From an uncultured Candidatus Saccharibacteria bacterium (GTDB lineage Bacteria > Patescibacteriota > WWE3 > 2-01-FULL-39-13): a stretch of DNA of 64,000 bases. This document shows positions 1 to 64,000 of this stretch, one piece after another. The position numbers were made by a program, and so were the translations under genes. The first letter of the stretch is position 1. The number at the start of each line of letters is the position of its first letter. Location: assembly GCA_965230915.1 (NCBI GenBank), contig OZ246395.1, positions 536,935 to 600,934 on the forward strand. Reading direction: 5' to 3'. The notes under the pieces were generated by a model. That model was given only the letters and a program-made list of their open reading frames with translations. It ran no database searches and had not been told where the DNA came from.

Positions 1-339
1 AAGCGGCGTGGATAGTTCGCCATAAATACCTTTCTGAAAATTCATTACGTCCCTTACGCCGATAGAAACTTTCAGATCATGTGGAAGTGCCTTTATTGCG
101 TCATCACGCATATGATCAGGATATGATTTTAGATCACAAATGTCGGATATCTCTGACTTTGCTGCATAATTCGTATGCGTCATAAGAAAAATCGGGTTAT
201 CCCCATTTTTCATGTAGCACCAAATTGTGCAAATATTGTCAGTGACATCGAAAGTTGCCATAACTGAAGTTCCGTCAGTTAGCTTAAACTGCGAACTTGG
301 CTTAAGCTTGCCAGTCATATCAACTGTTACTCTGGACAT
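1..339 (-). CDS. hypothetical protein, partial (C-terminus beyond window edge)
   Basis: Open minus-strand frame from the window edge to an ATG at 339..337, preceded by GGGAGG 5 nt upstream. Not in the ORF track because no stop lies within the window. No recognisable motif. Confidence 0.45.
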   Translation of the reverse strand, partial: MSRVTVDMTGKLKPSSQFKLTDGTSVMATFDVTDNICTIWCYMKNGDNPIFLMTHTNYAAKSEISDICDLKSYPDHMRDDAIKALPHDLKVSIGVRDVMNFQKGIYGELSTPL

Positions 340-431
340 ATTGCCTCCCAGTTGTGAAATGTACCAATCATACTTCGAGTTGAAATATTGTAGTTATTAT
401 AGAGTAAAAATTTGGAATTCAATAAGGATAA

Positions 432-701
432 TTATTTATAAAGCGCCCTTCTCCAAACCGAAAAAATCATAGTCTTGTCGGTTCCTTCATAGTTTCTTTT
501 AGCCATAACGCCAACTTCCTGTCGTTCACTAACCTTCATAGAATACATTTTCGAGCCGGGAATAAAACCTTCCTCTGATCTTTTGTAGTCTTTTAGAACT
601 TTTTTTGCCAAATCCATGCTTACTTTATGCTCGCGCATTTTTTTAAAAGCATTATCAGTAAAAATGTATTTATCTCCCCAGAATTTTTTAATTCCGAACA
701 T
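432..701 (-). CDS. hypothetical small basic protein (89 aa)
   Basis: Track ORF, co-directional with its neighbours, with no alternative frame. No recognisable family. Confidence 0.4.
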   Translation of the reverse strand: MFGIKKFWGDKYIFTDNAFKKMREHKVSMDLAKKVLKDYKRSEEGFIPGSKMYSMKVSERQEVGVMAKRNYEGTDKTMIFSVWRRALYK

Positions 702-716
702 GAGTGTATTTTAGCA

Positions 717-2027
717 CTAAGCTTTTTCTTGAAGATATCTTTCAGTCAGCATTTTTGAGTATTTAGAATGCATCGCATATAGGGTAATAGCCAAACCTAT
801 AATTCCTGTTAAGGTGAACACAATTGCCATTCCACGATTTGCACCAACTCCATACCAATCTCCTATTAGTTCAGCTCCTAGTCCTCCTTCGCTCATAAAT
901 GGAATAAATATAAATTGTGTAATTGGTCCAATTAAAAATGCTGTTAGTGGAGATGCCATTTGTTCAACACTTTGCGAAAATCCAAATACCCTACCCTGTC
1001 TATCAGACGGAACTACTTTTTGAATAATAGTTTGTTCAGCAGCTTCAATATAAGGTACAACCGCCATATAAATAAACATGCCGATACCTAAAAGCCAGAT
1101 CCATGGCTGAACTGTAAAGAAAATACTAATTACCCAAATAACAACATTTGCTAAAAACAAAGCCCGTAAGGGATCTTTCCCAAGTCCCCATTTTGAAATT
1201 ATGAAACCTCCTAACATGAATGATGTACTTAAAATCGCGAATAATAATCCCCATGTTTGAACCGAAACTAAAGATAAACCGTAGGCGTCCATAAGCGACA
1301 TAAAAACTCCGCCTAAAAAGTTGTTAATTGTCGCAAACAGAATCAGCGCAAATAAACCAGGTACCGCATTGATAATTTTAAAAGTTCCCTTTATATCAAG
1401 TTTACCCATATTTGCGGCTTCACCTTCGAGATGTACAATTTTATTTTCAGGAATATTTATAAAATACATATGAACAACAGAAATAAGGCTAGCTATAACG
1501 CCGATAATTAGAACGTGAAACATTCCTGAATGGGCCACTAAAAAAGAGCTAATTACAGAGACCCCCATAAAAGCTATTCCATTTACCATTCCTAGCATAC
1601 CGTTGGCTTTGTCTCTGGTATCTGCAGGGACTAAAATTGTAACTATTGTTGGAATCGCGATTCCGCGTAAATTGCCCGAAATAACTCCAAATAGAAGTAC
1701 GACAATAAAAATCCATAAAATTGGCTTGTTAATATCGGTAAATCCGTTTGCTCCTACTATTTGATAAATTATGAAACCAACTAAAAATAGTAAGCCTGAT
1801 ATTAAGCTCGAAGCCATCATTACGTCTTTTTTTCTATTGTGATCGACTATGCTACCAAACCAAAATCCTGATAAAGCAGTTGCTAAAAGGTAGATTCCAG
1901 AAGCAATAGAAGTAACCAAAACTGAGCCTGTCTGCAAATATCCAAAAAAGATAATCGCAAACCACACGGTCATATTCGTAATACCACCGATCACTGTATT
2001 CACTAAAAGGTTATAGAAAGTTTTCAT
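717..2027 (-). CDS. MFS-type membrane transporter
   Basis: 436 aa with about 12 hydrophobic spans in a two-halves layout typical of the major facilitator superfamily. Confidence 0.7.
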   Translation of the reverse strand: MKTFYNLLVNTVIGGITNMTVWFAIIFFGYLQTGSVLVTSIASGIYLLATALSGFWFGSIVDHNRKKDVMMASSLISGLLFLVGFIIYQIVGANGFTDINKPILWIFIVVLLFGVISGNLRGIAIPTIVTILVPADTRDKANGMLGMVNGIAFMGVSVISSFLVAHSGMFHVLIIGVIASLISVVHMYFINIPENKIVHLEGEAANMGKLDIKGTFKIINAVPGLFALILFATINNFLGGVFMSLMDAYGLSLVSVQTWGLLFAILSTSFMLGGFIISKWGLGKDPLRALFLANVVIWVISIFFTVQPWIWLLGIGMFIYMAVVPYIEAAEQTIIQKVVPSDRQGRVFGFSQSVEQMASPLTAFLIGPITQFIFIPFMSEGGLGAELIGDWYGVGANRGMAIVFTLTGIIGLAITLYAMHSKYSKMLTERYLQEKA

Positions 2028-2097
2028 ACTATTTACATTTGGGAAATTAAAAACGATGCTGTAATTTTACCAAAAATATTGGATTAAATTAATTGAA

Positions 2098-2517
2098 TTA
2101 TTCTGTAGCTTTATTATCAGCGCTATATTGAAGCGACCAGCGGAACCCATATTGATCTGTAAAAGCTCCAAACCAGCCAAAAAACATTTTCTCTAGAGGC
2201 ATAATAATATTCCCACCACTAGAAAGCTTTTCGAAACGCATTTTAAGTTCATCTTCACTCGTACAAACGAGTGTAATATCAAGACGATTTCCCATTATCG
2301 GGTTTTCATCCGCCATATCTGAACCCATCAACATTATATTTCCACTATTTAAAATCGAATGCATAATATTGTCTTTATTTTGCACCGGGACATTTGATTC
2401 CATAGGGGTTCCTCTAAAGGTCATGAAATTAACTTCTCCACCTAAGCAACTTTGATAAAAAGTCATTGCTTCACGACAATTTCCGGTAAATTTTAAATAA
2501 GGAATTAGGTCAGCCAT
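2098..2517 (-). CDS. VOC/glyoxalase-like (PhnB/YjdN-like) small protein
   Basis: 139 aa. The N-terminal segment (IPYLKF...AMTFYQ..LGGEV) and the C-terminal GWFG..DQYGFRW resemble the PhnB-like VOC fold. Assigned from memory of the family. Confidence 0.5.
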   Translation of the reverse strand: MADLIPYLKFTGNCREAMTFYQSCLGGEVNFMTFRGTPMESNVPVQNKDNIMHSILNSGNIMLMGSDMADENPIMGNRLDITLVCTSEDELKMRFEKLSSGGNIIMPLEKMFFGWFGAFTDQYGFRWSLQYSADNKATE

Positions 2518-2592
2518 ACTAGAATTATGTACTGCTGGTAATAAAAAGTAAACAAAAAAGGCCGGTCTTGCGATCGGCCTTTTGTAAGTTAA

Positions 2593-2847
2593 TTACGAAA
2601 GGTGTGCTGAAACAAGTTTTGTCATTTCAAACATTGAAACCTGATCTTTTCCACCAAAAATTGGCTTTAATTTGTCATCAGCATTTATATTTCTTTTATT
2701 TGCTGAATCCTGTAAGTCATTTTTCTTTATGTATTCCCACAATTTCTTAGTAACTTCGGTTCTAGGCATTGGGCCTTTTCCAACTACTTCTTCTAGCTCT
2801 GCGCTAAGATTCATTGGTTTTGCGAGTCCTTTTGGAGTTTCTGCCAT
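2593..2847 (-). CDS. SWIB/MDM2 domain protein
   Basis: 84 aa. LSAELEEVVGKGPMPRTEVTKKLWEYIKKNDLQD matches the bacterial SWIB domain signature. Confidence 0.7.
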   Translation of the reverse strand: MAETPKGLAKPMNLSAELEEVVGKGPMPRTEVTKKLWEYIKKNDLQDSANKRNINADDKLKPIFGGKDQVSMFEMTKLVSAHLS

Positions 2848-3012
2848 TAAATAATCACCACCTAGAATTTAATTTAAATAAATATCTATGTGAATAATTT
2901 ACTTTGCCTAGGGAATATAAGCAATAGGCTGGGTAAAGGATGCTTTCAGCTATTGAGATTTACAACCAGATGGTAGTTGTTATAAATACTTATAATTCTT
3001 ATAATATCTTCG

Positions 3013-4134
3013 ATGGATCAACTCACAGACCTTAATAAAGTTACAGAAGAAATTATCGGAGCCGAAGAGCTTCAATCGTTTTTAGACCGCAAAGAAACAC
3101 TTAACCACTACATAGGATTTGAAATTTCAGGACTTGTCCACTTAGGGACTGGTTTGGCTTCTGGGCTTGTTGTACGCGAACTTCAAAAACTCGGAGTTAA
3201 TACTTGTTACTTTTTAGCAGATTGGCACACATGGATAAATAACAAATTAGGCGGAGATCACGAATTTATTAAAAAGGTTGGAGAATTATACTTTGGCCCG
3301 GCATTAAAAATTTCGGCACAAATCGCAGGAGCACGACCAGATTTAATTGAAATAAAAAACGGTTCTGATTTATACCACAATAACGACCGATACTGGCAAG
3401 AAATTGTCGATATTGGAAAGAATTTAACACTTTCTAGAATGGTCAAATCAACAACTATAATGGGTCGTAGTGAATCAGAAAGCATGCCTTTTGCTTACTT
3501 AATTTACCCTGCAATGCAGGTTGCGGATATTTACGAAATGAATCGCAACGTTGCCCATGCCGGAACTGACCAGAGAAAAATCCATGTTATCGCTCGTGAA
3601 GTTGCTGATAAATTAAAAGTGAATCCATTAAAAGATTCGGCTGGAAATATAATTAAGCCAATAGCAATTCACCATCACCTACTTTTAGGATTACAAAAAC
3701 CTGCAACATGGCCATTACCTGAAGGTGAAGAAAAAACTGCAATGCGTGCCCAAATGAAGATGAGCAAATCTATAAAAGGTTCGGCAATTTTTATTCATGA
3801 CACTCCAGAAGAAATTAGCGAAAAAATTAAGGGAGCTTTTTGCCCAGAAAAAGAGACTGAATACAATCCTGTTTTAGACTGGTGCGAACATATGATTTTC
3901 CCAATTAAAGGTCGAATGGAAATTAAACGCGATGAAAAATTTGGCGGAAATATTTTGGCAAATTCTTACGAAGAACTAAAAGACCATTTTGCATCTGGCA
4001 ATTTGCACCCGGTAGATTTAAAAAATAATGTTGCTGAAATTTTGATCGAAATGCTAGAACCAGCTCGAAAGATGTTTGATTCTGATGACGCAAGAGATTT
4101 GATTAAAGAGATTAGAGAAAGACAATCTAGATAG
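3013..4134 (+). CDS. tyrS: tyrosyl-tRNA synthetase, archaeal/eukaryotic type (class Ic)
   Basis: Class I HIGH-like segment GFEISGLVHLGTG and a KMSKS motif. The block YPAMQVADIYEMNRNVAHAGTDQRKIHVIARE aligns with the M. jannaschii TyrRS segment [32 protein letters not shown]. TrpRS cannot be fully excluded. Confidence 0.75.
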   Translation: MDQLTDLNKVTEEIIGAEELQSFLDRKETLNHYIGFEISGLVHLGTGLASGLVVRELQKLGVNTCYFLADWHTWINNKLGGDHEFIKKVGELYFGPALKISAQIAGARPDLIEIKNGSDLYHNNDRYWQEIVDIGKNLTLSRMVKSTTIMGRSESESMPFAYLIYPAMQVADIYEMNRNVAHAGTDQRKIHVIAREVADKLKVNPLKDSAGNIIKPIAIHHHLLLGLQKPATWPLPEGEEKTAMRAQMKMSKSIKGSAIFIHDTPEEISEKIKGAFCPEKETEYNPVLDWCEHMIFPIKGRMEIKRDEKFGGNILANSYEELKDHFASGNLHPVDLKNNVAEILIEMLEPARKMFDSDDARDLIKEIRERQSR

Positions 4135-4609
4135 AATCAGCTTTATTTAATTCTTCTTCATATCTTAAAATTTCCTCCATTGTTGGAACATTATATCTGG
4201 CTCTCAACTCATCTGTAGTTTCGGGATCAACAGGATACAAATACCAACTATCACTATCCTTATCTTTTCTATATTGTGTCCCATATTTTTGGTACGGCTG
4301 ACTAGTATTAGTTAAGTATCTGTCTGTTGCAGCCGCATATAACCATAGCCCACGCTTTTCACCTAACTCAGCAGCCTTTTCAGCAAGATCCTTAGCCTTT
4401 AGAAAGTCGTCAGGGCTATTGCCATGCTGAAAAATCATTGCAGCGTGATAATAATCTTCTCCGGTCAATAATTGTTTCCGCGTAATTAGTTTTTCGACTT
4501 TAATTCTCCGATCCATATCTCTGTCAGAAGTACCCTTTTTAAAATCTTTACCATTGGGATTTCTATCATTTTGGTCTTCATCATAAATTGCTTTTAACTG
4601 CTTGTTCAT
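4127..4609 (-). CDS. hypothetical protein (160 aa)
   Basis: Track ORF, convergent with tyrS with an 8-nt overlap. Charged and hydrophilic, no recognised motif. Confidence 0.5.
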   Translation of the reverse strand: MNKQLKAIYDEDQNDRNPNGKDFKKGTSDRDMDRRIKVEKLITRKQLLTGEDYYHAAMIFQHGNSPDDFLKAKDLAEKAAELGEKRGLWLYAAATDRYLTNTSQPYQKYGTQYRKDKDSDSWYLYPVDPETTDELRARYNVPTMEEILRYEEELNKADSI

Positions 4610-4639
4610 AGAATGATTTTAGCATTGTAAGATCGGCTT

Positions 4640-5395
4640 ATGGTGAAACTCAAATTTGAAATCGACGATAATATCTTAATTCCATATATAATTGCCCGGG
4701 CTCATAAAGATGGAATAATCGGATATGCCAGAGAAAAATACACAAAAGATTTTGTTACCTTTCACAATAAAGCATATAAAAAATCAGAAAAACTCTATGA
4801 AACACTTAGAGGAAGAATCTTCAATGCTCTTTCCTATTCTGAAATTTCAGATTATAAAGAACTAGGTAAAAAATTAGATGCGTTCATCATAGATGTATCA
4901 CAATTGGATGAGTATAGAAAATTAAAAACCCAAACCATACAAAGTTCCGAACCGATTAAAAAAGAATGGGATAAAAATTATGAGAAAACCTATGAGTATC
5001 TCCTTAATATCGGAATAAAAATATCTGGAGAATTTACGATCATCTTAGTTCATCCTGCTCTTCCAGCTGGCCACTATTATGGCAATAATAGAATTTGCTG
5101 GTCTAATCAAACCTATTGGCCAAACTACAATACAGTTTATATTTGGCACGAAATTTTACATTCTTTTTTTGAAAGCGGAAAGCACACGCATGCTTTAGTC
5201 GAGTTAATAACCGATGATCATATGAGGTCAATTTTAAACGGAGATAAATACCCCCCATTTTTTGGTCACGATTTTTTGAAAGATTTTAAAGAGAATGCGT
5301 TGCCAATCTGGCAAAAATATCTATATTCAAAAGATAAAAATATAAAAAATCTTGTTAAAGAATTTAAAGTAGCTTACGCGAACTTTAGTCAATAA
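4640..5395 (+). CDS. hypothetical protein with HExxH motif (possible zinc hydrolase)
   Basis: 251 aa. A single HEILH (HExxH) within YIWHEILHSFFESGKHTH. No other family evidence. Confidence 0.45.
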   Translation: MVKLKFEIDDNILIPYIIARAHKDGIIGYAREKYTKDFVTFHNKAYKKSEKLYETLRGRIFNALSYSEISDYKELGKKLDAFIIDVSQLDEYRKLKTQTIQSSEPIKKEWDKNYEKTYEYLLNIGIKISGEFTIILVHPALPAGHYYGNNRICWSNQTYWPNYNTVYIWHEILHSFFESGKHTHALVELITDDHMRSILNGDKYPPFFGHDFLKDFKENALPIWQKYLYSKDKNIKNLVKEFKVAYANFSQ

Positions 5396-6608
5396 AGCTT
5401 AGCGCTACACCCTTTTTATTAGCTCTACCTGTTCTTCCAATTCTGTGTACGTAGTCTTCGTAGCTTTCTGGTAAATCATAGTTAATAACATGAGAAATAT
5501 CAGAAACATCGATTCCACGTGAAGCAACATCTGTTGCTAATAAAACCTTAACCTGGCTTCGTTTAAATAAGTCTAGAGCACGTTTTCTTTGTGATTGGCG
5601 TTTGTCACCATGAATGGCTGCAACTTTAAATCCACGATCTAATAGTTCGCCTTCAAGTTTTTCGACTCCGTTTTTTGTTTTTCCGAAAACTAAAACTTTT
5701 ATAAATTCTTCTTTAATTAAAAGGTCGTGTAATACTTCAACTTTTGATCGACCCGCAATACGAATAATATCTTGGTCGACATTTTTTGCGGTATCACCTG
5801 TTTTTACAGAAATTGTAACCGGGTCGACCATTAACGAGTTCATAACAGAAGTTACTTCAGGAGACATAGTTGCTGTAAAGAACAAAGATTGTCTTTGTTG
5901 AGCTAAATTAGAAATCAAATATTTGATATCTATAATAAATCCCATATCAAGCATTCTGTCGACTTCGTCTAAAACGATAGTTCCGAATTTATATAAATCT
6001 AAATTTTTTCTTTCGTGTAAATCCTTAAGACGACCAGGTGTTCCAATAACTAGGTTTGGCTGTCTTCTAAGTCTTTGAATTTGGCCGTAGATATTAGCTC
6101 CGCCGATACAAAGCGTTGAATAAATTCCCATACCAACTGAAAACTTTTTGAATTCAGTATCGATTTGTTCTGCTAATTCTCTTGTTGGAGCAATTATCAA
6201 AACTCTATGGTCTTTATTTAAGAAACATTTGTTAATTATCGGAATTAAAAATGCAGCAGTTTTTCCTGTACCAGTATTTGCGATACCAACAACATCGCGT
6301 CCCATTAAAGTATGTGGAATTGACTGATCTTGAATCGGAGTTGGCTTGTCGTACCCCATGTTACGAATATTTGCTTTTAATTTATCGTGAATTGCAAAAT
6401 CGCTAAATATATTAGCGTTTTCATATGGAGCTACTTCGACTATTTCAGCCTTTCTAACAAGTAAGTTTAAATCAAATCTAAAAGATGATTTGAACCGGTT
6501 TCCGCCTCTTCGACCCCCACGGCGAAATCCTCCACCATGACCATTAGATCTGCGACCACCACCATATCCACCTCTTCGATTATTTGAACTTTTGTTATTT
6601 TTGTACAT
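5385..6608 (-). CDS. DEAD-box ATP-dependent RNA helicase with N-terminal RGG/Gly-Arg-rich tail
   Basis: Q-motif (PTPIQ), Walker A TGTGKT, DEVD, SAT-like FTATM and HRIGRTGR. N-terminal tail is NRRGGYGGGRRSNGHGGGFRRGGRRGG. Confidence 0.9.
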   Translation of the reverse strand: MYKNNKSSNNRRGGYGGGRRSNGHGGGFRRGGRRGGNRFKSSFRFDLNLLVRKAEIVEVAPYENANIFSDFAIHDKLKANIRNMGYDKPTPIQDQSIPHTLMGRDVVGIANTGTGKTAAFLIPIINKCFLNKDHRVLIIAPTRELAEQIDTEFKKFSVGMGIYSTLCIGGANIYGQIQRLRRQPNLVIGTPGRLKDLHERKNLDLYKFGTIVLDEVDRMLDMGFIIDIKYLISNLAQQRQSLFFTATMSPEVTSVMNSLMVDPVTISVKTGDTAKNVDQDIIRIAGRSKVEVLHDLLIKEEFIKVLVFGKTKNGVEKLEGELLDRGFKVAAIHGDKRQSQRKRALDLFKRSQVKVLLATDVASRGIDVSDISHVINYDLPESYEDYVHRIGRTGRANKKGVALSFID

Positions 6609-6940
6609 TTATTTGAGCTTTAGCTATCAAAACAATAGAACTGCTTAGGAGGCACAACGTTAATGCCTCAGGACTATCCTTAATTAAAAAGAAATATATT
6701 AAATGAAGAAAAAGATACGTAAAAAAGTAAGCAGTGAAACTGCTGTCCCGTTAACCGGGAGTAATATTGATAGGAGTATCTCTATCTATGCGATTTAATG
6801 TCTTAAATAAGCAGATCTATTGCCTAGATCTACTAAAGCTTGTGTAATACTACAGGATAACTATAGACATGTCAAGGACGCTTTATACGTAAAAATTGTC
6901 ATATTGACTCTTTCAAAATACACCTACATACTTAATATAT

Positions 6941-7117
6941 ATGAAAAGTAACGACCGCATAAACCAGGTTACCCCTGTTTCACGTGTTTTAGCTGCAGTC
7001 ATATTCGTTATCCTCCCTTTCATAGGCTTCTGGATTGGTTTTACATACCAAAACGAATTAAATGATATGTACAAAGCTTGCACAGAAATGAGAATGGAAA
7101 CCACACAAGGTAATTAA
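6941..7117 (+). CDS. possible small membrane protein (58 aa)
   Basis: ATG..TAA frame in an otherwise ~570-bp non-coding gap, with one hydrophobic helix (VLAAVIFVILPFIGFWIGF). Below the 60-aa track cutoff and competes with a 63-aa antisense ORF. Speculative. Confidence 0.25.
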   Translation: MKSNDRINQVTPVSRVLAAVIFVILPFIGFWIGFTYQNELNDMYKACTEMRMETTQGN

Positions 7118-7175
7118 TTCCGACTATTGATAATTTTTATTAGCCAAAGCTAATATCTTTTAGTATAGTTGCTTA

Positions 7176-8246
7176 ATGAGATTTGGGATCCTAATTTCCA
7201 GCCTTATACTTGTACTAGTATTCATCTGCCTCTATTTATGGTGGAACTATAGAAATTCGTCGTCAAGTCTACCGTCTTCACAGGAAATTTCTGAGAATAT
7301 TCATGAATCATTAAATATTAATGAAAGTATGGCCGAACCAGCCGCACTTGATATCGAATATATGCGTAGTCAGAACTACCCAGGAAGCGATTTAGTCGTT
7401 GAAGAAACGCTATCTCCCGGTTCAAATTACACGAGGCAAGTTGTTTCTTACCAATCTGACGGATTAAAAATTTACGCTCTTTTGACCATTCCAAACGGCG
7501 AAAAACCGGAAACAGGTTGGCCGGTAATCGTTTTCAACCATGGGTATATTCCTCCAGCCCAATATAGAACAACAGAAAGATATATTGCTTACACAGATGC
7601 ATTCTCACGCAATGGTTATATTCTAATAAGACCTGATTACCGAGGACACGGAAGTTCTGAGGGTTCTCCTGAAGGCGCTTATTATTCTCCGGCATACACA
7701 CGTGATGTTTTAAATGCCTTAGCATCGGTTAAAAAGCATCCTGATGCCGATGTTAATAGAATTGGTATGTGGGGGCATTCAATGGGAGGAAGTATTACTT
7801 TGAGATCTATGGTTATTTCAAAAGACATTAAGGCTGGAGTAATTTGGGCTGGAGTTGTAGCCTCGTATGAAGACATGGCTAATAATTGGAATCGAACCCG
7901 ACCATTTACTCCTTCTCCTCTAGAACAACAAACAAGAAGACCCACGCGACAAGAGTTAATAGATAAATATGGAGACTTTTCTGCAAACCCTGAATTTTGG
8001 CAATCAATTTCGCCAATTTATCATGTTAAGGAAGTATCTGGTCCAATACAAATTCATCACGGAACCGCAGATGCAGAAGTTCCAGTGCTATTTAGCGAAA
8101 GGCTAGATGAAGCTATGAAAGCTGCAGGCAAAACCGATGAGCTATATGTATATGAAGGAGACGATCATAATTTATCGCGCAATTTGAGCACAGCACTAAA
8201 GAGATCTGTCGAATTTTTTGATAAATACGTAAAAAACTCCCAATAA
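7176..8246 (+). CDS. alpha/beta-hydrolase, S9 peptidase/dienelactone-hydrolase-like, membrane-anchored
   Basis: N-terminal TM helix, nucleophile elbow GHSMGG (GxSxG), and downstream D and H (HHGTADAEV) consistent with a Ser-Asp-His triad. Confidence 0.75.
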   Translation: MRFGILISSLILVLVFICLYLWWNYRNSSSSLPSSQEISENIHESLNINESMAEPAALDIEYMRSQNYPGSDLVVEETLSPGSNYTRQVVSYQSDGLKIYALLTIPNGEKPETGWPVIVFNHGYIPPAQYRTTERYIAYTDAFSRNGYILIRPDYRGHGSSEGSPEGAYYSPAYTRDVLNALASVKKHPDADVNRIGMWGHSMGGSITLRSMVISKDIKAGVIWAGVVASYEDMANNWNRTRPFTPSPLEQQTRRPTRQELIDKYGDFSANPEFWQSISPIYHVKEVSGPIQIHHGTADAEVPVLFSERLDEAMKAAGKTDELYVYEGDDHNLSRNLSTALKRSVEFFDKYVKNSQ

Positions 8247-8324
8247 TTTGACAGATTAATACAAAACCTATAATTTTACACCAGAGACCGTTTGTGAAGT
8301 TCATTCAATAATAAAGAGGATCAT

Positions 8325-8648
8325 ATGGAATGCTGCTGTTTATCAGTTGCACTCGTGGTATTAGCCCTATTTCCTAAGTTTCAAGGGCTACTAAGATGTC
8401 TGTTCCCCAGAATAAATGGTTGCGGAACCTGTCTTATACTCATGGCGTTTGTTCTGATAGGAATGGTAACCTTCACTTGGATTACAGGCGCTGGCTCTTA
8501 TGCAACGAGCGGAATTGCCAATCTGAGAAATTTCACAATTGGAGATTTCTCAGCTCCGGATGTTGCCCCTGGACTGTTTTTAGTGGGGATCTTTAAGTGG
8601 CTGGTTGATTTTTTGATGCAATTTATCAACGGGACACCGATGTCGTGA
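8325..8648 (+). CDS. hypothetical small hydrophobic protein
   Basis: Track ORF in a locally GC-richer patch, Cys-rich N-terminus and TM segments. Followed by a GAGCCGC palindromic element. Confidence 0.3.
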   Translation: MECCCLSVALVVLALFPKFQGLLRCLFPRINGCGTCLILMAFVLIGMVTFTWITGAGSYATSGIANLRNFTIGDFSAPDVAPGLFLVGIFKWLVDFLMQFINGTPMS

Positions 8649-8660
8649 ATATGGTCCTTT

Positions 8661-8697
8661 GAGCCGCCTTCAATTATAACTATATAAAAGGCGGCTC
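8661..8697. repeat. GAGCCGC-type palindromic element, copy 1 (10-bp stem, 17-nt loop)
   Basis: gagccgcctt (8661-8670) pairs with aaggcggctc (8688-8697). No U-run follows, so it is not a classical intrinsic terminator. Confidence 0.5.
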
Positions 8698-8789
8698 CTG
8701 ATCCCCCCCTGCAATATAGACCTATAGACATTTTTGTGATAACTTATAGGCAAGAAAAAGGCTGATAACTACAAAGAAAGGAACTAATC

Positions 8790-9050
8790 TTGAACACACT
8801 TCTCTTAAGTTGTGTAGTTACAATAGCTTTTTGCGCGGCATTCCTACTTATTTTAGTAGTGATCGTACGACTCAGCAGGTTCGAATTCGTTCGAGGATTC
8901 TTCTTCGGAGGACTTCTCGGGGTGTTTGGTAATATTTTCTTTTTCTGGCTGGCAAGTTTTATATGGCCGGAATGGCAAATTTACTATTTTATTAAAGGCA
9001 TTTGGTCAATCGCCTTAGCTTTTTTGTTCGGCGGTACCGGCCTTAACTGA
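8790..9050 (+). CDS. hypothetical small membrane protein (TTG start)
   Basis: 86 aa, about 3 TM helices, AAGGAA 8 nt upstream of the TTG. Followed by the second GAGCCGC palindromic element. Confidence 0.35.
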   Translation: MNTLLLSCVVTIAFCAAFLLILVVIVRLSRFEFVRGFFFGGLLGVFGNIFFFWLASFIWPEWQIYYFIKGIWSIALAFLFGGTGLN

Positions 9051-9094
9051 GAGCCGCTTTGCTTATAAGTAATTCATATAAAGCAAAGCGGCTC
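9051..9094. repeat. GAGCCGC-type palindromic element, copy 2 (12-bp stem, 20-nt loop)
   Basis: gagccgctttgc (9051-9062) pairs with gcaaagcggctc (9083-9094). The stem sequence is related to copy 1. Confidence 0.5.
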
Positions 9095-9117
9095 CAAATT
9101 TCTTATAATTAAACAGA

Positions 9118-10095
9118 ATGAAAACACAAAACTTTTACAAAAAATTCGTAGAGCTCTCGTCGAAAACCGGTATTCCAGTTAAAAATATAATCGATCTATT
9201 TTTAATAATCGGCGATAAAACAGAAATAGATAACCTAGATTTATCAACCCTAACAGGACTTTCAAAAACTTCGATTTCATTAATAGAAAAGGAATTTTAT
9301 TCTTTATTCAAACCAAAATCTAATAAGACCTCTTTGACAGAAAATGGATATAGGGTTTACATGTATTTAAGAGACTTAATATCGAAGGATAAGCTAGGCG
9401 ATCTAAACTTTGCAAATTCTATAATCGAAAATTCACTCCATGAAAAATATTCAAATGACAGGCCAGCTGTTGAACGCGATTTAGACCAAATTCTAGCAAC
9501 ATCAGAAACTGTCCAAAAACGCTCATATTTAATGGATTTACTCGCCGATATAAGAGATAAACGAGTTTTATTTTTAGGCGACGATGACTTCACCTCAATA
9601 GAAGTTGCATCGCTAGGTACGGCAGAAAAAATTACTGTAATTGATATTGATACAAGAATATTAAACACCATAAAAAAAGTTTCTGACACAGAAAAGCTAA
9701 ATATCGAAACGATAAAGTACGACGCCAAAGAATCTATCGGGAAAGAATTGTATAGCAAGTACGATGTAGTTTTTACAGATCCACCCTACACAGCTGCAGG
9801 CTTTGAGCTATTTTTATCAAGAGCAATTGATGTTTTAGACAAAAATAATAAGTCAGCTCGAATTTACATATGTTTTGGACATAGCGATTTATCAAAAGAG
9901 AGATTTATTCCAATTATTAAAACAATCGCGGATTGTGGCCTTTCTATAAGATATACATTTAGCAAACTTAATAAATATAAGGGTGCTGAATCTATTGGAA
10001 GCAACTCAGACTTATATATCTGTGAAGTTACTTCTAAAACTACTCCTACAATAAAAGGAAAATACAAAGAGAATATTTATACCAATGAATATTAA
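9118..10095 (+). CDS. DUF43/BpsA-like aminopropyltransferase (putative branched-chain polyamine synthase) with MTase-like fold
   Basis: 325 aa. LFLGDDDFTSIEVA matches the GDDD motif recalled for N4-bis(aminopropyl)spermidine synthase. VVFTDPPYT is a DPPY-type motif. A winged-helix-like N-terminus precedes a Rossmann-like C-terminus. Family assignment is from memory. Confidence 0.55.
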   Translation: MKTQNFYKKFVELSSKTGIPVKNIIDLFLIIGDKTEIDNLDLSTLTGLSKTSISLIEKEFYSLFKPKSNKTSLTENGYRVYMYLRDLISKDKLGDLNFANSIIENSLHEKYSNDRPAVERDLDQILATSETVQKRSYLMDLLADIRDKRVLFLGDDDFTSIEVASLGTAEKITVIDIDTRILNTIKKVSDTEKLNIETIKYDAKESIGKELYSKYDVVFTDPPYTAAGFELFLSRAIDVLDKNNKSARIYICFGHSDLSKERFIPIIKTIADCGLSIRYTFSKLNKYKGAESIGSNSDLYICEVTSKTTPTIKGKYKENIYTNEY

Positions 10096-10475
10096 TAATC
10101 TAGGACTTTAGTCTTAATTTCTGCTTTAGGATATGCTTCTTTCAATAATTTTATAAGGACTTCTAGGTCTGCTTCCGGAGAACAAGTTATAAGATCAAAA
10201 TGAACAAATTCATATTCCGGCCATGTATGGATAGCCAAATGCGATGCCGATAAAATATATACTATAGACAGTCCTCCTCCTGGAAATTCATGAAAACCAT
10301 CTTTAATGACTGTAACGTCAATTTTAGCCAATATATCTCTAAAAACCGCATCAATTGCTTCATATTTAAGTTCGTCTGCAGTAAGGTGATCGATTTCACC
10401 CACCAGATGTACATAAAATGGTCTATTCTCTGTATTCATGGGCATTATATTATGGGTTATACTGGGGAAAGTCAA
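10092..10475 (-). CDS. speH: S-adenosylmethionine decarboxylase proenzyme-like (SpeH/class 1b pyruvoyl decarboxylase)
   Basis: FHEFPGGGLSIVYILSASHLAIHTWPEYEFVHFDLITCS aligns with the SpeH core F.GP.GG.TGV.LLSESH..IHTWPE....D.FTC. The usual Glu before the processing Ser is Ala here (LSASH). The true start may be one of the internal Met (MPMN...). Confidence 0.8.
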   Translation of the reverse strand: MTFPSITHNIMPMNTENRPFYVHLVGEIDHLTADELKYEAIDAVFRDILAKIDVTVIKDGFHEFPGGGLSIVYILSASHLAIHTWPEYEFVHFDLITCSPEADLEVLIKLLKEAYPKAEIKTKVLDY

Positions 10476-10480
10476 ACGAA

Positions 10481-11863
10481 CTAGTTCGGCGTAATCCCTG
10501 AGTCGTCTTCATCAAATGAGTCGTAATATGGCTGACTTGTATCTGGTCCTCCAAATCCTGACGAATCTTCTTCCATCATGCCTTCGTATTGATACTGTTG
10601 CATCATGGCTTTTGTATATTCTTCAATAATAACTTCTATAGGAGTTGCATTTTCGGGTTCTGCAACCTGAAAATCTTCGTTAAATCTTGAAGCATTAATA
10701 ACCGACGCAACATCTACATATTCGTCTTGAGAACCAGCTGCTTGAGTATAGACATTAGGAAAGTATTGAATTGTGCTTGCTCCTAAAACCTGTGAAGGCA
10801 CGCTAATATCATCTGTACGCATTCTAAATGAAATCATAGATCGAACTGTATGCATTGTGTCTTTTGCTATGTAAGTATTAATTTTTAAGTTTTCAAATGT
10901 TTGGGAATATCCCGAAGTCATCGCTAAATCTTCGGTGTATGATTCTGGGTCAACCGCTTTGGCGATTTCGTTAACAAAGTCTTTGTATTCCTGGCTCGTT
11001 AGCTCAAGCGACATTTTATAAACAGGTGTTCCATCCAAATCTTCTTCGGTAACAACGATTTTATCAATTACATCTGAGTTCAAAAGAGCGGCTTTTACTT
11101 TTTCGTATGTGTCATCGTCACGGCCATCTTTGTCTTCTTCGAGTAAACTGCGCGCGTCTGATTCTAAACTCTTTAATTCATAAGAAATCCATTTATTCAT
11201 TAATATATCTAGAGACATTCCGGTTCCTGAAGCAAGACCCTTAATAACCGCTGGAATTTCATTTATCTTAAAAAATAATGTGTCATTAACAGCTACAAAA
11301 TTTGCGTCAAACTCTGGTGACATCTGAAAATGAATTTCTGCTTCTGGGTTATTTTCATCATGAAAATCTATTGGGCCTGTTATTTTTAAGTCAAAATTGT
11401 TACCAAGACCAGGAATTGCTTCCGGGCCGTTTCCATTAAAAGCAATTGAAGCATCAATGTAAGCACTCTTTAAATCTTTTTGAGCGTCCATTGATTTATA
11501 AATCAAAAACTCTGCTGTTTTTGGGGTATAAGGTAGTTCCTGAACGGCAAAGGAAATTTTTCTTTGCAATTCGTCATTATTAATATCTACCTTTCCGTAT
11601 GCAACTAAGGCTGCAAACGCAGTTGATCCGACTAGTAAAATTAAAATTATAAAAAGTGACAATAAAAGAATAAGTGGACCTTTTGATTTATGCGGAACAT
11701 TTATGTTTTCTACAACCTCTGAATTAGTTGGAGTCGTTGGTGGAACTTGTGAAAAAGATGGGATTGAACTTGGTGAACTGGTAGATGATTCAACTGGATT
11801 TATTTTATCCATAGGATCTACAGGAATATTTGCAGGTTGGTCAGGGTTTAATGATGTATCCAT
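10481..11863 (-). CDS. membrane-anchored hypothetical protein (Pro/Ser/Thr-rich N-term, one TM, large ectodomain, acidic C-term)
   Basis: 460 aa. TM helix LILLLSLFIILILLVGSTAFAALVA. C-terminal DEDDSGITPN tail. Confidence 0.6.
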   Translation of the reverse strand: MDTSLNPDQPANIPVDPMDKINPVESSTSSPSSIPSFSQVPPTTPTNSEVVENINVPHKSKGPLILLLSLFIILILLVGSTAFAALVAYGKVDINNDELQRKISFAVQELPYTPKTAEFLIYKSMDAQKDLKSAYIDASIAFNGNGPEAIPGLGNNFDLKITGPIDFHDENNPEAEIHFQMSPEFDANFVAVNDTLFFKINEIPAVIKGLASGTGMSLDILMNKWISYELKSLESDARSLLEEDKDGRDDDTYEKVKAALLNSDVIDKIVVTEEDLDGTPVYKMSLELTSQEYKDFVNEIAKAVDPESYTEDLAMTSGYSQTFENLKINTYIAKDTMHTVRSMISFRMRTDDISVPSQVLGASTIQYFPNVYTQAAGSQDEYVDVASVINASRFNEDFQVAEPENATPIEVIIEEYTKAMMQQYQYEGMMEEDSSGFGGPDTSQPYYDSFDEDDSGITPN

Positions 11864-11916
11864 TTAAATCGGAATCTAGCCTTTTATGTAAGACCTAAGA
11901 ATATTATAATATTAAA

Positions 11917-12342
11917 ATGATACAAACTTCAATAAACTCTTTAGAAGAGCTGAGTGAATTTGCTAAAAGGCTAATTAATGAAATAAAACCCGGTAGTGTT
12001 ACATTCTTAAATGGAGAAATGGGCGCAGGAAAAACCACATTCGTTCAAGCGTTTGCAAAGGAATTAGGCTTAAAATCAACTATTAAATCACCGACTTTTG
12101 TAATTCATAATGAATATGATGATGTTGTCCACCACATTGATTTGTATCGCTTAAATAATAAATCTGAAATCAAAGAATTAAAATTGTCATCGATAAAAGA
12201 TGATTCTTATGTCTTTATAGAATGGGCCAGCAAATTTAACGAAGAATTAATCGAAATGTTTAAAGAAAAGCATAAATATGAAATTGAAATCGAGGTTACA
12301 GGCGAAAATTCCCGCCAAGTTATTTTTAGAGAAATAGAATGA
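11917..12342 (+). CDS. tsaE: tRNA threonylcarbamoyladenosine biosynthesis protein TsaE
   Basis: 141 aa. P-loop GEMGAGKTTF and the YjeE/TsaE pattern SPTF.I...Y......HHIDLYRL. Confidence 0.85.
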   Translation: MIQTSINSLEELSEFAKRLINEIKPGSVTFLNGEMGAGKTTFVQAFAKELGLKSTIKSPTFVIHNEYDDVVHHIDLYRLNNKSEIKELKLSSIKDDSYVFIEWASKFNEELIEMFKEKHKYEIEIEVTGENSRQVIFREIE

Positions 12343-13436
12343 AAATACTGGCAATAGACACAAGCTGTGATGATACATCAGTTGCAATAAGTGAAGATAA
12401 GAAAATCCTAGCCAATGAATTTTGGTCAAAGTTAAAACTTCACAATGAATTTGGAGGAGTTGTTCCAATAGAAGCCAAGAGACAGCATGAAGAATTCTTG
12501 CCTTTGGTGATCGATAAAGCTATTAAAGAGGCTGGCATCACATTTGAAGAATTAGATGCGATAGCGGTTACTTATGGACCTGGGCTCGCTATTGCACTTG
12601 AACCTGGTATCGCGAAAGCAAAGGAGCTTTGTAAAAAATACCAATTACCACTTATTCCTGTTAATCATATGGTCGGCCATATATATGCCAATTTGGCTCA
12701 AGATATGGAAGAAAAGTCTTTATCTTTGCTTGATGAGTTTGAATTTCCGGCTCTAGCTCTAACAATTTCGGGCGGACATACTGATTTATATTTGATGGAG
12801 TCCCATTTAAAATTTGAACACATCGGTCAAACTTTAGATGATTCGATAGGGGAAGCATTTGACAAAGTCGGCAGAACTTTAGGGTTTGGATTTCCCGCAG
12901 GAAAATTAATAGAAGAACGCGCAGCTTTGGGCAATGAAAATGCTTTTGCCTTCCCTCGCCCACTTTCAAATAGCAACGATTTTAACTGGAGTTATTCCGG
13001 ATTAAAAACTGCTGTTTTATATCAGATTAAAAAACTAACTGGTGAATATCATTCAAAACCGGGTAAAGGAACTTATAAATTAGAAGATGAAGCTTCCAAA
13101 TTATCAGGAGATGTCATTAATGACTTAGCAGCTTCATTTCAAAAAGCCGCCGTTGATTCACTAATTATAAAAATAAAAAAGGCTGTAAAACAATTACAAC
13201 CAAAGATGTTAATTGTTGGCGGAGGAGTTATTGCAAATACAGTTATTCGCACTGAACTTGAGAAACTTGCCGTAGAAAATGAAATTCAAATAACTTATCC
13301 AAAACCAATGTGGCTCTGTACAGATAATGCAGCAATGATTGCTATGGCTGCTTTTTATATGGCTAAAACTTTAGAAGATAAAGCCTACCATAATGATTTG
13401 GAAACTTTGGATAGAGTTCCCAATTTGGAAATTTGA
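12339..13436 (+). CDS. tsaD: tRNA N6-adenosine threonylcarbamoyltransferase TsaD (Kae1/Gcp family)
   Basis: Starts MKILAIDTSCDDTSVAI. HMVGHIYAN metal-binding HxxxH-like motif and the ASKHA fold pattern. 4-nt overlap with tsaE. Confidence 0.85.
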   Translation: MKILAIDTSCDDTSVAISEDKKILANEFWSKLKLHNEFGGVVPIEAKRQHEEFLPLVIDKAIKEAGITFEELDAIAVTYGPGLAIALEPGIAKAKELCKKYQLPLIPVNHMVGHIYANLAQDMEEKSLSLLDEFEFPALALTISGGHTDLYLMESHLKFEHIGQTLDDSIGEAFDKVGRTLGFGFPAGKLIEERAALGNENAFAFPRPLSNSNDFNWSYSGLKTAVLYQIKKLTGEYHSKPGKGTYKLEDEASKLSGDVINDLAASFQKAAVDSLIIKIKKAVKQLQPKMLIVGGGVIANTVIRTELEKLAVENEIQITYPKPMWLCTDNAAMIAMAAFYMAKTLEDKAYHNDLETLDRVPNLEI

Positions 13437-13485
13437 AAAAAGGGTCGGAAACATATCTTTTGAGATATAGTTCCCGACCTTCTGC

Positions 13486-13770
13486 TTACCAACCATCTTC
13501 AGCCACATCACCAATTTTGTAATCAACCCATGAGTTGAATCTTTCAGTATCAGGCGGGCACGTGTTCATTGGTTTGGCTGGATGTCGCCTATAGGAATGA
13601 ATCGTGTGCGAGTCAGTATTTCGACAGTATATATTTGGAATGTAGGGCTCTACAATGTAGCCCACACCCAAATATATGGCAACAAATAGAATCGCTAATC
13701 CACAGCCTTTTGCTATGGCTATGAAATTCAACACAAACATTGCGTGTCGCTTCTTAAGCCTAACTTTCAC
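13486..13770 (-). CDS. hypothetical small membrane protein
   Basis: 94 aa, one TM helix, weak RBS. Real start uncertain. Confidence 0.35.
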   Translation of the reverse strand: MKVRLKKRHAMFVLNFIAIAKGCGLAILFVAIYLGVGYIVEPYIPNIYCRNTDSHTIHSYRRHPAKPMNTCPPDTERFNSWVDYKIGDVAEDGW

Positions 13771-13818
13771 ATTTATGCCTTTCTAAAGATAATTCGAAAG
13801 CTGAGAAGATTATACAGG

Positions 13819-15555
13819 CTACCAGCTACCGCCTCCACCGCCGCCTCCGCCACCACCAGAAAATCCACCACCGCCGCTAAATCCAGAAGAGTGACCGGTG
13901 CTGCTTGTAGTCGGGGTTGGTGTGTAATTAGTGGCTACAGTGCTTAAATTTCTGTCGAGCGAATCCATTAAACCCAAGGTAGTAAAGTTATTCATATTAG
14001 AAGACTGATACCAATCAGGCGTGTAATTATATAAGTCTTCGAATTTTTTGGCCCAAACTTTAGCAACTCCAAATGCGATTGCATACGGCAAAAGTTTTTC
14101 GAAAAGATAAAAGTTCTTTTCTTGAAATTCAAATTGGCGATCTTGCGAGACTAAAAATTGCTTTAACCCTAGCGCATGTCGTTTGACTTCAACTCCCAGC
14201 TTAGTTTTTCGGGGCATAACAAATGAAAATATTATTGTGACAATGCCTGGAATCACAAATCCTATAAAACATAATGCAATTCCAATTCCTAAAAATTTAG
14301 CTTTTGTATTTTGTGGATTTGCATCAAAATAACCTTGATTTGTCATTTTTTTGTACAAATCGCTTTGCATTTGCATAATTTTTCTGGCAACTGAATCTCT
14401 GTTTGATCTGTCAGATAAATTTACGGAGTCATTAATATTAAGTTCTAAAGCTTCTATCAAGTCTTTTTGGTGTGGTTTTAGAGAACTCAATGAAAGATCC
14501 TCGATTAATTTCGGACCTCTTGAAATTGTGACCTTCTTTTTTTCTTCGGTTATCACTAAATACTTGTGTGTAGCCAAGTGAACAATTTCTGCAGACATAT
14601 CTTTAGAATCTATACTTTCATCTACAATTAGCCCCATTTCGATCGGTGTCATTTCTTTTTGGTCAGTATCTTTTGGAGCATCGTACATTCGAACAATAGC
14701 TCGATCGTCTTTCGGATCACGACCCTTAAAGAACCACCAGGCAACCATACCTAAGGCTAAAATTGGATTTAAGAGAAAAATTATAGAAGTTATAAGCGTA
14801 ACCCAAAAAGTTTCAGTTTCCGATGGACCAGTATATGCGTTATAAGGAACTGGCTCGTTTACTGCTAGCGTTCCTTTCGGAAGTGAAACTGCAAAAGTTA
14901 ATCCTTCTGATGGAGCAAGCGCCCGACTTGAATTAATGGTTATAATATTATTTTTCCCGATAGCAACAGTGCAGTTCTTAGTTTTCGATCCTTCAATGCC
15001 GGCGAAGCAAATAAAATCACTGTTTTTGAAGGTAATGTCTTTGAACTCTGAAAGATCAAGAGTAGTCGAAGCTTTTAAAATTGGAACTTCCCAACCCGTT
15101 CCGATTGAGTCCCAATATAATTCATCGTGATCTGAATAATAGGTTGCAGCACCTTTTACTGTATAAGCAATTTGATATCCTACTTTTCCGGTAACAGTTT
15201 TATTAGGATCCCCTATTTTTATTACTAAATCTCCACCTTGAGTAGATTCACTATATGGAACATAAATATTGCTACCGGTTTTCACACTATCAACGCTGAC
15301 ATCCATTGCATAATTCTTGCCGTCTTTATTTGTGGTTAGAAATGGAATTTTACGAAAAATCCCATGGCGTGGCGTTGCACCAAAGTCATAAACAATCGTT
15401 TCAACGATTCGAAGATCAGAACTGGGGCTTAATTTTATGTAAGTTTTATAATCGGTAATCTGCTCAGCTAGAGCTTTTTGAGGAGTAACCAGAGCTAAAA
15501 GGCCTAATATTGCAAAACTTAGCCCAAGAATAGTTATTTTTAGCCTTTTAAGCAT
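13819..15555 (-). CDS. DUF2207-like membrane protein with Gly-rich C-terminal tail
   Basis: 578 aa. Signal peptide, large N-terminal ectodomain, central TM helices and a GGGGFSGGGGGGGGGGSW tail fit the DUF2207 architecture. Confidence 0.6.
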   Translation of the reverse strand: MLKRLKITILGLSFAILGLLALVTPQKALAEQITDYKTYIKLSPSSDLRIVETIVYDFGATPRHGIFRKIPFLTTNKDGKNYAMDVSVDSVKTGSNIYVPYSESTQGGDLVIKIGDPNKTVTGKVGYQIAYTVKGAATYYSDHDELYWDSIGTGWEVPILKASTTLDLSEFKDITFKNSDFICFAGIEGSKTKNCTVAIGKNNIITINSSRALAPSEGLTFAVSLPKGTLAVNEPVPYNAYTGPSETETFWVTLITSIIFLLNPILALGMVAWWFFKGRDPKDDRAIVRMYDAPKDTDQKEMTPIEMGLIVDESIDSKDMSAEIVHLATHKYLVITEEKKKVTISRGPKLIEDLSLSSLKPHQKDLIEALELNINDSVNLSDRSNRDSVARKIMQMQSDLYKKMTNQGYFDANPQNTKAKFLGIGIALCFIGFVIPGIVTIIFSFVMPRKTKLGVEVKRHALGLKQFLVSQDRQFEFQEKNFYLFEKLLPYAIAFGVAKVWAKKFEDLYNYTPDWYQSSNMNNFTTLGLMDSLDRNLSTVATNYTPTPTTSSTGHSSGFSGGGGFSGGGGGGGGGGSW

Positions 15556-15655
15556 ACTTAAACGATTATACTATTAATTTATCTATAAGTGCTTTTAGGC
15601 TATAATTAGCACAGTTCTTTTTGACAACCGGCCTCTTTTGGCCGTTTTTACCTCA

Positions 15656-15730
15656 TGGTGGACTTAGCTCAATTGGTTAGAGCATCGCTCTGTGGAAGCG
15701 AAGGTTGTGGGTTCAATTCCCATAGTCCAC
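15656..15730 (+). tRNA. tRNA-His (GTG) with genome-encoded G-1
   Basis: Cloverleaf: G-1 pairs with C73. Anticodon loop cTGTGga gives GTG. T-loop GGTTCAATTCC. No encoded CCA. Confidence 0.9.
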
Positions 15731-15787
15731 CCCATAAAAAACCCTTATTTCACATCCAATTCTAAATATGAAAGCTAATTGGCAATA

Positions 15788-16495
15788 CTACCCCTTACTC
15801 ATTGAAAAGGATATATATATTTTCTCGATTTCCTGAGTATCTTTTATAGAAATCTCTTTTAGATCGGCAATTCCATTTATGCGATAAGGATCATCTTCAT
15901 TTAATAAATCGTAGATTTCTTTATCGCCTAACGGACTATTTTTATATAGAGCATTTAATGCGTCTTGTTCCGACGGATTTGACCTATCTAAAGCTTCGCC
16001 AACAATACAGCGGGAATCCATTGATACGGCTGAATATGTACTTGTATCTATATAGCAATATGTTTCACCGTTATAAATATATACACTGGCGTAATCAACA
16101 TTAGATCCATTATCCTTCGCAGACTGAGTCACTCGATCCTTTAAAGTTTCTATATTAAGTTTAGATGCTTTAATACTACCTTCTAACTGATTTGCTGTTT
16201 GACTGAGTCTATTTGATTCTTCTATGCTAAAAGCTGAATTTCGACTTTTATAAACAGTATCTAATTGCTTATTAAGCTCATAATACTTAATAATTTCAGA
16301 TTTCAAATCATCGATATGCTCAGATGACTCCATTGATTCTTTTGCTGTGAAATATTTTCTATATTGACGGTTGCTATTGTATTCCCAAAGAAAAAACATT
16401 AAACCTGCCACAATAGCAAATACACATAAAAACATTACCCAAAATTTCGCGCCTAAATCTATAGAAATAGGCTCATTAAAGTTTGTTTTTTCCAT
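15788..16495 (-). CDS. hypothetical membrane-anchored protein with coiled-coil region
   Basis: 235 aa. N-terminal TM helix, then a heptad-like Ser/Asn/Gln-rich segment. Confidence 0.5.
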   Translation of the reverse strand: MEKTNFNEPISIDLGAKFWVMFLCVFAIVAGLMFFLWEYNSNRQYRKYFTAKESMESSEHIDDLKSEIIKYYELNKQLDTVYKSRNSAFSIEESNRLSQTANQLEGSIKASKLNIETLKDRVTQSAKDNGSNVDYASVYIYNGETYCYIDTSTYSAVSMDSRCIVGEALDRSNPSEQDALNALYKNSPLGDKEIYDLLNEDDPYRINGIADLKEISIKDTQEIEKIYISFSMSKG

Positions 16496-16497
16496 TT

Positions 16498-16761
16498 TTA
16501 GTTTTTATTTCGGGCGATTTCTTCAGTTGAAGAAGCAATTCTGCTTAGATTGACCATAACATTGAGTAGAAATGCACCGGCAACTATACTCGCACACATT
16601 ACAGAAAATACAGCCAAAAATTGCTGAATTTCTACTGGGAATATGTCCCAATTGAACATCGTATCGGCTACTGTGAATGTAGTTACGAATATAAGAACAA
16701 CTATAGTGACTAAGGCAGAGGAAATTGTGAAGGATTCCACCCTTTTCATAGTTAATTTCAT
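16498..16761 (-). CDS. small membrane protein (87 aa)
   Basis: Two TM helices. Sits 3 nt upstream of the following ORF on the same strand. Confidence 0.45.
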   Translation of the reverse strand: MKLTMKRVESFTISSALVTIVVLIFVTTFTVADTMFNWDIFPVEIQQFLAVFSVMCASIVAGAFLLNVMVNLSRIASSTEEIARNKN

Positions 16762-17049
16762 GATGATGATTATAGGTATGGTCTATTACAAGTCAAATTT
16801 CTGTATTTTTTAATTTCACAGAATTCACATAAAGTCAAGCGAACTTAGACAAAAAGGCAAAGGTTTGAATAGGAAGCACCCCTTATTTGCATCAGAAATA
16901 TTAATTCTAAAACTAAGCCACCAGCACGAGTTGCATCGCATGATCTTACGGAAATACTATGAAAAAGTTTAGTTGCCTAAATGTTAAAAGAAAAGCCATA
17001 ACGCATGGCATAAAAATATAATAAATTAACGCGCTTTTTTGAATTAGAA

Positions 17050-17310
17050 ATTACTGGGCAAGTATTTGCGTTTTTTAGCATAACTTGCCCAGTTTGTAGT
17101 GGATAGCACAATCGACTAAATAATTCGGCTGCGCGTCCAATTATTGCCCACACCCAAGGGGCAGGCGTTGCAGACCCTTTGTGGGTCAGGGCACGTATAC
17201 CCCGCATTCGAAAAACACCTATCATTGGGTTTCAGATAAGTGGGTTGCCAAAAACCCGTAAGGAAGCTCGTAATAACTCCCCAGAGCCTTTTCATATTTC
17301 CCTCTTTCTT
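17050..17310. ncRNA. candidate structured RNA / leader element (unclassified), GC-rich
   Basis: About 260 nt with no credible ORF and a GC content far above the flanks. Local stems include CTGGGCAAGT/ACTTGCCCAG (17055-17092), GACCC-tttgt-GGGTC and GGGTT-gccaaaa-AACCC, plus a GNRA tetraloop CC-GTAA-GG. Family and strand are undetermined. Confidence 0.25.
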
Positions 17311-17464
17311 TATCAGCGCCATTGCTGAAATAGAACTCGCGCCATTGCGAATTCGGTTACGATTATATGCTGTTAATTGCGAATATCAAGCCCTATGTTC
17401 TGATCTTGTACTTTTCGCTCACGAGAAAAATTCCCGCATGCATATTCGGAAATAATGTTTTATA

Positions 17465-18910
17465 TTGAGTATTAGATTTTATATGATATTCAGCTCACCT
17501 GTATTTTTATTTGTATTCTTACCTTTTGTATTAACGATTTATTTTTTTGTTCCACGATTTCTTAAAAATTCTTTTTTGCTTTTATCAAGTCTCGTTTTTT
17601 ATTTTTGGGATGAGCGTAAGTATGGTTTTGTAATGCTAGGTTCGATTTTAGCTAACTATTTTTTTGTTTATCTAATTAATCGGTTTAGAACAAATGAAAA
17701 ATATAAAAAGATAACTTTAGTCAGTGCATTAATTTTTAATATTGCATTACTAGTGTTTTTTAAATACTTGGGGTTTCTAGTTTCAAATTTAAGTTATGTT
17801 TTAAATATTCAGCCTGAGATTGTTCAGAAATCAACATCGATTCATTTAGTTGCCGGCATTTCTTTTTTTACTTTTCATGCAATTTCATATGTCGTCGATG
17901 TTTACCACAAAGAAAAACCACTAAAAAATATAGTTGATGTAAGTTTATATTTTGCATTCTTTCCACAGTTAATTGCCGGACCTATTATTAGATACCACAC
18001 CATTGTTGACCAACTAATCGAAAGAAAAGTTAATACAAGCATGTTTTATGACGGCGTAAATCGCTTTATACTTGGCCTTTCAAAAAAAGTAATAATTGCT
18101 GACACACTTGAAACTCTTGCCAGCGATATATTTTCTATCAACCCAATGTATTTAGACTCTAAAACCGCATGGATCGGAATAATTTGTTATACACTACAAC
18201 TTTATTTCGATTTTTCAGGATATTCAGATATCGCAATCGGTCTTGCAAAAATGTTTGGATTCACATTTATGGAAAACTTTAATTATCCATACATCTCGCA
18301 ATCTATTACTGAGTTTTGGAGACGTTGGCATATATCACTTTCATCATGGTTCCGCGACTATGTTTATATACCTTTGGGTGGAAACCGCAAAGGACAACTA
18401 AGAACAATAATAAATTTGTTTGCGATATTTTTATTATGTGGATTTTGGCATGGTGCGAGTTGGAACTTTATTGTATGGGGAATCTGGCACGGATATTTTT
18501 TAATGATTGAACGACTTTGGGTTGGCGACTTCTTAGAAAAATTATGGCGTCCTATTCGACATATATATGCACTTATAATAGTAATGATCGGATGGGTGTT
18601 TTTTAGAGCAGAAAACTTATCGCACGCAATGGATTATCTTGAAGCAATGTTTGGGTTAACAAATCTCGGCAACCTTGTACAATCATTTTATATAAGCAAA
18701 CTAGTTATCATAGCTTTTATAGCAGGGATAATATTTTCGTTTCCAATTCCACAAATTTTCACAAATCTCAAAACTAAATATATTAGGAACGAATATATTA
18801 ATTTAGCTGGAACTTTTCTATATTCTTCTGCTCTCTTATTGCTCTTAGTAATTGCAACTATGTTTTTAACAACAAGCACTTATCATCCATTTATTTATTT
18901 TAGATTTTGA
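17465..18910 (+). CDS. MBOAT-family membrane O-acyltransferase (DltB/AlgI-like)
   Basis: 481 aa, multi-TM. FWRRWHISLSSWFRDYVYIPLGGNR and the conserved-His segment GFWHGASWNFIVWGIWHG are typical of MBOAT. Confidence 0.85.
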   Translation: MSIRFYMIFSSPVFLFVFLPFVLTIYFFVPRFLKNSFLLLSSLVFYFWDERKYGFVMLGSILANYFFVYLINRFRTNEKYKKITLVSALIFNIALLVFFKYLGFLVSNLSYVLNIQPEIVQKSTSIHLVAGISFFTFHAISYVVDVYHKEKPLKNIVDVSLYFAFFPQLIAGPIIRYHTIVDQLIERKVNTSMFYDGVNRFILGLSKKVIIADTLETLASDIFSINPMYLDSKTAWIGIICYTLQLYFDFSGYSDIAIGLAKMFGFTFMENFNYPYISQSITEFWRRWHISLSSWFRDYVYIPLGGNRKGQLRTIINLFAIFLLCGFWHGASWNFIVWGIWHGYFLMIERLWVGDFLEKLWRPIRHIYALIIVMIGWVFFRAENLSHAMDYLEAMFGLTNLGNLVQSFYISKLVIIAFIAGIIFSFPIPQIFTNLKTKYIRNEYINLAGTFLYSSALLLLLVIATMFLTTSTYHPFIYFRF

Positions 18911-19980
18911 TGAAAGCCGAAACAAAGTTACTTTTAGAAAAAATATTTAAGCTAACCTTTGGTATTTTCTTTATAATTTATCTTTGGATTCCGATTGTTA
19001 AAATGGACTTCAAATTTGCTGAAGTCAAAGCTGGGTCAGACAAGGAAAAGTTAAGTGGCATTCCTATTTTTAATCCCAGGTATCCGACTGAATCTATTTT
19101 ATCTTTTGAAAATTATTTTGGAGAAAACTTCGGGCTACGTAACCAGTTAATTACACTAAATAATAATTTAATTATTTTCACAACAGGTTATTCAAAACAA
19201 GCAAAAGTTGTGCTTGGACATGATGGCTGGTTATATTTTGAAGAAGGTTTAGTCGATAACTGGCGAAGACCTCCCTATACATATAAACAATTGGTAGATA
19301 TAAAAAATGATACAGTGACCGTAAAGGACAAATTAGCTGCTAATGGCATTCGCTATGTTATGGTAATAGCCCCTGATAAACATAATATATACCCTCAATA
19401 TTTGCCTAATGATTTTAAGAAGATTGCAACAAACCAACGAGCTTCACAACGCATAAATTATTTAAAGGAAAATACCGATATAGCAATTGTGGACTTAAGG
19501 CAGCCACTTTTATCAGCGAGAGAAAAATATCAAACATACTACAAAGCAGATACACATTGGAATAGTTATGGGAGTTTTATTGGCTATCAGGAAGTAATGA
19601 AAGAATTAAAGTCACAATTTCCAAACCTAGAACCATTAGAACTCGATGACTTTAACATTACTGTGTCTAGTAAGCAAAATACTGGTGATATGGCTAAAAA
19701 CCTTGCAATATATGATAAATTTAACGATAAAGAAATTACTTTAACCTTAAAAGAAGGAGTAAAAGAAGAAAAATTAACAAAAGATAAGAAGCTCAAAAAA
19801 GCAGTGGTCTATTTAGATTCGTTCTTTTCCCCTGGATATTCCTGGACCACCCTACAATACTTAAGACATCACTTCGATGTTGTGCTAGATTTCCCGAATC
19901 ACGAAGCATACGATTACGAAATGTTAATGAACCAAAAACCAGACGTTGTTATCTATGAAATCGTAGAACGTCATTTATAA
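18907..19980 (+). CDS. DHHW/AlgJ-AlgX-like acyltransfer partner protein (extracytoplasmic, SGNH-like)
   Basis: 4-nt overlap with the MBOAT gene. N-terminal TM helix. YKADTHWNSYGSF matches the DxHW motif of AlgJ/DHHW proteins that pair with MBOATs. Confidence 0.55.
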   Translation: MMKAETKLLLEKIFKLTFGIFFIIYLWIPIVKMDFKFAEVKAGSDKEKLSGIPIFNPRYPTESILSFENYFGENFGLRNQLITLNNNLIIFTTGYSKQAKVVLGHDGWLYFEEGLVDNWRRPPYTYKQLVDIKNDTVTVKDKLAANGIRYVMVIAPDKHNIYPQYLPNDFKKIATNQRASQRINYLKENTDIAIVDLRQPLLSAREKYQTYYKADTHWNSYGSFIGYQEVMKELKSQFPNLEPLELDDFNITVSSKQNTGDMAKNLAIYDKFNDKEITLTLKEGVKEEKLTKDKKLKKAVVYLDSFFSPGYSWTTLQYLRHHFDVVLDFPNHEAYDYEMLMNQKPDVVIYEIVERHL

Positions 19981-19984
19981 TTTA

Positions 19985-21508
19985 TTATTTCTTTCTATAA
20001 ATTCTAACCAAAGGCGTATCATCCACTTTTACGGAATGGATCTCATTATAATTTTCCAGAATTTTTAGCTCAGGACTATTATAGTAGTGGTGATATTCTG
20101 ATATTAAAATTAAATCTGGTGGGTTTAGCGGATCATATTTATCATAAAACTTTAATCGCTCATCGTATAACGGTGCGGTATGCTGTGGGTACAACAATTG
20201 TATAACCGACAAATTTTTATCAGCAAAAGTTGAATTAACATAATCCACTGCTTCGTGTATTCCTTCACCCCACCAGGCATAATCGAATAAATGGCTCTTA
20301 TAAACATTACGCGTTCCTCCATAAAAAATATTATAGTAGTCAAGATAATATGGAGTGAAAACACTTAAACTCCACATTACGGAACAGATCGCAATCACCG
20401 CAATAATTGGCCGTATTTTTTGATTTAGGCTATGTATAAATGTAGCAAACCCATATCCGGCAATTATCGCCAGCGCCGGAAAATATGAAAATACATAGCG
20501 AATTCCATCTTGTTTTAATCCTACAAAGGAAATTAAAAATGGAGTTAGAAACCATGCAAAAGTTAAGACTAAATATTGCTTGTGGTTTTGTGGAACTTTT
20601 CCTAGGACAAAATATAAAATAGTGATCAAAAAGGATAATAATACTAGTGGCTGGGTTGTCGCTGTAAAATATGTAAAATAATAGTACCAACCAGGTTGGC
20701 CAAGTGATCCTAAGAAGTATTCTCCCGAGTGTGCATTTCTAAAATATCCGAAACTTTTTAGTAAATTAAGCGGGTTTGGCCAAATCCAAGGCCACAGCAT
20801 GTAGATTAGAAATGCGACAAAAAATATTCCACTAACATTTATTAATAATAAATTGCGGCTGAAAGTTTTCTTTTTGAATAAGTAATAGCCATAAGTAAAT
20901 ATATAGAAGAATACAAAAAAGAGCCCGCTGAATTTTGTCAAAAAAAGTAGCGCAAAAAAAAGAAATGATAAGTATATTTTTTTGAAGTCAGGTTTCGAAG
21001 ATCTAAATAATCCTTCAATATAAAAATAAACTAATAATAAAGAAAATAAGGCTTGTGGCGTTTCTAGTCCAGCAACTGCATTATGGCCAATAAAGTGCGG
21101 CATTAGTGCCAAAAATAATGCTGAAAAAAAGGCTTTACGCTCGTCGAACCACTTCGTCGTAATGTAATATACAAAGAAAATTGTTAGTACCCCTATAAAC
21201 GCGCTTACAAGCTTTGCCAAGAAATAGCCTTTATCTTTATGAAAACCTTTATCTACTAAATCATGAATCGCAGGGACTCTATGTTCTATAAAACCAGGAA
21301 TTCCAAAAATATATTTGGCCATAGGTGGATGCTCATAGTTTACGATCCAAATATTATGGCTAAAATCTAAATTCTTAATACCACCAATGTAGATTTCCCC
21401 ACTGCGAACAACCGAAACTTCATCATACATTTCATCATTGCGAACAATTACTAAAAATCTTAAAACAAAGGCGATTAATAGGATCGATATAATAAGTGGT
21501 TTATTCAT
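19985..21508 (-). CDS. GT-C fold glycosyltransferase (family 39 PMT/ArnT-like)
   Basis: 507 aa, about 11 TM helices, and an extracytoplasmic loop after the first TM (VRNDEMYDEVSVVRSG...) as in ArnT/PMT-type glycosyltransferases. Confidence 0.5.
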   Translation of the reverse strand: MNKPLIISILLIAFVLRFLVIVRNDEMYDEVSVVRSGEIYIGGIKNLDFSHNIWIVNYEHPPMAKYIFGIPGFIEHRVPAIHDLVDKGFHKDKGYFLAKLVSAFIGVLTIFFVYYITTKWFDERKAFFSALFLALMPHFIGHNAVAGLETPQALFSLLLVYFYIEGLFRSSKPDFKKIYLSFLFFALLFLTKFSGLFFVFFYIFTYGYYLFKKKTFSRNLLLINVSGIFFVAFLIYMLWPWIWPNPLNLLKSFGYFRNAHSGEYFLGSLGQPGWYYYFTYFTATTQPLVLLSFLITILYFVLGKVPQNHKQYLVLTFAWFLTPFLISFVGLKQDGIRYVFSYFPALAIIAGYGFATFIHSLNQKIRPIIAVIAICSVMWSLSVFTPYYLDYYNIFYGGTRNVYKSHLFDYAWWGEGIHEAVDYVNSTFADKNLSVIQLLYPQHTAPLYDERLKFYDKYDPLNPPDLILISEYHHYYNSPELKILENYNEIHSVKVDDTPLVRIYRKK

Positions 21509-22965
21509 TAGTCTATGCGATATAAATTTCTACCATTTACTGTAAAAATCTTCGTTGCTTTTGTAGAGCCTTTGATTCTATATAACTCTTTCATAAGTGT
21601 CTCATCAACTGGTTGACTCGTATCTAAATAGTAAACCAATTTTGAGTCAGAAGATTTAGCCCACTTTATCCACGAAAAATATCTATCTTTTAATTCTGAT
21701 TCAGGCTCGTAATACCATAACATATATAAAAATGGCTGCGAATCCTCACCCAATATATCAAAGTCCGCACCAGCGGAATCACGCCTTATATTTTCATATA
21801 TTAATTTTTGTGTATAAAACTTATCCTCTTCTGAAGTGTAATTAAAATAATTATATAAATTCTGTGTAACTATTATTAAAAACAGAATTAGAATTGGAAA
21901 ATATGTTTCTTTCCTTTTTATTTTCGCTAAAAGGGCTGCTATAAAAATAACCATCCATGGAATCAAAACAGATTGAAACCAGGCTTCGTGTAGCCCAACG
22001 TCGGTAAATTTCATTACAAATCCAAAAACTATTGAATATAATGCAATTATAAATGCCAGAATATTTATAAAATCCCTTTTTTGATAAGTCTGAATGGCAA
22101 AATAAAAAACTGCCAAAATCAGAAGGATACTCAAGAAAACATAAAATGGCGCACTTGAATAAAACAGCGTCGTAGAAGTATTTAGGCTATAGATTTTGAA
22201 AAAATTATTCATATAATCTATAAAACTTATAGCCTCTGTTTTAGGAGTGTTTAGATATTCTTGAATTTTTATAATATCCCAACCATTAAACTTCTTTTCC
22301 TGATATGCATATGGCAAAGCTGCCGCTACAAAGAGAATTAATCCTGAGTACGCTAATTCTTTAACTGAAAATTTAGGTCTTAAAATTGCGGCTAAAACAA
22401 CTAGAACTGGAATTACGAAAAACCCACTTGGATGAAAACTTACTAACATTGCTAGCGAGAATGAAATTAAAATACTTCCAATCCAATTTGCTTTTTTTAT
22501 TTTTAGAAAAACACCATAAATAAAAATTAGTGCGAACATTGGCATAAAACAGGGATTCAATCCGAACGCTCCTTCTTTTATTACTAAAAATGAAACTGAA
22601 TAAATTATTGTTGCAAAAATTGAGGTAGTCCTTCCAAAAATTTCTTTTGACGTCCAAAAAATTAAAATTAGAGCAATAATATTTAATACCGAAGAAGTAA
22701 TAGCTGGTGCTAATGGGTGGAATCCCATTACAAAATAGAATGGCGCAATAAGATAATAATAGATCGGACTTAGGTGCGCCCATACTAATGAAAAAACTGG
22801 TCCACGATATTGCCATTCATGATACTTAAACATCTTGTAAGTTAAAATCACATCGCGGGAATTGTCATGGCCAAAAGTCCCAAATTGTTCAATATTATAA
22901 AAACGCAAAAAAACACCCAGTAGAATTAAAACAATCGTAGTTGCATAATAATAATTTATCTTCAT
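21508..22965 (-). CDS. polytopic membrane protein, GT-C-like glycosyltransferase (second copy)
   Basis: 485 aa. Topology resembles the neighbouring GT-C protein, with a 1-nt stop/start overlap. Confidence 0.45.
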   Translation of the reverse strand: MKINYYYATTIVLILLGVFLRFYNIEQFGTFGHDNSRDVILTYKMFKYHEWQYRGPVFSLVWAHLSPIYYYLIAPFYFVMGFHPLAPAITSSVLNIIALILIFWTSKEIFGRTTSIFATIIYSVSFLVIKEGAFGLNPCFMPMFALIFIYGVFLKIKKANWIGSILISFSLAMLVSFHPSGFFVIPVLVVLAAILRPKFSVKELAYSGLILFVAAALPYAYQEKKFNGWDIIKIQEYLNTPKTEAISFIDYMNNFFKIYSLNTSTTLFYSSAPFYVFLSILLILAVFYFAIQTYQKRDFINILAFIIALYSIVFGFVMKFTDVGLHEAWFQSVLIPWMVIFIAALLAKIKRKETYFPILILFLIIVTQNLYNYFNYTSEEDKFYTQKLIYENIRRDSAGADFDILGEDSQPFLYMLWYYEPESELKDRYFSWIKWAKSSDSKLVYYLDTSQPVDETLMKELYRIKGSTKATKIFTVNGRNLYRID

Positions 22966-23030
22966 TGATTCTGGCAGAAATTATTGGCTATATATTACGG
23001 AGTATAACAAATTGCTATATAATTGCTTTG

Positions 23031-23750
23031 ATGAATCACCTTTTTACTGACAAAATTCAATCTAACAATTCCGAATTTATACAGCTAACTCAGGATGTTT
23101 TACAATCAAATTTACTTGTAGTAGGTGAAGTACATGGAGTAAAAGAAAATGCATTTTTATACTATTCCCTATTCCATTTGTTCGAGCTAGACACCATCGT
23201 GCTCGCATATCCTCAATCATTAAAAGAACCTTTCATGAATTTTTTAACAACTGGGGTTTTTCCAATTCATTATTTAACTGGAAGTATTTCTGATGGAAGT
23301 GTGAATAAAACTTATATGCTTCTTTTTAAAACTTTATATAACGAAGGGATTTTAAAGAAAATTGTATTTATCGAACCTGATCGTAAGGATTTCCCACACT
23401 GGAACGACAAAGAAAAAAACACTTTTGAAAATTTGAGAAACGAAGATTTATCCCAAAATAAGACGCTAGTTATTCTTGGCAATATGCATACCGAGACTGA
23501 ACCTTTTACGATAAATACAAATGTGCAGTCAGAATCAGGATCGCTAATTCCAATCGCTTATCATATGCGTCAGCATTATGGAATGTTCCCGATCTGCAAA
23601 CTTTTTTATCATTCCGGGAAATATTATAATTTTGAAGTAAAAGAATTTCCTAAGACACACACTCCAGAGCATATGCTTAGAAAGCGTCAGACTAAATCAA
23701 TGGAGTATGAACTTCATTTAGAAAACGTAACGCCAGTAGATAACTTTTAA
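23031..23750 (+). CDS. ChaN/EreA/TraB/Tiki-superfamily protein (GxxH motif)
   Basis: LLVVGEVHGVKENAF resembles the GE.H..E metal-binding motif of the ChaN/erythromycin-esterase/Tiki superfamily. Start moved to the internal Met (MNHLF...) to avoid overlap with the divergent upstream gene. The track ORF begins at 22941. Confidence 0.45.
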   Translation: MNHLFTDKIQSNNSEFIQLTQDVLQSNLLVVGEVHGVKENAFLYYSLFHLFELDTIVLAYPQSLKEPFMNFLTTGVFPIHYLTGSISDGSVNKTYMLLFKTLYNEGILKKIVFIEPDRKDFPHWNDKEKNTFENLRNEDLSQNKTLVILGNMHTETEPFTINTNVQSESGSLIPIAYHMRQHYGMFPICKLFYHSGKYYNFEVKEFPKTHTPEHMLRKRQTKSMEYELHLENVTPVDNF

Positions 23751-25234
23751 GTTAAAAGGGATATTGCATATACTAGTAATACCAATGCAGAAATTAATGG
23801 AGAAATTTCCGCAATTTTTTCGAATCTGCCGTAAGCTCCCTTTTTTAAGTGAGTCATTAAAAACACCACAAATGCTAAGGCAATAAATATACCTAGACCA
23901 AAACATAAAATAGCAGGTACTAGAACCCATATTTTATTGGTTGATAAAATCAACATAAATATCGTCCAGCCAAAAACACATGGCGCAAGCCCCGCCAAAA
24001 AACCTAATGCCAATTGTTCCTTAAAGGTAACTTCTGTATTAGCATCAATGTGAACATGCCCTGGAATTTCTAAATTGGTATTTTTTGAAATCATCTTTTT
24101 CAGGAAATATTGAACGTTCCTAAAGAGTAGAAACACAGACATGAATAGAAGTGCATATGCTGCAAATTTTTCGATCATAGAAAAATGAGAAAGTATATCG
24201 AAGTAGTTATCAACCGCCAATAAGATAAGTCCAACTATTATAATGTCGCCTAAATGTGTAATGGTAAAAATTGTTGCATACGCAATGCCTTTTTTAAAAC
24301 TCATTCGATTATGAATCATGCTTGATGCCAAAATAGTTTTACTATGTCCTGCTTCTACAGTATGTAAAAAGCCTAAAGCTAAAACTAATATTAAAAGCAT
24401 GGGAACCGATTGATCCTTAGCGATTGCAGTTTTTAAATATAAAGTATCGCTTAAAGTTGTAAGCCAACTTCTTTGCTTTGGGCCAGGGCCAACCGGAGAT
24501 GTGCTTGGCTTTTCAGCAGGACTACCAACCGTACCATTTGTACCTGTGTTTGTATTAATTTTCGTATTTGCCTCAACTTTAAATTCATCTGGAAGATTTT
24601 CAGTAACCTGTTCAGCCGGTAAATTTGCTGAATTTATAACAGTTTTATCTCCTTGCGGGTTATTTTTTAAATCGGAGGCATTAAATTCGTAAATTTGATT
24701 GTTATTCCCTAAAGTTGTTGCTATTAATAAATTTTCGCCATTGTTTATCCATATATGATTACTTTCGTATGGGAAATTAGTCAAAAACAATTTATTTTCG
24801 ATTTTAACGTTTTCTATTTTTGATGCGCAAATATATGACCCAATCACACGTGTCCCAAGCGAAAGCGAAATTTGATCCTCCGTAACTGGTGATTCATCTA
24901 TCTTTATAGTGCAATCCTGACCATTATTTGTAATCTTTATGTTGTTTTTAACATACTCGTTATAAATATCCTGGTATTTCAACAGCTCCATAATGTCAGT
25001 TTCTTTTTTGCCTGTTGATGCGTCGACTAAAATCGCCGCCTGAAGCCAATTTAAATATGAATACATGTTTATCTGATTTTCATTCATCGTGCTGTTATCA
25101 ACTTCTTTTTCGTAATAGAAGTAAGAATCAGTGATATCGACAGGATCAGCGAAAACTTTCGATGGTTTTATAAAAAGTGGAAGTATACCTAAAGAGATTA
25201 ATAGGACTATCAGTAATTTTTTGTACACGATCAT
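23747..25234 (-). CDS. membrane protein: signal peptide + extracytoplasmic domain + Pro/Thr linker + C-terminal polytopic (NicO/HupE-like?) domain
   Basis: 495 aa. Linker NTNTGTNGTVGSPAEKPSTSPVGPGP, then about 6 TM helices containing His and Cys residues (LHTVEAGH, ITHLGD, GLAPC). Confidence 0.55.
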   Translation of the reverse strand: MIVYKKLLIVLLISLGILPLFIKPSKVFADPVDITDSYFYYEKEVDNSTMNENQINMYSYLNWLQAAILVDASTGKKETDIMELLKYQDIYNEYVKNNIKITNNGQDCTIKIDESPVTEDQISLSLGTRVIGSYICASKIENVKIENKLFLTNFPYESNHIWINNGENLLIATTLGNNNQIYEFNASDLKNNPQGDKTVINSANLPAEQVTENLPDEFKVEANTKINTNTGTNGTVGSPAEKPSTSPVGPGPKQRSWLTTLSDTLYLKTAIAKDQSVPMLLILVLALGFLHTVEAGHSKTILASSMIHNRMSFKKGIAYATIFTITHLGDIIIVGLILLAVDNYFDILSHFSMIEKFAAYALLFMSVFLLFRNVQYFLKKMISKNTNLEIPGHVHIDANTEVTFKEQLALGFLAGLAPCVFGWTIFMLILSTNKIWVLVPAILCFGLGIFIALAFVVFLMTHLKKGAYGRFEKIAEISPLISALVLLVYAISLLT

Positions 25235-25237
25235 AGA

Positions 25238-25600
25238 TTAGTCTAAATAGTCATAAAAGACAAATTTTGGAGTACTGGTATATGGATTTACCAGTACCAT
25301 TAAAACTTTAATTTTGAGTTCACAATCATTAAATCGCCGATTATCAGCTAAAAATTTATATATACCCCTTCTAATTTTATGCACTTTGAATGCGTTAACC
25401 GATTTATAGTGCTCCTTTAGGTCAAATTCGATACGTGTTTTAACTTCGATAAAATATAGCACGCTGTCTTTTTGAGCAATGATGTCGATTTCCGAATATT
25501 TGCCATATCGATAGTTTCTAGCGATTATTCTATATCTTTGGCGAATAAGGTAATTTCTGGCATATGATTCACCCAATTTACCCAACAAAATGTTGTTCAT
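25238..25600 (-). CDS. yraN: YraN-family (UPF0102) endonuclease-like protein
   Basis: GKLGESYARNYL....YRIIARNYR...EIDIIA....FIEVKTR matches the UPF0102 signature. Confidence 0.8.
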   Translation of the reverse strand: MNNILLGKLGESYARNYLIRQRYRIIARNYRYGKYSEIDIIAQKDSVLYFIEVKTRIEFDLKEHYKSVNAFKVHKIRRGIYKFLADNRRFNDCELKIKVLMVLVNPYTSTPKFVFYDYLD

Positions 25601-25656
25601 GTCTAAAATTTATCTTAGTTTTGTGAAAAATTTCTTAATAGAAAGTTAAAAGAGGA

Positions 25657-26115
25657 TTATCTTTCTTTAATTTTTGAAGCAGCTTTTCCTGTTCTTTCTC
25701 TTAGGTAGTAAAGTTTTGCGCGTCTAACTTTTCCTGAAGCTCTAACAGCTACAGATTCAATATTTGGAGATGACATTGGGAAAATTCTTTCTACGCCAAT
25801 ATTCGCAGCACCCATTCTTCTAACGGTGAATGTCTTTGAAACGCCGGAACCTTTGATACCTATAACAATACCTTCGTATGGCTGAACTCTAGATTTTGAA
25901 CCTTCAATAATCTTATAGTTAACAACGACCTTATCACCTACTCTAAATTTTAGTTTTGGAGTATCAATAGCTTCAGTTTCAGCTGTTTCTACTGCTTCTG
26001 CAGTATTTGCTTCATTTGTATCAGCAACTTCAACAGTTTCGGCTGTTTCAGCTACTTCTGGAGTCTGATCTGTGACTTTGGTTGAATTGTCTTGTGTATC
26101 AGGTTGGTCGGCCAT
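25657..26115 (-). CDS. rplS: 50S ribosomal protein L19 with ~55-aa acidic N-terminal extension
   Basis: C-terminal 100 aa align with the L19 core ([29 protein letters not shown]...TFTVRRM...GVERIFP..SP.I.....[22 protein letters not shown]). The extension is [32 protein letters not shown]. Confidence 0.9.
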
Positions 26116-26325
26116 TACGCAGGAAATTTTAACCTATTTCTATAATTTCCGCAATATATAAGCCTATTTAGGGAAAAACGGATAGCCAGCAGGTCGGAAT
26201 TAATTATAGTGCACTAAAGTGCTAAAGATCGCCATTGATCTTACTATAAGAAATCCCTTCCTGCTGGCTGAACTGATGACTTACCTCTCGCGGGGGGTCC
26301 TATTTAAGGCAGTAAATAGGCCTCG

Positions 26326-29265
26326 TTATTCTATGCCGTGCAGATATGGAAAGAATGTGAACGACTTCTCGGGTTCATTTGGCTCGCAATTCAGGTCAGC
26401 GAGACGAGGATATTGATGAACCCAATATTTATCGCCCTCCAAAACTACCGTATCGCCAGCGCTATCCGCAATAACAAGAACAACCCCACCAGGAACCGCC
26501 GACCCAACGATGGTATAGTCGATACCCTCGACAGTTGGCGTCAATACAATGGCGAATGGATCTTCGCAAGTCGGATCAGCAAACAGCGGTGGTGCAGTCT
26601 CTACAACTGTGGGCTGAACGCCACAAACCGTGTGGTCGCCCAAATCGATAACCTGAGGCGAGTAGTCACTCGGCAAAGTATAAGTCGGAGCGTTAGCTAC
26701 GGCCAATACAACGGCGATGTTTGCTGTCGGATTTTCCGGGTACACCGAATAACTGATCTGATCAGTATCGTCGGGGACCTCAACCAAACCGACTTCGTTA
26801 CATGCCCCTGGCTCGATTACATCGAACAATGCCAATTTGGGCACCACAACAGTAGGCTTGAAAGTGCAATCAGGCGCCGCCGGGTAAGTATGACTCCATT
26901 GCGTATCACCTGTAAGAGTGAAAGCATTCGGATCAACCGATTCGCGCAACTCTGCACTAACAGTGACCGACTTGCTAGGTTCAACTTCACCGACATACGA
27001 ATAGCGAATGAAATCGCTATTATCGAAATTGATAGAGGCATCAACCTCGCAAGTCGGATCAACAAACTCAGGCGCAACCGTTTCGACTTCAATCGGTGGC
27101 ACAGAACAATCCGGGGCAACACTGAAATCATGAATCCACGTTGACGATCCAACAATCTCAAAGAAAGTCGGGTCGACAGAATTGCGCAATTCAGCGGTCA
27201 CAGTGACGCGCTCGCCTGCAGCAACCGAACCATCTGTGTCGTACTTGATAAAATCGTCTTCCGGAGTGATTACATCGGCGACAACAGAACAAGTTTCTTC
27301 AACAAACGTCGGTGCAGTTGCTGTTAACTGAGTCGGTTCGACAGTGCAATCGGGCGCTTCATCGAATGTGTGAGACCAAAGCTTAGGTTCCATAAGCGTA
27401 TAGCTTTCAGAATCCACCGATTGTCGCAATTGTGCTCCAACTTCGACGAACTGGCCTGCTGAAACCGTACCGGTAACTACATAAGACACAAAATCAGTGT
27501 CAGATGTAACAACCTGGGCCGGCGTTTCGCATGTCTGTTCTTCGAAAACTGGCGCTTCTGCCATCAGTTCGATCGGATCTACGCATTCAACAAAATCACC
27601 CAAATACACGGCAAACTGCCAATCTGGGTTGGTTGAAACAAAACCATCTTCGACTTCGTGTGTTACAACAACAAACCCTTCGATCGGATCGACAGGATCC
27701 ACCAAATAGGTAATGTGTTCTGTCGTGGCCGGAGTTACCGAGCCTTCAACACCACACACACCTTCAGGAATTATCGTAACTTGCGGATTCTCTGGCATCA
27801 CACTCACAGGACAATTGAGAGATTCAACCGTCACAAAAGTGTGGGACCAACTGATCTCTCCAACAGCCATCTTATTCTTGATGCTGGCTTTGAGACTCGC
27901 ATTCACTTCAACGGTACTACCTGGCGTTGTTTCTCCCATAACTTCGTAAACGAAGTCGTTGTCGGGGAAAGAAACCGACGCACTCTGCATGGAACATGTC
28001 GGTTCATTGAATGTCGGGTCGTCAGGTTCGACCGAGTCGGGTGCGAATGTGTATTTTACACACCCAATGGTCAAGTCCTGTATGATTCCGCCACCAAAAA
28101 CGCCACTTCCCAAAGCAAAGCCGACGGCCAAAGCATGAGCATCTGGATATGCATCCAAGATCTTATACATCTCGCCTTGGACTGGGTAACCCTGAGATGG
28201 GTAACCAATATTCGGCAACCCCGGGAAAGTAGTAGTGTTAATGGAATTACTCCACCAAACATCACCATAATAGCCGGGTTCATACGCCATATAGCCATCG
28301 AAAGTGCCATTGTTGTCGAGATCAACCTTAAGCTGAAGTCCTGCAGGGGGAGTAACCGAATAACCGCTGATAGCAGCATAAGTAAGTGACAAAGTTCCGG
28401 TAGTCCCGATTTCCTTCAAATGGAAGTTAATCGGGTAATAACCCTTTACCTTGTCCTGACCTGTAGTGCCATTTGTATGGATCAACAAACCTTGCGGCGA
28501 TGCCCCATTTTGCGCGACAAACTCGTAATAGCCCGACGTGCCGGTCTCTGTGTCGAGATCCCAACCCTGTCGGTTGCTAAAAGTTATCGGCTCAGCGTTA
28601 GTCACCTCGTCGCAGGCCAGAGGCTCAGAGACGAAATAGGTTGTCTTGCAGTCGAATGTGATCGACTTAAGCACTGAAGTGCCAGGCTGATATGATCCGT
28701 AAGAAACTCCATATGCCACAACCATGAGATTAGGATTGGCAGTAAGAATTTCATCAAGATCAACCTGATGCCGTGTCTCGTAAGGCTCGGCAGTTTGATT
28801 TGCGGCATTCGGAACGCCCAGATCTGTGCCTGTTCGCCACCAATAGCCGTCAAACACGCCCTTATTGTCGGGATCATTGTAAACCTGCTCCCAAACAAGA
28901 GTTGCACCAGGATCACCATCAGACCACCCAGTTACCGCAAGTTGATATGTCGCGGTACCGGTACGATCAAAATCGAGCGAGTCAATTTCAGAAAGAGGTA
29001 CATTGACCTCTTTCATCAAAAACACTTTCGACAGATTCTGCGGGTTCACCATCTCCAAGCCGTTAGGCGTGAACATGTACGAACCTTCAAATGTTCCGTT
29101 GTAATTGTTACTTACAACCCAGCCATCCAAAGCATAGGGTGTAACAATTACCTCAGAGTCTTCGCAGATTGCATCTCCCGGAAAGACCGCCTGCGCACTC
29201 CCATAGGACAAAACATTCATGAAAAGCGCGCATACCAAAATCCCCAATACCATCCTAAAACGCAT
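26326..29265 (-). CDS. large secreted Cys-containing tandem-repeat protein (adhesin-like), GC-rich
   Basis: Start placed at MRFRMVLGILVCALFMNVLSYGSAQA (signal peptide, AAAGGA RBS 8 nt upstream). The track ORF extends to 29328. At least four ~85-aa repeats share the pattern ...(T/Q)C(E/S)...DF..Y...G.......V.V.A.L..S.D......(W)SHT(F/Y)..APDC(T/S). Markedly GC-rich relative to the flanks. Confidence 0.75.
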   Translation of the reverse strand: MRFRMVLGILVCALFMNVLSYGSAQAVFPGDAICEDSEVIVTPYALDGWVVSNNYNGTFEGSYMFTPNGLEMVNPQNLSKVFLMKEVNVPLSEIDSLDFDRTGTATYQLAVTGWSDGDPGATLVWEQVYNDPDNKGVFDGYWWRTGTDLGVPNAANQTAEPYETRHQVDLDEILTANPNLMVVAYGVSYGSYQPGTSVLKSITFDCKTTYFVSEPLACDEVTNAEPITFSNRQGWDLDTETGTSGYYEFVAQNGASPQGLLIHTNGTTGQDKVKGYYPINFHLKEIGTTGTLSLTYAAISGYSVTPPAGLQLKVDLDNNGTFDGYMAYEPGYYGDVWWSNSINTTTFPGLPNIGYPSQGYPVQGEMYKILDAYPDAHALAVGFALGSGVFGGGIIQDLTIGCVKYTFAPDSVEPDDPTFNEPTCSMQSASVSFPDNDFVYEVMGETTPGSTVEVNASLKASIKNKMAVGEISWSHTFVTVESLNCPVSVMPENPQVTIIPEGVCGVEGSVTPATTEHITYLVDPVDPIEGFVVVTHEVEDGFVSTNPDWQFAVYLGDFVECVDPIELMAEAPVFEEQTCETPAQVVTSDTDFVSYVVTGTVSAGQFVEVGAQLRQSVDSESYTLMEPKLWSHTFDEAPDCTVEPTQLTATAPTFVEETCSVVADVITPEDDFIKYDTDGSVAAGERVTVTAELRNSVDPTFFEIVGSSTWIHDFSVAPDCSVPPIEVETVAPEFVDPTCEVDASINFDNSDFIRYSYVGEVEPSKSVTVSAELRESVDPNAFTLTGDTQWSHTYPAAPDCTFKPTVVVPKLALFDVIEPGACNEVGLVEVPDDTDQISYSVYPENPTANIAVVLAVANAPTYTLPSDYSPQVIDLGDHTVCGVQPTVVETAPPLFADPTCEDPFAIVLTPTVEGIDYTIVGSAVPGGVVLVIADSAGDTVVLEGDKYWVHQYPRLADLNCEPNEPEKSFTFFPYLHGIE

Positions 29266-29421
29266 AGCAAGATCCTTTCTGATCTTCAGTGAAAACGTAG
29301 TTTCGGCAACATCCGTCACTATCCCCATTCAGGAATTGATATCCGTCTTGTGTGAATACCAACTAGTAAGTCTTCGTCGACTTGCTAATAGTCTGCCTTA
29401 AAATCTCGCGTTTTTGCGAAA

Positions 29422-29471
29422 TTTAGACGGATATAAAAATGGCAGATAAGCCACTTATAAATCCGTCTAAA
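29422..29471. promoter_or_regulatory. 17-bp inverted repeat (TTTAGACGGATATATAA / TTATAAATCCGTCTAAA), part of a cluster of four ATCCGTC/GACGGAT boxes upstream of the giant GC-rich gene
   Basis: Arms at 29422-29438 and 29455-29471, matching 16 of 17. Two further ATCCGTC copies lie at 29311-29317 and 29341-29347. Confidence 0.4.
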
Positions 29472-29617
29472 AAAAGGCAAACTATAAAATAGCGTCGCAA
29501 TGCTCCTCGCATGTGCTTCGCAAAAGTAATCATCAGTTTTTAAAAGTGCTAAAACACCTGAAAATTTTAGCATCGATGGCAAGCTTGTCCAACCTATAAC
29601 CTTTGTCTACAGAAATT

Positions 29618-29650
29618 AAAAAAGGGAGCCGCTAAGCTCCCTTTTATTTT
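29618..29650 (-). terminator. intrinsic terminator (bidirectional-looking) downstream of the Clp ATPase gene
   Basis: GGGAGC-cgctaa-GCTCCC hairpin (29624-29641). Plus strand has aaaaaa before and ttttatttt after, so the minus strand reads hairpin then a U-run. Confidence 0.65.
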
Positions 29651-29665
29651 GATTCAACCAAGCCC

Positions 29666-31774
29666 TTAAGCCACAACCGATACCTTGCTGCTCTCTTTTA
29701 CTTCAATAACCAAACCATTCTTATCTGCGTCAATACTTATTGTGTCACCCTTCTTGGCACCATTATCAATTATTAATCCTGATACCTGGTTTTCAATCTC
29801 TTTTTGAATTAACCGCTTTATAGGTCTTGCACCCATTTCAACGTTATATCCACTTTCGGCCAAGTATTTCTTAGCTTTCTCGCTGAATTTAACGTTTATA
29901 CCCGTCTCAGTTAATAAGTTTGTGAGTTGTGATAATTCAATATCAACTATTTCTTCTATGTCTTTAATTCTTAATGGCCTGAAGATGACTATATCGTCAA
30001 TACGATTCAAGAATTCTGGTCTAAACTGAGCTTTTAATGAATCCTCTAATCTTGTTTTTATAGATTTATAAGCTTCATCGGCTACTTCATCTTCTTTCAT
30101 TTCAACTTCGGTAAAGCCTATTCTTTCCTTTTTTAGGTATTCTGACCCTACATTAGAAGTCATAATAATAATCGTATTCTTAAAATCTACGGTCATACCG
30201 TGACCATCTGTCATACGTCCGTCATCCATAACCTGCAAAAGAATATTAAAGACATCGGTATGAGCTTTTTCGATTTCATCGAATAATACGATACTGAATG
30301 GTTTTCTTTTTACTTTGTCGGTTAATTGACCGCCTTCTTCGAAACCAACGTAGCCTGGTGGCGAGCCGATTAGGCGAGCCACATTATGACGCTCGTTAAA
30401 TTCACTCATATCGACTCTTATTAAGTAATCTTCTGATCCATATAGTGTTTCTGCTAATGCTTTTGCTAGCTGGGTTTTTCCAACTCCAGTTGGTCCTAAG
30501 AACATAAATACGCCAATCGGTCTATTTAAATGGCGAACACCTGCTCTTGCACGACGAATAGCTTGAGCTACAATTTCGACCGGTTCATCTTGTCCAACAA
30601 CCTTTTTCTTTAATTCTTTTTCTAGATTTTGTAGTCTTAGTCTTTCATCTTGGGTTAATTCACTTAGTGGAATTCCAGTCGCAATCGAGACAACCGCTGC
30701 TACGTGTTTTTCATCCAAAACTGGAGTTTTTTCGAGTTTTGTTTGAACCCAAAGCTCTGTTAATTCTTTTTTGACTTGTGAAAGTCTTTCGATTTCTGCT
30801 TCTATTTTCTTTTGTTTTTCGATATCTTCTTCAGCCATTATTTCTCGATCGAGCTGCTCGAGTTGTGCTGTAACCTCTTTAAGGTTTTCTGGTTCTTGTG
30901 AAGCCAATTCTAGTCTTAAAGCTGCTCCAGCCTCGTCGATTAAATCTATAGCCTTATCAGGCAAAAATTTGTCTGAAATATATCTGGAAGAAAGCCTTAC
31001 TGCTGACTCAATAGCGTCGTTAGTGATTTTGATCTGGTGATGATCTTCGTAACTCTTTCTTAAGCCCTGTAAAATTCGCTTTGTGTGTTCGAATGATGGT
31101 TCATCGACCATTATCTGCTGAAATCTACGCTCTAAAGCAGCGTCTTTTTCAATAATTCTATATTCTTTTATAGTTGTTGCTCCGATTAGCTGAAGTTCAC
31201 CGCGAGCCAAATATGGTTTTAGAATATTGGCTGCATCCATTGAACCCTGAGCACTTCCTGCACCAATTAAGGTATGAAGCTCATCAATAAACAAGATTAC
31301 CTGACCTTTTGTCTTTATAACTTCTTCGATTATCTCTTTTAATCGTTTTTCAAAAGATCCTCGGTGAGCTGTTCCGGCAATCATGGCGGCTAAATCTAGC
31401 GCAACCAAGCGTTTATTTCGTAATGGCTCGGGAACACTTCCGTCATATAACTTTTGAGCCAAACCTTCAACTATTGCTGTTTTACCAACACCAGGTTCTC
31501 CGATTAAAACCGGATTATTCTTTTTTCTTCTTGAAAGTATATGAATCACACGATCAATCTCTTTTTCGCGACCAATAACAGGGTCTAATTTACCCTCACG
31601 AGCATAGTCGGTTAAGTCTTTGCTAAATTGATTAAGTGATTCTGTGACTTGAGATTCTTTTCTTAAATCTTCAAAACATTGTTCGCAAAGGGACATGTAA
31701 ACTAAGCGTCCATTTATATTCATTGCGGTTTGATGCTTTGCTTCTCGTTTTCTACAATTGCTACAAACTACCAT
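29666..31774 (-). CDS. Clp/Hsp100 AAA+ ATPase with N-terminal zinc-ribbon (ClpE/ClpC-like), two nucleotide-binding domains
   Basis: N-terminal CSNC....CEQC. Walker A motifs GEPGVGKT and GPTGVGKT. Short middle coiled coil (ClpC/E-like, not the long ClpB M-domain). Confidence 0.85.
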   Translation of the reverse strand: MVVCSNCRKREAKHQTAMNINGRLVYMSLCEQCFEDLRKESQVTESLNQFSKDLTDYAREGKLDPVIGREKEIDRVIHILSRRKKNNPVLIGEPGVGKTAIVEGLAQKLYDGSVPEPLRNKRLVALDLAAMIAGTAHRGSFEKRLKEIIEEVIKTKGQVILFIDELHTLIGAGSAQGSMDAANILKPYLARGELQLIGATTIKEYRIIEKDAALERRFQQIMVDEPSFEHTKRILQGLRKSYEDHHQIKITNDAIESAVRLSSRYISDKFLPDKAIDLIDEAGAALRLELASQEPENLKEVTAQLEQLDREIMAEEDIEKQKKIEAEIERLSQVKKELTELWVQTKLEKTPVLDEKHVAAVVSIATGIPLSELTQDERLRLQNLEKELKKKVVGQDEPVEIVAQAIRRARAGVRHLNRPIGVFMFLGPTGVGKTQLAKALAETLYGSEDYLIRVDMSEFNERHNVARLIGSPPGYVGFEEGGQLTDKVKRKPFSIVLFDEIEKAHTDVFNILLQVMDDGRMTDGHGMTVDFKNTIIIMTSNVGSEYLKKERIGFTEVEMKEDEVADEAYKSIKTRLEDSLKAQFRPEFLNRIDDIVIFRPLRIKDIEEIVDIELSQLTNLLTETGINVKFSEKAKKYLAESGYNVEMGARPIKRLIQKEIENQVSGLIIDNGAKKGDTISIDADKNGLVIEVKESSKVSVVA

Positions 31775-31928
31775 TTATATATGTTTTTTGCGGGGAAGTA
31801 GCTAAGCGACATGTTTTGCTACCTCATCGCTTAAATAATTAAATGCTTACTAAACTGAGTAAGCAAAACCGATATTATCACTCTCAAGGTTAAATTGCTA
31901 GTACCAAAATTGACGTATGTATTTTATC

Positions 31929-34900
31929 TTAATATGACTTGACCATTTTTTCTACCAATGAAAGTTTCGCAATAATATTATCTAAAACGTCCTGACTAAC
32001 TTTTCGGGTTACCTTAAATTTCCGTTCCTTACCTTCATTTTTTAGACAAACAATAACTTCAACATCACCAGGGTTCTCTAATAAAATATCCCGAAGCTGA
32101 GCAAGGTCATTTTGATTTGCAGACTCATGAATTATTAAAGTCACTTCTTTTTTAGCGGTCGCAAAATCTGAGACTTTCACTTCGCTAGTCGGATCAGATT
32201 CGTTTTCTTCCTCTGCACGGTCTAAATTTTTGATCATGTTAATCATTATGCTGATTTCGCCGTTTCGTTTGTTGCATCTTCCTGAGATTAAAACTACTTC
32301 ACCTTCTGCAATTTTGCCTTTGTATTTAACAAAATCTTTTGGAAATAAAACCGAATCCCAACTTTTATTCATGTCTTCTAGAGTTAAAAAGGCCATTGGA
32401 TCACCATTTTTTGTTGTGATATTTTTTATCCTGGAAATTAATCCGGCACCTGTGATTGATTTACCATCATCGGGCATTGTTTCGCTAATTTGTAAAATTC
32501 TTTCGTTCTTAAACATATCCATATAACGGGTAAGAGGATGTGAGCTGAAATAAATTCCCAAAAGTTCCCGTTCCCAACCCAGTCTTTGAGATACTGGAAT
32601 ATCAGGAGCATCTGGAATTGGAGTCGCCGCTATCATCGCGTCTTCCTTTTTTTCGCCTCCGCCAAAAATATCTAGCTGATCGACTTTTTTAGCTTTAGCT
32701 TCTTTGCTTCTCTTTGAGAGTAAATCCGGATAAAGTTTTAAAAGCCCACTTTGTCGACCAAGCGCGTTCATAGCTCCAACTTTTATTAAAGCATCCACCG
32801 TTCGCGAATTCGAAGATGGAACTCGGGCAATAAAGTCGTCTAAGCTTTTAAATTCTCCTTTTTCAATTCTAGATGCTACAAGTTCTTCGACAATATTGTG
32901 ACCAACATTTTTTATTCCATCTAAACCAAATCTCAAAGCTTTTTCTCCGCCTTCAGGAGTAAACTCAGAAAAACTCTTATTTATATCAGGCGCTAAAATT
33001 TCCAGATTCATATGTTTGGCTTCTTCTAAAGCCACAGTTAATTTATCTGGAAAATTCATGACCGATGTCATACGTGCTGCCATAAATTCTAATGGATAAT
33101 GTGCTTTAAGATATGCGGTCCAATATCCTAAAACAGCATAAGTTGCAGAGTGAGCTTTATTAAAACCATAGTTTGCAAATTCAACAAGATAATCAAAAAG
33201 TTTTGTAGCGATTTCTTCTGAAAATCCATTTTTAATACATCCAGCTTTAAATGTTTCTCCTTCTTTCTGCATTATTGCCATGACTTTTTTACCCATAGCA
33301 CGACGCAAAACATCTGCTTGTCCCATTGAGTAACCTGCAATATCAACTGCTATTCTTAAAACTTGTTCTTGATAAATGATATATCCAAATGTGTTTCCTA
33401 ATATTGGTTCTAGTTCTGGAGTAATGTATTCAGGTTGCTTTTTGCCGTGCTTACAGTCAATATAACCTTGAATAAATTGCATTGGACCTGGTCGATACGC
33501 AGCAGCCATAAAACATAAATCTTCTAAAGTCTCGGGATGCAATTCTTTTAAGAATCTTTTCATTCCAGCAGATTCAAATTGAAAAACCCCCGTTGTATTG
33601 CCATCTTGAAATAATTTGTAGGTTTTTTGGTCGTCGTATGGAACATTATAAATATCGATATCAATATTGTGACGGGCTTTAACGAGTTTTATTGTGTAGT
33701 CGATAATTGAAAGATTTTGTAATCCAAGAAAATCAAACTTCATTAAATCTAAATATTCGAGAGGACCCATTTCTAGCTGTGTAATGACTTTATCTTCGCT
33801 TCCACTTTCAAATTGGACTGGAACATAATCGGTAATCGGGTTGGGAGTGATTAAATATCCGCTCGCGTGTGTTGATGCATGTCGACACATTCCTTCAATT
33901 CGTGAAACAATATTCGCCATTTGAGTTAACTTGGCATCTGAGTCAACCATATTCTTAAACTCGCTGCTATGTTCCATCATCCATGAAATTGGTTTAGGCT
34001 TTCCAAAATTCACTTCAACCATTTTCGAAAGAGTGTCAGCAATATTTAGGTCAATGTTTAATACTCTCGATACATCGCGAATTGCGATACGAGTTGCAAG
34101 TTTTCCAAATGTAATAATTCCGCAAAAACTATCTTTGCCATATTTTTCTTCGACGTATTTTAATACTTCGTCGCGACGTGAATCCTGAATATCCATATCA
34201 ATATCTGGAGGACTCGGACGTTCAGGATTTAAGAAACGTTCAAAATATAATTCCCAACCTATAGGTTCGATGTTAATAATTCCTAAACAATAGGCAACGG
34301 CGCTTCCACCGACGGATCCTCGAGCTCCGACAATTATTTTCTGTTCTCGTGCCCAATTCAAAATATCGCGAACAACTAAAAAATAGTCATCGTAACCCTT
34401 ATCGTGAATAACACCGAGTTCCATTTCTAAACGTTCTTTAATTTCCGGTGTTACATCTTTATATAACTTTTCAGCACCTTCAAAAGTTAATTGCTTAAGA
34501 AGTTCTTCTGAAGTAATACCTTCTGGCATATCAGGATACCTTGGCTGAACACGGTCATATCCGACTTTATAAAATTCGACTTTATCGGCGATTTTTTGTG
34601 TATTTTCTAAAACCTCCGGAATATCCGACCAAATTCTGGCCATCTCATCTGCAGGTTTTATATAAGTATGTTTATATGCACGCCGGCGTTCAGGATCGTC
34701 AATTTTTCTTCCATCTTTAATTGCAAATAAAACTTCCTGTGTTTGTTCGTCGTCTGCGGTCAAATAATGTGCATCAGTTGTTGCGACAAGCGGAATATTA
34801 TACTTTTTAGCCCATTCGCGTATCTGCAAATTAATTTTGACTTGCTCCTTCATGAAGTTAAACTGCTCTTCTTCAAAATCTTTCGGATTTAAATCAGAAA

Positions 34901-35468
34901 CATCATCTTTGCCTTCAAAACCATGTCGTTGGAGTTCCAAATAAAAATCATCTTTATATATACCGTGTAAGATTTTTAGCCACTCTTCAGCTTTGGCAGG
35001 TTCGTCGCGCAAAATGTGACGACCTAGAGGTCCCGCTGGACAAGCTGACGTACAAATAATTCCTTCTGAATATTCTTTTAGGAGTTCTACATCTGCACGC
35101 GGTTTATAATAGTAACCTTCAATTTGTGCGCGTGAGACCAATTTTATTAAGTTATGATAACCGGTTAAATTTTTTGCGAGTAAAAGCAAATGATAATATT
35201 TGATTCCGTCAACTTCTTCGCGTAATTGACGACCAGTTGGAGAAACATAAATTTCACATCCAATAATTGGTTTTATTTCAGCCTCTTTGCAATTTTTCCA
35301 GAATTCGTACATGCCATACATTACACCGTGGTCGGTCAATGCAATCGCATTCATTCCCAACTCTTTTGCATACGTGACCATTTTAGGAATTCTATTGAGG
35401 CCATCGAGCATTGAATACTCGGTATGGACGTGCAAATGCACGAATGGCAGATTTGACGTTTCGTTCAT
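31929..35468 (-). CDS. dnaE: DNA polymerase III alpha subunit DnaE
   Basis: 1179 aa. PHP domain start FVHLHVHTEYSMLDG, polymerase core, and a C-terminal OB-fold region. Confidence 0.95.
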   Translation of the reverse strand: MNETSNLPFVHLHVHTEYSMLDGLNRIPKMVTYAKELGMNAIALTDHGVMYGMYEFWKNCKEAEIKPIIGCEIYVSPTGRQLREEVDGIKYYHLLLLAKNLTGYHNLIKLVSRAQIEGYYYKPRADVELLKEYSEGIICTSACPAGPLGRHILRDEPAKAEEWLKILHGIYKDDFYLELQRHGFEGKDDVSDLNPKDFEEEQFNFMKEQVKINLQIREWAKKYNIPLVATTDAHYLTADDEQTQEVLFAIKDGRKIDDPERRRAYKHTYIKPADEMARIWSDIPEVLENTQKIADKVEFYKVGYDRVQPRYPDMPEGITSEELLKQLTFEGAEKLYKDVTPEIKERLEMELGVIHDKGYDDYFLVVRDILNWAREQKIIVGARGSVGGSAVAYCLGIINIEPIGWELYFERFLNPERPSPPDIDMDIQDSRRDEVLKYVEEKYGKDSFCGIITFGKLATRIAIRDVSRVLNIDLNIADTLSKMVEVNFGKPKPISWMMEHSSEFKNMVDSDAKLTQMANIVSRIEGMCRHASTHASGYLITPNPITDYVPVQFESGSEDKVITQLEMGPLEYLDLMKFDFLGLQNLSIIDYTIKLVKARHNIDIDIYNVPYDDQKTYKLFQDGNTTGVFQFESAGMKRFLKELHPETLEDLCFMAAAYRPGPMQFIQGYIDCKHGKKQPEYITPELEPILGNTFGYIIYQEQVLRIAVDIAGYSMGQADVLRRAMGKKVMAIMQKEGETFKAGCIKNGFSEEIATKLFDYLVEFANYGFNKAHSATYAVLGYWTAYLKAHYPLEFMAARMTSVMNFPDKLTVALEEAKHMNLEILAPDINKSFSEFTPEGGEKALRFGLDGIKNVGHNIVEELVASRIEKGEFKSLDDFIARVPSSNSRTVDALIKVGAMNALGRQSGLLKLYPDLLSKRSKEAKAKKVDQLDIFGGGEKKEDAMIAATPIPDAPDIPVSQRLGWERELLGIYFSSHPLTRYMDMFKNERILQISETMPDDGKSITGAGLISRIKNITTKNGDPMAFLTLEDMNKSWDSVLFPKDFVKYKGKIAEGEVVLISGRCNKRNGEISIMINMIKNLDRAEEENESDPTSEVKVSDFATAKKEVTLIIHESANQNDLAQLRDILLENPGDVEVIVCLKNEGKERKFKVTRKVSQDVLDNIIAKLSLVEKMVKSY

Positions 35469-35528
35469 ATGGATGTTCTTATACTAACGCACCCGAAGAA
35501 GACGCACAACAGGATTATAAAGCTTAAT

Positions 35529-36173
35529 TTACTGACTAATTTGTGGTAATAAATATTCTTCGATAGGCTCCTTATATAAGAGCCAATTATGATGATGGTT
35601 TGGAACGGACACTAAAGCTGTTTTTTGGAATAATTCTTTGTACTTTTCATATTTAGTAATTGGACAAATTAAATCTTTTTCACTCCAGACAAAAGTTGCA
35701 TCTAATTCTAGTTTTTTATCAAAATTAATTTTCTTATTATAGTTTTGCTGTAAATAAGCAATATCAATTAATGGAAATAGCATTTTATGCGCCGTCTTAA
35801 TTGCATCAAAAAGCTGATTCTGTTTATACATGTCTAAAACTCTGTAGTAAGAAGATGTAAAAGAATTTCCGACATTTTCGATCAAAGGATTAACAAAGAT
35901 TATTTTTGCAGGCTTAAAATCGTGGTTTTTGAAATAATCATATAGAAAAGATCCTCCCATCGAATAGGCAATCAAAATAGTATCTTTAAAGTCATCCTCT
36001 TTTAATTCATCGAGAATTTTAGCGAAAACTTCATCGTTTAAAGTATTACCAAATCCCCTATATTTTTTATAATCGAGAACCTTACAGTCTATATTATGCG
36101 AGGAAAATATTTCAGAAAGAAGTGAAAATTTTTCGGCTGAATCCCAAAAACCAGGTGTAAATATTACTTTCAT
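35529..36173 (-). CDS. alpha/beta-hydrolase-fold protein (GxSxG: YSMGG)
   Basis: 214 aa. Nucleophile elbow IAYSMGGSF and a late His (NHHHNW) consistent with a small esterase or thioesterase. Confidence 0.5.
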   Translation of the reverse strand: MKVIFTPGFWDSAEKFSLLSEIFSSHNIDCKVLDYKKYRGFGNTLNDEVFAKILDELKEDDFKDTILIAYSMGGSFLYDYFKNHDFKPAKIIFVNPLIENVGNSFTSSYYRVLDMYKQNQLFDAIKTAHKMLFPLIDIAYLQQNYNKKINFDKKLELDATFVWSEKDLICPITKYEKYKELFQKTALVSVPNHHHNWLLYKEPIEEYLLPQISQ

Positions 36174-36174
36174 A

Positions 36175-37476
36175 TTAATTATTCATTTGCTCTATTAGAA
36201 GTTTTCTGGCGACAGCAGCATCGGCCTTTCCGCGCGATTCTTTCATAACCTGTCCGATTAAGAATTGTAATGAATTTTCGTTTCCATTATTATAGTCACT
36301 TACCGCTTTTTCGTTTGCAGCAATTACTTTATCGATTATTTCCATTAATGCGCCTTCGTCTGTGACTTTATCGGCTGATTTTGATTTTTCTAGCTCGATT
36401 ATTTCTGCGGCCGTTTTATCTTTATATTCTGCAATATTTATTACCAAATTTGCGGCTTTTGCATCGGTAATTCCACCTAAAACCAATTCGTTATATTTTG
36501 TGAATAAATTTGTATCGTTAATTAAAACTTCGATATTTTGTTTACCTAAACCTTTTGATAATAGTTGTTCACGTTTTTCATGTGGAAGCTCAGGCATTGA
36601 ATTTTTAATCTCGCTCATCCATACGTCATCAATTTCAATCGGGGGAATATCCGGATCGGGAAAATATCTGTAATCGTTCGCTTCTTCTTTGCTTCTTTGT
36701 GTAAAAGTCTGGCCGGTAGTTTCGTTGTAACCGCGAGTTTCCTGATCAAGTTTTTCTCCTTTTTCTAAAGCTTCAGACTGGCGCTTCATTTCATAATCGA
36801 GTGCTTTTTTCATAAAGCCAAAAGAATTTATATTTTTTAACTCAACTCGATAATTTGGAAGCTCAGTCTCTCCAACTTTTCGCATGGAAATATTTGCTTC
36901 TAAACGCATATGGCCTTTTTCCATATCCGCTTCGCTGATTCCTAAAGTTCGTGCTAGTAATTGAATTTCTTTGCAGTAAGTTACGGCATCTTCGATAGAA
37001 TGAAAATCCGGTTCAGTTACTATCTCAAGTAGCGGAACTCCGGCTTTGTTGTAATCTAGATAAGTTTTGTTGCCTTTATGCTGAGATTTTCCGGTATCTT
37101 CTTCTAAATGGACTTCACGTAATCGAATTTTTAGCCCATCTTTAAAATAAGAAAGTTCGATTGATCCGCCAACTCCAACAGCATAATGCGGACAAGTAAT
37201 TTGATACCCCTTTGGCAAATCTGGATAAAAATAGTTTTTACGCTCGAAAATAATTTTATTATTTAAGGTGGAGTTCATAGCGAGCGCAAACTTTTGGGCA
37301 GACATAAGCGCCAACTTATTTGGAACTGGCATAGCTCCAGGTAGCCCCAAACAAACTGGTGTTACATTATGATTTGCTTCACTAAAAAATGGATCGTTTT
37401 TTGCACGACTAAACATTTTATAATCACTCTTTAATTGCATGTGGATTTCGAGTCCAAGTACTAGTTCGTAGTTCAT
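36175..37476 (-). CDS. gatB: Asp/Glu-tRNA(Asn/Gln) amidotransferase subunit B
   Basis: Start placed at MNYELVLGLEIHMQL (GatB N-terminus). The track ORF has a 40-aa hydrophobic extension upstream. C-terminal YqeY-like tail present. Confidence 0.9.
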   Translation of the reverse strand: MNYELVLGLEIHMQLKSDYKMFSRAKNDPFFSEANHNVTPVCLGLPGAMPVPNKLALMSAQKFALAMNSTLNNKIIFERKNYFYPDLPKGYQITCPHYAVGVGGSIELSYFKDGLKIRLREVHLEEDTGKSQHKGNKTYLDYNKAGVPLLEIVTEPDFHSIEDAVTYCKEIQLLARTLGISEADMEKGHMRLEANISMRKVGETELPNYRVELKNINSFGFMKKALDYEMKRQSEALEKGEKLDQETRGYNETTGQTFTQRSKEEANDYRYFPDPDIPPIEIDDVWMSEIKNSMPELPHEKREQLLSKGLGKQNIEVLINDTNLFTKYNELVLGGITDAKAANLVINIAEYKDKTAAEIIELEKSKSADKVTDEGALMEIIDKVIAANEKAVSDYNNGNENSLQFLIGQVMKESRGKADAAVARKLLIEQMNN

Positions 37477-37820
37477 TTTTTGGATTTTAAATATATGAAT
37501 AACAAAAAATGTAAAATAATATAAGTAGAATAGAATATTATTATCCCGGTAATAACTGGCATAAATATATCCCAAGTTAATACACCAAAAACGCACCTTT
37601 CGTAATAATTAGCATCTCTACAATAATAATTATCAATTATTGATGTCCCATAAGAGAAAATACTAGTTATTAATAAAAGCAGAATAGAAAAAATACTAAA
37701 GCGTATTAATCCAATTTCTTTTTTTAAATTTAAAAAAGATATCAATGGAACTGAAATAATTGATAGGAATAATATTATGAGAAACACACCCTGAACAACA
37801 TCCATAGATATTCCCATCAT
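37473..37820 (-). CDS. small polytopic membrane protein (115 aa) inserted between gatA and gatB
   Basis: Its ATG overlaps the gatA stop (ATGA) and its TGA overlaps the gatB ATG (ATGA). GGAGG sits 9 nt upstream of the ATG, inside the gatA 3' end. About 3 TM helices. Confidence 0.5.
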   Translation of the reverse strand: MMGISMDVVQGVFLIILFLSIISVPLISFLNLKKEIGLIRFSIFSILLLLITSIFSYGTSIIDNYYCRDANYYERCVFGVLTWDIFMPVITGIIIFYSTYIILHFLLFIYLKSKK

Positions 37821-39229
37821 TTAGCCCTCCTCTCACCAAACTTAATCTCCTGCTCATAGGCATAACCAACCTTAAACAATAATCCTTCTGTAAAATGATC
37901 TCCAATAAGTTGAATTCCGATTGGCAAATTTTCTTTGCTAAAACCAGCTGGAACCGATAACGCTGGTAATCCTGCTAAATTAACAGGAACAGTCAAAATA
38001 TCCATCAAATACATTTTAATTGGGTCTTCAGTATTCTCTCCAATTTTTGGCGGAAGTACTGGCGAAACCGGTCCTAAAATTACATCAACTTCTTTAAATG
38101 CTTTTTTGAAATCTTCAATAATTAGTGTTCGAACTTTTTGTGCTTTTAAATAATATGCATCGTAAAACCCTGCTGATAATGTATAAGTCCCAAGCATTAT
38201 TCTGCGTTTTGCTTCATCGCCGAATTTATCGCGACCGTGACCGAATCGGATTCCATCAAAACGCCCTAAGTTTGAAGAAACTTCACTCGGCGTGACTATA
38301 TAATAGACAGCCAACGCATATTCACTTGTTGGCAGAGAAATCTCTTTTATTTCTGCCCCAAGTTCTTTAAATTTTCCGATAGCATCTTTAGTTGCTTGTA
38401 AAACTTCAGTATCAACTGCATCGGATAAATATTCTTTTGGAATTCCAATTTTTAAACCTTTGACTCCATCTTTTATATTCGCTAAGTAATCTGGAATATT
38501 TTCTTTTGAAGAAGTTGCATCATTCGGATCAAACCCTGCAGTAATTTGCAAAACTCGAGCTGAATCCTCAACTGTTTTTGTAATATGCCCAACCGAATCT
38601 AAAGATGATGCCATTGCAATTACTCCATACCTCGAAACTCTTCCATATGTTGGTTTTATAGCAACGGTATTTGTAAATGAAGCTGGATTTCGTAAAGATC
38701 CACCGGTGTCAGTTCCGGTTGAAACAACTGTGAAATCTGAAGCAACCGAAGCGCCAGTTCCACTTGAAGATCCACCGGCAACTCGTGATAAATCATATGG
38801 ATTTTTAGTAGCTCCAAAATCGCTATTTTCACCACTAGCACCGTGCGCGAATGCATCGCAATTTAATTTTCCTAAAACGATTGCGCCTGCAGCTGCAATT
38901 TTGCGAACAACAGTTGCATCGTAAGGCGGAATATATCCTTTTAAAATGTTTGATGCAGCAGTTGTTTCAATGCCTTTTGTAGAAATAATATCTTTATGCC
39001 CGAATGGAATTCCAAGTAACGGTTTTTCTACAAACAATTTTTCTAAATCTGAAGACGATGCAATGAGCTCATCAACATTTTTAGCTTCTGCTCTCGCTGA
39101 ATCAAAAGTTTTAGTTATAAATGAATTAATTTCACCATCTTTGGCTTCAATATTTGAAATGTATTTTTCGATTAATTCTGAGGCAGTAATTTCTTTTGAC
39201 TTTAGTTTCTCTATTAAGTCTGAAATCAT
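37817..39229 (-). CDS. gatA: Glu-tRNA(Gln)/Asp-tRNA(Asn) amidotransferase subunit A (amidase signature family)
   Basis: 470 aa. Amidase signature GGSSSGTGASVAS. 4-nt overlap with gatC. Confidence 0.95.
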   Translation of the reverse strand: MISDLIEKLKSKEITASELIEKYISNIEAKDGEINSFITKTFDSARAEAKNVDELIASSSDLEKLFVEKPLLGIPFGHKDIISTKGIETTAASNILKGYIPPYDATVVRKIAAAGAIVLGKLNCDAFAHGASGENSDFGATKNPYDLSRVAGGSSSGTGASVASDFTVVSTGTDTGGSLRNPASFTNTVAIKPTYGRVSRYGVIAMASSLDSVGHITKTVEDSARVLQITAGFDPNDATSSKENIPDYLANIKDGVKGLKIGIPKEYLSDAVDTEVLQATKDAIGKFKELGAEIKEISLPTSEYALAVYYIVTPSEVSSNLGRFDGIRFGHGRDKFGDEAKRRIMLGTYTLSAGFYDAYYLKAQKVRTLIIEDFKKAFKEVDVILGPVSPVLPPKIGENTEDPIKMYLMDILTVPVNLAGLPALSVPAGFSKENLPIGIQLIGDHFTEGLLFKVGYAYEQEIKFGERRAK

Positions 39230-39510
39230 AAAACTGCTCCCGTTAAAATGTACTTACCATCTTTTTCTTTCGCATTTTTGGTGACATCGTTAACATCTAA
39301 TGCATTATCCATTCCGTCTTCTTGAAATCTGTTTTTTAAATCGCCTATTGGATGAAAGGTCGGTTCAACGTTCGAAGTATCGACTTCTTTAAGTTTATCT
39401 ACATAATCGAGGATCGGAGATAACTGCACCCGATACTTTTCGATTTGTTCATCTGTTAAATTTAGCCGGGCAAGTTTGGCGATGTGTAAGGTCTCTTCTT
39501 TGGTCAACAT
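39226..39510 (-). CDS. gatC: amidotransferase subunit C
   Basis: 94 aa. LTKEETLHIAKLARLNLTDEQIEKYRVQLSPILDYVDKL is the GatC pattern. First gene of a gatC-gatA-(orf115)-gatB operon. Confidence 0.85.
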   Translation of the reverse strand: MLTKEETLHIAKLARLNLTDEQIEKYRVQLSPILDYVDKLKEVDTSNVEPTFHPIGDLKNRFQEDGMDNALDVNDVTKNAKEKDGKYILTGAVL

Positions 39511-39519
39511 AAGTTTGTC

Positions 39520-40413
39520 TCACATAGATTTTAAACGCTTAATGCGTTCTTGAACAGGAGGATGTGTATTAAAAAGGTTGGCAAACCAATCCGAATTAAC
39601 TCCTTTTTGTAATGGGTTTTCGAAATATAGGTGGGCTGTAGCTTCGTTCGCTACTTCTAATGGCTCGCGGTCTGCAGCAATCTTCTCCAATGCAGAAGCT
39701 AAAGCTTCAGGGTCACGTGTTAATAAGGCTCCAGACGCATCAGCCAAAAACTCTCGGCTTCTTGATACGGCTGCTTTTATTAGCTGGGCAATTATCGGAC
39801 TAAAAATAGCTGCGAGTAAGGCAATAACAGCGAAAATTGCCCCACCAGATCTTCGATTTCCGCCCAAATTTGTTCTCAAAAAGATATTACCGATTAAAGT
39901 TATAGAACCAACTAAAACTGCAACAATAGTCATTAATCGAATATCATAATTTTGAATATGAGAAAGCTCATGAGATAAAACTCCTTCTATCTCGCGTCTA
40001 TCTAATTTATCTAAAAGCCCAGTTGTAACGGCAACAACTGCGTGTTCTGGATCTCGACCTGTTGCAAAAGCATTAGGAGCCGAGTCATTTATTATATATA
40101 GATCAGGAATCTTCTTTAAACCAGCTCCAATACAAAGATTCTCTAAAACCCCATAAATTTGTGGCGACTGCTCGCGGCCGACTTTTTGTGCACCGGCTAT
40201 GCTTAAAACCGCTTTATCTGAAAAATAAAAACTCCAAAGAGAAGTTAGAGTTGACCCAATAACAGCTATCACCATAAAAGATAGACCGGCACCAGAGCCT
40301 GCGTAAACTTCGCCAAAGATATATCCCAAAAATGAGATAACAGCAATAAATAGTGCCATTATCATAAAAGTCTTACGTTTATTTGAAGCAATTTGTTCGT
40401 AAATAGTCATCAT
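39520..40413 (-). CDS. htpX: zinc metalloprotease HtpX (M48)
   Basis: HELSHIQNYD (HExxH) with flanking TM helices and an M48 layout. Confidence 0.9.
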   Translation of the reverse strand: MMTIYEQIASNKRKTFMIMALFIAVISFLGYIFGEVYAGSGAGLSFMVIAVIGSTLTSLWSFYFSDKAVLSIAGAQKVGREQSPQIYGVLENLCIGAGLKKIPDLYIINDSAPNAFATGRDPEHAVVAVTTGLLDKLDRREIEGVLSHELSHIQNYDIRLMTIVAVLVGSITLIGNIFLRTNLGGNRRSGGAIFAVIALLAAIFSPIIAQLIKAAVSRSREFLADASGALLTRDPEALASALEKIAADREPLEVANEATAHLYFENPLQKGVNSDWFANLFNTHPPVQERIKRLKSM

Positions 40414-40449
40414 AATGCTCTAAATAGGATTCTATGGAGCAATGAAGTT

Positions 40450-41028
40450 TTATTGTTTCTTATCGAAGTTGATTTTAATATCTTGTTTTTCTTCTTCAGT
40501 TGCAGCAAAAAATTCCTCTTGTTTAAAACCTAGCATTCCGGCGATTACTACTGCTGGAAATAGATTTATTTGTGTATTATAGGCCAAAACATTAGAATTA
40601 TAAAATCTTCTTGAATAGGAAATCTTTTCTTCTATATCGGTAACTTTATCCATTAAACTTGCTAGTTCTCCGTGAGATTTAATATCTGGATAAGCTTCAA
40701 CCTGAACTTTAATATCGCGAACAGCACTAGAAATCTGATTTTCTAATTTAGCACGTTCTTCTGGATGAACACCTTTTGCGGCGTCTTCCATAGCACGACT
40801 TCTAAGTTCGGTAACTTTTGTAAGAATATCTTCATCAACGGCGACTGCTTTTTCAGCTGTGGCGATAAGGTCAGGCAAAAGATCGTATCTTTTCTTTAAT
40901 TGCACATCGATGTCTGCCCAAGCTTCTTTTACTCTCATTCTAAGAGTTACAAGCGAGTTGTATGTCATCCACACGAAAACTAAAATTATTAAAGGAATTA
41001 CAATTATTAAGATTAAACCTGTGTCCAT
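40450..41028 (-). CDS. lemA: LemA family protein
   Basis: N-terminal TM helix then the LemA-like segment NSLVTLRMRVKEAWADIDVQLKKRYDLLPDLIATAEKA. Directly upstream of htpX, a common LemA-HtpX pairing. Confidence 0.85.
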   Translation of the reverse strand: MDTGLILIIVIPLIILVFVWMTYNSLVTLRMRVKEAWADIDVQLKKRYDLLPDLIATAEKAVAVDEDILTKVTELRSRAMEDAAKGVHPEERAKLENQISSAVRDIKVQVEAYPDIKSHGELASLMDKVTDIEEKISYSRRFYNSNVLAYNTQINLFPAVVIAGMLGFKQEEFFAATEEEKQDIKINFDKKQ

Positions 41029-41092
41029 CTTTTTATAGTAAATAAAATAACTAGATTGATTTTACCACATACAACAAAGAAAATTTTAGATT

Positions 41093-42661
41093 TTAGGCAA
41101 TTTTTAATTTACTAAAATCTAATGGATTATCCTGTCGAAATTCCAAATGTAACTTTACCGCTGTTTCTGCACGTTCGAATTGACGCCCCATATAAAAGGC
41201 ATTTCCTAAAGTTGAAACTGCTAAATCAGTATCAATCATAAAACTTAATTTGCGTGCTGCATTTTGTTCTTTACCGTCAATTTCCCACGATTTTAATTCA
41301 ACATTTCCGTCAGGAGAAATTAATTTCACTTTAATCATATCTTCTACAGTTTCGACAATTAAATTCCCACGTGGATCCCATTCGCAATATCCGCCATAGT
41401 TACTTAAAAGTTTTTCCATATCTGCGAAGTTATGTTCATATACATGTGCCATATTCGAAATTGTTATCATTGACCCCATTTCAACCATTAATTCATCTGC
41501 AATATTTTTTTGCAATTTACGAAGGGCAAATGCATTTAGCGGCCAAGCATTATACATATCATTGCTTCTAAAATAACAAGTCATCGTGAGTTTGCCTTGA
41601 TATATTTGGCATTGAATTAAAAATAAACATGGAATTTTTTTCGAAGGTCGTTGTGGGAAAATGTCCGTAAAAGTATTCCCTAAAAATGCCATCGCACCTT
41701 TGTCGTATGGAAAATTTTTTAATTTGCGAACGATCGCAACGGAAACCTGGTCAATACCTCCACCTTTATTAAAATATTTTTGAAAGCGATCAATTTTTAG
41801 CCACGGATAAATTTCTTTTAATTCTTTAATTTCTTTGTGAGCATAATTAAAAAGTCTTTCGCCGTAAGTGTAGTCTTCAGTATGTGGATCAGGATCAAAA
41901 AATCCTTTTATATAGTTATCCAGATCATCTTTATTAAATGGCATATATTCCGGGATATTCCACTTATCAGGGTTTTCTTCAGTTATAACTGCAGTCAAAT
42001 TTAAAATCTCTTTTAATTTATTTGAGGTGTCAGAAACATAATTTATAACAGGTTCGGATTCTAGTCCAAACATAGACACATGTTTTAAAATTGAAAGATA
42101 AGCTTCAGCTATTGTAGTTCGGCGAATTTTTATTAAGTCAATTTCAGATGGGTAAGTAGAAACTTGAGGCTTTGGAGGATCAGGGAATGTTTCGGAATCA
42201 GACCAAAGTTTTTCAAATTTGATTAATTCGATAGTAGTTTTTAGTTGAACCAATTTATCCGGACCACGCAAATCAATTAATTTAACATTTTCACGAAATT
42301 TATTTATGGCTTCTAGCGGAATTTCTTTTTCGATTTCGGCAGTATCATCACCGACAACTTTGTAATCTTCGGTGATTCCATCTCGCATTAATTTTACAAA
42401 TGCTTCACCTGATTCCATCAAATCATTTCCGCATAAATATATTGTATTTATAAATGGATTCGCCAAAACATTTCTTATTAAATAGTTGATTCCTTTTTTT
42501 GTGTAGAGTTGGCCGAGAATAGAATAATTTTCTTTTTCAACTAATCGTTCGATTGCTTCTTTTGGAGTCCATAAACATGCGATAGCGACTGATGATTCCA
42601 AGTTAGAAATTGTTAAGCGGTCTTTAAAATAAATTGGCCAAACTTCTGGTGCGTCACTCAT
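41093..42661 (-). CDS. thymidylate-synthase-family enzyme (ThyA-like core) with ~180-aa N-terminal extension of unknown function
   Basis: C-terminal ~340 aa carry TS motifs: IDQVSVAIVRKLKNFPYDKG, the catalytic-Cys region IPCLFLIQCQIYQGKLT..YFRSNDMYNAWPLNAFALRKL, and ISNMAHVYEHN. The N-terminal 180 aa lack DHFR motifs. Confidence 0.7.
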   Translation of the reverse strand: MSDAPEVWPIYFKDRLTISNLESSVAIACLWTPKEAIERLVEKENYSILGQLYTKKGINYLIRNVLANPFINTIYLCGNDLMESGEAFVKLMRDGITEDYKVVGDDTAEIEKEIPLEAINKFRENVKLIDLRGPDKLVQLKTTIELIKFEKLWSDSETFPDPPKPQVSTYPSEIDLIKIRRTTIAEAYLSILKHVSMFGLESEPVINYVSDTSNKLKEILNLTAVITEENPDKWNIPEYMPFNKDDLDNYIKGFFDPDPHTEDYTYGERLFNYAHKEIKELKEIYPWLKIDRFQKYFNKGGGIDQVSVAIVRKLKNFPYDKGAMAFLGNTFTDIFPQRPSKKIPCLFLIQCQIYQGKLTMTCYFRSNDMYNAWPLNAFALRKLQKNIADELMVEMGSMITISNMAHVYEHNFADMEKLLSNYGGYCEWDPRGNLIVETVEDMIKVKLISPDGNVELKSWEIDGKEQNAARKLSFMIDTDLAVSTLGNAFYMGRQFERAETAVKLHLEFRQDNPLDFSKLKIA

Positions 42662-42743
42662 CTATGGCAGTGTATATGAAAATTTTTCCTGTGTTAAGAA
42701 GTGATCATGAGATCGTCTCCTTAACACAGGAAGGTATTTGGAG

Positions 42744-43112
42744 CTATGCGGCAGCTCTTAGGGGTTCTTGCTCAAGAACTCTACATGCCATTGGAGAATG
42801 GTCGTCCTCAGGGTCGCCATTTTCCTCAAAGAGAGTCCCGCCATTTTCATTGGCGAAATTTTGAATTGCCTCAAGGGCATTGTGCCTTGCAGCATGTGTT
42901 AACCCCTCTCGCTCGAAGATTGCTACAGCCTGCAACATAGCTGGATTTGTACCTGGCGAATCATTCTCATTTTTCCTCGTCAGCAAAAAAATAAGGGCGG
43001 CACGCACAAGTTGCTTTGCAGGATCCCTTGGCTGCGTTTGCTGCATGATTTCACCTAGCGTTATTTCAGGGGTATCCTTTTTTGGAGCTTTACTCTTCTT
43101 GGAACTGCCCAT
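42744..43112 (-). CDS. hypothetical protein (122 aa), locally GC-rich
   Basis: AGGAG 9 nt upstream of the ATG. Composition is atypical for the window (Ala/Pro/Glu-rich, GC-rich codons). Confidence 0.45.
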   Translation of the reverse strand: MGSSKKSKAPKKDTPEITLGEIMQQTQPRDPAKQLVRAALIFLLTRKNENDSPGTNPAMLQAVAIFEREGLTHAARHNALEAIQNFANENGGTLFEENGDPEDDHSPMACRVLEQEPLRAAA

Positions 43113-43166
43113 TGGGGTATTCTCCTATCTAAAAATGTTTAACAGCGATTGTTAAAACTGCCAAAA

Positions 43167-43886
43167 TTATATCGTGGTTTTTTGCAAAATGAAGTAGTCA
43201 TTTAAGTTGTTATTTTTGCCATCGGCTGAAAATCGCGAGACCAATTCTAATCCGGTTGATTCTATAATCTTAGTCATTTCATCTTCACTATATATATGCA
43301 CATACCGATAGGCATCAGATTTATTCCATCCAATAATATAGTCGTTTTCTTCAAGCTCTAGATTCAAAAACTTCTCATTTTGAGGATCAAACCGTTCATC
43401 GCGGTTGTAATTCCATGTCGTAAAAACAAATATGCCATTAGGATTTAATAAATTTGCGACGTCACAGAACCATTTGCGGCGAAAGTCATAAGAGGGGATA
43501 TGATGAACAAGGCCAAAGGCAAAAACCAGGTCAAACTTCTTATTAATTTTTTCTAAATCAGTCAAAATATCCAACTGCTCAAAGTTGCCAGATCCGACGT
43601 CGTAATGTTTAGCAGGGGAGTTTAATAAAAATTTATCTGAGTCATAACCATAATATTCGTAATCTTCTAGGTTATGGTCCAATAAAAACTTCAAAAAACG
43701 GCCATTTCCGCAGCCTAAATCAGCAATTTCTTCAAATCCATCGAATCGACTCATTTCGACTAAAGTTTCCCAGACTTTTTCCCAACCTGGCCAGGCCGAT
43801 TGTCTGGTTTTGTCGAATTCTCCACCAATTTTTTGGTAAAAATCTTTATTTAACTGGATAATTTCATTAAATGCTCTAAAATTCAC
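43167..43886 (-). CDS. class I SAM-dependent methyltransferase
   Basis: Motif I DLGCGNGRFL and motif II-like LVFAFGLVHH. Confidence 0.8.
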   Translation of the reverse strand: MNFRAFNEIIQLNKDFYQKIGGEFDKTRQSAWPGWEKVWETLVEMSRFDGFEEIADLGCGNGRFLKFLLDHNLEDYEYYGYDSDKFLLNSPAKHYDVGSGNFEQLDILTDLEKINKKFDLVFAFGLVHHIPSYDFRRKWFCDVANLLNPNGIFVFTTWNYNRDERFDPQNEKFLNLELEENDYIIGWNKSDAYRYVHIYSEDEMTKIIESTGLELVSRFSADGKNNNLNDYFILQKTTI

Positions 43887-43890
43887 CGTA

Positions 43891-45663
43891 ATGGCTAAAA
43901 CCTACTATATAGACGTAAAATCGCATAAAGACTCACTGATTTCAATTATAGAAGAATTGGGCGAATTAGAAAGCACAACCGACCGTGATATAAGAAAAGT
44001 CTTTAGAAAGTATCCCAAAAACGACAATGGATTATTCAAAAAAAGCGATATCGCCTATGCATTTGAACAATTCGAAGAAGACGGTGAATTAGATTTAAGT
44101 ACTGAAAAATCTGACAAAGTTAAACAGATTCTAAAAATGAAAGCCACTCGAACAATTTCAGGAGTGACCCCGGTGACTGTTTTAACAAAACCATTCCCCT
44201 GCCCCGGCAAATGTATTTTTTGCCCGAATGACGTACGCATGCCAAAAAGCTATCTTTCAGATGAACCAGGCGCACAACGTGCAACTAGGAACCGTTTTGA
44301 TCCATATGCACAAACATACAACCGTTTGCTAGCTTACAAAGCAATGGGACATCCGACTGACAAAATTGAATTAATAATTCTTGGTGGAACATGGACTTCA
44401 TACCCCGAAACTTATCAAATTTGGTTTGTGAAAAGGTGTTTTGATGCAATGAATGATTTTTCACAAATAACAGCCGATGACATTTATGATTCCGAGCCCG
44501 ATACACCATTTGATGAAAATTCGCTCGAAGAAATACATGGCGAGAAAATTGATAAAAGTTATAACCTAGTTGTTTCTACAGCACTAATACCAAAACGTGA
44601 ACAAGCTAAAACTGAAACAGCAACGTGGGAAGAATTATTCGAATCACAAAATAAAAATGTTGATGGCGAAAATAGATGTGTCGGATTAGTTATCGAAACG
44701 CGCCCTGATGAAATAAACGAAACCGAAGTAATTCGAATTAGAAAACTTGGAGCAACTAAAACACAAATAGGATTCCAAAGCTTAAGCGACAAAGTTTTAA
44801 CTTTAAATAAACGAGGACACGATGTGCAAACAACTCGCGATGCCGTAAATCTTTTACGAAAAGCAGGATTTAAGATTCACGCGCACTGGATGCCAAATTT
44901 ATTTGGATCAACTCCCAAGCTCGATATCGAAGATTTCGAAAAAATGTTTACAGACGGCGACTTCATGCCTGATGAATTAAAAGTTTATCCATGTTCATTA
45001 ATAGAAAGTGCTGAACTTATGGTCTATTACAAAAATGGACTATGGCGAGCATACACCGAAGAAGAACTTTTAGAAGTTTTAAAAAACGTTTATAAAAATA
45101 CAGCTGAATATTGCCGTATAACTAGAATGATTCGAGATATCGGATCTCAAGACATTGTTACCGGAAACAAAAAAACAAATTTGCGCGAACTAGTCGAACG
45201 TGAACTTGCAAAAGAGAATGCAAAAATAAAAGAAATTCGTTACCGCGAAATTAAAAATAAAAAAGTTAAAAAAGATGATTTGGAAATAAAAGTGGTTGAA
45301 TACGAAACTTCGGTTTCTAAAGAATATTTTTTGCAATACATTACAAAAGAAAATTTAATTGCAGGATTCTTACGTTTATCACTTCCAAAAAATCATAGCG
45401 AACACTTTATAAGCGAATTAAAAGATTCAGCAATAATTCGCGAAGTTCACATTTACGGAGAAAGCGTTGAAATCGGAAACACACAAGAAGGTAAACCACA
45501 ACATTTAGGTTTGGGCAAAACATTAATTGCAAAAGCAGAAGAGCTCGCAATAAAAAATAATTTCAAAAAAATATCAGTAATTTCTTCGATCGGAACTCGT
45601 AATTATTATAAAAAGTTGGGATACGAATTAGAAGATTTATATCAAACTAAACTTCTCAGTTAA
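43891..45663 (+). CDS. Elp3-like radical-SAM + GNAT protein (tRNA wobble-uridine modification family)
   Basis: CPGKCIFCPN Cys cluster. The following block (RATRNRFDPYAQTYNRLLAYKAMGHPTDKIELIILGGTWTSYPETY) aligns with eukaryotic/archaeal Elp3 ([36 protein letters not shown]). C-terminal GNAT fold (ISVISSIGTRNYYKKLGYE). Confidence 0.8.
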   Translation: MAKTYYIDVKSHKDSLISIIEELGELESTTDRDIRKVFRKYPKNDNGLFKKSDIAYAFEQFEEDGELDLSTEKSDKVKQILKMKATRTISGVTPVTVLTKPFPCPGKCIFCPNDVRMPKSYLSDEPGAQRATRNRFDPYAQTYNRLLAYKAMGHPTDKIELIILGGTWTSYPETYQIWFVKRCFDAMNDFSQITADDIYDSEPDTPFDENSLEEIHGEKIDKSYNLVVSTALIPKREQAKTETATWEELFESQNKNVDGENRCVGLVIETRPDEINETEVIRIRKLGATKTQIGFQSLSDKVLTLNKRGHDVQTTRDAVNLLRKAGFKIHAHWMPNLFGSTPKLDIEDFEKMFTDGDFMPDELKVYPCSLIESAELMVYYKNGLWRAYTEEELLEVLKNVYKNTAEYCRITRMIRDIGSQDIVTGNKKTNLRELVERELAKENAKIKEIRYREIKNKKVKKDDLEIKVVEYETSVSKEYFLQYITKENLIAGFLRLSLPKNHSEHFISELKDSAIIREVHIYGESVEIGNTQEGKPQHLGLGKTLIAKAEELAIKNNFKKISVISSIGTRNYYKKLGYELEDLYQTKLLS

Positions 45664-46158
45664 TATACCTGCCCGCTTAATCAAATCGATTCCGCTAGTG
45701 TCTGTATGCTCTGCTTGATAATAAATTTCTTTTACTCCAGCTTGAATCAACGATTTTGCACATGTATAGCAAGGAGAATTTGTAATAAAAAAGATCATTC
45801 CATCAATTTTTAGTCCAAGCTTAGCGCATTTCGCAATCATATTCATTTCAGCATGAATCGAACACACTTTTTGAAATTCACGACCTTTTAAATTTTCGAT
45901 TTCACGAATACATAAACGTTTTCCATTTTCATCAAAATTTTGGCAATACATTTCACCTTTAACTGTTTCATTAAAAGATTTAATGTAAGTAAATTCGCCA
46001 TCAGATTTAATAAATTCATCATTAATATCCTTGTGAGATACATCAAACTGAATAACTCCTACGCATCCAACTTTATATCCGCATGATGATTTATTAGATA
46101 TACGTGAGGCTTTCGCCATAAATTCACTTTTTTGTTTTTCGTTAAGGGAAATTTCCAC
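45637..46158 (-). CDS. dCMP/CMP deaminase (zinc-dependent, ComEB-like)
   Basis: CSIHAEMNMI and PCYTCAKSL (the H(A)E ... PCxxC zinc motif). Confidence 0.8.
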   Translation of the reverse strand: MEISLNEKQKSEFMAKASRISNKSSCGYKVGCVGVIQFDVSHKDINDEFIKSDGEFTYIKSFNETVKGEMYCQNFDENGKRLCIREIENLKGREFQKVCSIHAEMNMIAKCAKLGLKIDGMIFFITNSPCYTCAKSLIQAGVKEIYYQAEHTDTSGIDLIKRAGILTEKFSLI

Positions 46159-46239
46159 ACACCGATTCTAATTTGTTTTACAAATTTTTAAAAGGTGGAC
46201 CAATACTGGTCCACCTCTTGTTATGGCTATGGGCATGTT

Positions 46240-46776
46240 TTATTTAACATCAAGTACGGACACATCTGCTGCATCATTTCGATTAAACAGATTTTCTACT
46301 TCTTCACGGTCATCGTCATCAGAATTTACTCCGACTAAAATTGATCCGTTTTTAATAGCATCCTCATATCTTTTTGCTTTAACTTCATCAAGACCGAGTT
46401 CTTTTAATCCAGCTACTAAACCACCTGCCAAAGCTCCGGTTAGAGCTCCAGAAGCGGTTGTTCCTGCAATTCCGGTTATACCTAAAGCTGCAGCAACTGG
46501 ACCTGCTATAAATATTGCACCGATTCCTGGAATGGTAAGTGCTCCAAGTCCTACTAAAAGGCCTAGAACTCCTCCAACTACTGCACCAGTTTTAGCACCT
46601 TGTGCTATACCATGTGATGCGTCATTGTCTATTTTCACATCTCCATTAACAACATCTTCACGACTTATAACTGTGACTTCGCTCGGGGAATATCCCATCG
46701 CGGTTAAATCATCGATTGCTTCGCTTGCTCGTGAAACAGAATCGAAGATTCCCATGATCATTTTATCTTTGGCCAT
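46240..46776 (-). CDS. general-stress-like protein with Gly-zipper membrane segment (YflT/GSP17M-like)
   Basis: Hydrophilic N- and C-terminal domains flank the G/A-rich zipper GAVVGGVLGLLVGLGALTIPGIGAIFIAGPVAAALGITGIAG. The 202-aa plus-strand track ORF here is its antisense shadow. Confidence 0.55.
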   Translation of the reverse strand: MAKDKMIMGIFDSVSRASEAIDDLTAMGYSPSEVTVISREDVVNGDVKIDNDASHGIAQGAKTGAVVGGVLGLLVGLGALTIPGIGAIFIAGPVAAALGITGIAGTTASGALTGALAGGLVAGLKELGLDEVKAKRYEDAIKNGSILVGVNSDDDDREEVENLFNRNDAADVSVLDVK

Positions 46777-46879
46777 TTATGATTCACCTCCAAAGGTTTC
46801 CAATTATTTAACTGAACTCAATATAATTTAAGAAAATAATAATGAAGTTAGAAATTTGTGAAAAAGTTGTAAGAAAAGG

Positions 46880-47335
46880 TCAGAGGTTCTTACGCAATTC
46901 TTGCGCTAATTCTAAAGGAGGCATGGTGATATCCTGATAATTCCAAGTGTTAAGGCCTTCTTTATGTGGAAGCAAAAACATATGAGCGTGAGGAACACTT
47001 TTACTTGCCTTCATGCCTTTTGGAGCCCGCTGCAAAATCCAAACATTTTCTATATTTAAAACATCTCTTAATAATTTGATCCCAATTTTTGCTAATCGCT
47101 GCATGTCGGTCCATTCCTCTTCAGTAATTTCTTCGAACGATTCGACATGTCTTTTGGGAATAACCATTAAATGCCCGTCTATATATGGAAATAAATTCAC
47201 AGTTAAAACAGCATTGTCGTTGGTGGTTATAATATATTTTTCACGCAAATCGCAAAAAACACATTTACCGGTATTGGTCCAAATATCACCGTATGTTCCT
47301 TTTTTACGTGCATTATAATCGCTATAATCTTCCAT
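46880..47335 (-). CDS. HIT-superfamily nucleotide hydrolase/transferase
   Basis: CVFCDL, HLMVIPKRH and the histidine-triad-like VPHAHMFLLP. Confidence 0.7.
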   Translation of the reverse strand: MEDYSDYNARKKGTYGDIWTNTGKCVFCDLREKYIITTNDNAVLTVNLFPYIDGHLMVIPKRHVESFEEITEEEWTDMQRLAKIGIKLLRDVLNIENVWILQRAPKGMKASKSVPHAHMFLLPHKEGLNTWNYQDITMPPLELAQELRKNL

Positions 47336-47344
47336 TAGGCAGTT

Positions 47345-48562
47345 TTAGTCTTTCAGCGCAGTAAATTTCTCAGCTTCGCTCAAGACTTCTTTAAATAATT
47401 GACGAACACGAATTCCTGCAGCTTTTCTAATTAATTTGCTAGAAGATAAATTTGGCGACTGAGGAGGAACCATCACGATCTTGCCTCCCCAACTTTTCAC
47501 TTCATTCAATTCGGAATTCTCATCTATTTTATTCCACCCTTCGTCGACCGTAAAGAAAATATCCGGTTTTAGTTCTTTTAATATCGGAGTAACGGATTCG
47601 TCGTCAAAAATTACTATATAGTCGACGAATCCAAAAAATCCCATTAATTCTGCACGAGACCTCTCGTTAATAATCGGACGTCCCCTTCCCTTTTGCTTTC
47701 GAATAATTTTGTCAGAAGGTATAGCTAAAACTAAAGTGTCCCCTAATGAACGAGCGCGATTGTAAAAGCGAGCATGGCCTGCATGTAATAAATCACATGC
47801 CCCTGATGATAAAACGATTTTCTTTCCATTCCTTCTAAGCTTCTCGCCGAGAGATTTCACATCTGAACGTTTGATTAACTCTGCATAATATTTTCTAGAA
47901 AAAAGATTTAGATCGCTAGAATGTTCACCAAAATATAAACTTTCTTCACGAACACTTGTTTTTATTCCTGAAAACTTATTTTTTGACCAATTTCCTTTTG
48001 ATAAATCGATTGTAACTTTTCCAAAAAAATATTCGATTATTTCTTTTATTTTCAAATCGGCAACTCCATTTACAATACCTGCAGCCGATACAAACGGCCG
48101 GGCCTTAGGCTCTTTTATAATTCTTCCACCATATTTCTTAATCAATTTTTCTTCTGAAGGTTTCCTTAAATGACTTTTCCAATCCTGGCCGAGTGTATAA
48201 ACTACATCTGGCTTTAAAGCGCGTAAAATAGGCAAAATATCTTTTTTGTTCATATAAACCGTGTGATCGACAAAGTCGAAATACTCTAAAAGTTCAGCTC
48301 TGTTTTTTTGGTCGATTAGTGGAAAACCTTTACCACGCATTTCGCGATTTGATTTATTTGTAGCAACCCCGACAACCAATATATCTCCGGCTTGTTTTGC
48401 TTTTAGCAAATATAGGGCATGGCCACTGTGAATTAAGTCAAATGTTCCATATGTAAATACAATCTTTTTATTTTCTTTTTGTGAAAGTTTTTTAAGTGGA
48501 GATAAATCCCTAATATCTAAATGCTTTTTTAAGATGTCTTTCTCGTGGTCCACATCTGACAT
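47345..48562 (-). CDS. tandem cytidylyl/adenylyl-transferase-like protein (two HldE-C/TagD-like nucleotidyltransferase domains)
   Basis: Two copies of the (T/H)xGH nucleotidyltransferase motif, YGTFDLIHSGH and SGACDLLHAGH. Each is followed by a ...KG.GRP(L/I)I...RAEL..F.FVD... block as in the HldE C-terminal domain. Confidence 0.65.
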   Translation of the reverse strand: MSDVDHEKDILKKHLDIRDLSPLKKLSQKENKKIVFTYGTFDLIHSGHALYLLKAKQAGDILVVGVATNKSNREMRGKGFPLIDQKNRAELLEYFDFVDHTVYMNKKDILPILRALKPDVVYTLGQDWKSHLRKPSEEKLIKKYGGRIIKEPKARPFVSAAGIVNGVADLKIKEIIEYFFGKVTIDLSKGNWSKNKFSGIKTSVREESLYFGEHSSDLNLFSRKYYAELIKRSDVKSLGEKLRRNGKKIVLSSGACDLLHAGHARFYNRARSLGDTLVLAIPSDKIIRKQKGRGRPIINERSRAELMGFFGFVDYIVIFDDESVTPILKELKPDIFFTVDEGWNKIDENSELNEVKSWGGKIVMVPPQSPNLSSSKLIRKAAGIRVRQLFKEVLSEAEKFTALKD

Positions 48563-48573
48563 TATATTAAATT

Positions 48574-49485
48574 TTAAGTCGGAATATTTAGGACTTGCCC
48601 AGGAATTATTAAAGGATTTCCATTTGCAAGATAAGAAACGTTATTTGCATCGGCAATTTTGTGCCAATCGGCACCATTACCATAAACAGCTTCAGCAATT
48701 TCCCAAAGCGTGTCACCCCTTACGACGGTGTGCGATCCCGCTTTAATGTCGCCATGTTTGTAATCATTGGCGCGCCAAGAGCCATTATTCACAGTCATAA
48801 CATTGTTAGTCTGTGTTTGGATATTTTGCGAATCAGTGTTGGCATCATTCGCTTGAGCTATGCCAGAGCCTGTATTTGAGTTTGAACTAGTTGAACTCGC
48901 ACTTGTAGAACTTGATCCTGACACAGTATCTGGTTTGGTCATAACTATTCCATCTGAATCACCTGCATTTTCCCATTCATCCGCTCTGGATGTAGAAACG
49001 CCACCAGCGATTCGACCGTTTAAGTCAGTAACCATACCTTCATAATCATCAACATTCGGTTCATTTGTAATTTGAACGCTGGCTGTCGGGGCACCATTGC
49101 CTGTGTTAGAACTATCTCCTCCACTAAAATACCTATAAGAAACATAACCCGCTGCGATAACCAAAAATCCTGCAATTATTGCAGCAATAGCAATCGCACT
49201 AGGCCTAATTTTCCCATCTTCTTCAGTAACGCCATCCTTCACAAAATCGTCTCCGCCATCTTTAAATTCTGGTTCTGTTTGCGTATCAACCGGCTCAACT
49301 TCTTCTTTAGGGTTTGTTGTTACTACTTCCGTTTGTGGATTTTCTGTTTGTTGCAATTGAGTTTCAGGCTGAACTACAAGTTCACTTTTAACATTAGTGC
49401 TTGGTATATTTTCCAGATTTTCATCTGACTGATTAGGGTTATTTAAATCAATTGTGCCTGATTCAGGCAAAATATTTTCTGGCAT
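48574..49485 (-). CDS. LysM-domain membrane-anchored protein
   Basis: TM helix AIAIAAIIAGFLVIAAGYVSY, Ser/Thr-rich linker and a C-terminal LysM (HTVVRGDTLWEIAEAVYGNGADWHKIADANN...PGQVLNIP). Confidence 0.75.
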   Translation of the reverse strand: MPENILPESGTIDLNNPNQSDENLENIPSTNVKSELVVQPETQLQQTENPQTEVVTTNPKEEVEPVDTQTEPEFKDGGDDFVKDGVTEEDGKIRPSAIAIAAIIAGFLVIAAGYVSYRYFSGGDSSNTGNGAPTASVQITNEPNVDDYEGMVTDLNGRIAGGVSTSRADEWENAGDSDGIVMTKPDTVSGSSSTSASSTSSNSNTGSGIAQANDANTDSQNIQTQTNNVMTVNNGSWRANDYKHGDIKAGSHTVVRGDTLWEIAEAVYGNGADWHKIADANNVSYLANGNPLIIPGQVLNIPT

Positions 49486-49767
49486 AAAAACTTTGAGGCA
49501 GGAGGATTAACTTTTGTTAAGTCCAATGTATATCAGTTACAAAAAAATGTCTAGTAATTTGTGTAAGAATTTTATTTACTCCTCGAGGAAACTCATTATG
49601 AGTAAATTTATTTTTCTAAAATATTTTTTGAGTATTAAACTTTTTCTAAATAGAGAAAATTATTTAGACCAAAAGGTTATTCGGATTTATATTTTTCTCG
49701 AAAAAGGTATTTTCGTACAAATCTGCCATAGTCAGTAATATATCAAATATAGGAAGAAAATCTTTCG

Positions 49768-49844
49768 TGGCGGGAATGACGGGGCTCGAACCCGCAACCT
49801 TCTCCGTGACAGGGAGACACTCTAACCAATTGAGCTACATCCCC
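49768..49844 (-). tRNA. tRNA-Asp (GTC), CCA encoded
   Basis: RC reads GGGGATGTAGCTCAATTGGTTAGAGTGTCTCCCTGTCACGGAGAAGGTTGCGGGTTCGAGCCCCGTCATTCCCGCCA. Anticodon loop CTGTCAC, G73 discriminator. Confidence 0.9.
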
Positions 49845-49951
49845 AAAAAAGCTTAAAAATGACTGCTTTTTGGATTGAAATACGATTAGTGGGTTTGTTT
49901 AGGTTTGTCAGGCCTCTCCATAATCAAATCGCATGGATATTATACAAAAGA

Positions 49952-50665
49952 TCAGTCACTATGTGTAGTTATCAAATAAGAAGTCGGAATTTGCGCTAAT
50001 AACCTAGCCGGACAGCTTTTTCGCTCTATTTCACCTTTTGCAAGCTTACTATATAGATCAGCCTTCGATTCCCCCATAACCAGCAAAATCGCAACTTGCG
50101 TTCTAAGCATTAATTTTCGCGAAGCACTCATTCTTTCAGGTGGAGGTTTAGGCGAATCGGTCATAAACATAAAATATTCTGATTCATCGTCATAAGAATG
50201 GTGGTTCGGATAAATTGCCCCGATATGACCGTCTTCTCCACCGCTTAAGATTACCAAATCAAATTTGCCCCCATTAGCAGCCAACTCATCTGAATATTTT
50301 TGAACGCCAAAATCAGAAGATGCGCTATCAAGCACAAATGGATGGCAATTCTCGCCACGGATCAAACCTTTTTCCCGTAACACACTTAAAAGAACTTCGT
50401 CGGCAATACGGTAATTGCTCTCGGCATCGTCTAGCGGAACTAACCTTTCATCGACCATATAAAAGTGAACTTTGTTCCATGGAATATTAGTTCTGTGGCT
50501 AAGAAGTTCGAAAATCGCCCCGACGCTTCGGCCTCCGCATAATGCGAAATTTACTTTATCTTGTTTTTGGGCAAGCTCAGTTAGGGTGTTTTCTATAAGT
50601 TGAGCGGTATAAGTATTCAGATGTTCTATATCTGGATTGTATTCGACTGCCGTAAATCCCTTCAT
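49952..50665 (-). CDS. pgl: 6-phosphogluconolactonase / glucosamine-6-P deaminase family
   Basis: ALCGGRSVGAIFELL and ILSGGEDGHIGAIYPNHH match the Pgl/DevB pattern (..GG.... and G.G.DGH.AS.FP). Confidence 0.75.
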   Translation of the reverse strand: MKGFTAVEYNPDIEHLNTYTAQLIENTLTELAQKQDKVNFALCGGRSVGAIFELLSHRTNIPWNKVHFYMVDERLVPLDDAESNYRIADEVLLSVLREKGLIRGENCHPFVLDSASSDFGVQKYSDELAANGGKFDLVILSGGEDGHIGAIYPNHHSYDDESEYFMFMTDSPKPPPERMSASRKLMLRTQVAILLVMGESKADLYSKLAKGEIERKSCPARLLAQIPTSYLITTHSD

Positions 50666-50780
50666 ATTTTTGATTCTAACATTAAATTCTTTGTACTATA
50701 ATGTGGAAGAGTTATATATCGCGCGGTTGGACGCTTCACTTCGTTCAGCTAACAACCGCAGTAGAAGACACAATATATTT

Positions 50781-50856
50781 GCGGTTGTGGCGAAGTTGGT
50801 ATCGCGTTTCCTTCCCAAGGAAAAGATCACGGGTTCGAATCCCGTCAGCCGCTCCA
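50781..50856 (+). tRNA. tRNA-Gly (CCC), CCA encoded
   Basis: GCGGTTG acceptor stem, D-arm GCGA/TCGC, anticodon stem TTTCC/GGAAA with loop TTCCCAA, T-loop TTCGAAT, U73. Confidence 0.85.
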
Positions 50857-50858
50857 GA

Positions 50859-51566
50859 TTATTCAAAAATAACGGTATCCCCTTTAGCCGTAATCCTTAC
50901 ACTTTTAACAATATCGGCCATTTTATTCTGTATCTCAATAGATTGTTCTCCAGTAAATTCCTTTATAGTCCCAGGTTCATAATTCGCATACTGACTTTGT
51001 GCGATCCGCGTCTGAAACTCGTAACAGTTGCTTCCCGTAAAAAGCCTTAAAACTTCTCCGGTAGAAGAACTTCCGGCAGCCGCATCATTAATGCCGCCAA
51101 AATAGCTTATCCAATAGCCGTCTCCCCTTGCTTCGTTGGACATTATATCTTTATAGCCATCTGGACGTGTTACCAAACACAAATCCTTAGCATCTAAATC
51201 CTTACGTTCATAAATTCGAACACCTGCACTCTGAAAATTTGTGCCATCATAAGCAATTCCCTTATAAAATAGACAATCATTAAAATTTTCATCACATGGT
51301 GGAATCACACTATTATTCGGCATCTGACTTTTATCAGTGGCCAGGCCAAAATCATCAGGTTGAACAAATGTAATTTCGTTTAAAGTAATAACTTTGCCTT
51401 CTATAATATTGGGCCCTGCTGGCTCTGAGGATATATCTTCGGGCATTTCTACACTTTGCATCTGACTTTGATTGGTGCGGTTTGTATACAATTTCCAGGT
51501 AAAAAACCCGCCGACACTTAACAATAAAATCGAAATAATGGTAAATATATGTGGTTTTGAAACCAT
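50859..51566 (-). CDS. hypothetical secreted/membrane-anchored protein
   Basis: 235 aa with an N-terminal TM or signal peptide (IFTIISILLLSVGGFFTW). Confidence 0.5.
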   Translation of the reverse strand: MVSKPHIFTIISILLLSVGGFFTWKLYTNRTNQSQMQSVEMPEDISSEPAGPNIIEGKVITLNEITFVQPDDFGLATDKSQMPNNSVIPPCDENFNDCLFYKGIAYDGTNFQSAGVRIYERKDLDAKDLCLVTRPDGYKDIMSNEARGDGYWISYFGGINDAAAGSSSTGEVLRLFTGSNCYEFQTRIAQSQYANYEPGTIKEFTGEQSIEIQNKMADIVKSVRITAKGDTVIFE

Positions 51567-51605
51567 AAGCGCAGTATAACCCTCACATCGATTAATGCAA
51601 ACTAT

Positions 51606-51614
51606 GGTGATAGA
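51606..51614 (+). promoter_or_regulatory. putative extended -10 element (TGaTAGAAT) ahead of tRNA-Thr
   Basis: TGATAGAAT lies about 28 nt upstream of the tRNA 5' end. The -35 is weak (TCGATT at 17-nt spacing). Confidence 0.3.
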
Positions 51615-51642
51615 ATATAGAAGACCCGCCTGTAGCTTTCCG

Positions 51643-51717
51643 GCCGCTCTAGCTCAACGGCAGAGCAATGGTATCGTAAACCATAGGTTATCGGTTCAAA
51701 TCCGATGGGCGGCTCCA
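51643..51717 (+). tRNA. tRNA-Thr (CGT), CCA encoded
   Basis: Acceptor stem GCCGCTC/GGGCGGC (one G-U pair), anticodon stem ATGGT/ACCAT with loop ATCGTAA, T-loop TTCAAAT. Confidence 0.85.
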
Positions 51718-51723
51718 CTTACT

Positions 51724-52509
51724 ATGATGAAAATCTTTAAGAATACTAATATTAAGAATTTCCAGAAAAATGTGAACGCGGTGGTAACTCCATCAATGCC
51801 TACAAAAAAATCTTCAAGAAAAGCCTACCTTATAAGACGAATTATTTTCACAAATCTTTTAAGTATCGCAGTTATCATCTGTACATATCTTTGGATGGTC
51901 TTTTTCTTATCAAGTGTTAGCTCTTTCTGGGATTTATTTAGAGGAAAGGAAGTTTCTGTAAACCAAGACACAATTCCCCCAACAGCACCATTTTTAAGCA
52001 ACGTGCCTGAAGCAACTCAAAGCTCTACATTAAATGTACAAGGCCAGGCCGAACCGGGAGTAAAGGTCGAATTATATGTTGATGGAAGCAAAATATCAGA
52101 CAGCATAAGTGATTCAAATGGAATTTTCTTATTCGACAATATTCCAGTTGGAGTCTTTAAACAGGAAATGTATGTAAAAGCAGTTGATGAAGCAGGTAAC
52201 ATAAGCAATGAGTCAAATCACTATTCAACAGTTCAAGATACAACGGCTCCTGAGGTTGAAATTACCTCGCCCGATAAAAAGGAACTTTCATACAGAGCAA
52301 CTGAACATGCATATAGAATTGCAGGAAAATCAGAACCAGGTGTCACTGTAACGGTTAACGAACAACTAGCTGTAATTAATCCAAATGGAGAATTCTTCGC
52401 AAACCTAAGACTAGAAGAAGGTGGAAATAACATCAAAATCATCGTTAAAGACAAAGCTTTAAATGAAACTGTAAATGAAGTTTATATAAACTTCAGCAAA
52501 ATCGACTAA
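51724..52509 (+). CDS. membrane-anchored protein with bacterial Ig-like (Big) domains
   Basis: Start placed at the tandem ATGs just 3' of tRNA-Thr. The track ORF starts at 51595 and would overlap the tRNA. TM helix LLSIAVIICTYLWMVFFL, then beta-rich repeats (GVKVELYVDG...AVDEAGN ; PGVTVTVNEQ...). Confidence 0.5.
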   Translation: MMKIFKNTNIKNFQKNVNAVVTPSMPTKKSSRKAYLIRRIIFTNLLSIAVIICTYLWMVFFLSSVSSFWDLFRGKEVSVNQDTIPPTAPFLSNVPEATQSSTLNVQGQAEPGVKVELYVDGSKISDSISDSNGIFLFDNIPVGVFKQEMYVKAVDEAGNISNESNHYSTVQDTTAPEVEITSPDKKELSYRATEHAYRIAGKSEPGVTVTVNEQLAVINPNGEFFANLRLEEGGNNIKIIVKDKALNETVNEVYINFSKID

Positions 52510-53759
52510 TTCTTATCTCTTAACAAAAACATTGCAGTCACAATTGCTAAATTCACGCTTAATGCGGGAAAAAATAGCGAATTTATAAACTGAGAATTTA
52601 CCAGCAAAGCCACCTGAAATCCGGTAAACAGAAGTGCAAAATTATCAGTACTAGAAAGTTTAAGTGACTGAAAAAACAGCTTTATATGTGCGACCGCAAA
52701 AATTGTTAAACCGATAAACCCGGTTGTAACCCAAATAAATAATATACTTGAATCTGAACCAGAATCTGAACGGTCGCCTTCACCTTCGTCGTATTTTATA
52801 AGACCCATTTCTTTTCGAATAAATCGATAGGTGTTAAATCCATAGCCAATAAAAGGATTTTCTTTCGCTACCTCGTAAGTCTCTGACCAGGAAATATATC
52901 TAAAGTAAAATGAATCTGTCGGGTCGGTAACTCCATTTAATCTGGTTTGAACGCGTGGAACCGCATAATAGACCAAAAACATTACTAAAAGTGATAAGGG
53001 AATTATCCATTTATATTTAATTAGGCCGATTACAAAAACTAAAACAGCTAATGCTAGCCATGCGCTTCGCGAAAAAGTTAAAACAATTGCAAGCAAAATT
53101 ACGGCAAATGCCACGAAATATAAGGGCAATTTTTTACATTTAGCTTTAGCCTCAATAATATTTAAAATATCCGAAACCAAAACTGATAATGTTAAAACAA
53201 GAATTATTCCGGCAAAATTTGGGTCAAAATAAAGGCCAGTTAAGCGATTCTGATGCGGGTCCCACATTAAAGTTTTATCTAAAACAGTAAAGTCGGGCAA
53301 AAATATTAACTGTATAAATCCGATGACTGAAATCATCAAACCTTCTACAATAAGCGTATTTTTGACGATTTTGTAATCTAGCTCACTCGCTTTTAAATCG
53401 AGGTAAACGCAAATACCCGCCAATATATAAATCGTCCAACGTACTAAATATAAAGAAGAAACTATTAGGTCTGAAAATGAATTCAAATATCTATATGAAT
53501 TCAGAGTTACGATTACCGCATACAATATAAATACCAAAATTATCTTGTAAACCGTAGGTAATTTTAATTCTTTAAGCCTCAACTCAATAAAATATTGATA
53601 CGCAAAGAGGCCTAAATATGCTGTCAACAAAATATCCCAATAGTATAGGCCAATAAAAATATCACCGACACTAACTCGGGCAAAATACCCAAAAGGGAGT
53701 ACTAAAATTGTTAAAAGTATGAGAAATTTTTTGATTTTTTGTAATTTTTTAACCGACAT
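52506..53759 (-). CDS. O-antigen ligase/polymerase-like (Wzy_C) membrane protein
   Basis: 417 aa, about 10 TM helices. LTFSRSAWLALAVLVFVIGL resembles the Wzy_C/WaaL conserved segment. Confidence 0.55.
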   Translation of the reverse strand: MSVKKLQKIKKFLILLTILVLPFGYFARVSVGDIFIGLYYWDILLTAYLGLFAYQYFIELRLKELKLPTVYKIILVFILYAVIVTLNSYRYLNSFSDLIVSSLYLVRWTIYILAGICVYLDLKASELDYKIVKNTLIVEGLMISVIGFIQLIFLPDFTVLDKTLMWDPHQNRLTGLYFDPNFAGIILVLTLSVLVSDILNIIEAKAKCKKLPLYFVAFAVILLAIVLTFSRSAWLALAVLVFVIGLIKYKWIIPLSLLVMFLVYYAVPRVQTRLNGVTDPTDSFYFRYISWSETYEVAKENPFIGYGFNTYRFIRKEMGLIKYDEGEGDRSDSGSDSSILFIWVTTGFIGLTIFAVAHIKLFFQSLKLSSTDNFALLFTGFQVALLVNSQFINSLFFPALSVNLAIVTAMFLLRDKN

Positions 53760-53911
53760 TTTTTAGTGAAAATTTTAGCACTTAAATATTTACAACTGCT
53801 AAAGTCGTAATATCCTCATCAGATTACGACTTTTTTAAATTTTTTATGCTGTAAAATCAATTAAATTTTCAAATTTGGCAGAATATTTTAGTAAAAGCCC
53901 CTAGCCCACTG

Positions 53912-55216
53912 TCATTTTTTGACATATTTTTTAAGGGCAAAAATTTCAGAAATTTTAACTTGCCTGAAATACCTAGTGAATTTTAATCCAACTAACATAG
54001 TGAGCGCTGCAAAAACCAAACATTCAGTTATCACAGTTAAGGCTGCGGCCGCATAGTAATCGTAAGCGGGTATAAAAATCCAGTTCATAATTCCATTAAA
54101 TACAAACGCCACGCCATAAATCCACATTAAAATGGTTTTCTTCCCTTCTATTAATGCTATCCAACTAAGTGGAGCTGACAAAAAGAAAAATACTAACCCA
54201 CCAGCTAAAATGTTAAATGGCACAATAGATTCAGACATTTCTCCCCCCCAGATAAGTGGAACTAAAAACCCGGAAGTTAAAATGGCTAAAATTGCTAATA
54301 TTATTGCGGCGATAAAAAGATAAGTAAAAACTTTTGCCGCAAATAAACGATATTTTTCTTCTGACTCATCTTTCAGCTTTATTAAAATCGGATAAGTCGC
54401 ATTCATAAAAAAAGTCGGCAACACCAGAACTACATCAAAAATTTTATAAGAAAGACTATAAATACCAACCGAAAATGGTGTCGATAAAACTGAAAGCAAT
54501 AACCGATCTACATGAATCATTAAAACATTCAAAGAAAGTGCCATACCCATCGGAAAAGCATCGATTACAACGTGTTTCCAATAATTTAAGTCTACCCAAC
54601 TAGTTTTTGTAGAAATGTATTCGCGAATAAAGTAAAGCGAAATTAGTGGGGCGATTGCCGATCCTATTAAATTAGCAGTAATTAAGCCAATTAAAGAACC
54701 TTGGAAAAAATAAATAGAAGCACTGGTCAAAATTAAAATTAATGAACTTCCCCATACAGAAGCTTTAGCTTGAAAATCGTATCGCAAAAATGACTGAAAA
54801 ATTAATGACGCAGCACTTGATAGCGAACTAAAAACAATAAGTGGAAGGCTAATTATTATCGCCCATTTAACCAAATCGCTATATGGCATAAAGTAAAGCG
54901 ATACAAGCGCGATAAGCATCAGTGCCATGCCAAATGCAAAGCGTAAAGTTAAAACTTTTGCGAAATTGGCTTTGGCAGATTCAACATTTTTAGCAAAATC
55001 CTGAACTACTATTGCGTTTACGCCAAAATCAGAAAGCAAAAAGAATGTGATTATATAAGTAGTAACTATCGAATACTCTCCGTATGTTTCTGCGCCTAAA
55101 AGACGTGTAATTAAGGCCGAAACCAAGAGTGTACTTGTCGCAGTTACAAATTTATTAATGATTTGAAAAATAGTATTTGAAGCAATTGCTTTTCTATAAG
55201 ACATGAGTCTAATCAA
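53912..55216 (-). CDS. polysaccharide/oligosaccharide flippase (Wzx, MOP superfamily)
   Basis: 434 aa, about 12 TM helices, with the N-terminal pattern typical of Wzx-like 'polysaccharide biosynthesis protein' transporters. Confidence 0.6.
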   Translation of the reverse strand: MIRLMSYRKAIASNTIFQIINKFVTATSTLLVSALITRLLGAETYGEYSIVTTYIITFFLLSDFGVNAIVVQDFAKNVESAKANFAKVLTLRFAFGMALMLIALVSLYFMPYSDLVKWAIIISLPLIVFSSLSSAASLIFQSFLRYDFQAKASVWGSSLILILTSASIYFFQGSLIGLITANLIGSAIAPLISLYFIREYISTKTSWVDLNYWKHVVIDAFPMGMALSLNVLMIHVDRLLLSVLSTPFSVGIYSLSYKIFDVVLVLPTFFMNATYPILIKLKDESEEKYRLFAAKVFTYLFIAAIILAILAILTSGFLVPLIWGGEMSESIVPFNILAGGLVFFFLSAPLSWIALIEGKKTILMWIYGVAFVFNGIMNWIFIPAYDYYAAAALTVITECLVFAALTMLVGLKFTRYFRQVKISEIFALKKYVKK

Positions 55217-55326
55217 TTTTACCCTATTTAGGCTTAGTTAAAAGCGCTTGGCCGAAGTATATTTTAGCCAGTTTTGAGCATATTCCCTTTCTAGACTATT
55301 TCAATCAGGCGAGTACAATATTTAGA

Positions 55327-55923
55327 GTGAGCTCACTTCTTAAGCAATTAGAGAATTTCATAATAGACGTTTTAGAAACTGTCGTTATTGCATTATCAAT
55401 CTTTGCAGTAATTTACCTATTTGCATTTCAACCACACGAAGTAAACGGCGAATCAATGGACGGAATCGGTAAATTCCACAACGGCCAATATATTTTGACC
55501 GATAAACTCACCTATAAATTTAGAGAGCCAGTACGTGGTGAGGTTGTGGTTTTTAAATATCCCTTAGACGAAAGATATGACTACATTAAAAGAATCGTCG
55601 GGCTGCCAGGCGAAGAAATCATGCTAAGAGACAATAAAATTACTATTTATAACGCAGCACACCCTGATGGGTTCACTCTTAACGAAGATGAATATTTAGC
55701 CGACACCGTTGTAACGAGCGGCAGAGCATTTTTAGAAGAAGGTGTCATAACAAAAATTCCAAGCGGAAACTACTTTGTAATGGGAGATAACCGGCCACAG
55801 AGCGCCGATTCACGAACTTGGGGGTTTGTTCCAAAAGATGAAATAATCGGACGGAGCCTATTTAGATACTGGCCACCTCAAGAAATGGGTCTAATTCACA
55901 ACCCTGAAAATATAGAAAAATAA
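55327..55923 (+). CDS. lepB: signal peptidase I
   Basis: Catalytic Ser in GESMDGIG, KRIVGLPGEEI (box with catalytic Lys) and YFVMGDNRPQSADSRTWGFV (box E). Confidence 0.9.
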   Translation: MSSLLKQLENFIIDVLETVVIALSIFAVIYLFAFQPHEVNGESMDGIGKFHNGQYILTDKLTYKFREPVRGEVVVFKYPLDERYDYIKRIVGLPGEEIMLRDNKITIYNAAHPDGFTLNEDEYLADTVVTSGRAFLEEGVITKIPSGNYFVMGDNRPQSADSRTWGFVPKDEIIGRSLFRYWPPQEMGLIHNPENIEK

Positions 55924-55950
55924 AATTTGAAAAATTAGCCGAAATAAAAA

Positions 55951-56220
55951 TTATTCAGCGCTTTCTAGAGGTAATACATTAACAGCCTTTTTATCGCGTC
56001 TTACATGGCTGAATTCGACTTTTCCGTCGATTTTTGAGAATAGTGTGAAATCACGGCCCATTCCAACATTTTCACCGGCAACAAATTGGCTTCCGACCTG
56101 TTTTACCAAGATTGACCCTGGTTTTACTACTTCTCCACCGAAGTGTTTTACACCCAAGTGTTTGCCTATTCTGTTTCCTTTTTGTGATGCTGTTGCTGCT
56201 GCTGCTTTCTTATGTGCCAT
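55951..56220 (-). CDS. rpmA: 50S ribosomal protein L27
   Basis: MAHKKAAAATASQKGNRIGKHLGVKHFGGEVVKPGSILVKQVGSQF..GENVGMGRDFTLFS..DGKVEF matches L27. Confidence 0.9.
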   Translation of the reverse strand: MAHKKAAAATASQKGNRIGKHLGVKHFGGEVVKPGSILVKQVGSQFVAGENVGMGRDFTLFSKIDGKVEFSHVRRDKKAVNVLPLESAE

Positions 56221-56226
56221 TGTCTA

Positions 56227-56655
56227 TTATTTGGAAGCTTTTTTTGCTGGTTTAGCTGGCTTTTCGGCTTTAACTTCTGGTTTAGCCTCTTCTTTTACCT
56301 CAGCTTTCTTAGCTTTTGGAGCTTCTTCCCAAACTAATTCATTTTTAACATTTTTACCGAAATCTACAACCTTTAATGTAGTAATTGGCTGTCTGTGGCC
56401 TTTGTTTTTGCGGTATCTTGATTTAGATTTGTATCTTCTAACAACCAATTTATCGCCTTTTCTGTCAGAAATAACCTGTAATTTGACCCCAAAGTCGGAT
56501 AAAACAGGCTCTCCTAAGGTGATATTATCGCCATTTCCGACCATCATTACCTCAACAACCGAGTCTTTTGAGATACGGTCTACAGTAAGACGTTCGTCTT
56601 TCGCGATTAAATGTTGTTTTGAATTGATTTTTACGACTGCAAAATCGGTTGCCAT
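56227..56655 (-). CDS. rplU: 50S ribosomal protein L21 with Lys/Ala/Glu-rich C-terminal tail
   Basis: Start placed at MATDFAVVKINSKQHLIAKDERL (L21 N-terminus). The track ORF is 8 codons longer. Tail is APKAKKAEVKEEAKPEVKAEKPAKPAKKASK. L21-L27 operon order. Confidence 0.85.
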   Translation of the reverse strand: MATDFAVVKINSKQHLIAKDERLTVDRISKDSVVEVMMVGNGDNITLGEPVLSDFGVKLQVISDRKGDKLVVRRYKSKSRYRKNKGHRQPITTLKVVDFGKNVKNELVWEEAPKAKKAEVKEEAKPEVKAEKPAKPAKKASK

Positions 56656-56907
56656 AACTGGGAAATGATAGCAAATCAAGCGGTTTTTAGCAATTAGAAG
56701 TTAATTGGGGCTGGCCGAGCCTCAGTTTTCATCAAAATTTAATGGCTTTTTAACAGTTTTGTAAGAATTCCTTAATCTGCCTACCCTATTCTTAATTTAT
56801 TAAAGATCCTTCCGTTGCGGAGGGCTCCTTATAAAAGTGGCTCTTTATAGGGCCACATAGAACATTTACAATTCAACTAATTCAAAAAAGTATTTAGTTA
56901 AATATCC

Positions 56908-57471
56908 ATGAAAGATAAAAAGATTATTTTGATAACAACTTTATTGCTAGTAGTTTTAGCATTAATAATTTGGGCAGCTAATTTATCAAAAACAAATGCA
57001 AGCCTAACCAACATCGTTAAAGAAAAGGATAAGCAGATAAGCCAACTACGAGCACAAGAAAATACACCTTTCGTCCATGTTAACTTTCAAGAAGCCGAAA
57101 AACGAATAATTGAAGCTATAAAGAATTCAGAGCAGTATAAATCAGAGGAAAACGACGTAGAACCGTATGCATATCTAAAATTTACAAACTCAGGGTTTAT
57201 AACTGATGGGAAATGGTTTTACGGATCAATGAGATATGCAAATGTGTATAAAGAGACCGATGATTTTAATTACATCGAGGGGAAGCCTCTTGCTTCAATA
57301 TTAGATGGGTATAACTATATAGTGAAATTCAATTACAAAGGAGAAATAGAAAAACTGGAGGTAATGTACTTATCACCAAACGAAAAGTGGAATCAGATAG
57401 TAAATGAACTTCCTGAAAATGTAATGCCCCAGCACCAAAAAAGTTATATGCAACTCCCTTCCGAAAACTAG
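56908..57471 (+). CDS. hypothetical secreted protein (187 aa)
   Basis: N-terminal TM or signal peptide (IILITTLLLVVLALIIWAA). No recognised domain. Confidence 0.5.
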   Translation: MKDKKIILITTLLLVVLALIIWAANLSKTNASLTNIVKEKDKQISQLRAQENTPFVHVNFQEAEKRIIEAIKNSEQYKSEENDVEPYAYLKFTNSGFITDGKWFYGSMRYANVYKETDDFNYIEGKPLASILDGYNYIVKFNYKGEIEKLEVMYLSPNEKWNQIVNELPENVMPQHQKSYMQLPSEN

Positions 57472-57495
57472 AAGATAACTTGAAAGGATTAGGTC

Positions 57496-60030
57496 ATGTT
57501 TGCTAAAGCATTAAAGATTTGCTTTGTAGCTGTTGTAATTTCAATACTATCCTTCACACAAATTATCTTTGCGCAAGAGCCCAAAGTACAAGTTTTTTTG
57601 CCTGTAATATCAGGTGGAATTGCGCAAGAGTCAGAAGAAGATTTATTCGATGCTGAATATGAACAAATAAAGGTTCTACTTGAAAAAGAGCTTCGTAACA
57701 CTATTCCAAATATCCAATATAACAACCATAGTTACAATTGGATTAGACAAGACGATGACTGGATTTACGGGTATGTACTTGCAAGTATTAATCAATCTGC
57801 TCAACCAGACGGATATATTTTCTTAGTAAACAAACTGGAAAATAATATTTCAGTTGCATATATGTATACTCAGAAATTTGATGAATGGGTCGATCTTCTG
57901 CCGGATAATATTATACCGGCTGAGCGTCAAAAATATTTCTATTCATCAGCAAAATCCGCACACATTGCAGGTGATCTAGCTAGCGACTCATCTAGTGACC
58001 CCCAACTTTCGTTTCCATGGAGAGAGGGTTATTCTTGGAGATTCAATGGCGGCCCACACAATAATGCTGGCTCCGGAGTTACTAAGGAACCTTGGTCGGG
58101 TTTAGACTTTGGAATTCCTTACCAATCTGCAACTTCTGATCCAACCGACACTACGGTTGTAACATCCAGAGATGGATATGTATTAATTATTGAACCAAAT
58201 TGCGCCGTAACAATAGGATATGAAGATGGGTGGTCATTAAGATACCTTCACGTTAGTGAAATTACAGTATTCGAAGGACAATTTATTGAAAGAGGGACAA
58301 AGATAGCAAAAGTTGATACCGACAACCCATGTTATTTAGGCCCAGAGGATGGACCACATTTACACCTCGGCCTAAAATACAATGGAGATTTTACAGATTT
58401 TGATGGTAAATATATCGGCGGATGGTTGGTTAATAAGAGCACTTCTATATATCAAGGAACCTTAACCCTTGGTTCTATTGCCACCCTACCGGCATCGAGC
58501 ACAAAAGTTGGAAGAGGCTCTAGTTATGTAGAAAATAGGGGTTTCATTGGGAGCCAATGGTTTATTGGACCTGTCGTTTATAAAAAGCCAACTGTCGGAG
58601 TAGGCGTCTGTATAGAACCGAATTCATGCTACCAACTAAATACTGGTTCTGTATTACAAACTTCTTCAACCAACCAAATCAGCTATATAATGCCAGCTAA
58701 AGGCTATATGGTTGAATTCCGCAAGGATATGACACTAAATATTTCAACAGCTAATACTGATGCAACAAACGTGAATTTTAGCTGTCTTGATTTTGATGTA
58801 ACCGATTTTCAAAATTATAACTTTCCTAACACTAACCTTAAACTAAAGGACTACTCTACCGACATACAAATCCAACAAGGAACATGTAACCCAAATGACC
58901 GGCCAACAAAAACAGGATCAACAACATCACCTACAAATCCGACACCGACAGAACCATCGACAAATTATGGATGTAACAACCAAACAACAGGAGTCAAATT
59001 CCTAAATAACTCAGGTAGCTGCTTCTATATGACCGCCGGCAAAGCTAGCCTTCCATTTAGCCCAACCAAAATTGAAGTACTAGATACGGTTCGGAAATAC
59101 GATATATCGATATGCAATGCAAAGGGAGAATGCGACGAATTCAACAATAGCGCAAGCATCGACCACTCATCTGTATCACGCCCTTTTACAAGAGTTGAAG
59201 TAACTCCTCAAGGATTAGTAAGCAGTGATGCGGTGGGTTCATGCAAAACGAGTACAGGGCGTAAAGTCCAGTTTTCAACAATGCAAAATGGCGTAAAGTA
59301 TTACACCGATCGAAGCTATACAGTTAAGAATGTGGATAAACTTGAATTGATTGGCATGAAGTTTCTGATGACGCCAAATGATGATAAATATAATGGTGAT
59401 CCAGAATACATTACGTGCGACATCAAAAAGACCACACAAATTGTAATAGCAATAGATGGCCGTGTTAGAACTTTATCGAGCTGGATGAGAAGCATGCCAT
59501 ACGAGCGAATGAATCGTGAAATCGGAGTCACTGACAACGATATGCAACACTTCGACCTGTATGCATGTACACAAAAAGCTGGCTACAAATTAAGACTTGG
59601 GGGACCTCAATCCGATGGATCAAGCAACATAAAAAGCAACTACATCATTATATTCCGAGATGCAGCCCAAGAAAAAGCTACTGACTGTTCGGCAAAGTTT
59701 AATGTTCCCCCAGACCAACCAGTGCTCAAAAGTGTTGAAGTCACAACGACTTTAACATCTGCGCCACTTCTCGAATGGAGCATGTCGGATAGAAACTTCA
59801 CAGACGACTATCTCGAAGCTTATGTAAAAGTATGGAAGGATGACCAGCTTATAAGTACACCTGATTGGCTACCAATTGGTGTAACACAATGGATTCCTTT
59901 GTGGAATGACCCGGGTTCATATAGAGCCCAGGTAGTTGTGCGCGACAGCAAAGGAATCGAAGTACTTTCGAATGAGATACAATACCAACTTTCAGCACCA
60001 ATTGAAGCTTGTGTTGTTTATACAAACTAG
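57496..60030 (+). CDS. secreted M23 (LytM-type) peptidase with large C-terminal Cys-containing region
   Basis: Signal peptide. M23 motifs HxxxD-like (HNNAGSGVTKEPWSGLDF) and GPHLHLG. Thr/Pro linker TKTGSTTSPTNPTPTEPST, then about 350 aa with spaced Cys. Confidence 0.7.
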   Translation: MFAKALKICFVAVVISILSFTQIIFAQEPKVQVFLPVISGGIAQESEEDLFDAEYEQIKVLLEKELRNTIPNIQYNNHSYNWIRQDDDWIYGYVLASINQSAQPDGYIFLVNKLENNISVAYMYTQKFDEWVDLLPDNIIPAERQKYFYSSAKSAHIAGDLASDSSSDPQLSFPWREGYSWRFNGGPHNNAGSGVTKEPWSGLDFGIPYQSATSDPTDTTVVTSRDGYVLIIEPNCAVTIGYEDGWSLRYLHVSEITVFEGQFIERGTKIAKVDTDNPCYLGPEDGPHLHLGLKYNGDFTDFDGKYIGGWLVNKSTSIYQGTLTLGSIATLPASSTKVGRGSSYVENRGFIGSQWFIGPVVYKKPTVGVGVCIEPNSCYQLNTGSVLQTSSTNQISYIMPAKGYMVEFRKDMTLNISTANTDATNVNFSCLDFDVTDFQNYNFPNTNLKLKDYSTDIQIQQGTCNPNDRPTKTGSTTSPTNPTPTEPSTNYGCNNQTTGVKFLNNSGSCFYMTAGKASLPFSPTKIEVLDTVRKYDISICNAKGECDEFNNSASIDHSSVSRPFTRVEVTPQGLVSSDAVGSCKTSTGRKVQFSTMQNGVKYYTDRSYTVKNVDKLELIGMKFLMTPNDDKYNGDPEYITCDIKKTTQIVIAIDGRVRTLSSWMRSMPYERMNREIGVTDNDMQHFDLYACTQKAGYKLRLGGPQSDGSSNIKSNYIIIFRDAAQEKATDCSAKFNVPPDQPVLKSVEVTTTLTSAPLLEWSMSDRNFTDDYLEAYVKVWKDDQLISTPDWLPIGVTQWIPLWNDPGSYRAQVVVRDSKGIEVLSNEIQYQLSAPIEACVVYTN

Positions 60031-60120
60031 TTTGAATTAGTTGAAAATGCCAGAAGTGGAGAAAACTTAATCTATCCTAATCGGATAAATTAAATCTCTG
60101 CTTCTGGTTCTTTTTTACAT

Positions 60121-60690
60121 TTACTTAAGAGTAAATTGCAAAACCGAAGCTCCCAAAGCTGAAGCTTGATCAGCAGATGCGACCTTAAAATAAGCCGTTT
60201 TAGCTGAATATAAATTCTTATCTTCGCTATCTGGGTACCAAAGATACTTAGCGATCATTACTGCAGCATCTGATGTTCCAGGAATTGGAGTTTCAACAAC
60301 AATTTCACATCCTTCCCCACCGGTTTCTCCTTTAGATGTACCAACTGTAATCTCATCATTTGATGTTTGTCTGAATCCCTCACTAAAAGCTTCACAAGCT
60401 TTATAGTTTGTTTGGCCAAAACCAGGTCCAGCTTGCACTGATACCCAAATTCTTTCTGCCTGAACGGCTTTGGTATTGGGGTTTTCGTATACAGAAATTT
60501 CTCCGTTTTCCGGGGTTATTGAAGTATAAGTTGATGGATAATAAAAAGCGTAATTATCTCCCGATTCTATTTTAAATAGAGGCTGGTTGGCTTCTTGGAC
60601 ATCTCTTTTCATGCCCCGCATAATAAAAAGTACAAAACCTCCTATGACTACAGCAATAATCAATAGGGTTATTATAATTTTTTTATTCAT
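60121..60690 (-). CDS. hypothetical membrane-anchored protein
   Basis: Start trimmed to MNKKIIITLLIIAVVIGGFVLFIM. The longer track ORF would run through the upstream intrinsic terminator. Confidence 0.45.
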   Translation of the reverse strand: MNKKIIITLLIIAVVIGGFVLFIMRGMKRDVQEANQPLFKIESGDNYAFYYPSTYTSITPENGEISVYENPNTKAVQAERIWVSVQAGPGFGQTNYKACEAFSEGFRQTSNDEITVGTSKGETGGEGCEIVVETPIPGTSDAAVMIAKYLWYPDSEDKNLYSAKTAYFKVASADQASALGASVLQFTLK

Positions 60691-60730
60691 ATAAAAAGTA
60701 TCAGGGATTTTAAAGCTAATTACAACGAGT

Positions 60731-60780
60731 AGAAATAAAAAAACCGCCGCAAGGTGTAGATAAAAACACCTCACGGCGGT
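60731..60780 (-). terminator. intrinsic terminator closing the GC-rich islet operon
   Basis: Nested hairpin ACCGCCG..GGTGT-agataaaa-ACACC..CGGCGGT (60743-60780). The plus strand has an A-run immediately 5', so the minus strand reads hairpin then UUUUUUUAUUU. Confidence 0.7.
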
Positions 60781-60792
60781 CAGACTCTATGA

Positions 60793-61143
60793 TCAGTAAT
60801 ACCGATTTGGGTAATCCCTCGGCGGTTGCGTCACATAAAGCAGATTCTCGGCCAAGTTCTGTTCAAATCGCCCATTGAGCAGAATGAAAACCTCTCCGAG
60901 TGGTCTCTCGAGCGTAACGATGTTATGCTCGTCAGGTGTTACATGCAGCCAAAGTATTCCGCCGCTAGTAAACCATTCAGCACCGGGTGTGTGACCCGAC
61001 GTCGAATATTGAGTCTCGAGATACCCCCACATAAAAGGGTTTTTCTTATATTCTTCTCGAAACTTGATTAACGCAGCCTCGACCTTTTTGGCCCATTCGT
61101 TCCGCAGCTCTGTGGCCTTTGCCTTCGATTCTTTGGTAATCAT
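60793..61143 (-). CDS. hypothetical protein (116 aa), islet gene 2
   Basis: 4-nt overlap with the upstream paralog-A gene. GC-rich codon usage. No recognised motif. Confidence 0.5.
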   Translation of the reverse strand: MITKESKAKATELRNEWAKKVEAALIKFREEYKKNPFMWGYLETQYSTSGHTPGAEWFTSGGILWLHVTPDEHNIVTLERPLGEVFILLNGRFEQNLAENLLYVTQPPRDYPNRYY

Positions 61144-61577
61144 TCCCCCTCCATATTGAAGTTTTTTACCACAGCATCCAGAATCGGACGATGGGCGGAC
61201 TGCAGGTCAGACGCAATCTTGATATGCGCGGAATCGCTCTTTTCCTGCAAACCAAACAACACCAAAATTTCATTAATGGCAGGCCCAGTTGCGGGATATT
61301 TGCCATATTGATCACCGCGAACGATGATCTTATATTCTCCGTCCTTATCGGCCTCGTAGCAGAACATTACTAAACCTGCGCCGTTCAACCGATACCCACC
61401 GGGGTCAATAACGATGCTGATAGCGATCTCGTGGATGCTCTTCTTCAACAATTCCTTCACCAACTTATCACACGGTGGAATGGTACCTTTCTCCGCTTCC
61501 GGATGCATCATGGTGGTGAAAATAAGAATCGCCTTCAAAGCCTCAACAAGTTTACCCAACCTCTTTAGAGTCAACAT
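61140..61577 (-). CDS. hypothetical protein, paralog A (145 aa) of a two-member family
   Basis: Shares blocks with the 125-aa protein: PxC..L...., YRLNGAGL vs FRLNGSGL, YPATGPAINEIL vs YPKTGPALNAVL. Confidence 0.55.
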   Translation of the reverse strand: MLTLKRLGKLVEALKAILIFTTMMHPEAEKGTIPPCDKLVKELLKKSIHEIAISIVIDPGGYRLNGAGLVMFCYEADKDGEYKIIVRGDQYGKYPATGPAINEILVLFGLQEKSDSAHIKIASDLQSAHRPILDAVVKNFNMEGE

Positions 61578-61630
61578 CTTCGGTTCCTTTTCTATTGGGA
61601 TGGCTTTATTCGCACACGAAAACTGGGTGC

Positions 61631-61659
61631 ATTATATATTTATTAACGAAAGTAGTCAA
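61631..61659 (-). promoter_or_regulatory. near-consensus sigma70 promoter for paralog A (TTGACT-17-TATAAT)
   Basis: Minus strand reads TTGACTACTTTCGTTAATAAATATATAAT. The -35 is at 61659-61654 and the -10 at 61636-61631. Confidence 0.6.
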
Positions 61660-61877
61660 TACTATGGGACTAGTGGCGGACCTTAAAGAACTTAATTGGA
61701 ATCGGATTTTTGAGTTTATATTGAAATTTGTGTAGTTTTCGACTTGATCTTCCCAAGTCTCATCAGTCACTAAGTGAGAACTACTCCAACGTTATCTCTT
61801 TATTTTTTAAAAATTCCGATATTCCGGAAAAAGAGAAGCCACGTTGGCGGCAAGCTTTTCAGCTTTTGAGAAACTAT

Positions 61878-62255
61878 CTACGCCGAATTTTTCACCAGCA
61901 ATTCTTTGAGCCGAGATTCTGGCTTGGGTTGCAAGTGATACTGCTGAAGAACAGCGTTCAACGCTGGACCGGTTTTCGGATAATGGCTGTACTGATCGTA
62001 ATCAAGTACACGAAGCGTTTCTTCGCTCTCGTTATATCCCAGGCGGAGACCCGATCCGTTCAATCGGAAGTCGCGTTGCTGCAAAATTTGCAATGCTGTT
62101 GCTTCAAGGCCAATGCGGGTCGCAGTGTTGATCAAAGCCGAACATGCTGGACCGAAAGTGATCTCTTCCTGGGAACAACGTTGCCCAAGAGCAATCATTT
62201 CTGGTAATGCATTGACCAAATTCTGAAGTGTTACTTCATTCACTGGACGGGACAT
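61878..62255 (-). CDS. hypothetical protein, paralog B (125 aa)
   Basis: See paralog A. GC-rich. Confidence 0.55.
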   Translation of the reverse strand: MSRPVNEVTLQNLVNALPEMIALGQRCSQEEITFGPACSALINTATRIGLEATALQILQQRDFRLNGSGLRLGYNESEETLRVLDYDQYSHYPKTGPALNAVLQQYHLQPKPESRLKELLVKNSA

Positions 62256-62321
62256 GTAGATATTCCTTTGTTAAATGTTCTAAGCACAATATTCATGCAA
62301 GCATAGCAAGAATTAGTTGAT

Positions 62322-62350
62322 ATTATACGTTTTTTTGCGAAAATTGTCAA
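62322..62350 (-). promoter_or_regulatory. consensus sigma70 promoter for paralog B (TTGACA-17-TATAAT)
   Basis: Minus strand reads TTGACAATTTTCGCAAAAAAACGTATAAT. The -35 is at 62350-62345 and the -10 at 62327-62322. It lies immediately 3' of tRNA-Ala. Confidence 0.65.
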
Positions 62351-62364
62351 TACTATAGGACTAA

Positions 62365-62441
62365 TGGTGGACCGAATGGGACTTGAACCCATGACCCCTT
62401 CCATGCCATGGAAGTGCTCTGGCCAACTGAGCTACCGGCCC
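62365..62441 (-). tRNA. tRNA-Ala (GGC), CCA encoded
   Basis: RC reads GGGCCGGTAGCTCAGTTGGCCAGAGCACTTCCATGGCATGGAAGGGGTCATGGGTTCAAGTCCCATTCGGTCCACCA. G3:U70 Ala identity pair, anticodon loop ATGGCAT. Confidence 0.9.
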
Positions 62442-62737
62442 GCGTTTACGCGATTTCTAACAAGTCCCAATTATACGCGAATTTATAATTCTCTGCTAAT
62501 TATGGTGTTGTCTGCGATTCGCTCGTTGGGAATGGCCGACCTTCTGGCTGGTCGAATTGCTCAAACATAGTGCTGCTCATTCTTATGCTCGATAAGATTA
62601 TTAAAATTATGACGATTATAGGAAGTAGGATTATGTACCACCAGCTGTCTTTGTTCATATTCATATAATAGATATGTACCAGTGTGAATTCAAGTAACTA
62701 TCTAGCTCAACTTCACAAATTATATATAATAGATTTA

Positions 62738-64000
62738 ATGCCACTTAATCCTGAAGGAAATTCCGAAGTAGAATCAATAATTCCAGCTAACGAACCAACC
62801 CCACAAATAAGGCCAAATCAATTCACATTACAAAACGATGTAATTCCAGATCAATTTGTTGCCTTACCGCTTACGGCAGATGTAGACCCAGCAACAGAGA
62901 CAAATCCAAGTGATTTTAGAATGATGAACCAATCTAGTCCAATTCCGAACCAATACGAGCTGGTAGCACGACCAAAAGTAACAAGCATTTCGCCTACTAC
63001 TGCCGAGAGAGCCTACGAATCTAGAGCTGCTGCTCCGCAAGTAGCACCTAATAGGCCAAAGAAATTCGATCTTATAAACGAATCTCGTCCAATCGATAAA
63101 AGGTTTCAGCTACAAGAAGCACCTAAACCAGAGAGTAAACCAACAGCCATAGAGCAAATGAACCCGGAATATTGGGGCGGAATATATGGTCGAATAAACC
63201 ACAAGCAAATAGTCGCAGAATACCTGGAAAACAGAAAAAAGCCTGTAACAGACGAAGATAGAATGCCAGAGTGGAGCGCACTCGTAAAACTTAAAGGGCT
63301 GATCGATTATTCAATAATAACAAAGGACTTAAGTAACCCTAAACTCCGAAGGAAGCCTGCAATATTTACTAATTATGCGTCTATTGCTGCAGACAGAGGA
63401 AGATATGACCCAAAAGAATTAGAAAAAAGAGGGATTTTATTACCTAATAATAACCAATTCAACATACTAGATGAGAGAGAAACAGATCCGCAAGCGAGAG
63501 AAAGATTTATTAGAGACTTCAAAAGAGAAGTGGATGAACTATGCGAGCTACAAGATACCTATAAAAAGGTTAAGCGTAGAATCTTAGATGATTTCGACGA
63601 CGAAGATTGGTCAGATACATTAGATTATTTAAATAACATGTTATTTGGAGCCGCTGCTAAAGAAAATCTGGATTTTAATATGATATCCGCTCTTAGAATG
63701 GTTCTTCCTAGCATAAGAGAGGATTTAATAAAGCATGGTCAACTGCCTGATATGGCCGCCGAGCAAGCAGAAACCCGGCGAAGACACCAAGAAGCAAAAT
63801 CATTCGATTATAAGTCGGTACCATATGAAATAACTATGCAGGCTGATGCAACTATGATACCTATAGCTAATGAACCTATGGTACGCGATGTCCTAGCAAA
63901 AACTATTCCTGGATACTTTCACGGATTTCTAGACAAAATTGAATTTAATAGAAATGGCCGAAGCAGAGTCATAAACGGTGAAGAATATGTTACACGTGGA
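62738..64000 (+). CDS. hypothetical protein, partial (runs off window end); Pro/Gln-rich N-terminus
   Basis: 421 uninterrupted sense codons from ATG 62738 to the window edge, with TATATATAAT just upstream. Absent from the track because no stop lies within the window. Confidence 0.6.
   Translation, partial: MPLNPEGNSEVESIIPANEPTPQIRPNQFTLQNDVIPDQFVALPLTADVDPATETNPSDFRMMNQSSPIPNQYELVARPKVTSISPTTAERAYESRAAAPQVAPNRPKKFDLINESRPIDKRFQLQEAPKPESKPTAIEQMNPEYWGGIYGRINHKQIVAEYLENRKKPVTDEDRMPEWSALVKLKGLIDYSIITKDLSNPKLRRKPAIFTNYASIAADRGRYDPKELEKRGILLPNNNQFNILDERETDPQARERFIRDFKREVDELCELQDTYKKVKRRILDDFDDEDWSDTLDYLNNMLFGAAAKENLDFNMISALRMVLPSIREDLIKHGQLPDMAAEQAETRRRHQEAKSFDYKSVPYEITMQADATMIPIANEPMVRDVLAKTIPGYFHGFLDKIEFNRNGRSRVINGEEYVTRG

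Follow-up and report, generated by a model that had tools for sequence, protein, structure and literature searches.

Two convergent genes, overlapping by a few nucleotides in a 64-kb window of a 945-kb CPR genome, probably constitute a two-enzyme module for aminopropyl transfer that depends on decarboxylated S-adenosylmethionine (dcSAM). One encodes an aminopropyltransferase-like protein of the BpsA family, and the other a homologue of class-1b S-adenosylmethionine decarboxylase (AdoMetDC). The observations that bear on this reading are the family and fold membership of both proteins, the conservation of their catalytic residues, the absence of an acidic C-terminal tail from the transferase-like protein, and the conserved adjacency and fusion of the two genes across related lineages. 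A large part of bacterial diversity consists of CPR bacteria, which have a minimal metabolism and are nearly all uncultured; no prior description of CPR BpsA-like/SpeD pairs was found in the literature. The pair would represent a compact and widely conserved candidate polyamine route in Microgenomates-type CPR and Bathyarchaeota, in which a BpsA-family enzyme replaces SpeE. It touches on the views that BpsA and its products are confined to thermophiles, that an acidic C-terminal carrier is integral to BpsA-family catalysis, and that a SpeD homologue without SpeE is to be read as an ornithine or arginine decarboxylase.

The two open reading frames, their motifs and the 4-nt overlap of their 3′ ends, all described in the initial annotation, are borne out by the sequence (Table 1). 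Both stop codons share the palindrome TTAA, giving an overlap of exactly 4 nt. The plus-strand product contains GDDDFTS and DPPY, and the minus-strand product includes YILSASHLAIHTWPEY. A pseudogene reading for one or both genes was rejected, both frames being intact with every conserved residue in place. The decarboxylase had been drawn as 127 aa, extending to 10475, which is the maximal frame from a TTG at that position; as the gene is called at 115 aa in the database and an equivalent Met starts all close homologues, the ATG at 10439 (MNTENRPFY...) is the most likely start. A −35/−10-like site lies immediately 5′ of this ATG (10475–10447, minus strand), and is only a lead, since the scan of positions 8200–12000 for promoters and terminators returned fewer sites than shuffled sequence. 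Both proteins are small and look soluble.

Table 1. Positions of the gene pair and its predicted functional elements, numbered from the first nucleotide of the 64-kb window.
Feature	Position	Strand	Basis
BpsA-family (PF01861) aminopropyltransferase-like gene, 325 aa, tail-less CPR subfamily	9118..10095	+	Pfam, PDB search, AF2, Foldseek
N-terminal helical, winged-helix-like domain (aa 1–108), basic, pI 8.8	9118..9441	+	model secondary structure, Foldseek
GDDDFTS (G154–S160), putative dcSAM aminopropyl-positioning loop replacing methyltransferase GxGxG	9577..9597	+	conservation, Tk-BpsA alignment
DPPY (D221–Y224); D221 equivalent to Tk-BpsA D225	9778..9789	+	conservation, alignment
Putative acceptor-site D257 (Tk E259) and Y287 (Tk Y290), in CYGxSDxxKERF...FNxY block	9886..9978	+	profile-to-PDB alignment
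C-terminal segment, aa 304–325, ending in invariant IYT; net neutral/basic, without acidic cluster	10027..10092	+	alignment, charge analysis
TTAA, 4-nt overlap of both convergent stop codons	10092..10095	.	sequence
Class-1b S-adenosylmethionine decarboxylase homologue (SpeH/SpeD-like), 115 aa	10092..10439	-	PF02675, TIGR03330, PDB, AF2, Foldseek
C86, counterpart of T. maritima catalytic Cys83; invariant in 31 partners	10182..10184	-	alignment
Core SASHLAIHTWPEY with predicted self-cleavage between A65 and S66; S66 (nt 10244–10242) putative pyruvoyl precursor	10212..10250	-	T. maritima alignment

The 325-aa protein is, on its sequence and modelled fold, a member of the PF01861/BpsA family. The search against the Pfam BpsA_C model gave 147.8 bits (cut-off 27; 4.3e-43), over model positions 8–191 of 243 only, and the BpsA of Thermococcus kodakarensis (Tk-BpsA, EC 2.5.1.128; TK1691, PDB 5XNC/5XNF/5XNH) was matched through 5xnc at 1.3e-18 (5.7e-36 when the family profile served as query). 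For the AF2 model (pLDDT 89.7), the best nine Foldseek matches in the PDB are all BpsA (E 1e-21 to 1e-18), at identities of just 17–21%, and the first non-BpsA fold is METTL5 (4e-11). The alignments to BpsA are ~350 columns long and take in the N-terminal domain, and the shared fold comprises both the N-terminal helical and the Rossmann domain; a related long form has a weak MarR/HTH_24 match at the same N-terminal region. The DUF43/BpsA assignment of the initial annotation is thereby upheld, and for an rRNA/tRNA methyltransferase, the identity it had named as the one that would displace this assignment, the RsmD model TIGR00095 gives 20.4 bits against a cut-off of 117.5. RsmD-type methyltransferase was rejected on this score, together with a loop that reads GDDD and a PF03602 score (28.8) that is slightly over its cut-off of 24 yet 119 bits short of BpsA_C. 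Identity as a SpeE-type spermidine/spermine synthase was likewise rejected, with PF01564 (19.3 against 22.9) and TIGR00417 (16.5 against 249.55) both under their cut-offs.

Within this family the CPR proteins are, judged from their alignment, a distinct subfamily that retains GDDD and the acidic and aromatic residues of the acceptor site, carries DPPY for DPPE, and has no acidic tail. In 36 family members G154, D155, D157 and S160 never vary, and conservation of D156 is at least 90%; the motif aligns with G157–D160 of Tk-BpsA, and the role of the BpsA GDDD loop in positioning the aminopropyl group of dcSAM is described in a 2026 review. DPPY is invariant in the CPR family, and is aligned with TDPPET in Tk-BpsA and TDPVEG in the Thermus thermophilus enzyme (Tt-BpsA; PDB 6J27), so that the characterised BpsAs have DPPE or DPVE at this site. 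Roles for the Tk-BpsA acceptor-site residues are given in the Fig. 3 legend of the 2026 review, and counterparts of D126, D225, E259 and Y290 are conserved in the 325-aa protein; D257, an Asp for the Glu of Tk-BpsA, and Y287 are invariant among aligned members. The profile alignment stops at Tk residue 291, and the invariant Y321 of the terminal IYT is a candidate counterpart of Tk Tyr316. The CPR proteins also have invariant motifs of their own, CYGNSDxAKERF, FNRYxGAESIGS and the terminal IYT, and the genes derive from low-GC CPR and Bathyarchaeota MAGs, not thermophiles.

In characterised BpsA, the C-terminal acidic tail is both the aminopropyl carrier and a determinant of product specificity, with C-terminal swap experiments indicating that its flexible acidic carrier or lid cluster (E339, D342, D343, E344 and E345 in Tk; “DEE” in Tt) sets product ratios (2026 review). 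The CPR protein is ~25 residues shorter at this end, stops four residues past IYT, and has three acidic and four basic residues in its final 25. A C-terminal acidic cluster is absent from all 36 aligned members of the CPR subfamily: the densest 7-aa window within the last 40 aa holds at most three acidic residues across the family and two in the 325-aa protein, against five of seven in Tk-BpsA E339–E345. Because the whole subfamily lacks the acidic aminopropyl-carrier tail, the branched or long-chain polyamine product originally proposed for this pair does not follow. The pI of the catalytic domain is 5.4 and that of the N-domain 8.8, with a family median of 8.65, values that are ambiguous between a polycation and a nucleic-acid acceptor.

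The smaller protein scores 75 bits against PF02675 (cut-off 25; 7e-21), which agrees with its earlier naming as an AdoMet decarboxylase; both family assignments are far above chance level. It falls just under the cut-off of the AdoMetDC equivalog TIGR03330 (70.3 against 75.65 bits), and matches PDB 1tlu at 9.5e-12. Its AF2 model (pLDDT 91.1) has the fold of the similarly sized class-1b enzyme of Thermotoga maritima (TM0655; PDB 1TLU/1VR7), with a TM of 0.81 and an rmsd of 1.9 Å to 1vr7 in Foldseek. The core aligns with T. maritima ISE/SHLTIHTWPEY (the slash marks the cleavage site), placing H71 at Tm H68 and P74 at the AdoMetDC-type Pro, and counterparts of Ser63, His68 and Cys83 are all present as S66, H71 and C86. 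The 31 partner proteins share S66, H67, T72, P74 and E75 without exception, and H71 with at least 90% conservation. The self-processing and catalytic roles of such residues in AdoMetDC are described by Li et al. 2023 (J Biol Chem 299:105005), whose text on Fig. 8 gives one Pro (“gamma”) as completely conserved in bona fide AdoMetDC; from that text, we take the invariant P74 of HTWPE to be its probable counterpart.

Comparison with validated enzymes places the 115-aa protein, to judge from its sequence, with the AdoMetDCs and not with an ornithine decarboxylase (ODC) offshoot. Against four AdoMetDCs with experimental validation it gives E 5e-12 to 4e-11, whereas BLAST and HMM comparisons with two validated SpeDC (ODC-type) domains gave no match, and none of the four diagnostic SpeDC residues, Gln, Thr, Phe and Tyr (QLIETS/L.SGHF...Y.D.FSC), is present, their places being taken by Y, A, T-W and H. 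ODC (SpeDC) identity was rejected on these grounds. In a homologue search with the partner profile, the best 120 matches are all CPR partner proteins. Differences from class-1b AdoMetDC as represented by T. maritima and Bacillus subtilis SpeD (TIGR03330) are the Ala, not Glu, before the cleavage Ser, the 5-bit shortfall against the equivalog cut-off, and a partner that belongs to the BpsA family instead of SpeE and is fused to the decarboxylase in sister lineages.

Linkage of the two genes was surveyed over 80 species-level loci, chiefly from Microgenomates-type CPR and Bathyarchaeota. A decarboxylase is adjacent in 67 of these (84%): in 60 it follows on the same strand, mostly with an overlap, and it is fused in three, convergent in two and upstream in two. 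The pairing, initially regarded as unusual for a small-genome bacterium, is the norm in this lineage. The fused reading frames were confirmed in sequence, with P0310 and P0369 matching both PF01861 and PF02675 in Pfam, and fusions number 14 among the best 150 of the 50%-identity cluster representatives; the BpsA-like family has 1,450 cluster representatives. The convergent order is kept in a 62%-identity relative, with the genes 7 nt apart (L086), and in a 48%-identity relative with the same 4-nt overlap (L087). This conserved adjacency, together with the gene fusions, is strong evidence that the transferase-like and decarboxylase genes are functionally coupled, and greatly reinforces the earlier proposal that they pair a producer of dcSAM with its consumer. 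At ~12 of the 80 loci there is no decarboxylase within 2–6 kb, and decayed partners occur at others, being truncated (L002, L003, L004 and L027), split (L007), changed from H68 to P (L005) or without C83 (L043 and L045). The aminopropyltransferase-like gene can thus persist without an intact neighbour.

From these data we infer the substrates, product and kinetic mechanism of the module as follows. The 115-aa proenzyme would probably cleave itself between Ala65 and Ser66, converting Ser66 to the pyruvoyl cofactor, and the processed enzyme, to judge from its conserved residues and fold, would decarboxylate S-adenosylmethionine to dcSAM. By homology to Tk-BpsA, the 325-aa enzyme would bind dcSAM, with the GDDD loop (D155–D157) probably gripping the aminopropyl end and barring carboxylated SAM, and would pass the aminopropyl group on to an amine bound in an acidic and aromatic pocket (D123, D221-P-P-Y224, D257 and Y287), with methylthioadenosine as the leaving product. 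As the subfamily lacks the C-terminal acidic carrier tail, direct transfer within a ternary complex, as in SpeE, appears likelier than the ping-pong relay that characterised BpsA uses. The product would not have to be branched. As acceptor, a di- or triamine (putrescine, agmatine, cadaverine or spermidine) that is scavenged or comes from another source is most likely; the module would then be the main way in which the lineage makes spermidine-like or longer polyamines, and one independent of SpeE. No spermidine synthase, second speD, speA/B/C or pot transporter was found among the ~45 reading frames scanned in the window. The earlier remark that no classical spermidine synthase lies nearby therefore stands for these 64 kb and does not reach beyond them, the window being about 7% of the genome.

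DPPY is a typical motif of methyltransferases acting on exocyclic amines, and its presence counts against the module, as do the TIGR03330 near miss, the loci without an intact partner and the basic median pI of 8.65. The missing tail does so too, being the loss of the family's sole experimentally mapped aminopropyl-carrier element, and it also weighs on the reading of the 325-aa enzyme as a true BpsA that makes N4-aminopropylspermidine and N4-bis(aminopropyl)spermidine from spermidine. This reading is unlikely, even though Tk-, Pf- and Tt-BpsA are the best sequence and structure matches, GDDD and the acceptor-site counterparts are conserved, and relatives are named “bis-aminopropyl spermidine synthase family” in NCBI and UniProt. 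The cluster mapped as carrier and determinant of product ratio is missing in 36 of 36 aligned members, the Pfam match is partial, DPPE has become DPPY, identity is low, and the window contains no spermidine source. The literature describes BpsA and branched polyamines as confined to thermophiles, whereas the hosts, to judge from record titles, appear to be CPR of groundwater and digesters. Quite improbable, in turn, is a neofunctionalised SpeD (SpeDA or ODC) that would furnish agmatine or putrescine as the acceptor, with dcSAM coming from elsewhere. Many SpeDs of SpeE-less genomes, CPR included, are arginine decarboxylases (ADC) or ODCs, and sequence alone separates SpeDA poorly from AdoMetDC (Li et al. 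2023); the present gene likewise encodes a small SpeD homologue in a SpeE-less genome region of a CPR host, with TIGR03330 missed by 5 bits and Ala/Gln at the −1 position where Glu is usual. The ODC type is opposed by the lack of all four diagnostic residues and of any detectable similarity to the two validated domains, and the ADC type by a Pro, prone to loss in SpeDA, that is kept here and invariant among partners. SpeDA and SpeDC cluster with HSS, SpeY, SpeB or CASDH/CASDC, whereas the 115-aa gene lies with a dcSAM-type transferase; the fusion of a GDDD enzyme to a decarboxylase is most simply explained by dcSAM supply, and a second SpeD is presumably unlikely in a genome of less than 1 Mb. 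The “anomalous SpeD” rule of Li et al. 2023 is inapplicable here, because a BpsA-family partner is never considered in that work (0 mentions).

It is extremely unlikely that the 325-aa protein synthesises no free polyamine and is instead an N-methyltransferase that depends on SAM, or an aminopropyltransferase whose acceptor is a nucleic-acid base or a protein amine. The invariant DPPY, the weak matches to RsmD-type Cons_hypoth95 (28.8 bits, cut-off 24) and to N6-adenine methyltransferase models, the m6A methyltransferases METTL5 and PH1948 as next-best folds, and the basic winged-helix-like domain and median pI would all suit such an enzyme, as would the preQ0-pathway genes (FolE, QueD, QueE and QueC) found directly downstream in 7–10 of the 80 loci. 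However, BpsA_C scores more than 100 bits above every methyltransferase model (119 bits above PF03602), the acidic GDDD in the place of GxGxG speaks against binding of the SAM carboxylate, and a methyltransferase would not account for a gene so tightly coupled, and in places fused, to that of an AdoMetDC homologue. The two-domain architecture is, moreover, shared by the characterised BpsAs, and a cationic acceptor would suit the invariant acidic residues that line the site. It is a long shot, and very doubtful, that the subfamily makes no free polyamine and uses dcSAM from its coupled or fused decarboxylase to aminopropylate some other amine, such as that of a 7-deazaguanine intermediate (preQ1, for example), of a protein side chain, or an exocyclic one in RNA or DNA, with targeting by the basic N-domain; if true, dcSAM-dependent modification would gain a class not known before.

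The aminopropyl-transfer module would follow the same logic as SpeD–SpeE operons and eukaryotic spermine synthase, in which a producer of dcSAM, or its fold, is linked to the consumer. The spermine synthase (PDB 3C6K) is an AdoMetDC-like N-domain fused to an aminopropyltransferase. The CPR pair differs in that its transferase is of the PF01861 and not the SpeE-type PF01564 family, and in that the fusions encountered here run in the order transferase–decarboxylase and keep the catalytic residues of the decarboxylase. Coupling and fusion to AdoMetDC are recorded here for the CPR-type gene of the BpsA family. Among the structural neighbours of the 115-aa decarboxylase model, Foldseek includes 3C6K itself.

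The initial annotation had read the two genes as a possible polyamine module. Both open reading frames were present as described, except that the decarboxylase start is most likely ATG 10439 (115 aa) rather than TTG 10475 (127 aa): the public gene call is of 115 aa and an equivalent methionine opens all close homologues. At 10092-10095, the palindrome TTAA is common to both stop codons, giving an overlap of 4 nt. Both proteins occur unchanged on a contig of 945 kb. The closest relatives come from Patescibacteria/CPR (candidate phyla radiation) MAGs, and GC content in the window is 32-41%, one island excepted.

By sequence and predicted fold, the 325-aa protein is a member of the PF01861 (DUF43) family, as had been proposed. 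Pfam BpsA_C matches it at 4.3e-43 (147.8 bits), and its only sequence matches in the PDB are the Thermococcus kodakarensis enzyme (Tk-BpsA), a Pyrococcus orthologue and the Thermus thermophilus enzyme (Tt-BpsA), the first rising to 5.7e-36 using a profile built from 36 relatives. An AlphaFold2 model (pLDDT 89.7, pTM 0.90) returned BpsA structures as its best nine Foldseek matches (E 1e-21 to 1e-18), in alignments of ~350 columns that include the N-terminal domain. The refuting condition named at the outset, a score as an rRNA or tRNA methyltransferase rather than as DUF43, does not hold: METTL5-type m6A methyltransferases are the next fold (4e-11), all methyltransferase Pfam models score more than 100 bits below BpsA_C, and the NCBIfam RsmD equivalog falls far under its cut-off, as does that of SpeE. 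The SpeE-type family PF01564 was also under the Pfam threshold.

The assignment of its neighbour to the AdoMet_dc family likewise held, with PF02675 matching at 7e-21 and the best PDB matches being the AdoMetDCs of T. maritima and A. aeolicus. The AlphaFold2 model (pLDDT 91.1) superposes on 1VR7 with a TM-score of 0.81 at 1.9 Å, and T. maritima Ser63, His68 and Cys83 align with S66, H71 and C86. Against the B. subtilis-type equivalog TIGR03330 the score is 70.3 bits, slightly below the cut-off of 75.65. An important caveat is that many SpeD homologues of genomes lacking SpeE, CPR included, are ornithine or arginine decarboxylases (Li et al. 2023). The ornithine decarboxylase clade has four diagnostic residues, and a validated core of QLIETS/LxSGHFAN...YxDxFSC, the slash marking the cleavage site (Li et al. 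2023, Supplementary Fig. S5). None of the four occurs in the core of the window protein, YILSA/SHLAIHTWPEY...HFDLITC, which matched four validated AdoMetDC sequences directly (E 5e-12 to 4e-11) and neither of two validated ornithine decarboxylase domains, permissive thresholds included; this reading was rejected. An arginine decarboxylase is a less probable alternative that keeps some room, there being no positive signature in the sequence by which to recognise that group; against it, a proline that is invariant in bona fide AdoMetDCs and unconserved in arginine decarboxylases (Li et al. 2023) is retained here. BpsA is nowhere mentioned in that study, so the heuristic that SpeD without SpeE is anomalous left a partner of this type unconsidered.

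Evidence that the decarboxylase acts with the BpsA-like protein comes from related genomes. Scanning one genome per GTDB species for a sequence pattern turned up 236 encoded relatives; 80 loci were then retrieved and surveyed for partners using custom HMMs on six-frame ORFs. These are mostly from Woese-, Ames-, Davies-, Shapiro-, Chisholm-, Blackburn- and Roizmanbacteria and WWE3, with Bathyarchaeota also represented and several binned under evidently wrong taxonomic labels; many carry record names of the kind usual for MAGs from aquifers, groundwater and digesters. An AdoMet_dc homologue adjoins the BpsA-like gene in 67 of the 80, so the initial view of the pair as unusual is not supported for this lineage. 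The decarboxylase lies directly downstream on the same strand in 60, mostly overlapping the stop codon; two loci are convergent like the window (L008, L044), two have the decarboxylase upstream (L048, L058), and three encode a single-ORF fusion, in which ...KIYTYE runs directly into KNKM..FPFYNHWE... with no intervening stop codon. The convergent layout is also kept in the relatives L086 (62% identity) and L087 (48%), the latter with an identical 4-nt overlap. When 1.84 billion cluster representatives were searched exhaustively, 1,450 family members emerged at E <=1e-3 (841 at <=1e-10); a C-terminal decarboxylase domain is present in 14 of the best 150, with Pfam confirming the fusion in two of these (P0310, P0369). 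Self-cleavage in such fusions would leave the decarboxylase beta-chain covalently joined to the transferase. Adjacency is conserved across several layouts and fusion is recurrent, which argues strongly that the two proteins function together and bears out the proposed coupling; supply and use of decarboxylated S-adenosylmethionine (dcSAM) is the simplest account of why an AdoMetDC homologue should be paired with a transferase of the GDDD type.

In characterised BpsA, D159 and D160 of the GDDD motif place the dcSAM aminopropyl group, and D225, E259, Y290 and Y316 activate the acceptor (2026 review). The aminopropyl carrier of its ping-pong mechanism is a flexible acidic cluster at the C-terminus (E339, D342, D343, E344, E345), which also sets product specificity in C-terminal swap experiments (2026 review). 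Profile alignment with Tk-BpsA places GDDD at G154-D157, D126 at D123, D225 at D221, E259 at D257 and Y290 at Y287, all invariant or near-invariant across the 36-sequence alignment. In contrast to BpsA, the CPR proteins stop about four residues past an invariant IYT, and their final 25 residues range from net neutral to net basic. Within the last 40 aa no acidic cluster was found, the maximum being three acidic residues per seven-residue window (two in the window protein), and the BpsA_C match spans only model positions 8-191 of 243. Motif IV is DPPY, whereas Tk-BpsA has DPPE and Tt-BpsA DPVE, and the blocks CYGNSDxAKERF, FNRYxGAESIGS and terminal IYT are invariant and particular to the subfamily. 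The 325-aa protein thus lacks a mechanistic feature that defines BpsA proper, and the branched product initially suggested cannot be deduced for it.

Membership by family and fold, the conserved residues, the missing tail and the coupling of the genes are observed; for substrates, product and kinetics we infer the following course. The decarboxylase proenzyme would cleave itself at A65/S66 to generate its pyruvoyl cofactor, and then decarboxylate SAM. The dcSAM would be bound via the GDDD loop of the BpsA-like enzyme, and its aminopropyl group moved to an amine gripped by D123, D221-PPY, D257 and Y287. As the acidic carrier tail is absent, direct transfer in a ternary complex would be expected rather than a ping-pong relay. 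The acceptor would be a small di- or triamine, making this a SpeE-independent polyamine route.

In public pipelines the labels 'bis-aminopropyl spermidine synthase family protein' and 'S-adenosylmethionine decarboxylase' are already given to relatives. Assigning the families is therefore nothing new, and the pair is unlikely to come as a great surprise to a specialist in polyamines. A literature search returned no paper on the CPR subfamily or its coupling or fusion with AdoMetDC, nor on polyamine synthesis in these CPR lineages. The pair offers a compact, directly testable way into CPR polyamine metabolism, and the subfamily a natural means of testing whether catalysis in the PF01861 family requires the acidic tail.

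Coordinates of the gene pair, its surroundings and variants in relatives
Feature	Position	Strand	Details
S9/S15-type alpha/beta-hydrolase	7176-8246	+	N-terminal membrane anchor
Same hydrolase, L086	1351-2439		upstream of BpsA-like gene
Small membrane-like ORFs	8325-8648, 8790-9050		
Inverted repeat	9052-9096	+	perfect, 14 bp (GAGCCGCTTTGCTT ... AAGCAAAGCGGCTC)
TATAAT	9104-9109		merely 8 nt ahead of BpsA-like ATG
BpsA-like ORF	9118-10095	+	325 aa; GDDDFTS = G154-S160, DPPY = D221-Y224
Decarboxylase ORF	10092-10439	-	115 aa; encodes ...YILSASHLAIHTWPEY...
460-aa protein	10481-11863	-	Pro/Ser-rich N-terminus, one predicted membrane helix, no Pfam family
1000-aa ORF	26326-29328	-	no Pfam family
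522-aa protein	41093-42661	-	MtrA-like N-terminal region (PF04208), thymidylate-synthase-like C-terminal domain (PF00303)
Fusion ORFs	L056 5857-7158; L062 3642-4898; L078 5878-7203		BpsA-like + AdoMet_dc, ~415-445 aa
Decarboxylase, L005	8962-9315		Pro in place of His68
Thr-type partners	L057, L063, L065, L069, L070, L072-L077, L079, L080, L084, L085		downstream of BpsA-like genes
preQ0-pathway genes	L005 9325-10462; L020 7242-7847; L022 9204-10340; L039 7903-9173 and others		directly downstream of pair
Pair in CP055308.1 (L019, L042)	~453-466 kb; 796-802 kb (record end)		

About 12 of the 80 loci lack a decarboxylase within 2-6 kb. Elsewhere, the decarboxylase is altered beside an intact BpsA-like gene: cut to its N-terminal half and followed by stop codons (L002, L003, L004, L027), split into two ORFs (L007), or substituted at His68 (L005) or with SH to SS and Cys83 to Gly (L043, L045). 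The Bathyarchaeota partners have threonine at the pyruvoyl-precursor position (LILAE-T-HISIHTWPEY) and retain His68, Cys83 and the proline; they would carry an alpha-ketobutyryl instead of a pyruvoyl group, or not be processed. Their BpsA-like genes encode ~200-250 additional C-terminal residues. Among long BpsA-like forms in relatives, P0304 has an extra C-terminal GNAT acetyltransferase domain, P0330 has LPG_synthase_C with a zinc ribbon, and P0271 has an RrnaAD-like methyltransferase domain. The sole other recurrent neighbours, in 7-10 of the 80 loci, are genes of the preQ0 (7-deazaguanine) pathway (FolE, QueD, QueE, QueC), which could reflect lineage synteny or a functional link. The complete 802-kb Ca. 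Woesebacteria Ch104a record, CP055308.1, holds the pair twice with identical decarboxylase core sequence, which may represent recent duplication or an assembly repeat.

Around the pair, the hydrolase lies upstream of the BpsA-like gene as in L086, with ~870 nt inserted in the window that include the two small ORFs. The inverted repeat between the second of these (86 aa) and the BpsA-like start, and the TATAAT that follows, may represent a terminator together with a promoter whose leader is very short; a consensus terminator scan did not report the repeat, as it has no T-tract. The gene for the 460-aa protein lies upstream of the decarboxylase, 41 nt separating its end from the ATG, a spacing at which the two may be co-transcribed; L086 and L087 have other genes in that position. 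Among ~45 ORFs scanned in the 64-kb window (~7% of the genome), there was no SpeE, SpeA/B/C, agmatinase or polyamine transporter. The 1000-aa ORF lies in a GC-rich island (0.44-0.48, flanks 0.32-0.37), a region with no rRNA or other Rfam match. The domain architecture of the 522-aa protein is unusual.

Follow-up and report, generated by a model that had tools for sequence, protein, structure and literature searches.

A lineage-specific gene between clpC and rplS of a small-genome Patescibacterium encodes a candidate surface binding protein

Why would a 0.95-Mb genome spend 3.5 kb on what is predicted to be a recently gained head-and-stalk surface protein, where did the gene come from, and what might its product do? 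Patescibacteria have tiny genomes, and their cultivated members live attached to other bacteria. Epibiotic growth of the cultivated members needs multiple adhesins (PMC10633639), although attachment proteins are undescribed for most Patescibacteria lineages. The gene considered here lies in a 64-kb window, by which we mean the whole stretch of DNA that was analysed. The nearest named relatives of this bacterium belong to candidate division WWE3, and the closest named matches of its ClpC are WWE3/Patescibacteria proteins (56%–58% identity). A Saccharibacteria origin of the window was considered and rejected: ClpC points to WWE3/Patescibacteria, and one gene alone resembles a Saccharibacteria locus (53%). 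On balance, we favor the reading that a Sec-exported surface or extracellular binding protein was acquired horizontally by a small-genome member of the Patescibacteria (CPR), with its gene inserted into the clpC-rplS spacer.

An insertion between clpC and rplS

Comparison with relatives delimits the inserted DNA. Aligned by blastn, the locus of one relative (L009) is collinear with the window across dnaE-clpC to position 29675; collinearity resumes at position 26139 in the 33-nt rplS leader, which is 97% identical. Only ~62 bp of spacer stand in that relative in place of the ~3.5 kb (Table 1). In all six relatives, whose ClpC proteins are 92%, 89%, 88%, 87%, 84% and 70% identical, clpC directly adjoins rplS, the order dnaE-clpC-rplS-yraN is kept, the clpC-rplS gap is 33–77 bp, and the gene is missing at that spot. 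These relatives are represented by contigs; the absence is established at the locus, which in principle leaves room for a copy at another place in each genome. No ORF with either type of domain described below was found in the retrieved loci of three relatives (L009–L011; 7.6–22 kb scanned). One of them (L011) has a 476-aa gene between dnaE and clpC, which proved unrelated and of normal GC. The preliminary description of this DNA had thought horizontal acquisition plausible, and had named syntenic homologs with the same GC shift in all relatives as the observation that would speak against it. The synteny comparison, with six of six relatives lacking the gene at the locus, speaks for acquisition.

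Table 1. Positions in the window of the inserted DNA, the gene, its predicted protein domains and candidate regulatory features.
Feature	Position	Strand	Basis
Lineage-specific inserted DNA, ~3.5 kb, between clpC and rplS	26140..29674	(-)	blastn against relative L009
Longest ORF, 1000 aa	26326..29328	(-)	ORF list
Coding sequence, probable start Met22 to stop, 979 aa	26326..29265	(-)	Shine-Dalgarno-like run, ORF list
Predicted signal peptide, aa 22-47, MRFRMVLGILVCALFMNVLSYGSAQA	29188..29265	(-)	read from translation
D1, aa 48-232, Cys55...Cys227, predicted beta-sandwich, unnamed family	28633..29187	(-)	homology to P0004 and D2
D2, aa 233-432, Cys239...Cys423, DxDxNGxxD loop (VDLDNNGTFDG)	28033..28632	(-)	homology, AF2 model
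Seven ~80-aa Cys-bracketed repeats, R1-R7	26374..28023	(-)	alignments, pairwise BLAST, leave-one-out profiles
R1, aa 436-514; R2, 515-589; R3, 590-669; R4, 670-749			
R5, aa 750-829; R6, 830-910; R7, 911-985			
C-terminal tail, aa 982-1000, EPNEPEKSFTFFPYLHGIE	26329..26385	(-)	read from translation
Intrinsic-terminator-like hairpin 3' of clpC	29620..29645	(-)	pattern scan: 11-bp stem, then T run
Sigma-70-like promoter candidate upstream of gene	29564..29591	(-)	pattern scan: TGGACA-16-TAAAAT, extended -10 TG
22-nt inverted repeat, 5' leader/promoter region	29422..29471	.	86% complementary, 6-nt spacer
27-nt inverted repeat just past stop codon	26184..26269	.	81% complementary, 32-nt loop

The longest ORF agrees with the 1000-aa product given in the preliminary description, whose gene boundary at 29265 corresponds to Met22. 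That ATG is preceded, 7–14 nt upstream, by the Shine-Dalgarno-like run AAAGGA, and is the likelier start for this reason; no such run was found upstream of the ATG at 29328. The promoter candidate matches 10 of 12 consensus positions, is judged on consensus only, and belongs to a class of matches that is no commoner in the region than in shuffled sequence. The inverted repeat past the stop codon has no T tail and is possibly a transcript-end hairpin. At the insertion borders, there is no integrase, transposase, tRNA, target-site duplication or flanking direct repeat; Rfam places five tRNAs in the whole window, none of them within the insertion region. A plasmid search returned zero matches, and a phage search returned a single, distant match, to the N-terminal (D) type of domain described below.

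Composition and origin of the gene

Is the inserted gene compositionally foreign? The three most GC-rich 1-kb bins of the window are those at 26–29 kb (47.5%–48.8%; runner-up, 43.6%), which bears out the claim that the gene is the most GC-rich stretch. The estimate of 50%–55% against ~33% was right in direction and overstated in size, the measured values being 48.4% for the gene and 36.0% for the rest of the window. The excess is found at every codon position: GC1, GC2 and GC3 are 55.9%, 42.6% and 46.8%, set against means of 45.3% and 34.4% for the first two positions and 28.8 +/- 6.5% for GC3 in the other window ORFs. The part of the excess at positions 1 and 2 reflects amino-acid composition, the protein having a high content of V, T, P, G, D, E and A. 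Synonymous codon choice deviates as well. GGC, GCC and CGC, the codons singled out earlier as rare elsewhere, are all commoner in the gene than in the other window genes (34% versus 19%, 23% versus 16%, and 33% versus 16%, respectively, the last from only 12 Arg codons), as is CCG (40% versus 16%), while TTA (2% versus 46%) and AGA (0% versus 37%) are all but avoided. A scaled chi-square of codon usage is 0.42 for the gene; the median for 32 other genes is 0.125 and the maximum is 0.32. The proposed GC and codon check thus finds both a deviant GC3 and deviant codon choice.

Two general causes of such a shift were rejected. High-expression codon bias does not account for the GC3 value: the adjoining rplS, which encodes ribosomal protein L19, has a GC3 of 18%, the lowest in the comparison, and the remaining GC3-rich ORFs of the window are small hypotheticals rather than ribosomal genes. 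Nor is GC-richness intrinsic to the family, because many small-genome homologs match the GC of their flanks (those at loci L006–L008, L012, L014, L015 and L017–L019). Other homologs are shifted, for example, to 66% against 46.5% in the flanks, with a GC3 of 90% (L003), and to 60% against 47.7% (L004). No donor lineage was found; the best homologs are 32%–57% identical, and the best identities for D2 are ~40%.

These data bear on two other accounts of the locus. The gene could be native: an ancestral gene whose GC is kept high by constraints on amino acids or expression, and which the relatives have lost from this locus. Consistent with that, part of the GC excess does sit at codon positions 1 and 2, the gene of the closest homolog (P0004) is also above its flanks mainly through those positions, with a GC3 of 32%, and the relatives are incomplete contigs. 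Nonetheless, we consider a native origin quite improbable: several independent and precise deletions would be needed because all six relatives, at 70%–92% ClpC identity, keep a short spacer. Moreover, GC3 and synonymous choice deviate too, high expression does not raise GC3 in this genome region, as rplS indicates, and many small-genome family members show no GC shift. The sharp difference in GC and codon usage could also reflect a foreign 3.5-kb piece mis-joined during assembly of a metagenome-derived genome that is apparently a single 945-kb contig and has no close duplicates in databases. Such an artefact seems extremely unlikely, since the block fits exactly inside an intergenic spacer, leaves the clpC stop and terminator hairpin on one side and the rplS leader on the other intact, and comprises a single gene that is complete from its start through the signal peptide to its stop, which would be rare for a chimeric join. 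Horizontal acquisition into the spacer is therefore the origin that we favor.

Stalk, heads and tail of the protein

The preliminary description had reported at least four Cys-bracketed tandem repeats of ~85 aa. Their tandem, Cys-bracketed nature holds, with the number and size revised to seven and ~80 aa (Cys pairs 445/506, 525/582, 600/661, 680/741, 760/821, 843/902 and 921/981). Five "type A" units match each other by BLASTP (E 1e-8 to 1e-25). A leave-one-out profile gives the "type B" units, R2 and R6, 15.9 and 19.9 bits, and the best of 200 shuffles 6.7 bits. Automated methods at the protein level (BLASTP, leave-one-out profiles and an exhaustive profile search) thus reproduce the pattern, whose failure to be reproduced automatically the preliminary description had named as a refutation. 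At the DNA level, neither Tandem Repeats Finder nor the other repeat searches detected repeats in the gene, the copies being old (16%–45% amino-acid identity).

What are the repeats? Direct searches agree with the earlier statement that no named domain is recognisable: hmmscan found no Pfam-A family for the 1000-aa protein at E <= 1, an NCBIfam scan gave no matches, and the protein does not reach the PF18998 gathering score of 23.6 bits. Profile comparison departs from that statement. A profile built only from the window's repeats aligns by hhalign with actinobacterial repeats (probability 96.6%, E 5.7e-10, 72 columns, both Cys aligned). All six actinobacterial repeats in the alignment match PF18998 singly (best E 4.8e-7), each below the 23.6-bit cutoff where a score is shown (20.1 bits for member 1), and the parent proteins exceed it (174 bits for P0016 and 64 bits for P0020). 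Judged by these profiles, the repeats are distant relatives of the InlB B-repeat (PF18998, Flg_new_2). An AF2 model of R5 (pLDDT 91.3) has five strands, no helix and a long loop; the InlB B-repeat has likewise been described as a beta-grasp from which the helix is missing (PMC8900821). The Ig-like or transthyretin-like folds for which the preliminary description proposed a test are not supported. Foldseek of the repeat model against the PDB found no solved structure alike, InlB included; its top matches are thin disulfide-rich TSR/midkine folds (E > 2), and a PDB-sequence profile search with the repeat alignment gave nothing significant.

The actinobacterial PF18998 proteins, for example, those of Arthrobacter silviterrae (WP_165181575.1; P0016) and Pseudactinotalea sp. 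(WP_152819120.1; P0020), share with the window protein tandem all-beta units of ~75–90 aa and the motif P-x-F/V...C...(I/V)xY...G.xVxVxA...W...C. They are secreted surface proteins, as the window protein is predicted to be. Unlike them, the window protein combines two repeat subtypes with D-domain heads and has neither a sortase signal nor a TM anchor. InlB itself has one B-repeat, and the available part of its description mentions no Cys bracket. An exhaustive search with the repeat profile recovered 674 proteins among 1.84 billion representatives; those with names are "InlB B-repeat-containing" proteins of Arthrobacter and Pseudactinotalea. Used in a word-indexed search, the profile returned no matches, not even the window protein. 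Among 5.8 billion proteins, there is no close orthologue.

Two further Cys-bracketed domains, D1 and D2, had been overlooked N-terminal to the repeats. They are homologous domains of ~185 aa (29% identity, E 1e-7). D1 and the D domain of P0004 share 57% identity, the best match obtained for the protein and confined to this one domain; D2 is 36%–40% identical to D domains from proteins of actinobacterial-like composition, a Chloroflexia MAG locus (L005) and small-genome contigs. Neither Pfam nor NCBIfam has a model that covers D1 and D2, and this unnamed ~180-aa family could be added to domain databases. The AF2 model of D2 (pLDDT 88.4, pTM 0.84) is largely beta. Its Foldseek matches to CBM11, GH12, CBM28, CBM27 and PP2 lectin are weak (E 0.008–0.1, TM 0.30–0.48), and every structural neighbor is a beta-sandwich carbohydrate binder or GH12; a PDB-sequence profile search with the D-domain alignment gave nothing significant. 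The model therefore weakly suggests a lectin/CBM-like shape for the heads. Like CBM11 (1v0a/6r3m), CBM28 (1uww), CBM27 and the PP2 phloem lectin, the D domains would be ~180-aa beta-sandwiches placed distally in a modular extracellular protein, and the DxDxNG loop of D2 is probably of the calcium type. They differ from these carbohydrate binders in that the similarity of D2 is weak (10%–14% identity), the D domains match no CBM, Pfam or NCBIfam sequence model, and no ligand-binding residues are recognisable.

The ends of the protein bear on its location. The signal peptide noted earlier is, judged by eye from the translation, a typical Sec signal starting at Met22: MRFRMVLGILVCALFMNVLSYGSAQA, followed by VF, has a basic n-region, a hydrophobic core and an AXA-type cleavage motif (AQA). 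Every domain has a Cys at both ends, and the mature protein contains 18 Cys, which would pair exactly as one N-to-C disulfide staple per domain, an arrangement that suits an extracellular, oxidising location. At the other end, the tail has neither an LPXTG motif nor a TM helix, and the C-terminus, LNCEPNEPEKSFTFFPYLHGIE, lacks a sortase-type sorting signal (L(P/A)xTG, hydrophobic helix and basic tail). Lacking a recognisable anchor, the protein may leave the cell instead of staying on its surface. Among the 148 best representatives of the repeat family, 108 end in an anchor made of a TM segment and basic residues, and 90 of these add an L(P/A)xTG motif.

A candidate attachment protein

Gram-positive sortase-anchored head-and-stalk adhesins have an MSCRAMM-like architecture. 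The window protein shares with them a signal peptide, N-terminal domains predicted here to bind, and a tandem stalk of small beta-domains, and most of its repeat family ends, as they do, in L(P/A)xTG, a TM helix and a basic tail. It differs in lacking the sorting signal and in having heads from an unnamed family; its domains are apparently held by terminal Cys pairs rather than by isopeptide bonds. Binding is most likely its role. In the sequence of events that we propose, the gene would have entered the short clpC-rplS spacer together with its own promoter region, and the product would be exported by the Sec pathway and its signal peptide cleaved. Two ~185-aa beta-sandwich heads of lectin/CBM-like form, the second keeping its DxDxNG calcium-type loop, would stand clear of the cell at the end of a rigid stalk, whose seven ~80-aa units would be helix-less beta-grasp domains, remote kin of the InlB B-repeat. 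A short, hydrophobic, Pro-containing C-terminal tail would stand where most members of the family have a sortase signal. The ligand of the heads may then be a glycan or a cell-wall component, displayed by a partner cell or by a substrate, and we infer an adhesin function on this basis.

Two other functions deserve consideration. The preliminary description had suggested a surface adhesin or an S-layer-type protein. The surface reading gains support from the anchored majority of the family, and a large secreted protein of beta-rich repeats could be a structural, S-layer-like envelope component that forms a lattice or sheath instead of binding a ligand. Indeed, a D-domain relative (P0002) has CWB2 cell-wall-binding repeats with a weak match to a clostridial SlpA model in that region. 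However, no SLH, CWB2 or other wall-binding module was found in the window protein with Pfam and NCBIfam, close relatives would be expected to keep a core envelope component but lack this gene at the locus, its codon usage differs from that of neighboring core genes, and a head-plus-stalk layout with sortase-anchored family members is typical of adhesins; an S-layer role is thus unlikely. Alternatively, the N-terminal domains could be catalytic, whether as a GH12-like glycanase or as a serine hydrolase of the cutinase/lipase kind, with the repeats merely tethering them. GH12 endoglucanases are among the top Foldseek matches of D2, a GYSLGSG stretch conserved among relatives locally matches Pfam Cutinase/Lipase_3 in P0002, and D1 carries a G-x-S-x-G motif (GVSYG). 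The model, though, is a beta-sandwich and not an alpha/beta hydrolase, the "nucleophile" Ser is replaced by Ala in D2 (GFALG), and the ~20 residues that follow the motif in the D-domain alignment leave no room for Asp/His triad partners. The GH12 matches are at TM ~0.4 and 12%–14% identity, CBMs and lectins score equally, and no catalytic Glu pair was identified. We regard catalytic heads as very improbable, and retain the reading of the protein as an acquired binding protein.

What are the implications of an acquired binding protein? The gene is a concrete candidate for a strain-specific determinant of attachment or host range, made of modules that elsewhere are common in wall-anchored proteins of Actinobacteria, and it offers a clean, dated instance of a gene being gained where gene loss is mostly discussed for the lineage. 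It does not change a paradigm or represent a new kind of system, since modular adhesins and their horizontal transfer are already well known. A broader, rather doubtful idea is that such proteins form a recurrently exchanged "host-interface cassette," with head-and-stalk proteins of high-GC monoderms repeatedly captured by small-genome Patescibacteria. Capture would be from Actinobacteria or Chloroflexi, perhaps via phages, and the proteins would be used to attach to those same envelopes. The new elements would be an uncatalogued ~180-aa calcium-loop beta-sandwich acting as a glycan- or wall-binding module, stalk units of the B-repeat type stapled by Cys, and an aromatic-(L/F/M)-P-x-hydrophobic tail that takes over from LPXTG in retention or sorting and could serve lineages with no sortase-type anchor. 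Short tails of this pattern end the non-sortase members P0004, P0026, P0022, P0017, P0048 and P0113; the window protein's TFFPYL falls outside the strict pattern used.

Two homologs come closest to the window protein. One (P0032/L003; 626–673 aa) has the same SP-D-D-repeat-repeat-repeat-tail order, with 32% identity over ~600 aa. The other (P0004; 777 aa, GCA_964610165.1) has one D domain and a different extra N-terminal domain. Both have three repeats rather than seven, and their genomic neighborhoods are unlike that of the window gene; like it, both genes are GC-richer than their own flanks, and the tail of P0004, IYFPQLSK, resembles that of the window protein.

Composition and genomic setting of the gene

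The gene between clpC and rplS stands apart in base composition. Its GC content is 48.4%, against 36.0% for the remaining window; the preliminary description of a GC-rich foreign gene was therefore right in direction, but its figures were not, with 50–55% too high for the gene and 33% too low for its surroundings. GC is raised at every codon position, with GC1/2/3 of 55.9/42.6/46.8%, compared with 45.3/34.4/28.8% on average in 49 other ORFs (GC3 SD 6.5%). The three 1-kb bins over the gene have the highest GC of the whole window, and 200-nt windows inside it span 44 to 53%. Codon choice sets the gene far apart as well: TTA provides 2% of Leu codons (46% in 32 other genes), AGA 0% of Arg codons (37%), GGA 16% of Gly codons (42%) and CCG 40% of Pro codons (16%), and its scaled codon chi-square of 0.42 exceeds both the median (0.125) and the maximum (0.32) among those genes. 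Elsewhere in the window, three small hypothetical ORFs have a GC3 of 42–57% against a genome mean of 29%. Two of them adjoin a tRNA gene, and the three may represent a second foreign patch.

The ClpC-type ATPase has relatives at 64–92% identity, and its best named matches (56–58%) are from candidate division WWE3 and “Patescibacteria group” bacteria. With a source contig of 945 kb, these matches assign the window to a CPR lineage of small genome size. Synteny was compared in six relatives with ClpC identities of 92, 89, 88, 87, 84 and 70%. All six have the order dnaE-clpC-rplS-yraN, with 33–77 bp, empty of genes, from clpC to rplS; hence, the synteny check proposed in the preliminary description finds the gene in the spacer of none of them. 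In blastn, the L009 locus of one relative is collinear with the window up to 29675; the match picks up again at 26139, where the 33-nt rplS leader is 97% identical. Thus, given this break and the spacers of the relatives, ~3.5 kb of the window has no counterpart in the relatives. This block consists of the gene, 336 bp upstream and 186 bp downstream; its upstream DNA lies beyond the clpC terminator hairpin, and a 22-nt inverted repeat and a site resembling a promoter are found in it. On this comparison, an insertion in the window’s lineage is by far the more parsimonious reading, the alternative being a precise deletion in each of the six relatives. There is no integrase, tRNA or direct repeat at the block borders, no ORF with the head domain or repeat described below in the scanned loci of three relatives (L009–L011), and no close orthologue of the protein in a 5.8-billion-protein collection.

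Other differences were seen around the conserved block. The L011 locus has an unrelated gene of normal GC, without a Pfam match, between dnaE and clpC, so spacers of the block seem to tolerate insertions. Paired PMT_2 glycosyltransferase-like genes are present twice in L009, once on each side of dnaE-clpC-rplS, but match a single place in the window, which points to a local rearrangement or copy-number difference. In the window, short DNA repeats encode an acidic extension at the N-terminus of ribosomal protein L19, a protein that is shorter in the relatives.

Coordinates of features in the window and in compared loci
Feature	Sequence	Coordinates	Strand	Detail
Single long ORF (the gene)	window	26326..29328	(-)	1000 aa
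ATG of Met22	window	29265		
C-terminal tail	window	26329-26385		TFFPYL
rplS (ribosomal protein L19)	window	25657-26115	(-)	152 aa; 108-149 aa in relatives
9/15-nt DNA repeats in rplS	window	25976-26059		
clpC	window	29666-31774		
PMT_2 match	window	19993-22934		
PMT_2 gene pair	L009	3006-5832 and 15607-18545		
Gene between dnaE and clpC	L011	7069-8499		476 aa
Homologue	L002	8200-10542		GC 43%, flanks 31%
Homologue	L004 (= L013, L016)	9029-11080		GC 60%, flanks 47.7%
Homologue P0032	L003	9671-11692		GC 66%, flanks 46.5%; GC3 90%
gp44	Microbacterium phage Nicole72 (L034, OR159674.1)	3887-5254		annotated “membrane protein”
Small ORFs of high GC3	window	within 61140-62255 and 42744-43112	(-)	
tRNA gene	window	62368-62441	(-)	
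844-aa ORF	window	57496-60030	(+)	GC 39.7%

Domains of the encoded protein

An AAAGGA run lies 7–14 nt 5' of the Met22 ATG, which the preliminary description had given as the upper end of the gene; the ATG at 29328 lacks any such run. The peptide from Met22 begins MRFRMVLGILVCALFMNVLSYGSAQA/VF and, judged by eye, has the features of a classical Sec signal, an AXA site included. At the other end is a tail of 19 residues, EPNEPEKSFTFFPYLHGIE, and the C-terminus has neither an LPXTG motif nor a transmembrane helix. The protein has 19 regularly spaced Cys. Cys33 is inside the signal peptide, and the 18 mature Cys bracket nine consecutive domains: two heads and seven repeats. One pair per domain uses up all 18, and pairing across adjacent domains would strand Cys55 and Cys981; we infer that the disulfides are probably within domains, one staple joining the N- to the C-terminus of each.

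The repeats are ~80 aa each, with Cys pairs 445/506, 525/582, 600/661, 680/741, 760/821, 843/902 and 921/981. R1, R3, R4, R5 and R7 (type A) have the pattern P-x-F-x-(E/D)-x-T-C ... W-x-H-x-(F/Y) ... C, which includes the Cys-bracketed motif first noticed by eye, and match one another in BLASTP at E 1e-8 to 1e-25. R2 and R6 (type B) are weaker, scoring 15.9 and 19.9 bits against leave-one-out profiles, with a best score of 6.7 bits in 200 shuffles. The proposed repeat pattern is thus reproduced at the protein level. Tandem Repeats Finder detects no DNA-level tandem repeats in the gene because the copies are old (16–45% identity).

Direct scans of the protein against Pfam-A and NCBIfam give zero matches even at E <= 1. 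The earlier statement that no named domain is recognizable holds for such scans, but not for the repeats, which belong to the InlB B-repeat/Flg_new_2 superfamily as remote members. Ten repeats, seven of the window protein and three of P0004, the closest homologue, were combined into a profile for an exhaustive search of 1.84 billion representative proteins. It matched 674 proteins at a cutoff of E <= 1e-3, among them 251 that pass E <= 1e-10, with 2–17 repeats per protein. Named members are from Arthrobacter and Pseudactinotalea, the UniRef name of the latter protein being “InlB B-repeat-containing protein”, and two members, P0016 and P0020, match Pfam PF18998 (“divergent InlB B-repeat”) at 174 and 64 bits. 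An hhalign alignment of a window-only seven-repeat profile against the Pfam-positive actinobacterial repeats gives a probability of 96.6% (E 5.7e-10), with both Cys columns in register. The confident AlphaFold2 model of R5 (pLDDT 91.3) consists of five strands with a long loop and lacks any helix; it would fit the InlB B-repeat as published, a beta-grasp whose helix has given way to an extended loop (PMC8900821). The window repeats carry an added Cys bracket.

The two N-terminal heads, D1 (Cys55–Cys227) and D2 (Cys239–Cys423), had been overlooked. Each is ~185 aa, and they are 29% identical (E 1e-7). They belong to a widespread, uncatalogued domain family, covered by no Pfam/NCBIfam model in any relative scanned. 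One to four copies occur in secreted proteins, including P0002 and P0003 (of actinobacterial-looking composition) and proteins of the actinobacteria Marmoricola and Humibacter, and the domain is also found in one Chloroflexia MAG and on many Saccharibacteria/Patescibacteria-type contigs. The core in alignment A3 includes LQL-x-(V/I)-D-x-D-x-(N/D)-G-x-x-D-G, (L/M)-V-Y-E-P, W-W and G-(Y/F)-S-L-G-S-G-V ... I-T-x-G-C-x-x-Y-T-F. Its DxDxNG stretch, which we take to resemble a calcium-binding loop, is complete in D2 but has degenerated in D1. The AlphaFold2 model of D2 is a beta-sandwich (pLDDT 88.4, pTM 0.84). All its Foldseek neighbours are weak (E 0.008–0.1, TM 0.30–0.48) and alike in kind: CBM11, CBM28, CBM27, CBM6, GH12, PP2 lectin and MAM domain. 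A local Pfam match of the GYSLGSG stretch of P0002 to Cutinase/Lipase_3 is a chance resemblance of motifs: D2 has Ala in place of the Ser, only ~20 residues remain before the end of the domain, and the fold is not alpha/beta. The window also has an 844-aa ORF with a signal-like N-terminal peptide, many Cys and slightly raised GC; scans for the D domain and the repeat find neither in it.

Origin, function and alternatives

Where did the gene come from? No donor can be named from the homologue identities: P0004, encoded in a CPR-like MAG of 31% GC, shares 57% identity with D1, many proteins share ~40% with D2, and P0032 shares 32% across the complete architecture. Copies are GC-shifted in four genomes: the window (+12 points), L002, L004/L013/L016 and L003. 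Nine homologues (L006–L008, L012, L014, L015, L017–L019) are within ~3.5 GC points of their flanks, and hence the shift is not a property of the family. This pattern suggests that bacteria of small genome and lower GC have acquired this type of gene repeatedly, at different times, from donors of higher GC. The label “uncultured Gammaproteobacteria bacterium” on L002 and L003 (TPA_asm MAG records) is probably unreliable; in L002, of 31% GC, there are DUF5660/DUF5674 genes, presumably typical of Patescibacteria, and L003 has 48% GC overall. The D domain of Nicole72 gp44, whose gene lies between the lysis cassette and recombination genes, is 36.9% identical to D2 (E 1e-8). A phage with this domain makes phages a conceivable vehicle; no phage link to the window locus was found.

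With nine homologues at flank GC, a native gene of constrained composition is improbable. An assembly chimera would also explain an odd composition, but is very unlikely, since a complete gene sits exactly within the spacer with the flanking signals intact. Horizontal acquisition of a secreted surface protein, as first proposed, is instead supported by the synteny and repeat tests suggested with it. As for function, the protein would be exported by Sec, and each domain would then be oxidized, stapling the unit from N- to C-terminus. A stalk of seven B-repeat-like beads would present two lectin/CBM-like heads for ligand binding; the most plausible ligand is a glycan, or a polymer of the cell wall, that a partner cell or substrate displays. 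Such a stalk could alternatively belong to an S-layer-like structural protein, the other early guess, which we consider unlikely; that the heads are an enzyme, GH12 being among the neighbours of D2, is more doubtful even than a native origin. Epibiotic growth of cultivated Patescibacteria needs several adhesins (PMC10633639), and selection for a newly gained adhesin is thus a reasonable explanation. Modular adhesins gained by horizontal transfer are already well known as a kind; this protein is a variant with some novelty at the database level.

How the protein is retained may relate to its tail. Among the best 148 repeat-family proteins, 108 end in a hydrophobic helix and basic tail, and 90 of these additionally have L(P/A)xTG, the motif that typifies wall proteins anchored by sortase in monoderm bacteria. 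The sortase signal usual in the family is not present in the window protein. Members lacking a sortase or transmembrane anchor have short tails built as hydrophobic-aromatic-(L/F/M)-P-x-(V/I/L/M), such as IYFPQLSK, LYFPQVEN, VFLPMIRSPA, VIWLPVVSTVD, LMWLPLVSDIE and AIYLPVIDD; the bearers are P0004, P0026, P0022, P0017, P0048, P0113, P0032 and P0049. The tail of the window protein fails the strict pattern and approximates it. Of 163 proteins, 7 show the strict pattern within their final 16 residues, several of them mutually related, against a chance expectation of 0.17. The motif could serve in retention or sorting as a signal not described so far, which we regard as a lead rather than a result.

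What the first reader, a model, noticed from the sequence alone, without database searches (positions are those of the whole stretch)
41093..42661. Thymidylate-synthase-fold enzyme fused to an unassigned ~180-aa N-terminal domain, clustered with dCMP deaminase and a SAM-MTase
The C-terminal ~340 residues contain the TS catalytic Cys region (PCLFLIQCQIYQ), the RSND and PLNAFA blocks (Asn retained, suggesting a dUMP-type substrate) and the terminal ...AHVYEHN. A typical ThyA is ~265 aa. The 522-aa total length mimics protozoan DHFR-TS, but the N-terminal domain lacks DHFR motifs. A dCMP deaminase (45637-46158) and a SAM-dependent methyltransferase (43167-43886) lie within 4 kb. The enzyme could be an ordinary but extended ThyA, or a TS-family hydroxymethylase/methylase acting on a different pyrimidine, as in phage hypermodification pathways.
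Basis: partly seen in the sequence, partly recalled or inferred. Interest (0 to 1): 0.55.

Follow-up and report, generated by a model that had tools for sequence, protein, structure and literature searches.

The report
Three-domain thymidylate synthase of CPR/DPANN
This gene most likely encodes the cell's ordinary dTMP-making enzyme, but in an unusual, uncharacterised form that is widespread in ultra-small bacteria and archaea: a methanogen-type thymidylate synthase core between a cobalamin-protein-like (MtrA-like) domain and a domain of unknown function (DUF4346).

Summary
The 522-aa ORF (41093-42661, minus strand) and all quoted motifs are real. It has three domains, not two:
- an N-terminal MtrA-like Rossmann domain (~5-165; profile vs PDB 5LAA, E=4.5e-20);
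- a methanogen-type thymidylate synthase core (~172-422);
- a C-terminal PterinBD-DUF4346 domain (~424-516) with no solved structural relative.

Catalytic Cys345, Arg365, Asp368, Tyr266 and the uracil-specifying Asn376 are invariant in 71 relatives.

The architecture is a large housekeeping family: about 206 representatives at 50% identity. It is found across CPR/Patescibacteria and DPANN archaea, including cultured Minisyncoccus archaeiphilus.

A dCMP deaminase gene lies within 10 kb in 53 of 83 loci, usually directly upstream or overlapping. SHMT and FolD sometimes follow. Rare relatives are additionally fused to thymidylate kinase or to dCMP deaminase. These findings point to dUMP -> dTMP, not phage-style hypermodification.

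The nearby SAM methyltransferase is Trm9-like and travels with Elp3 (tRNA modification). It is not linked to the synthase.

The MtrA-like domain has lost the cobalt-ligating His and its Glu partner but keeps part of the nucleotide-tail pocket. What the two accessory domains do is unknown. I found no paper on the fusion.

Verdict: a new, uncharacterised variant of a known enzyme; moderately interesting.

The parts
41093..42661 (-). Whole 522-aa ORF: MtrA-like / methanogen-type TS / DUF4346 fusion
   Evidence: ORF; domains; AF2 mean pLDDT 86.7; 91-30% identical relatives
42167..42649 (-). N-terminal MtrA-like Rossmann-type domain (res 5-165). Conserved W31, G50, Q51, Y53, S/T54, K55, G57, R63, N64, G78, D80, S84
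   Evidence: PF04208 42.3 bits (> GA 25); NF002126 1.1e-20; family profile vs PDB 5LAA E=4.5e-20 over the whole domain; conservation. The MtrA cobalt ligand His84 is Ser84 or a gap, and Glu54 is Lys55 (PMC4915002)
41396..42148 (-). Methanogen-type thymidylate synthase core (res 172-422)
   Evidence: TIGR03283 2e-39, aligned 3-200 of 201; PF00303 50.9 bits (> GA 24.3); Foldseek hits to ThyA / TS-fold enzymes, E~1e-13; profile vs PDB ThyA E~1e-17
41627..41629 (-). Codon of the catalytic nucleophile Cys345 (= E. coli ThyA Cys146)
   Evidence: Alignment to ThyA; 71/71 conserved; codon TGT
41534..41536 (-). Codon of Asn376 (= E. coli Asn177), the pyrimidine-specificity residue: Asn for uracil, Asp in dCMP hydroxymethylase
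   Evidence: 71/71 Asn; codon AAT
41753..41839 (-). Clade-specific helical insertion in the TS core (res 275-303), absent from most relatives
   Evidence: Alignment A1; AF2 helices 278-284 and 290-296
41114..41392 (-). C-terminal PterinBD-DUF4346 domain (res 424-516), beta-beta-beta-alpha-alpha. Conserved D429, R431, G452, A498, E499, Q510, D511
   Evidence: PF14251 25.5 bits in the window (below GA 29.6) but 47-66 bits in aligned relatives. AF2 pLDDT 87.7. No PDB relative by sequence or by fold (best E=0.05)
45637..46158 (-). dCMP deaminase, the conserved functional partner that supplies dUMP
   Evidence: PF00383; PDB dCMP deaminases 1.2e-15; neighbour in 53/83 loci, directly upstream/overlapping in about 35; fused in-frame in P0295
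46880..48562 (-). Conserved upstream pair of the ancestral operon: tandem RfaE-domain-II-like nucleotidyltransferase (47345-48562) and HIT protein (46880-47335). Relation to dTMP synthesis unknown
   Evidence: present with the fusion in 45 and 38 of 83 loci; same order in L002, L005, L006
43167..45663 (.). Lineage-specific insertion, NOT part of the TS system: divergent pair of a Trm9-like SAM methyltransferase (43167-43886, -) and Elp3 (43891-45663, +)
   Evidence: Elp3 TIGR01211 493 bits; MTase vs PDB 5cm2_Z Trm9 E=1.3e-6; the pair occurs only in 11-12 of 83 loci, always together

Best explanation
The ORF most likely encodes the organism's housekeeping thymidylate synthase in a three-domain form.

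Inferred pathway: the neighbouring dCMP deaminase makes dUMP. The central methanogen-type TS core attacks C6 of dUMP with Cys345. It holds the uracil through Asn376 and the phosphate through Arg365 and Lys321. It transfers a one-carbon unit from a methylene-tetrahydropterin to C5, giving dTMP. The donor is most likely 5,10-methylene-THF made by SHMT.

Shown here: the domain composition, the conservation of catalytic residues, and the conserved genomic and fusion links to dCMP deaminase, SHMT/FolD and thymidylate kinase.

Inferred about the accessory domains: the flanking MtrA-like and DUF4346 domains are about as conserved as the core and are present in all complete relatives found. I therefore take them to be integral to catalysis. 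They may bind or close over the pterin cofactor, or supply phosphate-binding residues that this short TS core lacks. I do not take them to be a corrinoid methyl carrier, because the cobalt ligand is gone.
For: Domains:
-.

Catalytic residues conserved in 71 CPR+DPANN sequences:
- Cys345, Arg365, Asn367, Asp368, Asn376, Tyr266/Gly267 and Gln305 are 71/71.
- Tyr408 is 66/71.
- Mapping to E. coli ThyA comes.

Context:
- dCMP deaminase lies in 53/83 loci, mostly directly upstream or overlapping.
- SHMT is directly downstream and FolD follows in L006, L016 and L048; SHMT and FolD follow 3-5 kb downstream in L042 and L081; SHMT alone is directly downstream in L079.

Rosetta-stone fusions:
- MtrA-TS-DUF4346-thymidylate kinase in L068.
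- MtrA-TS-DUF4346-dCMP deaminase in P0295.

Housekeeping distribution:
- 124 genome hits across CPR and DPANN, including a cultured strain.
- 206 representatives at E<=1e-30.

Accessory domains under selection:
- Mean column identity is N 0.50, TS 0.58, C 0.51.
- The one apparent stand-alone core was a frameshifted fragment.

Literature:
- In 12 CPR MAGs, KEGG thyA co-occurs with folA in 4 of 5, and thyX-bearing MAGs lack folA. This is the canonical DHF-producing pattern (PMC11974145, Table S5).
Against: - No member has been assayed. I found no paper on the fusion or on DUF4346.
- The window protein scores below NCBI's trusted cutoff for TIGR03283 (135 vs 174.55 bits).
- Several classical ThyA phosphate and active-site residues are not conserved. 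The Arg127 position is Gly in 50/71. The His207 position is His in only 37/71. No Arg21 equivalent is identifiable.
- From memory, the methanogen-type enzyme itself has only been shown to catalyse partial reactions, so the C1 donor is an assumption.
- The window contains no SHMT, FolD or FolA.
- It is not verified that the 'thyA' of the cited MAGs is the fusion type.
- The AF2 inter-domain arrangement is uncertain (pTM 0.58), so the proposed role of the accessory domains is unsupported by structure.
Confidence: 0.75

Rival explanations
1. Non-canonical bifunctional enzyme. The MtrA-like Rossmann domain, alone or with DUF4346, reduces the dihydrofolate produced by the TS core. This would be a DHFR-TS analogue that makes FolA dispensable.
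For: - The size and layout are the same as protozoan DHFR-TS, with an alpha/beta nucleotide-binding-type N-domain.
- No FolA-like ORF lies within +/-10 kb of the fusion in the cellular loci, nor in the window.
- folA is detected in only 54.8% of 4581 CPR genomes, versus ~80% for glyA and folD (PMC11974145).
Against: - There is no similarity to any reductase family or structure.
- There is no Gly-rich dinucleotide motif after beta1.
- In the 12 CPR MAGs tabulated, thyA-positive genomes mostly have folA (4/5).
- The additional fused domains seen are kinase and deaminase, never anything redox-related.
Confidence: 0.08
2. Corrinoid- or other cofactor-dependent thymidylate synthase. The MtrA-like domain still carries a corrinoid (His-off) or another nucleotide-tailed cofactor. 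This cofactor delivers the methyl group or the reducing equivalents, so the chemistry differs from ThyA and no DHF is formed.
For: - Homology to the cobalamin-binding MtrA is genuine (E=4.5e-20).
- Three of the residues that hold the cobalamin nucleotide tail in MtrA (Thr53, Gly57, Asn64; PMC4915002) are conserved as S/T54, G57 and N64.
- The conserved residues cluster in the loops after beta2 and beta3, which carry Glu54 and His84 in MtrA.
- The Pfam name indicates that DUF4346 occurs with pterin-binding proteins.
- From memory, methanogen-type TS has never been reconstituted with CH2-THF or CH2-H4MPT.
Against: - The cobalt ligand His84 is Ser or deleted, its H-bond partner Glu54 is Lys, and the GAIPF(Y/F)xEN motif is absent.
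- The TS core keeps the Asp368 (= Asp169) pterin contact and Tyr266.
- SHMT lies directly after the fusion gene in several loci, which argues for methylene-THF.
- From general knowledge, CPR and DPANN are not known to make corrinoids.
Confidence: 0.07
3. TS-family hydroxymethylase or other pyrimidine-modifying enzyme feeding a DNA hypermodification pathway together with the neighbouring methyltransferase.
For: - The TS fold cannot by sequence alone be told apart from dUMP hydroxymethylase.
- The best Foldseek hit is a phage TS-fold dCMP hydroxylase (9iqu, TM 0.77 on the target).
- Four large IMG/VR contigs carry distant full-length relatives.
Against: - Asn, not Asp, sits at the specificity position in 71/71.
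- The gene is housekeeping, and the methyltransferase is absent from most loci and is tied to Elp3.
- Fusions to thymidylate kinase and to dCMP deaminase exist.
- SHMT/FolD are neighbours in relatives.
- No full-length match exists in 50,697 GenBank phage records.
- No glycosyl- or amino-transferase or other hypermodification gene was found next to it in the window.
Confidence: 0.03
4. Plain TS whose accessory domains are regulatory or structural only, for example oligomerisation or allosteric nucleotide sensing, and do not take part in catalysis.
For: - From memory, stand-alone methanogen-type TS cores of ~200 aa exist (TIGR03283 model length 201), so the core can fold alone.
- AF2 gives confident separate domains joined by low-confidence linkers at res ~160-175 and 428-432.
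Against: - The accessory domains are as conserved as the core.
- They are never lost across two domains of life at ~30% identity.
- Invariant polar and basic residues (Q51, Y53, R63, D429, R431) suggest a ligand or active-site contact.
Confidence: 0.15

Closest known systems
Methanogen-type thymidylate synthase (NCBIfam TIGR03283, MJ0757-like)
   Same: - It is the best-matching family for the core in all 25 members tested, aligned end to end (3-200 of 201).
- It is a short TS core with the Cys/RSxD/Asn catalytic set.
   Different: - The known family is a ~200-aa single-domain protein of methanogens. Here the core is flanked by two further domains and occurs in CPR bacteria and DPANN archaea.
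- The window protein scores 135 bits, below the 174.55-bit trusted cutoff.
Classical ThyA (PF00303 / TIGR03284; E. coli, L. casei)
   Same: Same fold (Foldseek E~1e-13) and the same catalytic Cys146, Arg166, Ser167, Asp169, Asn177, Tyr94 and Tyr209 equivalents.
   Different: - Identity is only ~15-18%.
- There is no identifiable Arg21.
- The Arg127 position is Gly in this clade.
- His147 is Leu.
- The free C-terminus that closes over folate is replaced by a linker to DUF4346.
- It has two extra domains.
Bifunctional DHFR-TS of protozoa and plants
   Same: About 520 aa, with an alpha/beta N-terminal domain fused to a TS domain. Foldseek aligns only the TS part.
   Different: - The N-domain is MtrA-like, not DHFR. 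No DHFR was hit by Pfam, NCBIfam or a PDB profile search.
- It has an additional C-terminal domain.
MtrA, the corrinoid subunit of methyl-H4MPT:CoM methyltransferase (PF04208; PDB 5LAA, 5L8X, 8Q3V)
   Same: - Homologous over the whole soluble domain (E=4.5e-20).
- The nucleotide-tail pocket residues Thr53, Gly57 and Asn64 are retained as S/T54, G57 and N64.
   Different: - It lacks His84, Glu54 and the GAIPF(Y/F)xEN segment.
- It has no membrane anchor and no mtr operon.
- It is fused to a TS.
Phage TS-fold pyrimidine modifiers (T4 dCMP hydroxymethylase; dUMP hydroxymethylases; phage HY126 dCMP hydroxylase AfhB, PDB 9IQU/9IQC)
   Same: Short TS fold. AfhB is the top Foldseek hit (TM 0.77 normalised to the target).
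   Different: - Asn instead of Asp at the specificity position.
- The setting is a cellular housekeeping operon.
- Accessory domains are present.
- No flavin-related evidence was found.

Membership tests
Thymidylate synthase superfamily (Pfam PF00303) | HMM match above the gathering score | tested here: met
   50.9 bits vs cutoff 24.3
Thymidylate synthase superfamily (Pfam PF00303) | Catalytic Cys in a P-C motif, the R-S-x-D motif and the general-base Tyr (E. coli C146, R166, S167, D169, Y94) | tested here: met
   C345, R365, D368 and Y266 conserved 71/71; S366 is S54/N17
Thymidylate synthase superfamily (Pfam PF00303) | Asn at the E. coli 177 position (dUMP rather than dCMP substrate) | tested here: met
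   N376, 71/71; T4 gp42 has Asp at this column (gp42 sequence recalled from memory)
Thymidylate synthase superfamily (Pfam PF00303) | Full four-arginine phosphate site (R21, R126', R127', R166) | tested here: not met
   R166 is kept. The R126 position is K in the window (R52/K18 in the family). The R127 position is G in the window (G50/R21). No R21 equivalent aligns
Thymidylate synthase superfamily (Pfam PF00303) | dUMP + CH2-THF -> dTMP + DHF activity | not testable with these tools
   No assay possible; no published assay found
Methanogen-type TS (NCBIfam TIGR03283, equivalog) | Score at or above the trusted cutoff (174.55 bits) | tested here: not met
   133-135 bits for the window protein; best family member E=3.1e-56
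Methanogen-type TS (NCBIfam TIGR03283, equivalog) | End-to-end alignment to the 201-position model | tested here: met
   Model positions 3-200 matched
Methanogen-type TS (NCBIfam TIGR03283, equivalog) | Single-domain ~200-aa protein | tested here: not met
   Three domains, 522 aa
MtrA (Pfam PF04208) | HMM / structure-sequence match over the soluble domain | tested here: met
   42.3 bits vs cutoff 25; PDB 5LAA E=4.5e-20
MtrA (Pfam PF04208) | Cobalt-ligating His84, its partner Glu54, and the GAIPF(Y/F)xEN segment | tested here: not met
   The His84 position is a gap or Ser84 (S65/71). Glu54 is Lys55 (K62/71). The segment reads AxIDKEIP (features from PMC4915002)
MtrA (Pfam PF04208) | Cobalamin binding; membership of an mtr operon / membrane anchor | tested here: not met
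   The operon and anchor are absent. Cobalamin binding itself is not testable here
PterinBD-DUF4346 (Pfam PF14251) | HMM match above the gathering score (29.6 bits) | tested here: inconclusive
   The window scores 25.5 bits. Aligned relatives score 47-66 bits, so membership holds by homology
Bifunctional DHFR-TS | A DHFR (PF00186-type) domain N-terminal to TS | tested here: not met
   No DHFR hit in Pfam, NCBIfam or the PDB profile search
Phage pyrimidine hydroxymethylase / hypermodification module | Phage genomic context with downstream modification enzymes; Asp for cytosine where dCMP is the substrate | tested here: not met
   The window is cellular CPR-type, with DnaE, ClpB, GatCAB and tRNAs. 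The residue is Asn. There is no full-length phage homologue in GenBank

The most novel reading that the evidence does not exclude
The MtrA-like and DUF4346 domains form a cofactor-handling module that makes this enzyme mechanistically different from ThyA and ThyX. The difference could be a different one-carbon carrier or reductant, such as a His-off corrinoid, a non-folate pterin, or an internal recycling of dihydropterin. By extension, this would explain why the methanogen-type synthase has never been reconstituted, and how some CPR/DPANN cells might make dTMP without FolA.
Probability: 0.15. Interest if true: 0.85.

Novelty: new variant of a known kind. Interest (0 to 1): 0.55.

Why it matters
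- Thymidylate synthesis is essential. It is a classical drug target and a marker used in metabolic reconstructions. If the main TS of two huge radiations of ultra-small symbionts (CPR and DPANN) is a three-domain protein with two uncharacterised, strongly conserved domains, the textbook ThyA/ThyX dichotomy is incomplete for a large part of microbial diversity.
- The fusion gives a concrete handle on an old loose end, the cofactor and mechanism of the methanogen-type TS. It names two candidate partner domains that can be tested biochemically.
- There is a practical annotation issue. The N-domain hits MtrA models, so these genes could be counted as 'MtrA' in surveys or in ancestral reconstructions of methanogenesis. 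For example, arCOG-based inference of MtrA in the archaeal ancestor (PMC13473441) could be affected. I did not verify that this happens.
- Sharing of the same architecture between CPR bacteria and DPANN archaea also points to inter-domain transfer of a core housekeeping gene.

Tried and rejected
1. Searching the big protein collection with the N-domain alone returned only four gene fragments on ~1-kb contigs, so no stand-alone relatives were seen.
2. A TS-core profile search again returned almost only full fusions. The single 219-aa 'stand-alone' hit (P0148) is a fragment at a contig end, followed by a 47-aa DUF4346 piece. I therefore could not test whether unfused methanogen TS genes sit next to separate MtrA-like or DUF4346 genes.
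3. hhalign of the N-domain against the C-domain shows they are unrelated.
4. The DUF4346 profile against PDB sequences gave nothing at E<=10. The Foldseek best hit was E=0.05, to ribosomal proteins and fragments of actin-like folds, which I treat as noise.
This is uninformative about whole genomes.
6. Per-genome folA data (Table S13 of PMC11974145) was cut off in the held copy, so no clade-level folA/fusion profile was possible.
7. I looked for basic residues compensating for the lost Arg127 equivalent. K193, R15, K56 and R493 track the Gly322 state, but the split coincides with one phylogenetic division, so this is not evidence.
8. Literature searches for DUF4346, MtrA + thymidylate synthase, 'methanogen type', MJ0757 and AfhB found nothing relevant. 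The viral 'mtrA' auxiliary genes in PMC10904782 are genuine Methanobrevibacter-type MtrA, unrelated to this fusion.
Full report
**Observation.** The window has a 522-aa ATG-to-TAA ORF at 41093-42661 on the minus strand.
- The stated neighbours are real. ORF 45637-46158(-) is a dCMP-deaminase-type zinc deaminase (PF00383; best solved relatives are dCMP deaminases, E=1.2e-15). ORF 43167-43886(-) is a class I SAM methyltransferase.
- The window as a whole is a low-GC (0.365) cellular genome segment. It carries DnaE, ClpB, GatCAB, HtpX, LemA, TsaD/TsaE, a class I (Trp/Tyr-type) aminoacyl-tRNA synthetase, ribosomal protein L19 and five tRNAs. This is typical of Patescibacteria/CPR.
- The exact protein is also found on a Logan contig. 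The nearest genome relatives are Patescibacteria MAGs: 84% identity to one labelled Saccharibacteria and 61-68% to WWE3.

**Anatomy: three domains, not two.**
- Residues ~5-145(165) match MtrA, the corrinoid-binding subunit of the methanogen methyltransferase. The Pfam PF04208 score is 42.3 bits, above its cutoff, and NF002126 gives 1.1e-20. PDB 5LAA matches at 4.6e-9 with the single sequence. It matches at 4.5e-20 over the whole domain with a 25-sequence family profile, and no DHFR or other reductase appears.
- Residues ~172-422 are a thymidylate synthase core of the 'methanogen type'. TIGR03283 gives 2e-39, aligned 3-200 of 201, and is the best family for all 25 members tested. The window protein (135 bits) is below the 174.55-bit equivalog cutoff. 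PF00303 is above its cutoff.
- Residues ~424-516 match PterinBD-DUF4346. The score is 25.5 bits, sub-threshold, in the window but 47-66 bits in aligned relatives.
- AlphaFold2 on a 36-sequence alignment gives mean pLDDT 86.7. It shows confident domains and low-confidence linkers at ~160-175 and 428-432, and pTM 0.58, so the mutual arrangement is uncertain.
- Foldseek against the PDB aligns only the TS core. The top hit is the short TS-fold phage dCMP hydroxylase AfhB (9IQU, TM 0.77 on the target), followed by classical ThyA and the TS half of DHFR-TS.
- The C-domain modelled alone (pLDDT 87.7, beta-beta-beta-alpha-alpha) has no solved relative by sequence (nothing at E<=10) or by fold (best E=0.05). 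It is unrelated to the N-domain.
- Part of the extra length in this clade is a 29-residue helical insertion at 275-303.

**Catalytic residues.**
- In an alignment of 71 full-length sequences from CPR and DPANN genomes, the following are 71/71: Cys345 (E. coli Cys146), Arg365 (Arg166), Asn367, Asp368 (Asp169), Asn376 (Asn177), Tyr266/Gly267 (Tyr94/Gly95) and Gln305. Tyr408 (Tyr209) is 66/71.
- Asn at the 177 position is the uracil-type state. dCMP hydroxymethylase has Asp there.
- Not everything is classical. The Arg126 position is Lys in the window (R52/K18). The Arg127 position is Gly (G50/R21). The His207 position is His in only 37/71. No Arg21 equivalent can be aligned.

**The MtrA-like domain.**
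- Wagner et al. (PMC4915002) define cobalamin binding in MtrA by several features. These are His84 as the cobalt ligand, Glu54 as its H-bond partner and a conserved GAIPF(Y/F)xEN segment. The nucleotide tail is held through Asp17, Lys52, Thr53, Gly57 and Asn64.
- In this family His84 falls in a two-residue gap, or is Ser84 in an ungapped reading (S65/71). Glu54 is Lys55 (K62/71). The segment reads AxIDKEIP.
- Thr53, Gly57 and Asn64 are retained as S/T54, G57 (71/71) and N64 (68/71).
- The most conserved residues are W31, G50, Q51, Y53, G57, R63, G78, D80 and S84. Most lie in or next to the loops after beta2 and beta3, which carry Glu54 and His84 in MtrA.
- So a ligand or interface site is conserved, but the cobalt ligation is not.

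**Distribution.**
- The three-domain protein is a large family. The word-indexed searches found 456 and 509 clusters at 90% identity. Nearly all are 450-550 aa with the same Pfam architecture, and they are named 'thymidylate synthase', 'hypothetical' or 'DUF4346 domain-containing' where named at all.
- An exhaustive phmmer scan of 1.84 billion representatives gives 206 at E<=1e-30.
- In one-genome-per-species GTDB contigs there are 124 relatives, matched end to end. They come from these groups:
  - CPR: WWE3, Dojka-, Collier-, Shapiro- and Kerfeldbacteria, and Paceibacterota;
  - the cultured Minisyncoccus archaeiphilus PMX.108;
  - DPANN archaea: Micrarchaeota, Pace- and Woesearchaeota, and Nanobdellota.
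- Mean column identity is similar in the three domains (0.50, 0.58, 0.51). The only apparent stand-alone core was a broken gene.

**Context.**
- Across 83 loci with up to 10 kb of flank, dCMP deaminase is present in 53. In about 35 it lies immediately upstream on the same strand, often overlapping by a few bases.
- A tandem RfaE-domain-II-like nucleotidyltransferase and a HIT protein precede it in 45 and 38 loci.
- SHMT lies directly downstream, followed by FolD, in L006, L016 and L048. In L042 and L081 SHMT and FolD follow 3-5 kb downstream, and in L079 SHMT alone is directly downstream.
- In the window the same ancestral order survives: nucleotidyltransferase 47345-48562, HIT 46880-47335, dCMP deaminase 45637-46158, then TS. 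It is interrupted by a YflT-like gene, by a 122-aa high-GC ORF, and by the divergent pair Elp3 (43891-45663) / methyltransferase (43167-43886).
- That pair occurs only in the WWE3-like clade and always together (11-12 of 83 loci). The methyltransferase matches solved structures only weakly; its two best hits, both at E about 1e-6, are a phosphoethanolamine N-methyltransferase and the tRNA methyltransferase Trm9 (5CM2). It therefore belongs with Elp3 (tRNA U34 modification), not with the synthase.
- Two rare 'Rosetta stone' proteins bracket the reaction.
  - An archaeal MAG (L068) encodes MtrA-TS-DUF4346-thymidylate kinase in one 746-aa ORF.
  - A groundwater contig encodes MtrA-TS-DUF4346-dCMP deaminase (P0295, 733 aa, a complete gene inside its contig).
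- No fusion to DHFR or to any redox domain was seen.
- DPANN and Paceibacterota neighbourhoods are uninformative housekeeping genes.

**Phage reading.**
- No GenBank phage record covers more than 47% of the protein. The hits are ordinary phage TS cores at 23-31% identity.
- IMG/VR holds four large contigs (80-189 kb) with full-length relatives at 24-25% identity among ORFans, and 53 contigs with only short TS-like cores.
- This does not change the cellular, housekeeping character of the window gene.

**Mechanism.**
- The best-supported explanation is a thymidylate synthase acting on dUMP supplied by the adjacent deaminase, with covalent catalysis through Cys345. The likely donor is methylene-THF from SHMT.
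- A published table of 12 CPR MAGs shows thyA with folA in 4 of 5, and thyX without folA. This is the canonical pattern for a DHF-producing enzyme (PMC11974145 Table S5). I could not verify that those thyA genes are the fusion type.
- folA is found in 54.8% of 4581 CPR genomes, against ~80% for glyA and folD.
- What the accessory domains do is inferred, not shown. Their conservation and constant presence argue for a catalytic or cofactor-binding role, for example replacing the folate-closing C-terminus and the missing arginines of classical ThyA.
- Rival readings cannot be excluded with these tools and are given low probabilities: an internal dihydrofolate reductase, a corrinoid-dependent chemistry, or pure regulation.

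**Comparison and novelty.**
- The core works like, and is homologous to, ThyA and especially the methanogen-type TS. The protein fails the equivalog cutoff and the single-domain definition of TIGR03283.
- The N-domain is a member of the MtrA fold family but fails MtrA's defining cobalt-ligand features.
- The protein is not a DHFR-TS.
- The architecture is recorded implicitly in databases (precomputed Pfam strings, the 'thymidylate synthase' name), but I found no paper describing or testing it. I therefore rate it a new, uncharacterised variant of a known kind of enzyme.
- Interest is moderate. The function is ordinary. The form is unexpected and widespread, and it bears on an unresolved question about archaeal-type thymidylate synthases.

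Noticed in passing
window 43167-45663: Elp3 (radical-SAM/GNAT, TIGR01211 493 bits) and a Trm9-like SAM methyltransferase are divergently transcribed with start codons 4 nt apart. The pair is inserted between dCMP deaminase and TS only in the WWE3-like clade. This suggests an (m)cm5U34-type tRNA modification module in a CPR bacterium.
   Followed up: partly
window 42686-43112: A 122-aa ORF (42744-43112, minus strand) has GC 0.48 against 0.365 for the window and no family hit. It is seen only in this contig. It is followed 12 nt later by a 13-bp-stem hairpin (42686-42732) and an A5T4 run. It is probably a recently acquired insert with its own terminator, just upstream of the TS gene.
   Followed up: partly
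window 26326-29328: A 1000-aa ORF (minus strand) has GC 0.484, far above its surroundings. It has a signal-peptide-like N-terminus, is rich in V/T/P/G/D, and has no Pfam or NCBIfam hit. It explains the GC bump at 26-30 kb, which is not rRNA.
   Followed up: partly
window 46880-48562, and L002, L005, L006 and others: A tandem RfaE-domain-II-like nucleotidyltransferase (TIGR02199 213 bits, two stretches) and a HIT / ATP-adenylyltransferase-like protein precede dCMP deaminase-TS in 38-45 of 83 loci. Their connection with dTMP synthesis is unexplained.
   Followed up: partly
L068 4186-6426; P0295 (L149 572-2773): These are four-domain relatives. L068, from an archaeal MAG, is MtrA-TS-DUF4346-thymidylate kinase. 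P0295 is MtrA-TS-DUF4346-dCMP deaminase on a low-coverage 3-kb groundwater contig.
   Followed up: yes
L062 11778-12731 (minus strand): A 317-aa stand-alone TS-like paralogue (PCLQ, WRSRD, an Asn in MNVY) lies right next to the three-domain gene and a dCMP deaminase, on an 867-kb Patescibacteria contig.
   Followed up: partly
L092-L095 (IMG/VR contigs of 80-189 kb): Full-length relatives at 24-25% identity (TS + DUF4346 by Pfam, with a divergent N-domain) sit among ORFans on contigs classed as viral. They could be phages of CPR/DPANN or misclassified cellular contigs.
   Followed up: partly
window 9118-10475: A BpsA-like branched-chain polyamine synthase (PF01861, 4e-43) lies next to an AdoMet decarboxylase. 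This is a polyamine module in a CPR genome.
   Followed up: no
family alignment, window residues 321-322: The E. coli Arg126/Arg127 pair is 'RR' in DPANN and Paceibacterota members. It is 'R/K-G' in the WWE3/Microgenomatia-type clade. There, basic residues appear instead at positions 193, 15, 56 and 493. This is confounded by phylogeny.
   Followed up: partly
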